Assembly (NCBI RefSeq): GCF_003704095.1
Contig: NW_020845583.1
Span: 186,001 to 250,000 of the forward strand
Reading direction: 5' to 3'
From: Pocillopora damicornis
Lineage: Eukaryota
Length of the DNA: 64,000 bases
Part shown: positions 1 through 64,000 of the stretch, in pieces
Numbering within the stretch: position 1 is the first letter of the stretch
Layout of the letters: each line of letters starts with the position of its first letter
Program-made: the position numbers and the translations under genes
Notes under the pieces: generated by a model
Seen by the model: only the letters and a program-made list of their open reading frames with translations
What the model was told of the DNA's origin: nothing
Database searches by the model: none

Positions 1-820
1 CAAATTCTCAGAGCTAAAATTGTATTAATTCATGTCAGCCAGTTAGGAGAATTGTTTTTGTGATCCTGGGAATGAAAGATTAATCAAACCAATAGAGCTA
101 AGTTAAAAGGTAACTTATCTTGAACCCTTTCACTCTAGGCAGTGACAAAGACAGAAATTCTCCTTACAATATCAATACAATATCAAGCAGACTAGGGAAT
201 AAAATAGAGAAAATATCAAATAGCGGATTATTACGTGATCTCATACCAAATTCTCTGAACTAACATCATCAAAACTGTATGGCTGACAGTAAGGAGAATT
301 ACTATCAATGGAAGTCTTGGTTGTGACAACTTGTTACAGGGGGGCTTCGATCCCTAATTCACAATAAAGGTCAATGAATGAACGTGGAAAACGCAGGAAT
401 CTTTTTCAACCTTACTTTTTTTAAACCCTTAAAAAGAGGGTAATTGTTTCAAGAGTTGTTCGTCACATAAATTAATAACCTGTGGGAAGTGACAGGTCGT
501 ATTTTAAAGACCTGTCCTTATAGTAAAAATACTCCGATCATATGAATATTATAACAATCATACCTTGAGCCAACTCTTCTGGTGGAGGCTGGAGAAGATC
601 TCTGCTCTCTACGGGTAGATTTGAAGCCATTGGCAAAATATTTGCCACCGAGAAAAACTCGTACGGTGACACGTTTATCACAAGATTGAAGGATAAGTGA
701 AAACTGTCAGGCGTTACTAATGTCTAGTACCCAGCCTTCCTTGAGTTTTACCGCTCAGAAATAAGATATTCAGATATCGCGGAGTGACAGCATCCGTTTA
801 TTTGAACTAGAATTAAATTT

Positions 821-3235
821 ATGCGAAAAATGGCAGCGTTAGGCAAATTTTCAAGATTCGCAGCAGTTGCCTCGGCAGCGGTAACTTTTTCAGGAGCTTA
901 TATCTTGTTTAACGGGACCAGAAATCCCGCACGTGCCAGTGGAGGGGGAACGCAATATAGCCCTCCTAACGAATACGAACACCGCCTTCTTTACAAACCG
1001 ACGGGTTTTCGATGGGATTCCAACTGGGACATGTGCGAGAAAGGCACAAAGAGGCCTAAGAAGAGAGATGACGGTAGCATCGACGAGGAATCTAAAGAGC
1101 TCAAGCCCACAGCTGTACGCCATCTTGTCTTCATAAGGCACGGGCAGTATCACGAGGACGCCAAGAATGATGATGATAAAAGGCTGACGGACCTAGGAAG
1201 GTAGGAGATGAAGTAATTATTGTTAAAAATTGAAAATTAAGCCAATGAGCCATAAATGCGGATATTTACAGTCTGCAGTTGTCGTTACCCTCCCATCATT
1301 AAAATACCGCTGAGAACTGTTTGTTTCCTTGTGTTGCTGTGGAATTCACGACTTAGCCCTTTATGCCCTAACATCAGTATGCATATTCTCCATTTTGTTC
1401 TCTATACATTTCCTAAGGAGCTGATAAGGAGAATTTGTTTGATAATCAAGAATTTAGTTGGTGATCATTTCCTGTATTCTCCTGTTCTTGATGTTTTATT
1501 CAGTAGTGATATTGTAAGGAGAAATTAGATGCTAGTCACTTTGATGTTAGGGTGTAAAGGGGTTATTTCCACTATTATGTGTTAGTAGCCGCACCTGGAA
1601 AATAGTGATCACCGGTTGGAGTGAAGAACACACCAAGTTTCTCTTTCCCCTGATTTGCAAGCTGTGAGCATTTTGGGTAACTTGGTAATCTTTAACTGGA
1701 CTGTTAATCTTGAGAAAGTGAGTTAATTGATTAATTGTTACTTTTTCAGAAAGCAAGCAAACATTACTGGCCAGCGTCTTAAAGACCTGGACTTTAAATA
1801 CACTAAATTGGTTTGTTCTACCTTAATACGAGCTGTGGAAACAGCTGATATCATTGCTAAATATCTACCAGAGGTGCCAAGAGAAACATGTGGCTTTTTA
1901 CGAGAGGGGTCTCCAGTTCCCCCTGACCCTGCGTCAAAAAACTGGAGACCAGATAAAACGGTCAGTGTGTCATGAAATCATAACAAGTTTCAACCCTTTA
2001 AACCTTTCAAGTTACTAGCATCCAATTTCTCCTTACAATATCACCCCTGAATCAAACATTAAAGTCACAAGAATATTAAGGGATGATCTCCAACTAAGGA
2101 AGCTCTTGATTAAAAAAAAATTATCCTTACTAGCATCCTCAGAAATGTATGGGGAACAGTATTGAGAATATACACACTGATATTAGAGTGTAATGAGTTG
2201 AATAGCCAACAGCTTTTTTACTGACATCAGTAAACATGACTGTCATCAAATTGTGGACTTTGCTACTAATTTAGTTACCAACATTTTTACTACTTGCAAG
2301 GTGACCAAAAGGGTTGCAGCTAGGAACGCTGGGCACATAAGTATTATGATGTCTTTCCCTAGAACACATCATTTTGATCTTGGCTTAGGCTCAGACATAT
2401 CTCAGAATACAAAAATTTTTTATTAGACTACTAATCAGTGAGCCACTACATTCTGTACTGGGCAGAAAAACAGTGATAATAACTTATTTATTAAATGATA
2501 AGTTGCTGTTCTGTAGTGCCTGAATCTACAACTAGGATTTAACCTATTTTCTGTGGTATTTCCATTTTTGAACAGCAGTTTTTCCAAGATGGTCCTCGCA
2601 TCGAGGCTGCCTTCAGGAAACACATCCACAGGGCAGATGTTGATCAAGTTGGAAACAGTGTTGAAATTTATGTGTGCCATGCCAATGTCATCAGATACTT
2701 TGTTTGCAGGTAAAGTGACACAGAAATCAAAATGTTTAAATATACAATGCTTCCTAGATACATGTAGCAGGTAGTCAAACAGTGTCCTTCATTTTAAAAC
2801 CTGTACACCCTAATGTCATTATGCATATTCTCCATACTGTTCTCTATACATTTCCTAAGGTGCTGACAAGGAGAATTTGTTTACTGATCAAAAGCTTCTT
2901 TGGTTGGTTATCATTTCCTATATTCTCATGACCTTAATATGTGATTGAGGGGTGATATTGTAAGGAGAAATTAGATGCTAGTCAGTCTTAGGGTTTAAAG
3001 GGTAAATAATACCATTAAGTAATAGGGATAAACAAACTAATGATTTATTATAACTTACCATTTTTTCTGTTTTGTGTTGTTCATAAGGGTTCTTCAGTTT
3101 CCACCTGAGGGTTGGCTTCGTATGAGCATAGGGCACTGTGGAATAACTTGGGTGACTATAAGGCCCAATGGAAGGGTAAGCGTCAGAAGTATGGGCGACA
3201 CAGGACACCTACCTCCCAATCAATTGTCATCATAG
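821..3235 (+). CDS. PGAM5: Mitochondrial Ser/Thr phosphatase PGAM5, 4 exons (821-1200, 1750-1960, 2576-2709, 3088-3235), about 290 aa
   Basis: N-terminal hydrophobic anchor, WDSNWD multimerisation motif, catalytic [49 protein letters not shown] and GDTGHLPP. All introns are GT-AG and phases join in frame to TAG at 3233-3235. Exon 3 has a NAGNAG acceptor (2576 or 2579). Confidence 0.95.
1355..1563. mobile_element. MITE copy in PGAM5 intron 1
   Basis: Closely similar to 2797-3004 and 11739-11940; cccttta...taaaggg terminal inverted repeats. Confidence 0.7.
2797..3004. mobile_element. MITE copy in PGAM5 intron 3
   Basis: Similar to 1355-1563; ends ttagggtttaaagggtaa. Confidence 0.7.
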
Positions 3236-5084
3236 ACACAGGATACTCAGGAAAGATACCTTCTCCCTAAGGACTGTGCCACAGATTTGTCCTTAAAACA
3301 GCAGCTAGGTGTTGTGTTATTAGGAAGGAGTTAAAATAATTGTTATAAAAGTAACCAAAGCTCCAAGTTCATCTTTTTTCAAAGTCACTGAATGGGGACC
3401 TAAAAAACATAAAATGTTTGCCAGTAAAAAAATTTAGTTGCCTAGAATGAAATGATAATCAACAGCTATATAATGACAAAGGACTTTTTGTGAAATACTA
3501 CATGATATTCATTTCAAGCCATAGGGTCAAAGCAGTAAAAGCATAACATTGAGCCACATAACTTCTGAGTGCTAGTTGCCATATTGACAACTTTCACAGT
3601 AAATTTAGCTGCCAATTGTTTTTAATAATTATAACCAAAACGATCAATTTAATACAATTTAATGTAGAATTCTTAATCTTGCATTAAACTAGTTTGTTGA
3701 GAAGAATTCGCTCACATCCTTTGTAATATTTATTTTCGTACTTTATTTAAAATTAGTTTTTTATGTTGGAATGAATATTTTTCACTTTTTTCTAATTTAA
3801 ATTTTGGAAGATTACTTTTTCCTCTTTTCCCTTTGTTTAAATATTGCAATGAATTTAAGTGTGCAAAAATAAATTTTCACCGACAAGTTCGTTGGTTTTA
3901 TTTTATTTTTTGGCCATTTCCCAAGAGGAATTACGAATTAAGGGACTTGTATCTAAGGACGCTGTGACCAACAGTTGGTCAGCTGTTAGTCCAGTGACAG
4001 CTGTCCGAAAATGGACGGAACCACACGAAATTAAACTGAATCGTCCAAAATTTGACGGAAACTTTCGAAGTTGAACGGAACTAGTAGTCGGAACAATGCG
4101 AAGTTAGAATGAACTGTCCTTAATTAGACGGAACCATCCCGAGTGGGACGCATCTTCCGAAAAGGGACGAAACCGTTCGAAAACGGATGATATGTTTTGA
4201 CTGAAGATTGGAAAATTGCCTGCTAAATGTCTAGTAGTGTTGACTGACTGTCTGCCATCTGTTGCCCAAATTTTTGCCCAAATTTTTTTGTATCAAGTGG
4301 TTTTTTTTCGCTTTTCTGTTCATTTTCGTTAAATCTTGTATTTTCATTCACATTACGTTTTTTAATCCTTCGTACTCTTAAATTTTACATACACATACAT
4401 ACTTACATCTTTACATGTTGACATACAAATAATCGTTTTCTCTGTGGATCCTGTTTATCAATAGACCGGCAATAGTCGGTAACAATCGGGAGACAAACGA
4501 CCAGCTTTTGAATAACATCGGTCAACATTCGCTAACTTTCGGCAAAATTGTCGGAGGTTGGTCGGGATTCGGTGTACACGTTGGCGTTGATCGCAATTCG
4601 ATTCTCAGTAATGCTTTTTGGCTGAGTTGAACGACGAGGCATAGTATGAAAGTAAAATAAATGAATACGAAGAGAAAGAGAATGGATGAAGATCCAACCA
4701 TGAAATTATTGCAATAGCGCAATAATCCAACATCAGCATTTAGACACCTTGTAGGCCGATTGTGGTATGCTGTTTTATGTACGCCGATTGTGGTAAGTAT
4801 ACTGTTTCGTGTACACCGATAGTGGTAAGTATGCTATTTTTATGAACGTTCTCATTGGTTCAGCATTCGTTTTATTTTTATATCACGAAAATATCGAGAA
4901 AAAAACGTTGAAGGTCTCTTTAGTGATTCCCCTTTCCGTCTGCCATACAACAGTTGTTATGAATTTAGATCCAAAAGCTAGACATTGGATCCACTAATAA
5001 TCTCCTAATTAATGTTTATCTCTATTCTCATTACTTGTACACTTGATATTGTGTTGATTTCCAAAACTGGGAGCTGGTCATTAT

Positions 5085-5410
5085 GTTGAAATTTTTTCAG
5101 GCGTTATTTTCACTACTGCACAAGTAGTGTTCATTACTGCGAAGATCGCTTTCATATTCACTTCTTTATCCGTAGTTTACATATTATTTTCATATATTCA
5201 CAGTAATTTATTCTTTACCTCTCGGGTTTATTTGGAACCAACATAATGACCAGCTCCTAGTTGGCTCGCTAGCTCAGTTGGTAGAGCACTGCACTAGTAT
5301 CGCAGAGGTCATGGGTTTAAATCCTGTACAGGTCTGAATTTTCTTCAGGTTTTATTTTCACTACTGCTCAAGTAGTGTTCATTGCTGCGAAGATCGCTTT
5401 CACATTCACA
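5085..5410 (+). repeat. tRNA-Thr-like SINE/tandem repeat unit (tRNA-like head 5263-5335), nested in a MITE
   Basis: A box TAGCTCAGTTGG, B-box-like GGTTTAAATCC and an AGT anticodon loop, flanked by a duplicated ttttcactactgc.caagtagtgttcatt.ctgcgaagatcgcttt unit. A related copy lies at 44690-44930. Confidence 0.7.
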
Positions 5411-6775
5411 TGTATTGATATTGTGAAAAGAAATTATATCTTGGTCACTCGTGATGTGAATTTAAAGCCTTGAACGTTAAACCCCACCCACATTCTCGGT
5501 GAGTACTTCAACCAGCCAAAGTTATCCTGTTTTCAATCACGGTGATTTAGGCCTCGAGAAACACAGCGAAATCACTAATAAATAATAAGTGGCTTTACTC
5601 GAAGAATGTTCGCAAAGTAGCTTGGTTTTTTTTTTTTCTTCATTTCAAAAATTTGAGATCTGAAAAAATCACCCGTGGCATCAACCTCTGAGTAATTAGA
5701 AAAGATAATTAGTCACTCTCTCTAATTGGACGGAAGGTAGCAAATGATAATAATTAGAGTTTCTAGTCAAACAAATTCATGTTGGTGTCAAAAATCTACA
5801 AGTGTGATTTTGGAAATATTTTTTGAAGAAATTACTATCGCTTTAAGATTTATTTCTGCTCAGAGGGTATTTTATAATTGATAGCGACCTTCAGCTACTC
5901 GATAAAAGTTTAATTTTGGAGACAACAACCGTTACTTTTGATTGGGGTAAAAATTAATTGTTTCGAAGGATATTTCTATGGCTGATGGTAGTTTTTACTT
6001 TCGCTGTGAGCGAAGAATGGTCAGCACCGTGCATAGGTGAGAAAATTGCTTGCATAATTTCCCTGAATTCTTTGGAATAATGGTAGAAACTTAGCAACTG
6101 TATATATTTCTCATTGAGTTTCCTTTAAATTGATAAGTGTTTGTAAAATATTTCTGTTACAATTTACGTCCAAGACGCTTCTTTTTCGAAATCTTTTTAA
6201 GGCCAGTTGGATTTTCCGTAAGGAAGTTTGGATCAGTTAACAAGAAATAATTATACTCTGTGCCTCACTGGGAAATTCACGTGGTTATTTAGCATTGATT
6301 TGTGATAAATCTAAGTTTTTGCGCGCTGGCATGGAATTCAGCGTTGCGCGACTCTTTGCCGTTGCGTTACCTAAAAACAAACATGATGACAAAAAAGCAC
6401 TTGAGAACGCTAGAAAATTTTCGAATTTGATTCTCAGAGGGTTTCCGCAGCATTTTTGAGGCCATCATTTGCTTATGTAATAGGTACATTTAGAATGAGC
6501 TTTTTTCGCTTAAATGGAGCGACACGCCACGCACTACTAGCGTTTTCATCGTACACGGAAAAATGTTATGCAAATTTTGTCTCAATCAAAAATTTTCTTG
6601 TGGGGTGAATCAGTTCTGTACGTTTGCTTGTTCATTTGAAAAGTTATAAGGGCTTTTCATTGACTTTTGATGCCAACTACGGGACGGTTAAGCAAATTCA
6701 AACTGTCAGTAAGGCAGCTTTTACCAACAAACGTCACTCCAAAGCCACGTAAATATTAATAACGTAAACCTACAA

Positions 6776-9700
6776 ATGGATGAAACTCCAAAGGAAACGA
6801 GCCGTGAATTTCCAATCGGCCCCGAGACGCAATTAACGATGGATTATGGTACGTAAAATGCGATAGGAAATGTTAACCGTTGTTGTTGACGTCGGTTAAA
6901 TATAATTGTTGTTAAAATGTACGTTCAATATCCCACTACGAGGAGTTAAGAACGCTTTAAAGTGGTATTTAGATATCTTAACAGTAAGCGCTCAATAATT
7001 TCATAAGTTGTAACCGCCATTGTGTAAACTTCAGCTTTCCTCGTTTTCACAGCGGTTTTTCAGGGCGTTGTAAAGTTTATTCACCTTAAGCCTAAATTTT
7101 TAAATGTTATGGTACTTTCCGCTTCGACACACACAGAACCGATAGAAACGTGGTTTGGTTGACTGCACGTCAATTTTTGGTGAGAACGCTCATTAAAGGA
7201 TGTTCACTGATTTATCGGAAGATAAAATCGCTCGTTAGCTGACTGTGCCTAAATTACTCTTTGATAAAACGATTGTAAGATAGCTGAAGAAGGAACGTTT
7301 ATCATAAATTTATTTTGAAAAAGCTTGTTAACGAGTAATTGCAATTTTCTCGTCACTTGATATTTTGCTTAAGTAAAATTTCCGCACAGCCCCTTACCAC
7401 ATTATGTATTCAGTTCTTGAACAGAGAAAACAATGACATAAAAAATACATTGCCCTTGGGAAAACAGATTTGTTTTACAATAGTATGGGGCTGTGCGGAA
7501 ACTTTACCTTTGCTCAAGACGATGTTTATTCATTTTCTAGTAAATGTACCCTTCGTTTGCGATAGTTAAATTTCACCAAAAGAATGAAAACGAAGAAAAA
7601 AAGAAACTTATCGCCTAGAAATGCTTGCTATTTGAAGTTTACAATAGACAAACCTGTTTACTTCTCGCCCATTCTTAAACATGGAATATTAAAAGATTAA
7701 GTGAATAAACAAACCGATGGTTAAGAACACCAATAAAAGCTTGCCAAAACAAACGAATTTAAAAACGAAACAACAAAAACATCGAAAAAAGGAAAATGCG
7801 AAAAACAAATATTTGAATTATTTCAGTAACGAAAAAGAACAGTCACGACGGATGGACTCAGGGAGGGAGGGAGGGTGGAATATTTTAGGGAAGAAGAGTG
7901 GGATGAGGGAGTGTAGAGTGAATGACAAGGTATACGTCGGATGAAGAGTTACGAGGAAGGAGGGAGGGGAGGGAGCGTGGATGGAAGGAAGGAAAAGGCG
8001 AGGAAAGGAAGGGATGTAGGGAGAAGAGCGGGGAGTGAAAGGACCCTGGTACAAGGGAACTAATTACACCAGCTCCACTACCTTTGTGAATTTAGTATGC
8101 GCATGCAGCCTTACCTGAGGAATAATGGAAAGGACATCGATCATTTGTACAGCGGGCCAGGCCAGCCGAAGTCACAGACAGCAAGTGGCGATGTTTAAAA
8201 CGTAACATTAAATTCATTTTGAGTGCAACAACTCACAACTTATTTATCTTGGAATCACAATTTTCTAAGGAACAGTTAAGCAGGTTGCTAAGATACTCGT
8301 CAAAGCTCTGTAGCATTTGAAATTTAAAACCCATTAAAGTTTCATTAGTATTCATTAGAGACCGAATATCATTACGATAACTTGTTTTTCTCGTTCAGTT
8401 GAAGATCCTGCCTCTAAGAAGTCGAACCTTTTAAAAAATCTACCAAGTCGTCAACTTTCGCGTTGGAAGCGCCACGCCAGAAAAAAAATGAAAGACAGGG
8501 TACATTCAAAAGAACACGCTTACGAAGCCGTGAATAGTGAAGACTCTGATTTATCTGATATGGAGGAGGAGGATGAGGCTACAATGTCACGGAAAGGAAA
8601 ATTTGAACAAACTCAACCTTTGACTGTGCGTCTTAAGAAGCTGAGGCAGAGAAGGTAGAGAAATAACTTGAAATAGAAACAATTACGGTTGAAATATAAT
8701 TACAGAGAGCGCTATGTTTCTACGCTGTCAGAGGTCTTTTAGAAAGATTGTAAACCCTTGTTTTGATGTTCGCAAACCCCATGTAGGATTAAAAAATTTA
8801 CTCGTTTATGAGTGAAGTTTATTTAGAGATTATGTAGACTAAAATGGTAGTTTCCCATCCGCTCTTGTTTTGTAGAAGTACCTCAGATGCAGATGGATCG
8901 CAAGGACTTTCCACTTGTACAGAGCTGCGACTTCGAATTTCTATGGTAAGTTGCTATTGCACACGTACTGTACCAAGTTGGAGAGGCAGCATTTATTCAG
9001 TGCAATTAAGCCTAGTCTGTTTAAATGCGTTTTCACATCCATCCCTTTTATGTAGAAGGACTCTAACTTATTATCATTTTTTTGCCCTTTTTTACATAAA
9101 TGCATTTATTTTTGCAATAAAAGTTAATGACTTTGTCATCCAAAATGCAATAGCTAGTGACACAACATGTTCTACTTAACACATGTGTGGAATATATTAA
9201 TAAGAGTAACAGGAAATGTAATTACACACGATGGAATAGTGTTTTAGAACCATAACTAAGATTTACTGTATAGTAAGATTTAGTATAGATTTACTGTATG
9301 GTAAAATTTACTGTATTTTCTTTCGGCGTTACTTTTGTCGTCACATTAATATACCTTATTCGATGGTTGAACATACAATACGAGCACATAGTTTGTGATA
9401 GTCTTTTCCCGAGCCCCGAAGGGGCCAGGTAAGGCAAGAGCAATGAGAAAAATTTCCGTTCCTATTATATTTTAAACTGTTGAATAAGGGATTTCTTATT
9501 TCACATTTTTGTATTTTGATTTAAGTTTGCGAATAACTTCAGTCTTACGGCTTTATCTGTGCATCGTATTGCGAAAGACTAGAACAACGCGAACGAAACC
9601 ATTTAGGAGTTCTTTGTGACCGACCGAAAAATCTGTAGTGCTTAAAAATTCGTTTCTTTAAAAGGCAAGCGTAGAAAACGAAAATTTAAAAAAAATCAAA

Positions 9701-12700
9701 ATTTGGATCTTTCTGTACGACTGTTTTTTTGCTTCGTATTTTTGCCTTGTTTTACAGTGAAATACTGTGGCATATTTTGCGCGTTCTCAGTAACTTGCTT
9801 GGCATAGTAGCCGAATATTAATTTGCATTCTTACGTTTGCGTCAAAAACTATACACTTTGGGTAACTATTACTATTACTAGTTGGTTTATGAAACGCTCC
9901 TCGAAAGGAGAGAGTACGAGTCGTAAATCTTTTCTTGTAAGTCCTTTTGCCATCGTTTTTCTGATTATGATGAATGCTGATATTTTAAACCTGAAAACGT
10001 GTTGTCTGTTTGTTAGACGTTGAAACAAAGTTACGAAACCTGCAAGGAATTCATAAACTCTTATGAGTTATGGAGAGGACACTTCAAGGAAATAGAAGGT
10101 GTGTTTACCAGTCCATCTTCTTGCATCATCAAAAAGATTTCTGGACCTGCAAGACCATCACTTTAAGCATTAGTTTCAATCTGTCTGTTTTTAGTTCTTT
10201 CCTAACAGAATATTTGAGATAGGGGAAATTGTAGTTGGAAAGGAGACGGGTGCCATTTTTCGTAAAGGATTTAAGTCCGAAGCCATTTTGAATCGCATAA
10301 AAGAGAAAAAACAAAACAAAACAAAACAAAAAAAAGTTGTAATCCGAAACCAAATCTCCTGCAAAATTATATCCCACAAGGATACAATGACGGGTACAAT
10401 ACTGAATTTTGTTAATTAAGAGGTTTTTTTGTGTTATTTTACAGGATCATTCGGAAATGGTGTTCTATCATATTTCACATTTCTCAAGTGGCTCCTTTGG
10501 TTAAACATTTACGTCTTCATTCTTACCTTGTGTTTTGTGATCATTCCACAAGCCCTCAGCTCAGGAGAGGAACTCCCGTTGACAATAACTGCGCAGAACG
10601 CGTCTGCTTTTACTTCAAACTCCTCAAGTTCGTCCACGGTTGTTCCAGCTAATGTAACAACATCTTCACTAGCAAGGAAGAAGAGGGAAGTTTTGCTCAA
10701 CAAAAGCGAGGAAGAAGATAATGATCTAAAGTGTAATTTGGTGAAACCGTATAACTATTCCTCGTATACAAACAAGCCTTTTCCGCAGCTTCTGTCTGAC
10801 TTCATTTCCGGCATCGTAAGTATAGGAGGGACTCCTTATTTAAAAAAAACGAGGAAGGCGCAATGGCCTTACGGTTTGTGCGCTAGACTCCGGGTCGAGA
10901 CCTGGCTTCGGGCAAAACATCAACACTTACTTTCACAGTGACCCTCTCCACCCAAGAGTACAAATGGGTGCTGGTGAATTTTTAGGGAAGCCTGATGAAA
11001 TGCAAGGGGTAACCTTGCGATGGACTAGCATCCCATCTAGGGGGAGGTAGTGATAGTCCTGGTCGCTGCATGTTACATGTTATCCGGAATAACCTCCGCC
11101 TGATTGGGGTACTGGGTTCTAGTGCAAACTTTGCCTTTTAACCTATTCTAAACAACAGAGCAATTGAATTTGTGTTTAAAGCAGCCATTTTGAATTAAAA
11201 ACTCATTTTCACTAAGTAAGGATTCAAGAACAATTTAATTGCTCGTTGTAGTCGCTTATGTCCAGAAATGCACGCAGTAACAAAAATGGCTGATTTGGCG
11301 AAATTTCATCAAACTGAGTGATTGTTCATGGATTTTACGACTTTGGCGAATTCCATTCCAATTCGTCCAAGCGAGATCAGCCTGGCGGAATTGAAGAGTT
11401 TTCGGCATTTTCGTTACTGCATGCATTTCTGAACATACTCGTTTTAGTAAGAAATTCGATGCATTTAAAACGATCCCTCGTACATATGAATTACAAACTT
11501 GCAAACACGTCTATTACTTGTATCCATATTAAAATTGCTCAAAGAGATTTTCTTTCTTTCCTCTGTAGGGATGGATAAACACAACGTACATGTTTTATGG
11601 AAGCTACTCTAATAACGTCTTGGTCATAGGAAGTAAAAAAACTTTCTACAACATGCCACTCGCTTATTTTGTGGTTGGCTGCGTTTGCTTTGCGGTGATT
11701 CTGCTCTCTATATTATGGAGGTAAGGGTTGGTTTAGTCTTAACCCTTTACGTCCCACATGAGAAGGCATATTCTCCATAATGGGCACCATACAATTTCTG
11801 AGGAACCGACAAGGAGAATTTGTCAAAAACCATGAGCTTCTTTAGTTTGTGATCATTTCCTTTATTCTCATGACCTTGATGTGTGATTCAGGGGTGATAT
11901 TGTAAGGAGAAATTAAATACTTGTCACTCTTTGGGGTCAAGGATGGATACTGTCAAAAGTTATTCAACTGTTCTACACCTTCCTTCTTGCTTGCTTATTT
12001 TTAAGTGAGCAGAGGTGGAAAAATTCATTTCCTTATCGCCTTTCAGAAGGGCGGAGTCACTTCAGTCGGCCGTCTCTCTGACGTTCATTTCCCTAACTAG
12101 CTCTGTATGTTAATCTATCAGCCGCCGTTGTGTCCTCATGAAACGGAAACGATGTATCTAATTGTGAACAGAAAGTTTACTCGATTAAGGCTGGTCCAAG
12201 GGTGTAGCTAGAGGAGAGAGGTTCTGGGATGCCCGTAATGACCCCTTTCCTTTGTAAGCCTTTTTTATGCAAACAACCTACAATATTCAGGTGGCGAAAA
12301 CTAGTGAATACTCATACTATACTTCTCTTTGACACAGTGTGAACCTCCTCCCTCCCTTTAAAAAACCTGGCTAGAGTTCTCTGGTCTAAAGAGGGTTTAC
12401 AAAGGAGAGTTTCCGGTATATGTTGTTTCTTGAGACAATTTAAATAAAGGTTTAACCTTAAGAAAGCTGTTACTGCGTTGTATGTTTCCAGTGCTTCGCA
12501 GATATTTGAGGAGAGCTACGTGAAGGAAGGCATTAAATATTACCACACTTACTCTAATAAAGTGTTTGGTGGATGGGATATGTGTATTGAGGAGCAAGCT
12601 GCCGCAAAGCTCCAGATTATGAGATTCGTTAAAGACATCGAGGTGAGGCTTCCCTCTTAATCGCCGCTAATTCAACCTTTTATCAGGTTGTTTTCAGTTA

Positions 12701-15700
12701 AGTATTGTATAGTAAATGATAAAAATGTATCAATATTGGAGGGCAATGAGAAATTTTTAGGCATAAGGCAAGCAATTATTGTCTGTGAATTGCGCATTGT
12801 TTGCCATAGTTGTGATTCGTGTGATACTTTAGTCGACTCGAAAACATAACATAATGAACGGTGTTCACAGGCATCGAGTATCCAGAGTTGAGCTGACTCT
12901 CGTTTATCCTTGTTTCTCGGTTCTCGGTCCTCGGTTCTCGATTCTCGATTCTTTTTTCTCGTTTTTTTTGTTTCTCGACTCTCCACCCTTCATTCTCGTT
13001 TCTCGTTTCTTGTTTCTCGTTTCTCACTTCTCGCTTCTCCATTCTCGACTCTCGACTCTCGATTACCGTTTACCGATTACCGATTCTCGATTACCCATTC
13101 TCGATTACCGATTACTGATTCTCGATTACCGATTACTGATTCTCGATTACCGACACGCGACACGCGACACGCGACACGCGACACGCGACACGCGACACTC
13201 GACACTCGACGATTGAATTAAGTACTTTATTTGTATTTGAGTCTACTCAAACTGAACAAACTTATTTTTCTTTTCCAAAAATTCACTTTGTTACGTCTTC
13301 ACAATTTTTTTTCAGGCCAGTATAGCAGAAGACCTCAGACTCGCAACTTTGGCCAACAGAACTAAGAAGGAGAAATACAAATTGTACGCAATACGATTCA
13401 TGGTGAATCTTATGGTGCTCGGACTCTCAGTTCTGTCAGCTTATTTGATTTTCATGGCTTCTCAGGTGTCTATAGAGGTAAGATGCAGTGTTTCACATTT
13501 TTTGCTGTGCGTGTTAGCAATATCCATAACAATATAGATCCGTGTTTTTTTGCGTTATCATGGGCTGATAATTTTTGAAAGCCAGTTGAGGCCGTGTTGC
13601 ACTCGGCAAGTCTTTCCTTTTTTTCCTCAATTTCTAGTGTTGCCGCTCCAATTTGCTTCTTAAATGTGATCGCACAGATTGTTTGGAAACACCCTGTAAG
13701 AAATATTGTATGGGCGGTAGGCAGCTGCCAGAGGACTTAGAGCGCTGCTTCAATTATGGGAGCTAAAAAGTCTTAATTCTTTTTATTGTCATGTTTGTTT
13801 CCTGTTATATTCATTAGCGAGAGTAGACACAAATTTTTCACCTCTTTTATTTTGGTTACTTGGCACAGACTTCCCAAGATAATGCTAATATCAAGGCGTC
13901 GCTTATGACCGATTTCATACAGTTGGGAAAGAGTTACGCTTCGCCAATCACCCTCTCCGCCCTGGGATTTATCGTTCCTTCTATCTTTTTCTTCTTCTCT
14001 GGCTTAGAGGATTGGAACCCACGAGTCCGAGTCAACGTGGACTTGGCTAGGTATGTGGTGTATGCGTCCCACAATGTTTGATAAATTTAAAACGAAAACG
14101 GTAGTTATCGAAAAGGTAATTAATTACTCGATATAACATCTCCACTGTGATTCAAATGTTTTTCAGAACGGTTCTCTTAAAGTTGGCCTCGGTCGCAGTT
14201 CTTCTTATCTCTTTGTATAACAGAATTAACAAGACCTGCATGTTGGTAGGTGACTGCACCATTCAGTTGTAAATTCCTTAAGGCAGTGTCCTGTCTGTCT
14301 ATCTGTCCTTTTGTCTCTTTGTGCGTGTACCTATCTGTTTGACTATCTGACTGTCTTCCTGTCTGCCCGTGTATCTTTCTGTCTGTCTCTGTCTTTCTGT
14401 CTATCTGTTTTTATATCTGTCCTCTGTCTCTCTATTTGGTTAGTGTATCTTTCTGTCTGTTTGTCACTCGAGGGGTGGCTTGTTTTGGCCAACCTTTAAC
14501 TTTTGCTCTTTTATGTCCATCAGTGCTGGGAGAATGCCATTGCGGCAGAAATGTACAAGTTGGTGTGGACCGACTTTTTCGTCACACTGTTGGTTATAAT
14601 TGCTGTTCAAACTCCTCGAAGGTGATGGAGGTGTTTTTTCTTGAAAAATGATGCATATTTTTCCTCTTATAGTTAAGATGTGCTTTTGCAATTTGGATCT
14701 TGCTTTTATTTCAGTTTATTTTCCCCATGTTTGCCCCCCACCAGTGATCGAGACAGAATTTCTCCTCATAACATCCATACAATATCAAGCGGACAGACGA
14801 TGAGAATTAAGAGAGATATCACTGTTGGGATTTTTAGTTGATCCATGTCAAATTCCCCAAACAAACGTCATAAGATTTGTACGGCAGATAGTAAGGAGAA
14901 TTTCTCATGAGATCTTAAGAATGAAAAAGTGAAAGGTTTGTTTTCTAGTCCGCTTAACTTCGGTTAGTTTTTCCTCAGGTTATTTGCTGATCACGTTAGT
15001 TTAGGATGTGACATGGGAAGAAAAGTTGGCCGCCCTGAGTTTTTTCTTCCAGTTAACGTGCTTGAACTTGTTTATAGTCAGGCTCTGATATGGTGAGTGT
15101 TAAAAACAAATTGTGGTGTCAAAATTGAGCAAAATGTCGACAGCCTTGATTTAACATTGAACGCTGTCTGTTGCAGTAAGTGTTCAGAATTATTTTAGAG
15201 TTACATTTTTTGGTAGGATTGGTACGTGGTACAGTCCATTTCTGCCTCTCATGGCCATCATAAAGCTACCAATTACTTTCTACGCCAAAAAGGTAAGATG
15301 GCAGACGATTTTATCCTCTTTACCGTAGCCTCTTCTAGGCGTTCAGTTTGTAGAACGTAGAGCACAATATTAAACGGCGCGACATTAGTAGGGAATCGAA
15401 AATAGGGGAAGGTCTGGGTCGAGTCGGGAAATGAACTTTACGCAGTGCGACCCTAACCTCCCTTCGCCGCTGCTATTCCGCCATAGTCTCATACCCAGAT
15501 CTTTCACAGCCAAGCGGTTATAAGATACAGTTTCAAAGTAGGATCTGGGTACGAGATTAATTACGTCATTTACTATAACCGCTCTCCGTTTTACTAACTT
15601 CACGCCTGGAACAAGCTTTCTTAATTATAAACTAGAATATTTAGGACTACACTCAGTAGTGTCTTTCGTGTTTTAGTCAATCAGATGTATTGATATCACG

Positions 15701-18162
15701 ACGTGATGATTAATTCAGTCCTCGATTCCAAGGATCACCGGGAGGGAAGCCCCTTTTGGCACGCCCTCAGAAGACTCTGGGACCGATTCTTCAGCGTTCA
15801 CTTTGGTACACGATAAGGGAGGGGGATCTCTGTTTATGGAATCACCTCTTTGTGTTATCCCCTGTTCCTACTGAGCATGCTATGGGTGTGACCGAGTACC
15901 AGGTAGTATAACTGGGTGGAAAAACTGGGCGGGACAACGGGGTTCATTAGTCAAGGCTGGCCTGGCATATCACAAAATTCTAAATAAGGGTTTAGACGCC
16001 CCTGTCAGATACCTTGATCAATAATCAAGTGAAAAATTCTGCAGTTCCGAGAAATTACCAGACTTAGCGCACGCACCCTAGGCGAAACGAACCATTTCGA
16101 GATGGTTTTAAACACCTAGTCTCTATTTCTTTCAGGCGACTGTGTTTTATAATTGTAGAGCAGCGGAGAAAGCCTACCGTGCTGGGAGATCAAACTATTT
16201 TTTCATGATTCTGTTGCTCGGGACTTTCCTTCTTTGCCTGGCTGCTGTGGCTTATGGAGTTACCCAGTAAGAAGCTAAACATGGTAGAATCAAATATGAA
16301 AGTGAAATGAAGTAGCTCTTTATTTGTAGAAATTCGTGTTTTGGCCAAGGTGGACGGATTGACCGAAAATTGTTGCAGCAGGTGATGAGGAAATTTCAAT
16401 GCACTGGTATTTTTCCACCTCAGAAAATTGCCAACCCTTTTTCGGATTTAAGTCTACTGCAATTTTTACTAACACAACGCTTCACTCAAAATACGGCTCT
16501 TTTGATAAAGGAATGAGAAGTCGTTAGCAATTGTTAACGGGATATATCTGTTTAGGGTTATCCATTCTATGGACGTTTCGATTTTTTTCGCATTGTTTAC
16601 GTGAGAGCGATTGCTTGTCGTGTTTTCCTTTAAAATTTCGAGCGGGAAATTGACACGCGGCCGGTCAAAACGGATCTTTCTTTCTGCGCATGCCCTACGT
16701 TTGACCGCTGTGTTTTCGATTCATGGCACAAAGGCGACGATACGCAGTGCCATTTCATTGTCCTTTTCATTAACATCGGTTTTCCTTTCATCCTTTTGCA
16801 CTGATTATCATCCAGAGGTACTAACATTTCTCTTGTGTGATTTCCATTCCAGAATTCGTCCGTCAGAATTGTATGGGCCATTTAGGTAAGTTTGCAGTTG
16901 TTTTGGTCGGCAGAGCGGCTACGACTAATAGGCCATTTAACAATTATGTACCTAGTTGCCAAGCCTTTTATTTGGATTGAGGCTGAGTCAACCTTGTTGT
17001 GATGAAGACCAGTATCTATTTAGCATGATAAAAAAGTAATTTACATTTGAAAAGCAGCAAGGTTTGTGTCATGACGAGGTCACCCTTGGCATCATTCCTG
17101 ATCAAAGGCTTGGCAACCAAGTATACAACTGTAAAATGAGTTATTGCAGAAGCTTTAAACGACTGACAATTTTTTAATGAATTTTCAGTGGATTCAATGA
17201 AGTTTATGACATCATTCCTTGGACTGTGTCCATTCTTCCTACTGGATTTCGTGACACCTTTCAAATTCTCGGCTCGCCTGTCTTTCTTGTTGTTCTTGGG
17301 GTCATCATTTGGTAAGAGCTGGTGACTTTGGTTTTATAGTGTGTTTCAAGCACTTTTTAGTTTTTGAATCCCACCTTAAAATAGATTTTAGGGTGCTGAT
17401 TCTAACAACTGACTCCGCTTTAAACGAAGTCTGCTCCTTCGAACATTATATTTTTATAACGTCTTTATTTGGCAGCCGAATTTTCCAGGCAGTTAGTATA
17501 TCCTTATGTACTGCTGATAAATAGCTTTTTTATTTTTTCAGTCTCAGTTTATACTTCTTCTATGCCATAGCAAAGGTTTACCGAAGAATGATAAGTGGTC
17601 TTCGAGAAGAACTTTCCATGGTAATATGTCTCTTCGACTACTGAGGCGCTTACTTCTCCATCTCGCTGAGAAGAGTTAAGATTCCTTAGGATTGTGATAC
17701 TGAGTAGAAAACCTGATGTTTCAATTATGTAGACACTGTATGTGAACCTCTTCTACAGGTGAAAACTCTTCGAATAGCAGAAGGTGAAATAAGGCTCTAA
17801 TTTAAGGGGAAGTTTCCATGAAATTTTTACAAATGTCTTGCTTGGTTTAATGGAGTATTTTGCAGAAATGCTATTTAAATTTTCGGGAAAAACCCGTTTT
17901 CGAACATCATGCTATCACTTACTATGCAGAGTAACGGCTTCAATTAGAATTTTAGGCTGCAAAACAGTTCTCACTGGTACGAAACCATAAGTTACAAGGT
18001 GATGTCTATTTCAAAGGAACACAGTTCTATTTTTTATGTAGGAATGTTCATTTCAGTTGAAATTCGTATGCTAAAGATTTTTATTACTCTATCCTTAAGG
18101 AATCCAGAGATAAGAAGTATCTTCTACAGCTGTTCGCGAGTCAATCGGATGAGAAGAGCTGA
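6776..18162 (+). CDS. Transmembrane channel-like protein (TMC7-like), 18 exons: 6776-6848, 8399-8654, 8876-8945, 10017-10098, 10445-10815, 11569-11720, 12492-12642, 13316-13477, 13869-14050, 14167-14245, 14524-14621, 14979-15092, 15217-15292, 16136-16266, 16853-16885, 17189-17311, 17542-17620, 18100-18162; about 764 aa
   Basis: TMC motifs: LWRGHFKEIEGSFGNGVLSYFTFLKWL, MFYGSY, YNMPLAY, NKVFGGWDMCI, RTVLLKLAS, CWENAIAAEMYKL, EFFLPVNVLELVYSQALIWIG, ESRDKKYLL. Splice phases chain in frame over 2295 nt. Exon 1 and the TMC7 subfamily assignment are less certain. Confidence 0.92.
7858..8045. repeat. Purine-rich (GGA/GAAG) low-complexity tract
   Basis: Direct inspection. Confidence 0.7.
10853..11140 (+). 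mobile_element. tRNA-headed SINE with Nin/Deu-like core
   Basis: tRNA-like head, then ctctccacccaagagtacaaatgggt core and cctt-rich tail. A second 5-prime portion lies at 56218-56344, cut by a gap. Confidence 0.65.
11739..11940. mobile_element. MITE copy in TMC intron 6
   Basis: Starts ttaacccttta; same internal motifs as 2797-3004. Confidence 0.65.
12905..13212. repeat. Compound heptamer tandem repeat (TCTCGTT / TCTCGAT / TACCGAT / CGACACG)
   Basis: 7-bp periodicity with unit switching along the array. Confidence 0.9.
14285..14465. repeat. Degenerate (TCTG/TCTA)n simple repeat
   Basis: Direct inspection. Confidence 0.8.
15484..15559. mobile_element. Tiny MITE/hairpin element
   Basis: tagtctcatacccagatc...gatctgggtacgagatta terminal inverted repeats. 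Confidence 0.65.
16927..17140. mobile_element. MITE
   Basis: catttaacaattatgtacctagttgccaagcctt is inverted against aaggcttggcaaccaagtatacaactgtaaaatg. Confidence 0.65.
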
Positions 18163-19185
18163 AGAACAGTGATGAAATCGTTTCAACGTCGTGACGTCAT
18201 TTTCCAGAAGATTGGACGCATAAAACTTAATGCGCAGATCACATTTGCAATATTTTTGTAATTCTTAGGTGAAAGGAATGGTTGTAGTTTCTTTTTTTTT
18301 TCGCCGAAGCAACTGGAAAATAGCACAAGGGAACTTTCTAAGTCCTTGTAAATTCCGTAACGAAAACAGGGGCGTGGCGGGGAGCGTGGGGGGAGGATTT
18401 GGGACGGTTATGAAACCATGCAGGTTCTTGCACCCCCACTCAGAACTTAAAAGGCATGTTTTGTAATGAGACACCTCAATTTCAGGTGTAACATATAATC
18501 AGTTTTTGAGCCGCTAAGATAAATGTATTTTGGAATAAAATAGGTTGTTACTGTCTATAGAAATTCTAACTGCGAATATTTTTTAGTCGTAAAAGATTTG
18601 CGAATTCCACCAAATTGTTCCCAAAATGTCAAAAAAAAAAATTATCCCGTCTTGGCCACAGATGATACAGTTCCCCTCTGTACCTGATCTTTCCTCATTT
18701 ACTTGCTATCCTAGGTGGATTCAGATTGATGCTCCTTCGAAATATTTCGATAAACATATTCAAGAGTTATCGATGGTTAATGGTTGAATTTCCTGTTAAC
18801 TTTATTATTCCTATTTTAATCGCTCTCCTGTCTAGAGGTAACAGTGCTGGTTTTGAAATTAAAATTTTTTGTTAATATTTAATTAACCCCCAAAAATAAA
18901 GGGTTACCACCTAAAGATTTCAGTTGTGAATGGTGTTGAATCAATGAGATTGTCACCCTGAACACAGGTGAAACTAGTTGTACATATTAATGAAAAGTTT
19001 TCTGATGTTGATTCCCTGAGAGTGATAGCAGCTTTAAGGGAAGTAAAGTGGTCATTCGTCCTTTTCATGAGTTCGTTTAAAAGGCACTATAGTGATTTGC
19101 AAGATGCTATTTCCGACTTGCCATCTAGTCTATATCTCCATTTCTTAACCCTGTTGCACAAACTACCTCTTATTACGCTTTCCTC

Positions 19186-19751
19186 TTAATCAATACTAAC
19201 TCGGATCGTTCCGAATTTTGGACCCAAGAAAGGATTAGCAATCTTCGTACAGCACACGAACTTGATACAAACTATCGGAGAGCACGGATCGTCGTAATTC
19301 TCGTAGCCAGCCCGAATCTCATCCCGGAGCCAGTTCGTTAACCGATTAAAGTCGTCCGGACTGAAAAAGAGCTGTACAACCAAAGCAATTGCTCCGGCGT
19401 CTATTGGTGTGTCATGCGCCCTCAATACTTCGTGTAAAAGTTCCGATCTTTTTCCGAAGCCACCGAGGAGCACGATGGAGGCTGATGCATCCTTATGGAT
19501 ATAACCATTTCTTTCGAACCCACCTTTTTCCAGAACCCCATCCTTGCCGAACAACTGGAACATGACATTGGCCATGTATCTGTTGACCGGAAAGTTAATA
19601 GTGGCTGTACTGAAAGTGGGAGCTATCGTCGACTCTGGGATCTCGTCACGTTTCAGATCGGCTTCATCTAAGGATTGTTGTTGGACGTCTTCATGTGCTG
19701 TGGAGTTTTTAATGATTGTGACGACTGGTTTCTGGTAAAAGTTCAACAAAA
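19186..19751 (-). CDS. Terminal exon of an uncharacterised protein (about 188 codons); upstream exons unresolved
   Basis: Long open frame, GC-richer than its flanks, preceded on the minus strand by a strong acceptor (ccttttcctcttttccag, phase 1) and ending in TAA. No family recognised. Confidence 0.55.
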
Positions 19752-21678
19752 CTGGAAAAGAGGAAAAGGCTCTGAACTGTCACAGTTGTTTTAGGAAAAA
19801 TTTGCTTTTTCTAAAGAACGGTCATTATTTTTCGCGACGATTGGTCGCCCTTCCGTTCCCCCTGAAAACCATGTGTTGCGCGCCTCCCTCCCCCCCTTCC
19901 GAAAAAATTGTTCTCCGACTCCCCACCCGGTCGATAAATATTTTTGCTGGACAAGATGAAATTTAGCCTTATTTCGGTTTCTGTGTATTCCTTGTTGGAA
20001 ATAGCATGGGTTCTGATTAAAAAACAAAATGCTTCGAGTCAACAAAGCTGTTTGTCGAAATCAAAAGTGATATTTAGTCCATTTATCCTTACTTGTTATC
20101 GAACAGAGAAAAGAGTTGCCGACTTCAGTTTTTGCAAAAGATTATCGGAAAAAAAGCAATAGGAAAATAATTAGTTTGAAGTTCCTGTAATCGACACCTT
20201 TTCTTTCCATTTCCTAAAGAAATTGTGGTAAAGATATAACCAAATGTTTTCGGCACACTCTCTTCCGATATCCTATTTTTTTTTTTTTTTATCTGATCTG
20301 TGATTTCCAAGCATACGAGAAAGGGCACCACTCATTCGATTTTGAAAGACAGGCAATGATCATGTATTGATACTGTGAAATCAGTTTCCGTCGCCGTAAT
20401 TTAAAGCTTGTAGCATTAAAGTCAACTGTTATCGACGACTACTGAAGCTTTAGGAAAAAAGGTAAGCGTGAATATAAATTATTTCAACCAAAATAAATAC
20501 TTTTAAATCAGTGCTATAAAAAGAGTGCTTAAGGTGTTATTTATTCTGGGCTATTTTATGCCTGTTTTCATGCTCTGATGCAGCAATTGCGACTCCCCCA
20601 GGTTGACCTGCATTCGCTTAATTGAGAGCAATTGAAGAAGAACATTCCATGGTCTATACATTTCTCAGTAAAAGGCAGTGTCCTGCTCACTTGAATGTAA
20701 TCGCAAAGGACAATTGATTCATTAACTTACATCTGAAAGTGTTCTTCGCTGTTTCGCTGGCAGAATATACTTGTTGCGGATAAAATAGCGCAATTCCCAT
20801 TGCGATGAGATAAAGGCCTGATTTTTCCATTGCTTTCGGTCAGAAAGGGAAGATAACTTTTCAAGCCGTACTTTCTGAGCTACGCTCAAGTTGAGGGCAA
20901 ATTTGAGTTTCCTTGGAAACAGACATCCTCTTGTGAGAATTTCACTGTCAATTTTCTTTGTGTTGTGCACACAAATGTCAGATTTTCTTTTGTTGTGTTA
21001 TTTTTGGAAGATTTTTTAATAAAGACTTTTCGAAAACACTTGGAAAAGTGAGAAATAATTTTTTGATAACTTTTAATCCATAAATTCCGTGAATGAGACA
21101 TCATAAGTCTAAAATGACCTGTACAGCCGGAAGATATTTTTTTCATGACATAAGATCGATTGTGGAATGCTCTATGACTTATGCAAAGATAATGTCTCAT
21201 TCTTTCTCTTCAGCTTTTAAAAGACCTAATTGTTTCCTACACGCTTAGAAAAATGCATAACTATATACCTGAATAAACACTTCTTTCTATTTTACAAATT
21301 TGATTTATGTTTATGTTGCATAACACGTACTATTTTGATTTAAATAATTTTTCAATGAGCATGTTCGATAAGCACTTGGCCTTCCCTGTTCTCGAGCTTA
21401 AAGAGAGTGTTCTTGTCTCAACTCTTCAAATTTGGCAGTGGTTTGATATTGTAAGTTTTTCTTCTACAAGCATCTTTATCTTCTATAATGTCACAATTTT
21501 GTTTAGTTTAAAGAGAGTTAATTGTGCCATGTGTATGTTGATATAGACACGGTACTTTTTAAATCAGCAGTTCAGAACAAAAATTTGCAAAAATTTTAAA
21601 CTTACGAACTCTTTCACTGCTTACGGAGCTCCGTATTTTTTTGGACAGACGCGCGACATAGTCAAAAAAAAAAAATTT

Positions 21679-22806
21679 TTAATTTATTGAAACAGAGACA
21701 GTGAAAGAGGTCAATCTTATGCTACTGGCGTGCCCGATGACGCTTACGTGATGTCTTCCGGATATCGATGAGTCACTTGTTTTAGGAGACGCTCTTGACC
21801 TGCGCTGTGCATTTCTTCTAATTTTCCTTAGCGACCGGAAGAGAATTCGATACGTGTCCTTGAACTTCCGGTTCCTGAGAGAATAGATGAAAGGGTTTAG
21901 GGCCGAGTTGAGGTATCCCAGCATAAGTAGCGCGACGGATACTTCCGGTGGGGATTTAAAAAAACACGTTTTACAAAGGCCAAAGACAGTGCTAGTTACA
22001 CTGTAAGGAAGCCAGCAGATGAACAATGCACAAACTATCACAGCAATTGTCTTAGTTCCTCTGAGATTTCGCTTAAAGTGTCTTTGATCGCGCGAGGAAG
22101 GGTGTCGGGCAATGTGGCCAGGAAAAGAGTTTTTACCCTCACCCAGCTCGTGGCATTGTTTCACGTTTTGTGCGATGCGATAAATCTTGAAATAAATTCC
22201 GCCGATGATCAGCAATGGTAGTATGAAGTGAAGGATGTTGCTTACAACTGAATAGGTGAACGTGATGTTGAAATTGCAGTAACCTCCAACAACGTAATGA
22301 GGCATACGTCGCCACCCCATGACAGGCAGTAAGCAGAACGCCAGGGAGTAGCACCATAGGAACACCACCACAAAACGAGAGGTTCGGATGGATAAGAACC
22401 TCGATTTGCGAAACCTTCTTAGCGGATCACTCAGGGTCTTGTATCGATCAATCGTAAAGACCAGGAGCGTCAGTATCGATGTAGGGACACTGAACAGATA
22501 AGTCGTTGTCCATACAATGCAGAGAGTTTCGCTATGTTTCCAGGCGCTGTTCTGGAGTAGGCTTTCAGCGTCAAACGGCATTGCGAAAATGGCAGTTAAC
22601 AGATCACAGAGGGCCAGTGAAAAGATGAAAGACATGGCCGGTGAAGAGCGAAGACTTTTATTCAGGCAAATTGCCAGACATACGAGGCTGTTGCCGAGAA
22701 GGGAGAATGCGATAATCAAGGAATAACAGACGATGGAGATACTCACAAATACGGGGTTCCACGAAGAACTGATGTTCTCCTTGCCCAAAGAGGTATTGTT
22801 CATCAT
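21679..22806 (-). CDS. Class A (rhodopsin-family) GPCR, aminergic-like orphan, intronless CDS, 375 aa
   Basis: Seven hydrophobic segments; GN in TM1, LALCD in TM2, DRY in TM3, W in TM4, CWLPY in TM6, NSALNPFIY in TM7; N-terminal N-glycosylation sites. Confidence 0.95.
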   Translation of the reverse strand: MMNNTSLGKENISSSWNPVFVSISIVCYSLIIAFSLLGNSLVCLAICLNKSLRSSPAMSFIFSLALCDLLTAIFAMPFDAESLLQNSAWKHSETLCIVWTTTYLFSVPTSILTLLVFTIDRYKTLSDPLRRFRKSRFLSIRTSRFVVVFLWCYSLAFCLLPVMGWRRMPHYVVGGYCNFNITFTYSVVSNILHFILPLLIIGGIYFKIYRIAQNVKQCHELGEGKNSFPGHIARHPSSRDQRHFKRNLRGTKTIAVIVCALFICWLPYSVTSTVFGLCKTCFFKSPPEVSVALLMLGYLNSALNPFIYSLRNRKFKDTYRILFRSLRKIRRNAQRRSRASPKTSDSSISGRHHVSVIGHASSIRLTSFTVSVSIN

Positions 22807-25800
22807 TGCTTTTGTGCTTCAGTCAAAGTGACCCCTTCGAATCAAAGCAGTCAAATTATAATGAAGCAAAATTGAAAGCAATTATTAACAGCTCACAGAT
22901 TAAGGCTCTAATGGAAATTAGAACCAAAACAAAATATGGACCCAATTTTGTCATAGAAACTAAGTGTGTGAGATAAAGTGGTCCTATTTGACACTGATTT
23001 AAAAACCGATAAAAGTAACTCTTTAACTTGAAAAGAAAAAATGGTATGAGGTAAGGAAATTGGTTAAAGAGGTTTTCTCAACTTATTAGGGTTGAATGGC
23101 AATTATAACTAAATCTGACTTAGAAAGTGTTACATTCATTTGCCACTTTTTAAATCCATTTGCCAATTTTTGTGTTAGGTGGATTTACGGATTTATTGGT
23201 AATTCTAACTGAAACGAAAATTAATTCTAGGAAGTATCATTCACCCGAGAGTGACAGTCCTAAAAAGACCTTCCTTCGCATGAAATAAAAGCAGTAATGA
23301 GGAAATTAGTTGAAATCACTTTTTAACCTCTAAGGTACACATACAAAAAAAGCTTTTAGGGAAATCAAGATCAAAGAAAAAATTCATCAAAATTCTGATT
23401 GCCACGGCTATTCGATTAAACAACATGACAAGGTAAATTTAACCTCAAATCTTTTGCAGTGAAGCGAGGTCTTGCCTGTATAAGGTTTTTTTAACACATT
23501 TCCTTTAAAAAAAAAAGAATCATCCATCAAATGTTGCAAGTTATGTCCGGAAAAGTATTTTCTCGAATGTCTCTTGGAATTGGCCCAGCCGAAAAAACGC
23601 ACCAAAACATAAGCAAAGGTTGTTTCGCCAGGGGCTTTTAATCATCAGGTAATGGATAGCTGAAGATTTTAAGCGGCTAATAGAATTCAAAGCTCCAAAT
23701 TGTTTGTTTTTGACCCAAAATGCACGACTTATTAATTTTAGCACTTTTTTCATATTGATGAAATAAGAAATGGAATGAATTAATTGCTGAGTACATGCTG
23801 TCCATACCTTTATTTTTCTATTAAGCAATTATCTGCCAATGAAGGTGAATAAAGCAATTCTCATAAAAGTAATTCCAGAAAAGCTCTTTTCTTTCGAGGG
23901 CTTTCTAATCGTTAATTCGTTATGTTGAAGTGGAACAAAAAGCGCTACTTTTTCGGAACTGTTTTCTCATTTTCTTAAAAACTTTAAAAGTTTTCAAGGT
24001 GCATGCCACCCACCTGTTTTTTCCCATTTTATCTTTTGCCTAAAGCACCCATCAATTATGTTTGCCAATATTTAAGTGTGTAAGATTCTTTGAGCGCAAA
24101 AAAATATGTGCTACTATCACATGAAATGAACTGTATCGGGATTAAAAATGGCCATTCCAATTAATATTGAGGAGTTTACAGTTTTCAAATGTATATTTGT
24201 CTAGGCTGTTGAATTTGATAACAACTGGATGGTGACCATGAATTTTATTTTTTTTATCTTGTACCTTTATTTGTATCAAGGAGAATACTCCATTTTCAAA
24301 GAGGGAATGAACGAAATTATGCCAAGTTTTCCTTTCAGATAAAACCTATTTCTATGCCTTTTCTTTATTATTGTTAAAAGCTCTCGACTTCCATTGAAGA
24401 CCGAAATCTTAAAATACTGGTAATTGCTTCAGACGTTTCTTACATTATTTTCTCTGGACTGACCAAAGAAACGCTAAACTATACATAAATAGCTATTTCA
24501 AAACACTAGTCAGTTACCTCTTACTGGTGATGAAAGATTCGAAAAACATACCTTTCTTTTTCTTTTTTTTCAGAGAGACCCGGACTCGATAGCCAAGTGT
24601 TTCAATTTAACTCCTAACATCTCTTAGCAAATATGATCAGCTACGAGTTGCTTGTAGTATTTTAAACATCAATTGGTAAAAAGATATTCTTGAACTGAAA
24701 CACTTTCAATGACACTTCAAGTTCTTTTAGGGTTTTTTCAAGTGTTTCCGACAGCCGCCAACTTGCGGATATCTTCAAATAGTTTACCACTTGTATTCTT
24801 TTTTTTTTTCTTTTTTACTTATTGTTTTTGGAGATAAGATGTGACAAAATGAACGCTTTTTTTAGCAAATGTCAAGTATTTTTCCTTTTTCTTTTGCTTC
24901 TTTGATTTATTTCAATCGACTGCTTTTGTTACATTTTCTAAATGATGTTGCAAAATTCTCTTGGGCAGATGATCATTCCCACGCATAAATGTTATTCATA
25001 AAAACAAAGAATCAAACAGAGAAAGACCCTGGTTCACGATTGTAGGCTAGAAAGTCTAATAGTAAGAAATCACTGCAATTACATAATCACTGCGATCCAT
25101 TGTAAGACAATCATTTCAACTGTTCGTAGCTACTCGTTACTTTCGATTCAAAAATCAATAATTGTCTCAGCAGAACTTACGTACGTGACCCTATGGCAGG
25201 AAATGACAATTGAAAATTTCCACGCATCCTTTACATCTATTCGGTTACATCAAATAAAGCAATTGCACCCTCAAAAAAGTAAACATCATCGCCTTTCGGC
25301 TTCAAGTTAATAACTTGGTATTGACAGTTGGTGGTGCTTCCTCTGGGTCATATGAGAGAAGGAATATCATGGCGTGAAATGCAAAAGTCTTTCGACCTAA
25401 AATTTTACTCTCTTTTTAAAAGCTCAAGATCTGAAAAACTGAAACGTATGGATCAAGTTTATTGAGTTTCTTATTTAATAATATTTGCTTGTATACGCTT
25501 GTAGAAGGACCCTAAAATAATTTTAATGTTAAAAATATCTGGATCAAGCGACACAATGTATTTTACTGACAATAAAATTTGTGGTAGTTTCTCTTACCTT
25601 AGAAATTACTTATTATGTAAATGTAGCTATAAATCATTTTAGTCTGCTCCATATTTTGCTTCCAGAATAATTTGATCAGTGAGGTTTTTGGATCATTTAA
25701 GCCATTCTCTTTGTATGGACAGTTTTTAACAGTTTGGAAAAGAGATCACAAAGAAAACCAAGACTCAAAACCTTTAGAATTTTGTGTTAAAATGTTTCTG

Positions 25801-37550: not shown

Positions 37551-40500
37551 TTCTCCTGTCAGAGCCACGATTGCAAACAAATATATGATCTATGAATAGG
37601 GGGTATTTTTCTATTAGCGTGGTCAAGGAAATTAGTGGCAAAGTGACCCTAGGTTTCAAAATAGTATTAATTTCGCCTTTTCTATCTCCTCTTTCTTTTC
37701 ATGAACCACCGCTGAGGCATTTGGTTTTATTCTCACGCCATTGGGAAGCCTATTGTGCAACCTTAAAAGCTCAAAGGAAGTTGGTTTATTTCTCTTAATT
37801 TCAAATCCATTCATAAAGAATGTCTTGAAAAATTGATGATCTTATTAATGATGTGAACGTGGGCAGAATGCGTTTATTTTAGAAGTCCAGTTAAACGCTG
37901 ACAAGATTCTCGGTCGCAAAATTTCTTCCTCATTGGCTCAGGAAATGACTATTTGTGATACACAAAAGCAGATAAGGATTTTTTTTCTTGATTGGTTATG
38001 GCCACAGCACCTCTAACCCTTTTTGACAAGGTCCTCTAAATTCCATAGATATTGCAGTCATTTTGTCAAGCTCTCGAGTTTATTTACTTAGCTCTGACGT
38101 GATCATAACTTTTCTACAAGTTAATCTTTATTACATCCTGATATAATTCGACCCCAATGCAGGCGAATTTTTCTTGATTATATCCTCCGTACAATCGCCC
38201 CCCCACCGGTAACACATAAAAATTTCACAAGCTGCTTTAGTTATCCTCGGATTTGATCTTTTGTTCCGTTTATTAACCGATCCACACTCTACACTGTCTT
38301 AATTAAAAGAATCAGCGCCATGGCGCCGAGCGGGTGAACCCAAACCAACACACGACCATAGAAAGGCAAGACAATCAGATCTGAGCAACAATAAGCTATC
38401 ACAAAAACTGAATCGCACGGGCTGATATGTTTATTTATACACCGACATCATAAGATCGGGAAGTCGTTAAATTCCCATGTCTTAGCCCAGCTGGGAATAT
38501 GTATGTCGCGCTCATTAGAAATTTTCAACGCGCTTCGTACAAGCTGTATTACAGGGCGGTTCAGGTCAGGTTAATTCATTTACAAGTGTCGGTGGAAGTC
38601 AAAGAAAACAGTCCAATAGAGACAATACGGAAATTAGACCTCAGGAGATCCGTGACAAAGAAGGACAAATGAATATCACAGCTCACTGTAAGAAAACTTG
38701 CTGACTCTTCTATTGGGAAAACTCCCCGCAAAGCGCTAAGAAACAAGTGCTGCCGGGTGAACGCATAAACTTTGTGCGGTAAAAGTCTTGTCAAAATATA
38801 CTTTTATCGAATGATAAGCGAGTTGTTAGATTCTAGTGCATCAGTTGAGAAATCTGCGATTTCAAGGGTGACAAGGAAGAATAAAGAAGATTCTTTAAAT
38901 ATTTGTGGTAAATAAATGGCTGAGTATAAACGAAGAATTATTCCCTTTTTCTTTTTGTCGAGAATGATTGTTCAAAGTTAAAAAACTTCACATTGCTCGG
39001 AAAAATTAACCCTTTTTTCCCTCTGATGTGTTCCATTATCAAGGAAAGTAAATTGTCATTAGTACATCAGAGAAACTTTGAGTTGAGGAAAGAAAGAAGT
39101 CAAGTTCATTTTATCAGTGATTATAATTAAAAAGGATTTTTTTCTATCAAGTAAATGCATCAGTCAAAGGTAAATGACTCAATAAACAAATAATTTTTTT
39201 CTCAGAGAATCTTCTGGATTCGGAAATCCTTGCACGATATCAGCCTGACGACAGGGCTATAAAAAAATCTGGAAAGTAAATTTCCGCCTCATATACGTCA
39301 GTAAGACTGGGTTTATTCAACCAAAAAAGAAAATATCTGTAAACATCGATTGTGTTCGAGATGACTACAAATCAACCACAACAAACAGGCCTATTGTTAC
39401 CCAAGCAGGTGCAACGATAACGAACAAGATCGGTTTGGCGATAATCTCTTAAACAATGTACCAAGTAATACAGGAGTCTTCTTTACTGAAGAAAAACTTT
39501 CTTTGTTTATGCCAAATAAAGACTATTTTGTCGGAAGACTTAGAGACGAGCGAAGCACTAAAAGCAAAACATAGCTTGAAAGGTAAAACCTGAGGGTTTG
39601 TTTTCGCCAATTGTGGCTTGCTCAAGGAGACTTAATCAAAAAGCACTAGCGAGTTGTCAAACGAGAATTGTTTTGATCTGAGAAAGAGCCAAACATTTTT
39701 GTGATTACGAATCAGGGATAAATATCGCCTTTCGACGAGACAAAATCAAACCGCATTAGAAAATTGCTTTATTGAGAATTTTTTTTCAACATATTTCTAA
39801 TAAATTATTTATCAGTGATATGAATTAAATCGCAAAGTTTCGTGGGGAAATGTGTGGGAAGGTAAAGGTCTCTATACAGTGAACTTGTAAGATTTACAAA
39901 AAAACCTACCCTAACGTTGTCCTCTTTAATCATAGACCATTACGATCAGAATTGATATCAACATTTTTGGTTGAAAGCTTTTTTAACACCAACGCTTACA
40001 AAATTAATGAATTTCTTTTTATTTCATCAAGAATAAATTTAAAATTGAAGGAAAGAATGACTACATTCAAGGTTTGAAAGTTGTGTTGTCGCATAAAATA
40101 CGACTCAAATTTTTCCGGTTTCTTCGATGAAATTCTTAGTGACTGATTTACGATTTCTTTCCTAGTTCCTTCTCCTTGCCTTTGATTTCGTTGGGATGTG
40201 ACTCTCAGTTCAATCTCACCAATATTATTACTACGCTTCTCAATAGTAGTGCTTAGGTTCAGTCTTTGGTTGGTGTAGGTACTGTAAATATTCAGTACTC
40301 GTGTCGTGTTTTTTGCGAGGGTATTTTCAATAAAACAGTTTAAGATCAAAACAGTCAAATATATATTGAAATAAATCTCTCACATCGCTACTATTTGGCT
40401 TAAGTTGAAATAAGTGTTTTTTTCATGAAAGTTCTAACAAAGAAAATAAAAACATTTTAAATTCAGAAAGCAGGCTATTGCTATGTTACCTACTTGGAAA

Positions 40501-40849
40501 AGAAATAGCTTACTTTCTGGCAGGTTTGAATTTTGACCATATAAACTAATTTTTCTGCCCTATCTAATTGTGGCTTTAACTCCCAATACTTTTCAAACGA
40601 GATTTCAATTTTCTATGTTTTTTTTCTTCAAAGAAAATATCAAGTTTATTGCCCTACAGGAAATATTTTATTTCAATTCTTGTTTCACTTACCAAATTAG
40701 TTGCACTGTCCACTCAGCAAAGGGCAACCAGAGATTTACTCGTAACAAATTTCAGTCCTCCTTCAAAAAGTGCTTGGCCTTTGTAGTCAAGGAACAATAA
40801 CGGCTCAAATGTTACAAAGAGAATCTTAATCGTATTCAAAATACAAATT

Positions 40850-43100
40850 GCTCCTCCCTTGCAACGCTGTGAAGCAAATAGCAGACGTCCTACGAAGTTA
40901 ACTTTTATCTCTCATTTCCTCGATAAGCGATTCCTTAGAATGCCGGCGACACTTCGAAGCTACCGAAAACAACTTGTTAAAATTCTCAGCGAGGGCGAAC
41001 AAAAGGTGCGAGTTTTGCCTTCTTTGCATACTTTATTACTGTCATTCACATGTTGGTTTGCACAGTCAATGTACAGAACGCCAAAAGAATAAGAATATTC
41101 AGCTGCAAATGATGGAGCAATCAAGGCATTGGACAACTTTTTACAATAATAAATCTGCGGTTAAATCAAGGATCAAAAGGTCGCGAATTGAGAATGTTAT
41201 CATTATATCCTTTAAAGAGCACATAATCTACACCACCATCATTTGCGAAATGAGCTGCAGAAATATAGAAAGCTTTGGAACTCATCATAAGCACAACATT
41301 AAGAGTTATGGGGAGCATTTAGTCTTTTTAAGGATATCAACGTACTCTTTAACCATTCTGGATGAGAAGGAAACTGTTTTCGCACCAACTCCCGGGAAGA
41401 ATCCTCAAAGTAATTCTTAGCGGTACTGTTTCCTCATAATAAGATAAAAGAGACAATGACATTAAAGTTAAGAACTTAAAACGGATTTTCGTTAAAAGTC
41501 GTTTTGAATTTGTATGGAAGTGTCACCAGGGAATAAATAGTGAAAGCGATATTAATGAGGGTGATAAGGTTGTATTACACCAGAGCTAAATGTAACTAAC
41601 CCCTTTTGATAAACATCTCTCCTAAGCGGTGATGCGTTTACGAATCCTTTTCCTCTGTCAAGTGTTTTAGGCTTTATCAAATTGAATCACCAAAGCAATG
41701 TTTTTCTAATAATTTGAACTGAATATCGAGAGGGAATAAACCCACGTATAATTTAAGCTCAACTAATTAGAAACATATTCATGTTAAAGTACATTTCTCA
41801 TAAATTTCAGAAGAAAAAATAGTGATAAACTATCAAAATTTTGCTTAGTATATGGATTTAATTTGAATACCAGTATATTTTATTTTTGCATTGCAGTTAT
41901 TTCTAATAGTTATTAAAGCATCTCGGTAGGTCCTTAATTCAATCGATATGACCTAAGTTAGAGTTGCTCTAGGTTTCATTTCGCTTTATCTTACAAAGAG
42001 AAAAATTTATTTTTAATCTCTTTAGTCGGTATCAGTTTATACGGCATCATATAGAGATAATTTTCGAGAAAAATACCTTAGAGAAAATCATAATAAAATA
42101 ATCATCATTTTGAGGCAACATGCATGATAAGGCTATCCAAAAATGCACTAATTTACGAAAGTGCTCATCAGAACTTTTCATGTAAAGTGGTTTACCCATC
42201 TTCAACTAAATCTTATCTTAGGAAGTCATTAAAATCCCCATCAACGAGATTGTATTTCACGCCCATAACGAATGGACTGCCGTCAACAACTGGTAAGTAT
42301 GAAGAAAAATTCGACGCATGGTCCATTTTTTTAGAAGAGTTGAAGATATTGAGTTTTACTGTGTTGTAAAGATAATCTTATAAACTTTTCTAAATAATGC
42401 AGTCGCTTGTGCTGTTTCGCCCTATTTTCAAGCGGGTCTCTAATTGAAATTTAGCAAGAGGAAGCTGTAAATTTATATAATTAATCAGAATTTACCGAGG
42501 TGTTTGCATATTGTCTTTAAAATCCTCGTCTACTATATTTAGCCCATACAGCGATTGATAACAGAAATTCCGGAAGGGCTTACTTCAGCTAATCTGGCCT
42601 TTTCCTATGTAATAAGACTAACAGAAGTACCTATTAAGTGCTTCAAAATGGAAACTGACATTAGCCAAACTAGCGGCTCTCTTCTAATTAATACCGAGTA
42701 ACGAAAGGATTTACACCTCTTTACCAGCAATTTCTTTGCATTTGGAGGCCATCAAAAGCTGCTTTCATGGCACCTACAAATAGGCCGGTGAAAAATGACA
42801 TCAAAATGGCTCACAAAATTTACCAAATTGAACTCTACAAGAGCAGGTCCTTTCTCGAATGAGAAAGAGGGGGATACGAAAGTTCTTTAAGCCGCTAGCT
42901 TGTTTGTTTGTAGATGAAAAAAGACCCTTGCAACTTCGGCAATCATAAGCCCTTTCAACAAAAGTGCGTTCCCCGTTCCTTTTATCTATGGTGGGTCTTT
43001 CCGGAACTACAACTGAAGTGCAGTTTCGTTGCACAGACTTTTCATAGTCTTTCCAAGAGAAAGTACTTATCATCTGGCACTAAACTAGATTGTGCTAGTA
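40850..43100 (+). pseudogene. Possible highly decayed ionotropic glutamate receptor relic
   Basis: Stop- and frameshift-ridden fragments in iGluR order: RFLRMPA (ATD-like), YFTPITNGL..KYEEKFDAWSIF (S1-M1 linker-like), SANLAFSYVIRLTEVPIK (SYTANLAAF..PI-like, 42578-42637), MKKDPCNF and GGSFRNY (S2-like). Recognised by eye only. Confidence 0.3.
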
Positions 43101-43761
43101 AAAGAAGCCTATTATGCTAGTGGCATTGCTCAATCATTTTTCAAATGATGCTTAAAATTATGCTCGTTTTTGAAAATTATGCTACTTTTTCTTTAAGTGT
43201 GCTCTACCAAAAAAAAAGAAAAAAGAAACAGTGAAGTCCAAATTATATATTTGTCGTCAATTAAGCATGAAATCCTCTTCATTTTGAGATACATACTTGC
43301 TTTGACAAAACATAATCAACCATTGGATTCCAGACGAGAAGCAGTGACTTGACGTGTCAAAATGTAAGTTTCTCTTCGGCACCATTTTGTTGCCTGTGAA
43401 AGTGGGAACTATAAACGATGCAATCTTCACCACGGATGTGCCCAGTCCTCTAGACTACGAACAATTGTATACTGCGGTAACTCTCTTCTTCCAAGACGTT
43501 GAAAACCTGAAAAAAGACATGAACCGAATTTGAAAATAATCGGTCTTGGAGACAACACAAAACAAACAAACAAGTCATGACTCTGGTAACTTTTTCTTCA
43601 AAATAAGAAAAAATATCCTGATTAGGCTTGCAGTGCTATTTTCATAATAAAAAGGAAAAATTATGCTTGTTTTAACAATTTAGGTCGAAAATTATGATAG
43701 TGCTATGTATAAGGGCCCAACTGACGCATAAAAATTTGTCTGATCCCAACTTACTTGTTAG

Positions 43762-45339
43762 GTGGGTGTGCCCGACAAGAATCCTGAAACGCATATAGTT
43801 GCTATGGAGCTGGATGCAGACTTTGTATTTCTTTTCAGGTTTATTTCAATGTCCTTGTATAACGTGTTGCACGACCATTTTTCTTCAGGGACGACTGCGA
43901 AAGTACAGAAATAAGCTTAAAAATTACTTTTTAATTCCAAACAGTCATATTTCGTATATTTTTTTATCACAACTCTAAGGAGAAATTTTTCCGCCGTTTT
44001 TTTCGTTTTATTCACGTAAGAACTTGCATTCAGTGGAGAAATAATCAAATAAATTTTCACTTAATAGAGTTCAAAAACGTACACGAAATACAAAAAAAAA
44101 TCTTAGCCAAGGAACAGTTGGAAGAGTAATGGTGGATCGCAACACTGCATTTTACTTTTTGGATAAAAACGAAACAGGCAGATCCGAATGATTCATAACA
44201 TCGATTATTCAATGGAATATTGCCTGGCTCACGTGAGTGAACGATTCTGATGACGTAATATTGGATAGAAAATTTGAGCTTTTGACTTGCGAGGAAAGCC
44301 TAAAGGAATTAGTGGATTTGGTTGCAGTTGCTAAAGACACTGCCAAAGAGCAACTTATCCCTGCCGAATTACAGGTAGTTAATAGTTTTTTGTGAATTTT
44401 ATATATTTCACCACGCAACATTCTGCTCGTCATGTCAGACATTTATTCCGATGCAATTAACAGTTTTTAAATTGTTTATTTCTTGTAGACAGCGGATTTG
44501 TCCAGTGAAATGGAAGGGTTATTCTTCACTGGCTCACAAATGACCAAATTTACTTTATTTGCCTTATTGGGAATATTTGTCTTCCTATTAGTCATCGGCA
44601 AACTATGGGAAGTCTACACCAACTGTAAGCCAACGGTACGCAAGAAGAGAAAAGGTAACTGAAAGTAGGACCTGAAAAAAACTCAGGCTCGTACGGTTGG
44701 TAGAGCGCTGCACCGGTTTCGCAGAGCTCATGGGTTCAAATCCCGTACGGGCCTGAATTTTCTCAGGTCCTATTTATAACTACTCGTTTCAGTAGTGTTC
44801 TTAGCTGCGAGGATCTCTTAATTTCATTTCTTCACCGCAGTGCAAATATATAATTTCATATATCTAAAATCATCATTCATTACTTGGATGGTTTATTTGG
44901 ACCCAACACAGAGGTCATGGGTTCAATACTTATAAGGCAGTCGGTCTGTCAATCAAATAATAAGTAATTATGTCAGTCCGTTTGTCGGTGAGAAAATAGT
45001 AATTCATTCAAACGATTAATGACCGAATCAAATATCAACTATTTGTGTACTGACAAACGGAAAGACTGAAGTAATATGTTCAAGGATTAATTTTGTGGTT
45101 CATTTCTTAAAATGTCCTCTTCGATCCTTTTAGGACTGATTCCTCGCAGCAGGAAGATGTCCATGATGCGACTCAAAGACATAACGTCTGATCTACAAAA
45201 GTTGAAAGAGGAATTTGAAAGTGCCATGAACGGTTTGTCTCCTGTAGGCATTCCTGAATACTCAAGACCAAAAGAACGCTCATTTTTTATTATGCTTGAT
45301 CAGAAAGGAAAGAGTGAAAATACTGAAACAAAACTATAA
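43762..45339 (+). pseudogene. GluR0-like channel paralog copy 1; only the 3-prime exons found (43762-~43828, 44068-44374, 44489-44654, 45134-45339), frameshifted
   Basis: Exon-by-exon homology to copy 2: VGVPDKNPETHIVAMELDAD, GRVMVDRNTAFYFLDK, RQIRMIHNIDY, LIPAELQ, M4 helix, SDLQKLKEEF. About three frameshifts in 44068-44374 and the donor near 43828 appears lost. No S1 or pore exons found upstream. Confidence 0.8.
44690..44930 (+). repeat. tRNA-Thr-like repeat, second copy
   Basis: gttggtagagcgctgcaccggtttcgcaga...gggttcaaatcccgtac, similar to 5275-5340. Confidence 0.65.
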
Positions 45340-47056
45340 CTCGCTGAAAAAATTTGTCATAAATAGATTCAGATAGCATTTTACTCTTCTGAGATTTCCA
45401 TGGCCAGTGGCATATTTTTAGCTTGAGCAAAAAGAAAAGGTGAATGTGTCACACTGAGTAGGACACGTAACTGACTTATTCTTTTTCATTACGAATTGTA
45501 TTGAATTGTTTTCCTTCCTTATTCCTATTCCCTGTTTAATTTATTTACTTCAGTTTTTAGGCCAACAAACCAATACGTCGTTTTCAGAGAAAGGTAGCAA
45601 GTTAACCAAGAAGGTTTATAAATTTTTCTCATTCCATTGCAATCAGCTTTGGCCGTCTATTGATGAAATAGATTGCACAGTTAACTACAGACTCTACCTC
45701 GTCCGTGCTGACGGATGAACAGAATCGAGGGTTAAGAATAATTACTTTGGTATTAGCTTGCTTAAAGCTTAGACGTTAGATCAAATAGTGTCCACAGAGT
45801 ATTATTTTAGGGACCTTACTCGCACATTACATGATTGGTTCCCTTGACTAAGAATTTTTAGGCTCGCTCTTGTACCATGGAAAAATAGATCGTGTCGCGG
45901 CAAGCAACTACAGGAATGGGAGTCTAATGGGCTGGCAAATTAGAAAAAAAAAAAGATGACGAATCTTGAATCTCGGCTAAAAAATTAGTTACAAGAAAAG
46001 AAGATTTAGTTTAGTCTAACGTTTTGGTTATAGTTCAGTCTTATTCGTTCATTTTTTGAAAGGATTAAGCAAAATGTGACGTCTCAGACTTATAGGAAAT
46101 GAAAAATGAAACGCATGCATAACCTTGAACGTTTCGATCAAAAAGTTACTTCTGCAATATTACGTCTAAAAAATTGAATCAGGATGTTTAAATTCTCTGC
46201 TAGGGGCTTCTGTAAGCCCCCAAGTTTTCCGTGTCTGTATTTGCATAAGCTTGAGTTTCTGGATGACGAGACAATATGTATACCTACCTTATAGAGAATG
46301 GATAATCTTCACCGTATAAGTGGTGTAAGGACTCTTTAATGAAGAATTAAGATATTGTAAAACCATAGAATATTAGGGAAAATTTTGCATAAAGTCTTTT
46401 AGTTTAGTCATTCACGGCCTTAGTTTGGAAACTAGGTAGACTTCTTCCCAAACCCTCACCCCTGTGAGTCCTATTTCAACTAATTGTAAATAAACTGATG
46501 TTTTTTAAATTTCATGTTTGTTAAGGTAACTGGATTCTGGCAAATTTTCATGAAAATCCGATAAATCTATATACCCTGTAAATTCGTTTTAGTAGAGGTA
46601 ACTTGCATAAAAACAAGCCTCGAGTTTTCGTTCTCCAAAGAAATTCACATTTTTCGCATGTCATTGCGGTCAAACCGCCGACCAATGGAACGCGATATCG
46701 ACCCCCTGTTATGTCTCCAGAAGAAAAACTCCGAAATTCACGGGAAAGGTAATTTCGCGAAACGGGGAAAACGAATTTTCGATAGTTCAACGAAGTCCTA
46801 ATGTTCATCCTCAACTGAAGAACATGAAGAAAATTGAGTAAAGCAAGCAAAAGAAAAAAAAATTTGCCTTCTGTTTTCTCGGCCTGGGCTCTCTCACGAC
46901 GATTCTTTTTTTGATGAGGAATGTGATTTGTTAACGTGTTGCGAAATATTACAGAAATTCCCCTTCGTTGTGTGGTGCAAGACGTGATTCAAACAAAATA
47001 TGCAAATAAAAATCCCAGATGAAACCCCGCGGAAAACGTTAACACTGTGCTAACTA

Positions 47057-47266
47057 ACACCCTTTAACTCCCACGATCTCATTAGCAATTCTCCTCACTG
47101 TCTGCCACGTAAATCTTGTGATATTAGTTCGGAGCACTTGGTATTGGATCGACTAATAATCCACTAATTTATATTTTTCTTTATTGTCATTACTTGTCTG
47201 CTTGATTTTGTATTGATAATGTAAGGTGAAATTCTGTCTTGGTTACCCATGGGAGTTAAAGAGTTA
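47057..47266. mobile_element. About 200-bp MITE family with (tt)aacccttt...aaagggtt(aa) termini (piggyBac-like)
   Basis: Related copies at about 1-82, 121-320, 1355-1563, 1993-2200, 2797-3004, 4925-5455 (interrupted), 11739-11940, 14735-14930, 54642-54740 and 59543-59752 share attctcc...ggagaattt...tgtaaggagaaatt cores. Confidence 0.7.
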
Positions 47267-49475
47267 TGACATTCTCTCAGCCATATCTCCCTATTTTCAA
47301 GATTCTGTAATTTTTATTTCCCCAAAAAATCAGACATGACTTCTTTCTTTGACTAAAGAGCGAAAAAACGAAATTCTAATAGTTTTGACCAGATTTTGTT
47401 GATAGTAAGCTTAATATTCGTTTATAATTTTAGTGGAAGTTACGGGTTCTTAGCCCTGACCCAAAAGAAAAGTTAAAAGGAGTTAAGATGAGTGGATAAG
47501 GCCTTAAGAATAATAAATAAATAGATTTACAATTCAAGAGAGTCAAAATCATTTTAGTGGTTAACCAAAAATACCTGAAACAATGGACCAATGAATGATG
47601 GCCATATTTCGTAATCGGCAGCTGCACCCCGTGAGCTGTGAGACTCTTGTTGACTTACAATTGTTCAGCGATCCTTGTCTTTTGTTGAAAGGGAGATTAA
47701 ATTTCACTGCGTTTGATATTTCACACATGTACTTCAGCAAATATATAACTCTTTTACAACTGCAGTAAGTCAAGGTAAGTGGAATCTGGAGCCTTCCTGC
47801 TTTCGATCCCGCGCTCGATCAACACTTCTGGTGATTGAGTCACTATTTTTCAGAGATAATAGTCCGTGCTTTTTATATAAAATGACACAACATATCTTTT
47901 TAAAGAAAGAATATAATGCAAAATTTCTATAGATTTCTTCCCTGTGAAATCCTCAGAGGATTATTACAAATGCACATAAAGAAAAATACAAATATATGCG
48001 TTTGCCTGAAAATCTCGCTACGAATATTTTGAAAATACTTTCAGTACAGTCCTCCGGCACTTCAAGACAGCATAAACATTTTTCCTTTTTTGGTTCCTTT
48101 TTGCAAATTTTTGGTGTTTGCCACTGGTTAAAAAAAGCATCACATTTTTCTATCGCAGCACTGTTAGTAAGCAAAGTTTCATTTATACCAGGAATACAAA
48201 CAATTTATTACCTTTTCCGTTCGTTTTGGCTGTTCGTTATCTTACTCAAGCGATAGTCATTGCTTGTATTCTCAGCAGGACTGCAAATTTGTTTTTCTCG
48301 TATTTTTTACCCAAGCGACGATAAGAGGTGTCAGCAAATTGTAGTCATAATCATTTCAATAAAAATACCAGCCGGCCAGCCGCCATTAGCGCTAAAATAT
48401 ATGTTCTAATGGATCATGTTCCTAACTCTTTAAGATAAAATCTTCGTTCACAGCCGGTATCGTCTTAATTTGCTAGTGAAGGTTTTAATTAACTTGGATT
48501 CGACTCTCCTGTTTTCTGCGTCCAGTGCGAAGTTTTCCCACCTTCAAGCTCTCTTTTCGCATGATTTATGCCGATAGCAGGATTTGGAGGTGAGTATAAC
48601 GTTGCATTATTTAAGACCTGAAATTTTTTCCAGCCATTTTATGCTGTATTTTATTCTTACACTGACCGAACTCCTCGGAATAGACGACTACGAACAAAAT
48701 TTCCACATTCGTTCTTGAGTTGTTCAATTAACATGCAGCATGCAACAATGTTTCGGTCTTTTTTCCTTTTCAAAAAGGTACGTGTTTCCTCGAAATATTG
48801 TATCGTCATCATGGCAATTTATTCATACAATTTCTTTATTGTTTGCAGAAACAATCCTCGTCGAACTTTTGTGAAAAATTGTTTCCAAATTTCTTGAGCT
48901 TTGTCCATTTTATTTGCTCATCCCTCGTGCTTTACGTAGAAATGGCCACATCCCTACCAGTTAAGTCCTGGTGTGAATATTTCGCTTCGATTCAACACTC
49001 CCTTTAAAGACGGTTTTGTTGTGGTAATTTTAATTACACGCTGTAGGGTTGAATTTGCACCTGCCTCCAAGCAAAATAAACCGCTATCCCCGATTTGCAT
49101 TCGTTTACATTACGTTCATGAGGGTATTTTTTCTGCGGCTCATTACTTTTTCTTAACTTGCCGACTTCACTAGTTTCGGTTGCTCAAAAAGAGTAAAAAA
49201 AACAACAGTGAAAAAAAGAAAGCCACTTCCGATTTGCCATTCTCAGGAAACGTGGAAGCAATTTTTGAACTGAAATTTTTCACTAAAAGATGGAACTCTG
49301 AATAATTTATAAACCGGGTAAGAATTTAATAGATCATAAATATTTTAATTGAAAAGAAAACTTTGGAATAAACTAATTCATGAACAACGTAGAAAGCTGT
49401 TTCTTTTCATCTTCGTCTCTGGTTCGGGGACAATTTAAACTTTGACGATAAATTTCTTATTCCGCAGAATTCAAT

Positions 49476-52400
49476 ATGTATAGAGTCACGATTGGATTCA
49501 TTGTAGTTCTGGTTTGCTTCGTTACCTTGCCTGCTGCTAGCTACTCAAGTCATAAATCGAAATTAATCCCTGGGACTCGTGAGATCCGGCAAGAGCGACG
49601 AACGCGTGAAACCCGTCAGGCACATTCTAGCGACACCAAATGCCGATACAAAATAGCTCTTTTGGACGTGCCTCCATATATAATGAACACAGCTAGTAAC
49701 AAGTCAAACAGAGGGTTTATGTACGAACCGCTCATGAAGTCTATAAATGACGAGTGTTTTGATGAAGGAAAGTCAACGGAATCTCATCTGAACTGCTTCC
49801 TGGATCCAATCTTTGTAAGTGACTACGACGAGATGATCAAACTGATTAAAGAAAAGCAAGTGGATTTTGCTTTTCCTATTCTGTCCGACATGAAAGCTAA
49901 GCTGACGACTGAAACCAATGTCACGCTCATCCGAGCATTTGTCTCATCCGGGTGTTCAATGATAGTGAATACAAAGTTATGCGAGCAGGATTCGCGGAAA
50001 CAGTTGATGACTTCCATCACGTCACAGTGGCCGATATTGGCTTGTATCATACTTTTATCAGGAATATCTGGGGTTATCATTTGGCTTTTTGTGAGTATCA
50101 TTGGCCTAGAAAACGTATTTATAATGAATAAACATTTTTAAATGCTGGAAGTTATTGCATACGCAATTTAATTTTTTAGGAAATTTCAAAGCGCTAGAGA
50201 ATTCAATGATTAATTAGTTTAATCTCATGATTGGCCATCTTTGTTCATTAACACTCATAGTGCTTAAACTTATAGAAAAAAACACTCGAAATTAACTTAA
50301 ACTGTCTGAAATCGAAGATTATCGCGAAAGATTTTAATCAGGTAAAAGAAAATTGTGTTCCTGAGATATCGAAACGGTATGAGCGAGCTCGTAGCGCGCA
50401 GCGAAGCCCCATACACAGCAAAATGGAAGTAATGTTATTTTCAGATTTCGGGGTAGGTCGTTATAATTTAAGTAATTTGGCTTGTGGACGGATGTGTAGT
50501 ATTCATTTTAATACCATGCTTTTGTTTTGAATCCCTCAGGAACATAGAGAAAATGAAGAGTATTTTTCACCATCTTTTGCAATTGGATCGCCTCAGGGGT
50601 TCTGGTGGGCAGTGGTATCACTTACAACGGTAGGGTAAGTTATGTTATTTTTCTTTTGTTTAATAAAAAACTTCGCGGGTTAGAGAGCAAAAACACTGGC
50701 GCCACATTGTCATGTGCATTTTCTTCTCAGCGACCAGTCAATATTTATCGCCCTAGGGAGGGGTCGATTATTTATTTTTTTTGGGGGGGGGAGAGGCGGG
50801 GTTGCGTGGTTTCTAGAGGGAATGGGGTGGATATGGGTCGTCGTCAACCGAGTATAACTGACAATGGGGGGGGGGGGTATGGTTATTACAGAGCGTTATG
50901 GGGGTATCAGGTAAATTCTACCTTGACACAACCAAAATCCTCCAAACCCTAACCCCCTCCCCATAGCGAAAAATATTAGTTATTATTAATTCATGGACAA
51001 ATCTCATGTTTTAAGCACGGCTTAAAGATATAAAGACGCCGCTAGCCACCTATTTCGTCGGAAGTGTAAGCTTGCGTTTTTGAACCACGTATCTTTGCTC
51101 TCTCAAGGTTACTTCCCATCTTCGCAGGTGTCCTTCGGGAAAAAAATCGTACGCGCGCAAGTTTTACTAAAGTCCTAGCAAACTATATAGCAGAAGAGAG
51201 CTTAATAACTGCAGTTTACGAAGAAAATATAATTTAAGCGACTTTTATTTTAAGGAAGTGTCAGGAGCCGGTAAGGCGTGAAACGACCGAAGGTTCTTCT
51301 ATTGAATTTATCGGGTATCGGATGCCACAGTTATTCACATGGCATCAATCAACAAAAGTGTGTCAGGCTTCTTCGATATTCTGATTGGTTGTCTAGATGT
51401 CGGCATCTAAAGTCGGAGTTGCTAAAATACGGGAGGTGTGTTGCGTAAATGGAAGCGAAACAATCTCCTGTTTGGAGAACATTAAGTTTGGGAACCTTTA
51501 TGAGCTAAAATCTCGCATTTGATTTTGGGAGGAGTACAACCACTTTGACCGAAGTTATAGGGTATTTAGAGTTGACAAATTTTCGTCAAATTTCGCCGAC
51601 ATCCTAGGAATAATAACAAACGAAAATGTGTCGAAAAATTTTGATATTTGAAATATTTGTCCCATTGCGTCCATTAACGCAACACGACCGGCATATTTTT
51701 AGCTACTTCAACTTTAGATGTCGATATTTAGACAACCGATAAGAATATCTAGAAAGCCTGACACACTTTTGTTGTTTGATGCCTTGATACCGGCTCCTGA
51801 CACTTCCTTAAAAGAAAAGTCGCTTAAATTATATTATTATCGCAAAATACAGTTATTAAGCTTTCTTCAGGTGTATAGTTTGCAAGGATTCTACGAACTA
51901 CAGCGCGTACGAATTTTTCGCGAAGGACACCCGCTAAGGTGTGAAGTAACCTTAAGTCGCAAGCTGCGGGATTGAACAGGTTTAAAAGCGAAGGATAAAA
52001 TTTTCAGGAATGGCTATTCACGTTGAATTTTTCGCTCGAAGCTCCACTATGTCTATGATGAACGTTTTTTTGGTTAAAATAAAAGTGTTACCAATTTTTA
52101 CCCTGAATTCTGTCAAGAATATAAAAACTGTCAGATGGAGCTGCGCTTGTACTCACACCAGAGCTGGATCAAGGGTTTTATGACAGGGGATCCCAAGCTT
52201 TGATTCAGAAAGCACAAATTAAATTCTCTTTTTATAGCAGAACCTAAGATAAGTAAATTTCAACTACTGTTCGTAGTGACATGCGATCCTGACGTTTCAG
52301 TAATTCTGGTTGTAAAAGTACCAAGGTCCAGATCCCTGGATCTTCATTCTGTATCCACCCCTATAAATTAATTTTTGTCTCCCTTTTTAGGTATGGTGAC

Positions 52401-55400
52401 AAAATACCAAGGTCGATTCCTGGACGGTTATTTAGCATAATTTGGATCCTTGTTGGAGCGATATTGTTATCGCTGTTCACTGCCATGGTCACAAATGCTA
52501 TGAACACTGCTCTGGATGGCTCAAAATGCAAAGATATCAGCGGTAAAGAGGTGAGAGTTGTCAAAAGTAAAAAATACGAAGTTGACAGCGTTGTCTGTGT
52601 TATTTCCATAAACCTGGCTTATCAACTCATTTTGATATTTCTATGGATTGATGATAATCTGGTAAATCATGGCCTTTAGGGTGGATGCTAACCTTACACG
52701 GACAAGGATAAGAGTGGTCCCTTCTTTTTGGTAAAGTCCGTCGCACCAATCAAAAACACAAAAATAAAAACACAAAAATAAAAAGCACAAAAGTAACCGT
52801 GGAAAAAACTGATATTGGCGCGCCGCCGCGTGCCTCATCTGCACATTTCCGCGCGCCACGCTATCATCAATTTGTGTTCTTTTGTTCGCTGATATTTTTT
52901 GACTCGTGCGACGGACCTCTCCGAAAAGTGGAGACTGCTTGCAGTCTATGCACAAACTCAAACAAGAAAAAACAAAAAGAAAGAAAAACGAAACATCTCG
53001 CTGCGGGCCACCCCTGAGCGTGTAACATCATGGTCTGAGCTCTCAGACTCGTTCCGAAAGCCTCCATAACTTTCTTCGTAGAATCTATCGCCAGTAATGC
53101 CCTCTTCGCTGACAGTATCACTCCGCAATCTTTCCAGAATCTTCCTAACTGAATACCAACTTATTGTATCTAAATTTTAGGTGTATGAATTGCGAAGTAA
53201 TCACGCAATTCACCCGAAAATATGTGGAGATTCCAAGATGACAGATCAAGTCTTCACCAAGCCCTATTAAGTTTTTTTACGTGCGATTTTAGTGTTGATT
53301 TACCATAATATGTAAGCACTGTTCCTTGAGACCTATCAATTACTGACTATTGCTAAGTGAGTTATCTGATTCATTACTTACTAAGTTCGTCCTTGTAACA
53401 GTGAAAAGGCTAAAGGATGTAGTCGCGTGCAAGGGGGAAAGGTTATGAAAAAAATGAACTCACCCAACACATGCGCAAGAGAAGATAAAAGCTGTTCTTA
53501 TGTAATGTCATTCACCTTAGGTTGGTTTGTTTATCAAAAATACTGATACACAAATTGTGGCAAAGCAGTTCGACGCGAAGATAATTGGTAAGTAACAATT
53601 TTCGCTTATCTATTGACAACATTCCGTTCACAAATAAAATTAATAAATGCCTCTGTCTTCCTTAGTAAATTAACGTGACGATGCCATACTGGATTAACGA
53701 AGATCAGGCATGTGCTCCTGATTCCTGTCTCACCGAAGGATTCAGGGATAGTTCTGATTTCACCCGACTCCGTGGCAATTATTCGTTCCGGGGCACACGC
53801 CAGTATGACTTCCCATTCAAATACAAACGTACACGAACACAGAGCCACGAGAGGGGGGAAGAGGAGGGAGACGGGGAGGGAGAGGGGATTGACTTCACCC
53901 AGACGGGAAAGTCCTCCCATATCATGAGGCCATACCTTACACTAAAAATACATGTCAGTGACACCTCTTCTGACAAACTACCAATTGGATAAAGTCTCAA
54001 AGGTTTTTTAACCTTTTTAAAGCGACCTCCCTTGTGACTGGACTGATCCAGAAATATCTGATATTACAGTGTTGAGAAGCCTGCAAGAGATGCAAGAAAA
54101 ACTCAGCGAAGGAACCATTGGAAGAGTCCTTGTAGATCGAAATACTGCATTTTACTTCCTCGATAAATCCGGACTGAAAAAGAACAGGCAGATACGAATG
54201 ATTCGCAATATCGATTATCCGATGGATTATTACTTGGCGCATGTATACGCGGCACCAGTGAACGTTACAAATGACACCGATCCAGAAATTGTCAAGAGAA
54301 AAAAAGTGGTGGAATGTGGACCAGCATTAAAGGAATATTCCACAGATTTGCGCGTAGAAAGTAAAAAGGCCTCAGGTGCCCTGATACCCGCAGAACTGCA
54401 GGTAGTCTCCTACAACACTTATGAACTAAAGTGGTCAAGAGTAATTGTTGGTACTCATGTCATGTTTTTGATACACGACCATACAAAAGTTTTTTTTTTG
54501 TCGCCATACGGCTTTAACTGGCCGGCTAAATATGAGAGGTTCGTTTTAGGCAACTTTAGCCCTCTGATGATGAAAGAACGCTTGCAAAGTTGCGGAACAC
54601 CTTCTTCTACAGTTATTAGACGCTTTTCTTTAGTCTCTTATCCTTTAACACCCAGAGTCAATTAACAAATAACCTCTCCCTATAATATTCATGCATTACC
54701 TAGCAAACAGGTCATGGAAATACTCAAACTTATCTGGTAGAAGTTGTTAGTATATACCACACAAGTCAATAGTACTTTTCGCGCGCGCTGATTGGCTAAT
54801 TCGGAGGTGAATAACAAGCAGTATTCACCTCTGAGTAGCCCAAGAGACAAATGGCGCGTCACCAACCATTTTTTGTTGTAATGAGGGAAATAAACTAATT
54901 GTTTGTTGTCTGTTCTGGAAAAATGAGAAAAGAAGGATACCTATGGAAAACAAGGACTACCCTTGTCCTTTAAACAACTCTAAGTGGTTGAGTCTATTCT
55001 TCTTTAATGTTTTTTTGTTTTTAGACAACAGCCTTATTTGATCAAATGGATGGTTTATTCTCAAGTGGCTCAGAAATAACCCGGTTTATCTTATTTAGTC
55101 TTCTTGGGATATTCCTCGGACTTGTCATCATTGTGATGGCTTGGGAGGGCTTGAATTCCTGTAATCCTGCGATTCTAAAAAGGAAAGGTAAGTTTAACCC
55201 CTGTTGCAATATTTTGATTCAATTTGTCCTTGTTCTACCATCAACAAACATTGTCATTTTTGGCAGGGCGGGTCAGAGGTTTTCGCGGGAGGAGGGGGGG
55301 GGGAATGCGTAGTTTTCAGGGAGTACGGAGGGAGGACCTATCAGAGCATAAAGGGAGATCATTAGAATTCAACAGAGCCTTACGGAGGATCAGATAAATT

Positions 55401-55740
55401 GTGATGCAACTCAGATCCTCCGAAGTAACTCCCTCCCCGTCCCTAACCCCCAATTTTATGATAGATACTGACGGTTCCTAAATACAATTTGTTTTCCTTA
55501 ATTAGGCTTTGACAGATCCCGCATTTCTTTAATTCTTCAGATATGCGCAAGTGTGACCAAGGAAGCGAAGAAGATAATCCAACCCACTTTAACAGGAAGA
55601 AATTCGTGGCAGAGAATTTTCAGAGTCTTGAAAATAGACTCAGAGAATTATCTAGCGACTTGCAGAAGATTAAAAAAGACTTTGCTGAAGCTCTCTTAAT
55701 CCAGGAAAAAGATGCGCCTCATGAAACACTGCTGCAATAA
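49476..55740 (+). CDS. GluR0/AvGluR1-like ligand-gated channel with K+ selectivity filter, copy 2; 7 coding exons (49476-50090, 50540-50634, 52391-52550, 53521-53587, 54070-54401, 55025-55187, 55541-55740), 543 aa
   Basis: Signal peptide; S1 (IALLDVPPYIM...YDEMIKLIKEKQVDFAFP); M1 (WPILACIILLSGISGVIIWLFE); pore [24 protein letters not shown]; inner helix (IWILVGAILLSLFTAMVTNAM); S2 (DISGKEVG...EMQEKLSEGTIGRVLVDRNTAFYF); M4; C-terminal coiled coil. The 1632 nt spliced frame is intact. Confidence 0.9.
51107..51951. mobile_element. Non-autonomous long-TIR DNA element (Kolobok-like) inserted at TTAA in coding intron 2 of channel copy 2
   Basis: Termini GGTTACTTC...GAAGTAACC with imperfect inverted arms of about 300 bp, flanked by TCAA and TTAA. 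The paralogous site in copy 3 is empty, with a single TTAA at 63651-63654. Confidence 0.85.
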
Positions 55741-56217
55741 GGCGAGAAATTGTAACGTTTAAATAGCTTTATCTTATTTTAGCTCATTCCTATGAGCAGA
55801 GTTTGTAAATTATTAGTAATGACATTCTATCTATATGTTCTTCTGGACGGAAGAATTCATCGTTATGTCATTTGTCACATTTTGACAGCCACCAGACGTT
55901 TTCCATACGTGTTACAGGTAATTTTCGGTTTTAAAAACCCTCTTTTTCAAGTGAGCCAAGCTGCAAATCTGTCTTATGAAAATAAGTTTCATTTAACTTG
56001 TATCATTCTCTAATCAAAGGTCTTGCAGTCATCCATGTTTTAGAGCAGAGGCCTTTGTTACCTCTGACATTTTACAGCAAAGAGGAAAAATTTAACTAGT
56101 CGTTGGTCAAATTGCAATCATTATCATAAATAAGGTAGGTAAGGTCAGCATAAGAAACAGTCGGCTCATTTGTTCTGTGCTTCTACTCTGTCCCCACTTC
56201 GCCTTAGACGTCTTCCA

Positions 56218-56344
56218 ATGGCCTAATGCATGGTCAGTGCACTGGACTCTGGATCGAGAGGTCTGGGTTCGAGACCTGACGGGGTCAATGGGTTGTGTTC
56301 TTGGGCAAGACACTTTTCTCTCCCATGCCTCTTTCCACCTAGGA
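56218..56344 (+). mobile_element. SINE 5-prime portion truncated by the assembly gap
   Basis: tggcctaatg...ctggactctggatcgagaggtctgggttcgagacc...ttgtgttcttgggcaagacac, related to 10853-10950. Confidence 0.65.
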
Positions 56345-56444
56345 NNNNNNNNNNNNNNNNNNNNNNNNNNNNNNNNNNNNNNNNNNNNNNNNNNNNNNNN
56401 NNNNNNNNNNNNNNNNNNNNNNNNNNNNNNNNNNNNNNNNNNNN
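56345..56444. other. Assembly gap (100 N)
   Basis: Run of N. Confidence 1.
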
Positions 56445-56730
56445 GTGAAAGCTACAACTTGTAAAGTAATTAAAGGAATCTTTACTTTTAGTGATCAAGA
56501 AATATACTGATCAATGTATAGTTATAATAACAGGTGAAAAATATATAAAAAAAAAAAGCTTAGACGTTAGATCAAATAGCGTCCACAGCTATTTATTTTA
56601 GGGACCTTACTCCCACACTAGATGATTGGTTCATTTGACTAAGAATTTTTGGGTTCGCTCTTTTGCTATGAACAGATTAATCGTGTCGCAGCAAGCAACT
56701 ACAGGAATGGGCTAACGAATTAGAAGAAAG
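56445..56730 (+). repeat. Third short copy of the duplication-unit start, on a small contig between two gaps
   Basis: Matches 58100-58390 and, from 56557 onward, 45766-45945. Confidence 0.8.
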
Positions 56731-57552
56731 TCATAACTTTACAGTCTTGGCTCAACCTTTAGTTCTAATTTAGTTTTAATTCTTTCGTGAAAATAGCCGC
56801 GGCAGTAAAACATACTCACATATAATAGCTTCTACTACAGCATTAGAATGGAAAGGTTTATAATACAGACCAGATACAGATTTTAAGTCTAATAAACAAA
56901 CGTATTGTACAAAATAACATTACAAAATTATGTCTTGACTATAAAATCGTCTCTGCTTGATGGGTTACAATTATGTTACCATCATTTTGGAGGGAGCAGC
57001 GCGCCGTGCAAGGGAAGCTCCGCTATTACACAATTATCTAGCTGCGAAGTGAACTGGAAAATATAATAGCATGTATCGGTTAACCGAACAAAAACTAGTA
57101 AAAAAAAAAATCATTTAAGTAATTAAATTTTCAAATAACATCAAATGATCTTATCTAGACCAATTTACAATAACAAAAATAATAACTCTAATGGTTGATT
57201 GGCCCAGAAAACTTTAGCTATCCTCTCAACCTAGCGGATGCAAAACTAATAGCAACTGCAACTTGCTCATTCCCATTTTTCCTGCTTTTGAAGCAGTTTG
57301 CTTGTTTTCACTTTGAGTTCTCTTTGGTTAATGATAATGTAAAGTTTTCTTCTGATTGGTTGCTTTAATAACTTTGGTTTTGTTTTTCAACTCTCAGAAC
57401 ATAACTCCTCTATGTACAACGTATCAATCATAAGAGTCAACACTTGACTTTGTTAGGGATACAGCAAAAATCCCCAGCTATACAATAATTTTACAAGGTT
57501 AAAACTGGCCTTCCTTGCCTCCATAGTCCAGGAAATTGACCCACCCAGCCTG

Positions 57553-57652
57553 NNNNNNNNNNNNNNNNNNNNNNNNNNNNNNNNNNNNNNNNNNNNNNNN
57601 NNNNNNNNNNNNNNNNNNNNNNNNNNNNNNNNNNNNNNNNNNNNNNNNNNNN
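57553..57652. other. Assembly gap (100 N)
   Basis: Run of N. Confidence 1.
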
Positions 57653-58220
57653 TAAGGTATAATATAACAATAATTGTTTCTTGACCTCTCTTCGCTTCGT
57701 TAGACGAATGCAAGTGTAATTTCAGGCTGGTCGCTTTCTCAATTTCTTTCGCAAGAAGCACGAGATTTTATAACATTTCAGGAGACTTTTGGAATCACTA
57801 ACTTTTAAGATTATGGAGGGCAGATGCAAGTGGTCACCGAAGACTCTCGGTTAAAAGTTAAGCCTAGAGCATGCATAATAAACTCTGATTATAGGAGAAT
57901 AACGGCCAGCCTAGTACCATTGTTTATTTACAGGCAATAAACTCCAATCCAGGTGATGTCTCTCTGAGAAATGCATCCCTGTTTTGCACTTGAATCTTGC
58001 ACCGTAATCGATAATTTTTTCGTGTATCTATAAATATATTTTTTAATTCAGGCAAGACTGTATATAGAAGCATATTTTTGTAACGTCAGATATGCCACAA
58101 GTGAAAGCTAAATGATGTTTACGACTTGTAAAGTAATCATAGGAATCTTTACTTTTAGTGATCAAGACCTATACTGACTAAGGTATAGTTATAATCCCAG
58201 GTGAAAAAAAAAAAAAAAAA

Positions 58221-61200
58221 AGCTTAGACGTTAGATCAAATAGTGTCCACAGCGAATTATTTTAGGGACCTTACTCGCACACTAGATAATTTGTTCCCTT
58301 GAATAAGAATTTTTTAGGCTCGCTCTTGTACCATGAACAAATTAATCGCGTCGCGGCAAGCAACTACAGGAATGGGCTGACAAATTAGAAAAAAAAAGAT
58401 AAAGAATCTTAAATCTCGGCCAAAAAATTAGTTACAAGAAAAGAAGGTTTGGTTTAGTTTAAGGTTTTGATATTCAGTCTTATTTAATCCTTGTTTGAAA
58501 AAATTGAACAAAATGTGATGTCTCAGACTTCTAAAAAATTAAAAAAGAAACTCATAACCCCTAACGTCTCGATCAAAAAGTAAGATAATGATAATTGCTT
58601 GGCAAAATTACTTCTGCAGACATTTAATTAGGATGTTTAAATTCTCTGCCAGGGGTCTCTGTGAGCCCCAAAGTTTTCCGTGTCTGTATTTGCATAAGCT
58701 TGAGTTTCATGATGACGCGACAATATATATACCTACCAGAGGATGGATAATCTTCATTGTATAAGTGGTGTAAGGAATCTTTAATGAAGAATTAAAGATA
58801 TTATAAAACTGTAGAATATTAGGGACAATTTTGTATAAAGTCTTTTAGTTTTAGTCATTCACGGGCTTAGTTTGGACACTATTTAGACTTCTTCCCCAAC
58901 CCTCACCCCTGTGAATCTTATTTCAAGTAATTGTAAATAAACTGGTGTTTTTGAATTTTCATGTTTGTTAAGGTTACTGGATTCTGGCCAATTTTCATGA
59001 AAATCCAACAAATCTACATACCCTGTAAATTCGTTTAAGTAGAGGTAACTTGCGTAAAAACAAACCTCGAGCTTTCGTTCTCTAAAGAAATTCTCAGTTT
59101 TCGCCTGTCATTGCGGTCACACCGCCGACCAATGGAACGCGACATCGATTCCCTGCTATGTGTCTAGACGAAAAACTCCTAAATTCGCGGGAAAGGTAAT
59201 TTCACAAGACGGGGAAAATGAATTTTCGATGGTTTAACGAAGTCCTAATGTTCATCCTCAAAGAACATAAAGAAAAGTGAGTAAAGCAAGGTAAGGAAAA
59301 AATAATTTGCCTTCTGTTTTCTCGGCCTGGGCTCTCTCACGACGATTCCTTTTTTGTTGAGGAATCTGATTTATTAACATATTGCGAAATGTTACAGATT
59401 GCCCTCCGTTGTGTTGTGCAAGACGCCATTCAAACAAAATATGCAAATAAAAATTCCGGACGAAACCCCGTGGAAAACGTTGACACTGTGCTTGAGGCCT
59501 CTCCGGTTATGACACCTTTCACTCTTCGGTAAAGGTTCCCTTTACCCTTTAACTCCCTCGATCTAATTAGCAATTCTCCTCACTCTCTACCATATAAATC
59601 TTGTGATATCAGTTCGGAGCACTTTGGTATCGGATCGACTAATGATCCCCCAATTGATATTTTTCTTTATTCTCATCACTTGTCTGCATGATATTGTATT
59701 GATGATGTAAGGAGAATTTATGTCTTGGTCACCCATGGGAGTAATGGGTTAAGACATTCTCTCAGCCACATCTCCCTTTTATTTCAAGATTTTGTAATTT
59801 TCATGTCCCTTAAAACTAGAATTGACTGCTTTCTTTGACTAAAGAGCGAAAAAACGAAATTCTAATAGTTTTGACCAGATTTTGTTGATAGTAAGCTGAG
59901 TATTCGTTTATATGATTTTAGTGGAAGTTACGAGTTGCTAGCCCTGACCCAAAAGAAAAGTAAAAGGAGAATCCTACAAGAGTTAAGATGAGTGGATAGG
60001 GCCTTAAGAATAATAAATAAATAGATGGACAATTCTAATTCGAGAGTCAAAATCATTTTTGTGGTTAACCAAAAATATCTGAAACAATGGACCAATGAAT
60101 GATGTCCACATTTCGTAATCGGCAGCTGCACCCCGTGAGCTGTGAGGACTCTTGTTGACTTACAATTGTTCAGCGATTCTTGTCTTTTGTTAAAAGGGAG
60201 ATTAAATTTCACTGCGTTTGATATTTCACACAACCTGTACTTCAACAAATATATAACTCTTTTACAACTGCAGTAAGTCAAGGTAGGTGGAATCTGGAGC
60301 CTTCCTGCTTTCGATCCCGAGTCGAGTCGCTATTTTGCCGAGATAATAGTCTGAGTTGTTTATAAAAAATGACTCAACTTATCTCTTTAAAGAACGAATA
60401 TAGTGCAAAATTTGTATAGATTTCTTCCCCGTGAAATCCTCAGAGGATTACCAAAAATGTATCTGAAGAAAAGCACAAATATATGCATTTGCCTGAAATC
60501 TCGCTACGAATATTTTGAAAATGATTACTTTCAAAGCGGTTCACCGACACTTCAAGACAGCACAAACATTTTTCCTTTTTTGATTCCTTTATGCAAATTT
60601 CTGGTGTTTGTCACTGGTTAAAAAAAGCATCACATTTTTCTTTCGCAACACTCTTAGTAAGCAATTTTCATTTCTACTAGGAATACAAATAATTTATTAC
60701 CTTATTTTTCGTCCGTTTTGGCTGTTCGTTATCTCATAAGCGATAGTCATTGTTTGTATTCTCAGCGGGACTGTAAATTGTTTTCTTTCTTTTTTATTTT
60801 TTACCCAAGCGACGATAAGAGGTGGCAGCAAATTGTAGTCAGAATCATTTCCATAAAAATACCAGCTGACTTACCGCCATCAGCGCTATAATATATGCTC
60901 TAATGGATCATGTTCCTAACTCTTTAAGATACAATCTTAGTTCACAGTCTTTATCGTCTTAATTTGCTAGTGGAGGTTCTTATTAACTTGGATTCGACTC
61001 TCCTGTTTTCTGCTTCCAATGCGAAGTTTTCCCACCTTCAAGCTCTCTTGTCGCATGATTTATACCGATAGCAGGAATTGGAGGTGAGTATAACGTTGCA
61101 TTATTTAAAACGTGAAATTTTTTCCAGCAATTTTAAGTTGTATTTTACTCTAACACTGACTAAATACCTTGGAACACAAGACCACGGACAGAATTTCCAC

Positions 61201-63940
61201 ATTCGTTCTTGAGTTGTTCGATTTGCGTGCAGAATGTAACAATTTTTCGGTCTTTTTTCCTTTTCAAAAAGGTACGTGTTTCCTCGAAATATTGCATCGT
61301 CATCATGGCAATTTATTCATACAATTTCTTTATTGTTTGTAGAAAACAATCCTCATCGAGTTTTTTGAAAAATTGTTTCCAAATTTATTGAGATTTGTCC
61401 ATTTTATTTGCTCATCTCTCGTGCTTTACGTAGAAATAGCGACTTCCCTACCAGTTAAGTCCTGGTGTGAATGTTTCGCTTCGATTCAACCCTCCCATTG
61501 AAGATGGTATTGTTGTGGTAATTTTCAGTACACACTGTAGAGTTGAATTTGCACCTGCCTCCTAGCATAGTAAGCTGCTATCCCCGATTTGCATTCGTTT
61601 CATCTTTTTAAACATGAACATTACATTCATATGGGTATTTTTTTTTGCGGCTCATTATTTTTTCACGAGGTTCGACCGTTCGGGTACGGCGGTTTGCACT
61701 TTGTCTTGAGATTCTTGGCAAAGGATTTTTGAGACATTGTTTTCTCTCTTTGATATAACAACTGCCATTTAAAATTTCCCCTGGACATGTCTTAATAGCT
61801 CGCTGACTTCACTTCTTTCAATCGCTTCAAAACAGTAGAAAAAAATTCGACGGTAAAAAATAAAGTCATTTCCGATTTGCCATTCTCAGGAAACGTTGAA
61901 GCAATTTCTGAACTGCAATTTTTCACTAAAAGATGGAACTCTGAATAATTTTTCGACCGGTACGAATCTAATAGATTATAAATATTTCAATTGAAAAGAA
62001 AACTTTGTAATAGACTAATTTATGAATTACGTAGTAAGCTGTTTCTTTCCTTCTTGGTCTCAGGCTTGAGGACAAATTAAACTTTGACTATAAATTTCTT
62101 CGTCCGCAGAATTCAATATGTTCAGAGTCACGATTGGATTCATCTTAGTTCTGGTTTGCTTCGTTACCTTGCCCGCTATTAGTTATTCAAGTCATAAATC
62201 GAAATTAGTCCGTCGGGCCCGTGAGATCAGGCAAGAGCGACAAACGCGTGAACTCCGTCAGGCGCATTCTAACGACACCAAATGCCGATACAAAATGGCT
62301 CTTTTGGACGTGCCTCCATATATAATGAACACAGCTAATAACAAGTCAAATAGAGGGATTCTGTACGATACGCTCAAGTACGCTGTAAATCACGCTTGTT
62401 TTAAAGAAGAAACGTACACGGAATCTCATCTGAAATGCTTCCAGGATCCAATATCTGTAGGTAACTACGACGAGATGATCAAACTGATTAAAGAAAAGCA
62501 AGTGGATTTTGCTTTTCCTATTCGGTCCGACATGAAAGCTAAGCTGACGACTGAAACCAATGTCACGCTCATCCGGGCATTTGTCTCATCCGGGTGTTCA
62601 TTGATAGTGAATACAAAGTTATGCGAGCAGGATTCTCGGAAACAGTTGATGACTTCCATCACGTCACAATGGCCGATATTGGCTTGTATCATACTTTTGT
62701 CAGGAATATCTGGGGTTATCATTTGGCTTTTTGTGAGTATCAGTGGCCTAGAAAAACGTATTAATAATGCATAAACATTTTTAAATGCTGACAACTATTG
62801 AATAAGCAATTAATTTTTTTAAGTCGAGTCGATAAATTCAATTACTCCAGAGCATAAGAGATGTAAATGATGAATCATCCCTAACCCTAATCTCATATTT
62901 GGTCATCTTTATTCATTAACACTCATAGTGCTTAAAATTATAGAAAAAACTGTCAAAATTAGCTTAAATTATCTGAAATCGAAATTTATCGCGAAAGATT
63001 TTAATCAGGTGAAAGATAATTGTGCTCCTGAGATATCGAAACGCTATGAGCGAGCTCGTAGCGCGCGTGCAGCGAAGCCCCATACACATAAAAATGGAGG
63101 TAATGTTATTTCAAGACTTCGAGGTAGGTCGTTGTAATTTAAGTAATTTGGCTTGTGGACGGACGTGTAATATTCATTTTAATAGCGTGCTTTTGTTTTG
63201 AATCCCTTAGGAACATAGAGCAAATGAAACGTACTTTTCACCATCGTTTACAATTGGATCGCCTCAGGGGTTCTGGTGGGCAGTGGTATCACTTACAACA
63301 GTAGGGTAAGTTATCGTATTTTTCTTTTGTGTGAAAAAAAAAGCTTTGCGGGTTTGTGAGCAAAAATACAGACGCCACATTTGCCATGTGTTTTTTCGGG
63401 CGGGGGAAAGGGAGTTATAATTATTATAGAGCCTTATGAGGGGACCAGGTAAATTCTACCGTGACATAACCAAAATTCTCCAAACCCTACCCCCTCCCTT
63501 CAGAGATAAACCTTGACGGCCTTATTAGTTATGATCAATTCCCATGAATCTCACGTTTTAAGTACGGCTTAACTTAATAAAAAGATGCCGCAAGCCATCT
63601 AATTCGTTGGAAGTGTATGCTTGCGTTTTGAATCACATATCTTTACTCTCTTAAGTCCTAAGCTACAAGATTGCACAGGTTCAAAAGCGAGGGCTGAAAT
63701 TCTCAGGAATGGCTATTCACGTTGATTTGTTTCACCCGAAGCTCCACCAGGTCAATGATGAACGTATTTTTTCTGGTTAAAATAGAATTTTTACCAAGTT
63801 TTACACTTAATTCTGTCATGAATGTAAAGACTGTCAGGTAGGGTTACGCTTGTACTCACACCAAAGCTGGATCAAGGGTTTTATGACAGGGGATCACAAA
63901 CTTTGATTCAGAAAGCACAAATTAAATTCTCTTTTTATAT
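58221..63940 (+). repeat. Tandem segmental duplication unit B (copy 3)
   Basis: Colinear with 45766-52240, including the shared MITE (47057 vs 59543) and the UTR donor ttggag|gtgagt (48590 vs 61084). Confidence 0.9.
62118..63305 (+). CDS. GluR0-like channel copy 3, first two coding exons (62118-62732, 63211-63305); continues beyond the window
   Basis: Same exon lengths (615 and 95 nt) and splice sites as copy 2; exon 2 ends FWWAVVSLTTVG. Confidence 0.88.
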
Positions 63941-64000
63941 TAAAACCTAATAAATACAAGCTTAAAGATATTTCAAGCTAAGTAAATTTCAGTTACCAAA

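What the first reader, a model, noticed from the sequence alone, without database searches (positions are those of the whole stretch)
43762..64000. Tandem array of at least three GluR0-like channel genes showing birth-and-death evolution
Seen: an older frameshifted copy (43762-45339), a complete copy and a recent duplicate, all on the + strand. About 6 kb of upstream, exon and intron sequence is duplicated with the gene. Inference: local expansion with pseudogenisation is typical of chemosensory receptor families such as insect IRs, so this could be an undescribed chemoreceptor repertoire.
Basis: partly seen in the sequence, partly recalled or inferred. Interest (0 to 1): 0.75.

Follow-up and report, generated by a model that had tools for sequence, protein, structure and literature searches.

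The report
Coral potassium-filter receptor-channel gene cluster
This stretch of a stony-coral genome holds a real cluster of duplicated genes, some intact and some decayed, for small glutamate-receptor-shaped ion channels that keep a potassium-channel filter, but nothing yet shows that they are smell or taste receptors.

Summary
The window is Pocillopora damicornis scaffold C2218. It carries one complete 7-exon, 543-codon gene (copy 2, 49476-55740). A second copy (copy 3) starts at 62118 and is intact wherever it can be read. A decayed fragment (psi1) lies at 42931-45662. The next 50 kb of the scaffold holds three more loci, in both orientations.

Copies 2 and 3 lie in a duplicated block, 45764-55897 versus 58219-66921, with about 10% substitutions and many indels outside the exons. 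The 511 comparable codons have no indel; dS is 0.14 and dN/dS 0.50. Copy 3 is 99.2% identical to a P. verrucosa protein, copy 2 only 87%. Two of two DNA runs hold both forms. They are paralogues, not haplotypes.

psi1 is not an older copy of that pair. It is a 5'-truncated duplicate of the other subfamily, with +2, -10 and -29 nt indels in exon 5.

The proteins have a glutamate-receptor LBD-TMD fold without an amino-terminal domain and a TTVGYGD filter. The genome holds about 50 such loci. A chemosensory role is untested, and they are not insect-type IRs. The scan found this family before on other DNA of this genome (s1-771494).

The parts
42714..42834 (-). Isolated, inverted relic of the pore/M3 exon (exon 3), with two stops and a frameshift. 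No other exons of that copy were found upstream.
   Evidence: tblastn
42931..45662 (+). psi1: 5'-truncated pseudogene of subfamily B. Homology to copies 4, 5 and 6 starts inside intron 3 and includes introns and the 3' flank.
   Evidence: blastn, (89.6% of aligned bases identical to copy 6, 17 gap openings)
43762..43827 (+). psi1 exon 4 remnant
44069..44374 (+). psi1 exon 5 remnant, with +2, -10, -29 and -3 nt indels relative to copy 6 and stops in frame
   Evidence: An RNA contig of a paralogue carries 10 extra nt behind 44165.
44489..44650 (+). psi1 exon 6 remnant (M4 helix), open
44696..44910 (.). High-copy dispersed repeat inserted in psi1 intron 6
   Evidence: tables 2, 5c and 7
45133..45339 (+). 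psi1 exon 7 remnant with an 8-codon in-frame deletion, ending at its stop
   Evidence: table 4
45764..55897 (+). Duplicated block, first unit (upstream region plus all of copy 2)
48588..49465 (+). Intron in the 5' untranslated region (GT..AG), seen as a joint in RNA contigs of two polyA runs
   Evidence: table 5
49476..50090 (+). Copy 2 exon 1: signal peptide, S1 lobe, M1 helix
49701..49835 (+). Fast-evolving patch in S1 (codons 76-120): 22 non-synonymous against 3 synonymous differences between copies 2 and 3
50540..50634 (+). Copy 2 exon 2: pore helix and first half of the filter (ends ...TTVG)
52391..52550 (+). Copy 2 exon 3: YGD of the filter, inner helix (M3), start of S2
53521..53587 (+). 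Copy 2 exon 4 (S2)
54070..54401 (+). Copy 2 exon 5 (S2)
55025..55187 (+). Copy 2 exon 6 (M4 helix)
55541..55740 (+). Copy 2 exon 7 (cytoplasmic tail and stop codon)
56345..56444 (.). Assembly gap (N) in the spacer between genes; not filled
56445..57552 (.). Small contig between the gaps. 56453-56729 resembles the start of the copy-3 unit. 56735-57550 is an inverted match to the flank downstream of copy 3. It is probably mis-oriented in the scaffold.
57553..57652 (.). Assembly gap (N) in the spacer between genes; not filled
58219..64000 (+). Duplicated block, second unit (upstream region and 5' part of copy 3). It continues to about 66921 beyond the window.
62118..62732 (+). Copy 3 exon 1
63211..63305 (+). 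Copy 3 exon 2 (pore helix, ...TTVG)

Best explanation
This is a genuine multigene cluster in Pocillopora damicornis that evolves by tandem duplication, divergence and decay. The genes encode subunits with the ligand-binding clamshell and the M1-pore-M3-M4 layout of ionotropic glutamate receptors. They have no amino-terminal domain, and they keep a potassium-channel selectivity filter (TTVGYGD).

Shown: copies 2 and 3 are separate loci (paralogues) produced by duplication of a unit of about 12.4 kb. The duplication predates the split of P. damicornis from P. verrucosa. Both copies have kept their reading frames, and copy 3 is transcribed and spliced. psi1 arose as a partial copy of a gene of the other subfamily. 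It lacks exons 1-3 and has since gained frame-breaking indels. Three more loci follow on the same scaffold.

Inferred: the products assemble as tetramers and open a K+-selective pore when an unknown extracellular ligand closes the clamshell, which would hyperpolarise the cell. The fast-changing patch in the S1 lobe, which also appears swapped between the copy-2 and copy-3 types in other samples, is where ligand or partner specificity diversifies.
For: Identity of the genome.

Gene model: splice sites were read directly. The P. verrucosa RefSeq protein XP_066018878 (543 aa) has the same exon junction pattern.

Duplication. About 10% of aligned bases differ in the 3.5 kb upstream, with 38 gap openings. 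The 511 comparable codons have no indel.

Selection: dS 0.140, dN 0.070, omega 0.50. Omega is 0.15 over codons 121-205 of exon 1 (end of S1 plus M1).

Not haplotypes:
- Copy 3 matches P. verrucosa XP_066018192 at 507 of 511 residues; copy 2 matches it at 471 of 540.
- In the exon-1 tree, copy 3 groups with the P. verrucosa genes (support 93/99) and copy 2 groups with another set of sequences (99/98).
- In 2 of 2 DNA runs from two studies, a contig with 0-2 differences and a contig 9-12% different lie on the same places (table 8).
- A 1-kb piece of the shared upstream region (46000-47000) has no near-identical twin elsewhere in the assembly.

Expression: two polyA RNA runs show the joint 48587->49466 (GT..AG). 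Their contigs over 49466-49660 carry 21 differences, which is exactly the number separating copy 3 from copy 2 there.

psi1.

Larger array.

Fold: the best PDB matches are GluA/GluN LBD-TMD chains, E about 3e-12, with 453-500 aligned columns. The model has mean pLDDT 71.

Pore: K+ channels are the best sequence matches. Pfam finds Ion_trans_2 and Lig_chan.

Family size: 50 places match a profile of the first exon.
Against: Adjacency of copies 2 and 3 rests on scaffolding across two N gaps, and the contig between them looks mis-oriented.

No raw reads were available, so copy number from read depth could not be measured.

The P. verrucosa proteins I saw include two copy-3-type genes but no full-length copy-2-type gene. 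The copy-2 lineage outside this assembly is seen only in short metagenome ORFs and Logan contigs.

The listed RNA contigs that match copy 2 itself (1-3 differences) are unspliced (records 12 and 13 in X17, 18 and 19 in X19). Expression of copy 2 is therefore not shown.

Part of exon 3 of copy 3 lies in an N gap outside the window, so its integrity is not fully known.

A pairwise omega of 0.5 cannot show that each copy is constrained. That argument rests on the absence of indels and on similar branch lengths.

Channel function, K+ selectivity and ligand gating are all inferred. No Pfam ligand-binding family matches. In alignment A1 the arginine that bacterial GluR0-type proteins carry in their conserved RE motif has no clear counterpart.
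Confidence: 0.85

Rival explanations
1. Copies 2 and 3 are uncollapsed haplotypes of one locus that the scaffolder placed one behind the other.
For: Copy 3 sits on its own contigs, separated from copy 2 by two N gaps. The small contig between them seems mis-oriented. Other samples hold mosaic exon-1 forms of the 2-3-2 and 3-2-3 types. Recombination between alleles would also produce such forms.
Against: Divergence is about 10% in substitutions plus about one indel per 90 bp outside the exons, and dS is 0.14. Copy 3 is 99.2% identical to a P. verrucosa protein and copy 2 only 87%, so the split is far older than the species. Both forms lie on the same places in 2 of 2 DNA runs from different studies. 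Homology stops at 45764 / 58219: 57653-58119 has no match to what precedes 45764. Relatives carry several family genes on one chromosome.
Confidence: 0.04
2. The cluster is part of an external chemoreceptor repertoire, working like insect IRs or other fast-turnover receptor families.
For: About 50 loci match the first-exon profile, many in clusters, and 13 of the 50 have stops inside the match. The extracellular S1 patch has 22 non-synonymous against 3 synonymous differences, significantly richer in non-synonymous changes than the rest of the gene (Fisher p = 0.009). The patch takes many states and appears swapped among population sequences. The family seems narrowly distributed: only 48 proteins of 1.84 billion match exon 1 at E <= 0.001.
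Against: There are no data on cell type or ligand. The filter predicts a K+ current, which would silence a cell rather than excite it. dN/dS above 1 in the patch is not significant by itself (p = 0.41). Transmitter receptors and immune-type receptors can show the same family dynamics. The family is not related to IRs beyond the shared superfamily fold.
Confidence: 0.25
3. Both copies are real paralogues in this chromosomal region, but the scaffold's order, spacing or orientation is wrong, so the neat 12.4-kb head-to-tail unit is partly an assembly construct.
For: The scaffold downstream (64-95 kb in extended coordinates) is broken by more than 40 N runs. The contig 56445-57552 carries an inverted match to the flank of copy 3 and a third copy of the 275-bp element that starts the unit.
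Against: If that small contig is flipped, the flank after copy 2 matches the flank after copy 3, as a tandem unit would predict. The 275-bp element occurs only at this locus in the whole assembly.
Confidence: 0.12

Closest known systems
GluR0 of Synechocystis and bacterial SBP_bac_3 + Lig_chan + Ion_trans_2 proteins
   Same: Both have no amino-terminal domain, a clamshell split by the channel, and a K+-channel filter of the TXVGYG type. After the coral proteins and Nematostella P0022, bacterial proteins of this type are the next-best sequence matches, at E about 1e-18. GluR0 is described as K+-selective and glutamate-gated in passages I read in PMC12332018 and PMC12226733.
   Different: The coral proteins have a signal peptide, a fourth membrane helix (M4) and a cytoplasmic tail. 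Their genes have introns. Their clamshell matches no Pfam binding-protein family. The ligand is unknown.
[quoted passage not shown] 2011)
   Same: It is an animal iGluR-type subunit that keeps the K+ filter signature. This is stated in passages of PMC12332018 and PMC3483616.
   Different: That review describes AvGluR1 as having the full eukaryotic iGluR architecture. The coral proteins lack the amino-terminal domain and form a family of about 50 loci. I did not compare the sequences, because AvGluR1 was not among the proteins returned.
Eukaryotic AMPA/kainate/NMDA receptors (LBD-TMD part)
   Same: They are the best fold matches over 453-500 aligned columns, covering clamshell, M1, pore loop, M3 and M4.
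   Different: Sequence identity is 12-15%. There is no amino-terminal domain. The SYTANLAAF motif is not kept (the M3 exon reads SLFTAMVTNAM). The pore has a K+ filter instead of a Q/R/N-site pore.
Insect and protostome ionotropic receptors (IRs)
   Same: Both are iGluR-fold subunits. From recall, most IRs also lack an amino-terminal domain and the family evolves by tandem duplication and pseudogenisation.
   Different: From recall, IRs derive from AKDF-type iGluRs of protostomes and carry non-selective cation pores. Here the filter is of the K+ type and the nearest sequences are cnidarian and then bacterial. Sensory expression is untested.

Membership tests
Ionotropic glutamate receptor superfamily (fold level) | Two-lobed ligand-binding clamshell (S1/S2) interrupted by the channel segment M1-pore loop-M3 | tested here: met
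   The AlphaFold model of the P. verrucosa orthologue of copy 3 (pLDDT 71) has GluA/GluN LBD-TMD chains as best PDB matches, at E about 3e-12. The exon order S1-M1 / pore / M3-S2 / S2 / S2 / M4 was read in the window.
Ionotropic glutamate receptor superfamily (fold level) | Pfam Lig_chan (PF00060) above its gathering score | tested here: met
   Relatives P0004, P0022 and P0042 score 33.5-40.1 bits against a cut-off of 30.8. Ion_trans_2 scores higher.
Eukaryotic iGluRs (AKDF, NMDA, epsilon) | SYTANLAAF gate motif in M3 and a non-K+ pore loop | tested here: not met
   M3 reads SLFTAMVTNAM and the pore loop reads TTVGYGD.
Eukaryotic iGluRs (AKDF, NMDA, epsilon) | Amino-terminal domain before S1 | tested here: not met
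   Exon 1 goes from the signal peptide, after about 55 residues, straight into S1.
GluR0-type prokaryotic receptors | K+-channel filter signature TXVGYG | tested here: met
   The filter is split over exons 2 and 3 in copy 2. The exon-2 half is seen in copy 3. Both halves are seen in copy 6. Copy 5 shows the end of exon 2 (after an N gap) and the exon-3 half.
GluR0-type prokaryotic receptors | Only two membrane helices around the pore (no M4) | tested here: not met
   An M4 helix is encoded by exon 6 and modelled as a helix at residues 440-478.
GluR0-type prokaryotic receptors | Amino-acid binding site with the conserved arginine of the S1 lobe | tested here: inconclusive
   In alignment A1 the bacterial RE motif falls opposite a gap or lysine-rich stretch of the coral proteins. 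The alignment is weak there (20-24% identity).
Insect-type ionotropic receptors (IRs) | Descent from protostome AKDF iGluRs | not tested
   No tree with IRs was built. Indirect evidence only: the nearest sequences outside corals were Nematostella P0022 and then bacterial GluR0-type proteins.
Insect-type ionotropic receptors (IRs) | Expression in chemosensory neurons | not testable with these tools
   Only bulk RNA contigs were available. Supplements of cell-atlas papers are closed.
Birth-and-death multigene family | Tandem paralogues of different ages together with pseudogenes at one locus | tested here: met
   dS between copies 2 and 3 is 0.14. dS between subfamilies A and B is about 2 (saturated). 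psi1 is truncated and frameshifted. An exon-3 relic is present.

The most novel reading that the evidence does not exclude
The array is one arm of a repertoire of about 50 genes, found in several anthozoans, for ligand-gated potassium channels. These would act as hyperpolarising receptors for external or internal chemical signals. New specificities would arise by tandem duplication and by swapping a short patch of the ligand-binding lobe between neighbouring paralogues.
Probability: 0.2. Interest if true: 0.85.

Novelty: new variant of a known kind. Interest (0 to 1): 0.6.

Why it matters
In the passages I read, AvGluR1 of a rotifer is the one animal iGluR named as keeping the potassium-channel filter. 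A family of about 50 loci in a reef coral, with an intact filter and no amino-terminal domain, would be plentiful natural material for asking how glutamate receptors arose from a binding protein joined to a K+ pore. It would also let one ask whether animals use ligand-gated K+ channels for fast inhibition or for sensing. This locus shows the family is still turning over, with young paralogues, a partial duplicate and relics. It also marks a short extracellular patch as the place to look for ligand specificity. Practically, the public gene models here are incomplete. The model of copy 3 (XP_027045918, 259 aa) stops after the exon-2 pore helix and ends in letters unlike the relatives' exon 3, part of which lies in an N gap. 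Model pdam_00010497 skips M1.

Tried and rejected
Pfam on single exons gave almost nothing. The only hit to a ligand-binding family was Lig_chan-Glu_bd at E 0.038. PDB sequence searches with exon 1 and with the S2 open frame gave no meaningful match. The fold search on a relative's model was needed to place the clamshell.

I looked for the missing 5' exons of psi1, and for more exons of the inverted relic, with motif scans and with tblastn of copy-2 exons and of two P. verrucosa proteins. None were found in the window. A weak hit at 33737-33895 (E 0.002-0.004) was treated as chance.

I wanted read depth, but all 24 listed runs are kept as contigs, so depth was not used as copy number, as itself warns.

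I considered whether the 275-bp element at the start of the unit is a transposon that mediated the duplication. It occurs only at this locus, so I rejected that.

Literature searches for a description of this family found none. I read only passages of PMC12226733, PMC12332018, PMC3483616 and PMC13648236. Their supplementary sequence lists are closed and could contain members of this family. Janovjak et al. 2011 and Chen et al. 1999 were seen only as citations and in others' descriptions.

The spliced protein of copy 2 or copy 3 was never joined. Every search, count and tree used single exons, and dN/dS counts were summed exon by exon. The fold used the natural P. verrucosa protein P0190 in an alignment of database proteins.
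Full report
WHERE WE ARE. The window is G000:C2218:186001-250000 of a 234-Mb assembly in 4393 contigs. A protein search returned 'pdam_00010497 [Pocillopora damicornis]' on a 399,661-bp contig, the length of C2218. It also returned XP_027045918 (LOC113673696) of the same species.

THE COMPLETE GENE (COPY 2). Reading the DNA, and comparing copies at about 60% protein identity so that only exons stand out, gives seven coding exons:
- Exon 1, 49476-50090: signal peptide, S1 lobe, M1.
- Exon 2, 50540-50634: pore helix, ending ...TTVG plus two bases.
- Exon 3, 52391-52550: completes G, then YGD, the inner helix and the start of S2.
- Exons 4 and 5, 53521-53587 and 54070-54401: S2.
- Exon 6, 55025-55187: M4.
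- Exon 7, 55541-55740: tail and stop.
All introns are GT..AG, the phases fit, and the sum is 1629 coding bases, or 543 codons. The P. verrucosa RefSeq protein XP_066018878 is 543 aa long and reads straight across every junction I inferred. RNA contigs add an untranslated upstream exon, spliced 48587->49466.

WHAT THE PROTEIN IS. The pore exon matches K+ channels best: TOK1 and Kv4 at E 7e-4 to 0.04, with GluA2 only at E 2.4. Full-length relatives hit Pfam Ion_trans_2, Ion_trans and Lig_chan but no binding-protein family. I built an AlphaFold model of the P. verrucosa orthologue from a 27-row alignment (mean pLDDT 71, pTM 0.53). Its best PDB matches are AMPA- and NMDA-receptor LBD-TMD chains, with E about 3e-12, probability 1.00, 453-500 aligned columns and 12-15% identity. 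The architecture is thus that of a glutamate receptor without an amino-terminal domain, with an M4 helix and an intact K+ filter. The SYTANLAAF motif is not kept. In alignment A1 the arginine-bearing RE motif of bacterial GluR0-type proteins has no clear counterpart. That leaves the ligand open. The next-best sequence relatives after the corals and Nematostella are bacterial SBP_bac_3 + Lig_chan + Ion_trans_2 proteins. Channel function and K+ selectivity are inferred, not shown.

THE DUPLICATE (COPY 3). The matching block is 45764-55897 versus 58219-66921. In the 3.5 kb upstream, 90.3% of aligned bases are identical, with 38 gap openings. Introns are 85-88% identical. Every visible exon of copy 3 has the same length and the same splice sites as in copy 2. 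Exon 3 is cut after 24 codons by an N gap just outside the window (64191-64290 in extended coordinates), so its remainder cannot be judged.

Over the 511 comparable codons dS is 0.140, dN is 0.070 and omega is 0.50. Omega is 0.15 over codons 121-205 of exon 1 (end of S1 plus M1). At the non-coding indel density of about one per 90 bp, some 17 indels would be expected in 1533 coding bases, and none is seen. Branch lengths of the two lineages in the exon-1 tree are similar (0.078 and 0.10). Both copies therefore look constrained.

PARALOGUES OR HAPLOTYPES? The scan's program asked for the gaps to be tested first. Both window gaps lie in the spacer after copy 2's stop codon. No exon crosses them, so frame is not an issue, but copy 3 does sit on separate contigs. 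The contig between the gaps (56445-57552) has two parts. One is a 277-bp copy of the start of the copy-3 unit. The other is an inverted match to 66983-68026, the flank downstream of copy 3. Flipped, it would give copy 2 the same downstream flank as copy 3, so it is probably mis-oriented.

Five things speak against haplotypes:
- The divergence given above is large.
- Homology ends at 45764 / 58219, and 57653-58119 matches nothing before 45764.
- Neither unit has a near-identical twin elsewhere in the assembly.
- Copy 3 is 507/511 identical to P. verrucosa XP_066018192 while copy 2 is 471/540. In the tree copy 3 groups with the P. verrucosa genes at 93/99 and copy 2 with another sequence set at 99/98.
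- In both DNA runs laid (X1 and X2, from two studies), a contig with 0-2 differences and one with 9-12% differences lie on the same places: 46230-46890 in both runs, 47782-48487 in X2, and 49212-49660 (X1) or 49279-49660 (X2) (table 8).

All runs are kept as contigs, so depth cannot serve as copy number, and with only two samples the test is weak on its own. I put the haplotype reading at about 4%.

EXPRESSION. Two polyA RNA runs (X17, X19) carry the spliced joint 48587->49466. Their listed contigs over 49466-49660 differ from copy 2 at 21 places. The alignment gives the same count between copy 3 and copy 2 over that stretch, so these are copy-3 transcripts. The listed contigs that match copy 2 itself are unspliced and could be pre-mRNA or DNA carry-over. 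Each run has two contigs with the joint, and the second may be copy 2, but it was not listed. Over psi1 all RNA contigs are variant forms with GT..AG joints at 44372->44487 and 44652->45132. These are transcripts of intact B-type paralogues, not of psi1. Contigs drop rare variants, so silence of psi1 is not proven.

THE DECAYED COPY (psi1). Homology at the DNA level, introns included, runs from 42931 to 45662. It is with copies 4, 5 and 6 of the other subfamily, not with copies 2 and 3. Identity of aligned bases is 89.6% to copy 6 and 88-89% to copy 5, but only 78-79% to copies 2 and 3, over the best 179 bases. Homology starts inside intron 3, so exons 1-3 are missing.

Relative to copy 6, exon 5 has +2, -10, -29 and -3 nt indels, which bring stops into frame. 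Exon 7 has lost eight codons in frame. A high-copy repeat sits in intron 6. psi1 is about as diverged from its source lineage as copies 2 and 3 are from each other, so 'older' is not supported. Just upstream, at 42714-42834 on the minus strand, lies a lone exon-3 relic with two stops and a frameshift. It is closest in wording to the C-type protein P0192. No further exons of that copy were found.

THE ARRAY IS LARGER. On the next 50 kb of the scaffold tblastn finds three more loci:
- Copy 4 (-), as fragments between N runs at about 73.4-76.0 kb.
- Copy 5 (+), at 77.1-80.8 kb, with exons 2-6 open.
- Copy 6 (-), at 95.0-99.9 kb, with all seven exons open.
Coordinates continue from the window. Copies 5 and 6 differ by dS 0.17 with omega 0.27. 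Subfamilies A and B differ by dS of about 2. That part of the scaffold has more than 40 N runs, so its order is uncertain.

THE FAMILY. Exon 1 finds only 48 proteins at E <= 0.001 among 1.84 billion representatives. Named ones come from Acropora, Nematostella and Actinostola. A full-length search adds Montipora, Oculina, Stylophora, Desmophyllum, P. verrucosa and P. meandrina, often with several genes on one scaffold. In P. damicornis a profile of the first exon matches 50 places, clustered on contigs such as C2502, C2563, C2688, C629 and C374. Of these, 13 of 50 have stops inside the match. The pore exon matches 48 places, largely on the same contigs. I did not inspect those other loci, so some stops may be introns. 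The A/B split predates the divergence of Pocillopora and Stylophora. The copy-2/copy-3 split is younger than that but older than the P. damicornis / P. verrucosa split.

A PATCH THAT CHANGES AND MOVES. Codons 76-120 of exon 1 carry 22 non-synonymous and 3 synonymous differences between copies 2 and 3, while the rest of the gene carries 58 and 40. The contrast is significant (Fisher p = 0.009). dN/dS above 1 in the patch alone is not (p = 0.41).

Among exon-1 ORFs from other samples, some have copy-2 ends with a copy-3 patch: P0058, a cluster of 111 sequences, plus P0284, P0286 and P0288. One has the reverse arrangement: P0059, a cluster of 23. The breakpoints are shared. This looks like gene conversion between the paralogues. 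The ORFs come from short-read metagenome assemblies that I could not inspect, so chimeras are not excluded.

THE CHEMORECEPTOR IDEA. The family dynamics resemble those of chemoreceptor families, and the variable patch is extracellular. That is all the support there is. No cell-type data or ligand could be tested. The pore predicts a hyperpolarising current. The family is not an IR family. I give an external chemosensory role about 25%.

LITERATURE. Eight searches found no paper describing this cnidarian family. Passages of two recent iGluR surveys (PMC12226733, PMC13648236) treat the cnidarian AKDF, NMDA and epsilon receptors only. GluR0 and AvGluR1 are the named precedents for a K+ filter in an iGluR. 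Earlier notes of this scan describe the same family on another piece of this genome (s1-771494, s1-771493) and this same gene (s1-772997). They agree with what I found.

VERDICT. This is a real, still-evolving tandem cluster of an undescribed but already database-annotated anthozoan family of K+-filter, glutamate-receptor-shaped channels. Birth-and-death evolution is supported. The haplotype artefact is very unlikely. The chemoreceptor role is open.

Noticed in passing
window 47059-47266 and 44696-44910: Two short dispersed repeats with very high contig depth in all four runs laid, with many loose ends at their borders. They are probably miniature transposons. One sits in psi1 intron 6, the other in the upstream region of copy 2.
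   Followed up: partly
window 51102-51287 versus 51771-51956: An inverted repeat of about 186 bp (84% of aligned bases identical) inside intron 2 of copy 2. Copy 3's intron 2 is about 950 bp shorter, so this may be an insertion specific to copy 2.
   Followed up: no
extended coordinates 77147-77179 (C2218:263147-263179), copy 5: Copy 5 and two P. verrucosa proteins (P0186, P0189) carry glutamate in place of valine in the pore helix just before the filter (WWAVE instead of WWAVV). This could change conduction.
   Followed up: no
P0189 (P. verrucosa XP_066018611): This protein is B-type in exons 1-3 and A-type in exons 4-7. It is either a real chimeric gene from unequal crossing-over or a gene model that merges neighbours.
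   Followed up: no
window 62118-63305 and beyond (public models of copy 3): The P. damicornis models XP_027045918 (259 aa) and pdam_00010497 (121 aa) are truncated or skip M1. The first stops after the exon-2 pore helix and ends in letters unlike the relatives' exon 3, part of which lies in an N gap.
   Followed up: partly
window 46535-47000: A dispersed repeat with about 35 partial copies on other contigs at 66-88% identity.
   Followed up: no
G000 contigs C2502 (462-499 kb), C2563 (73-104 kb), C2688 (49-76 kb), C629, C374: Further tandem clusters of the same superfamily, several with stops inside the first-exon match.
   Followed up: no
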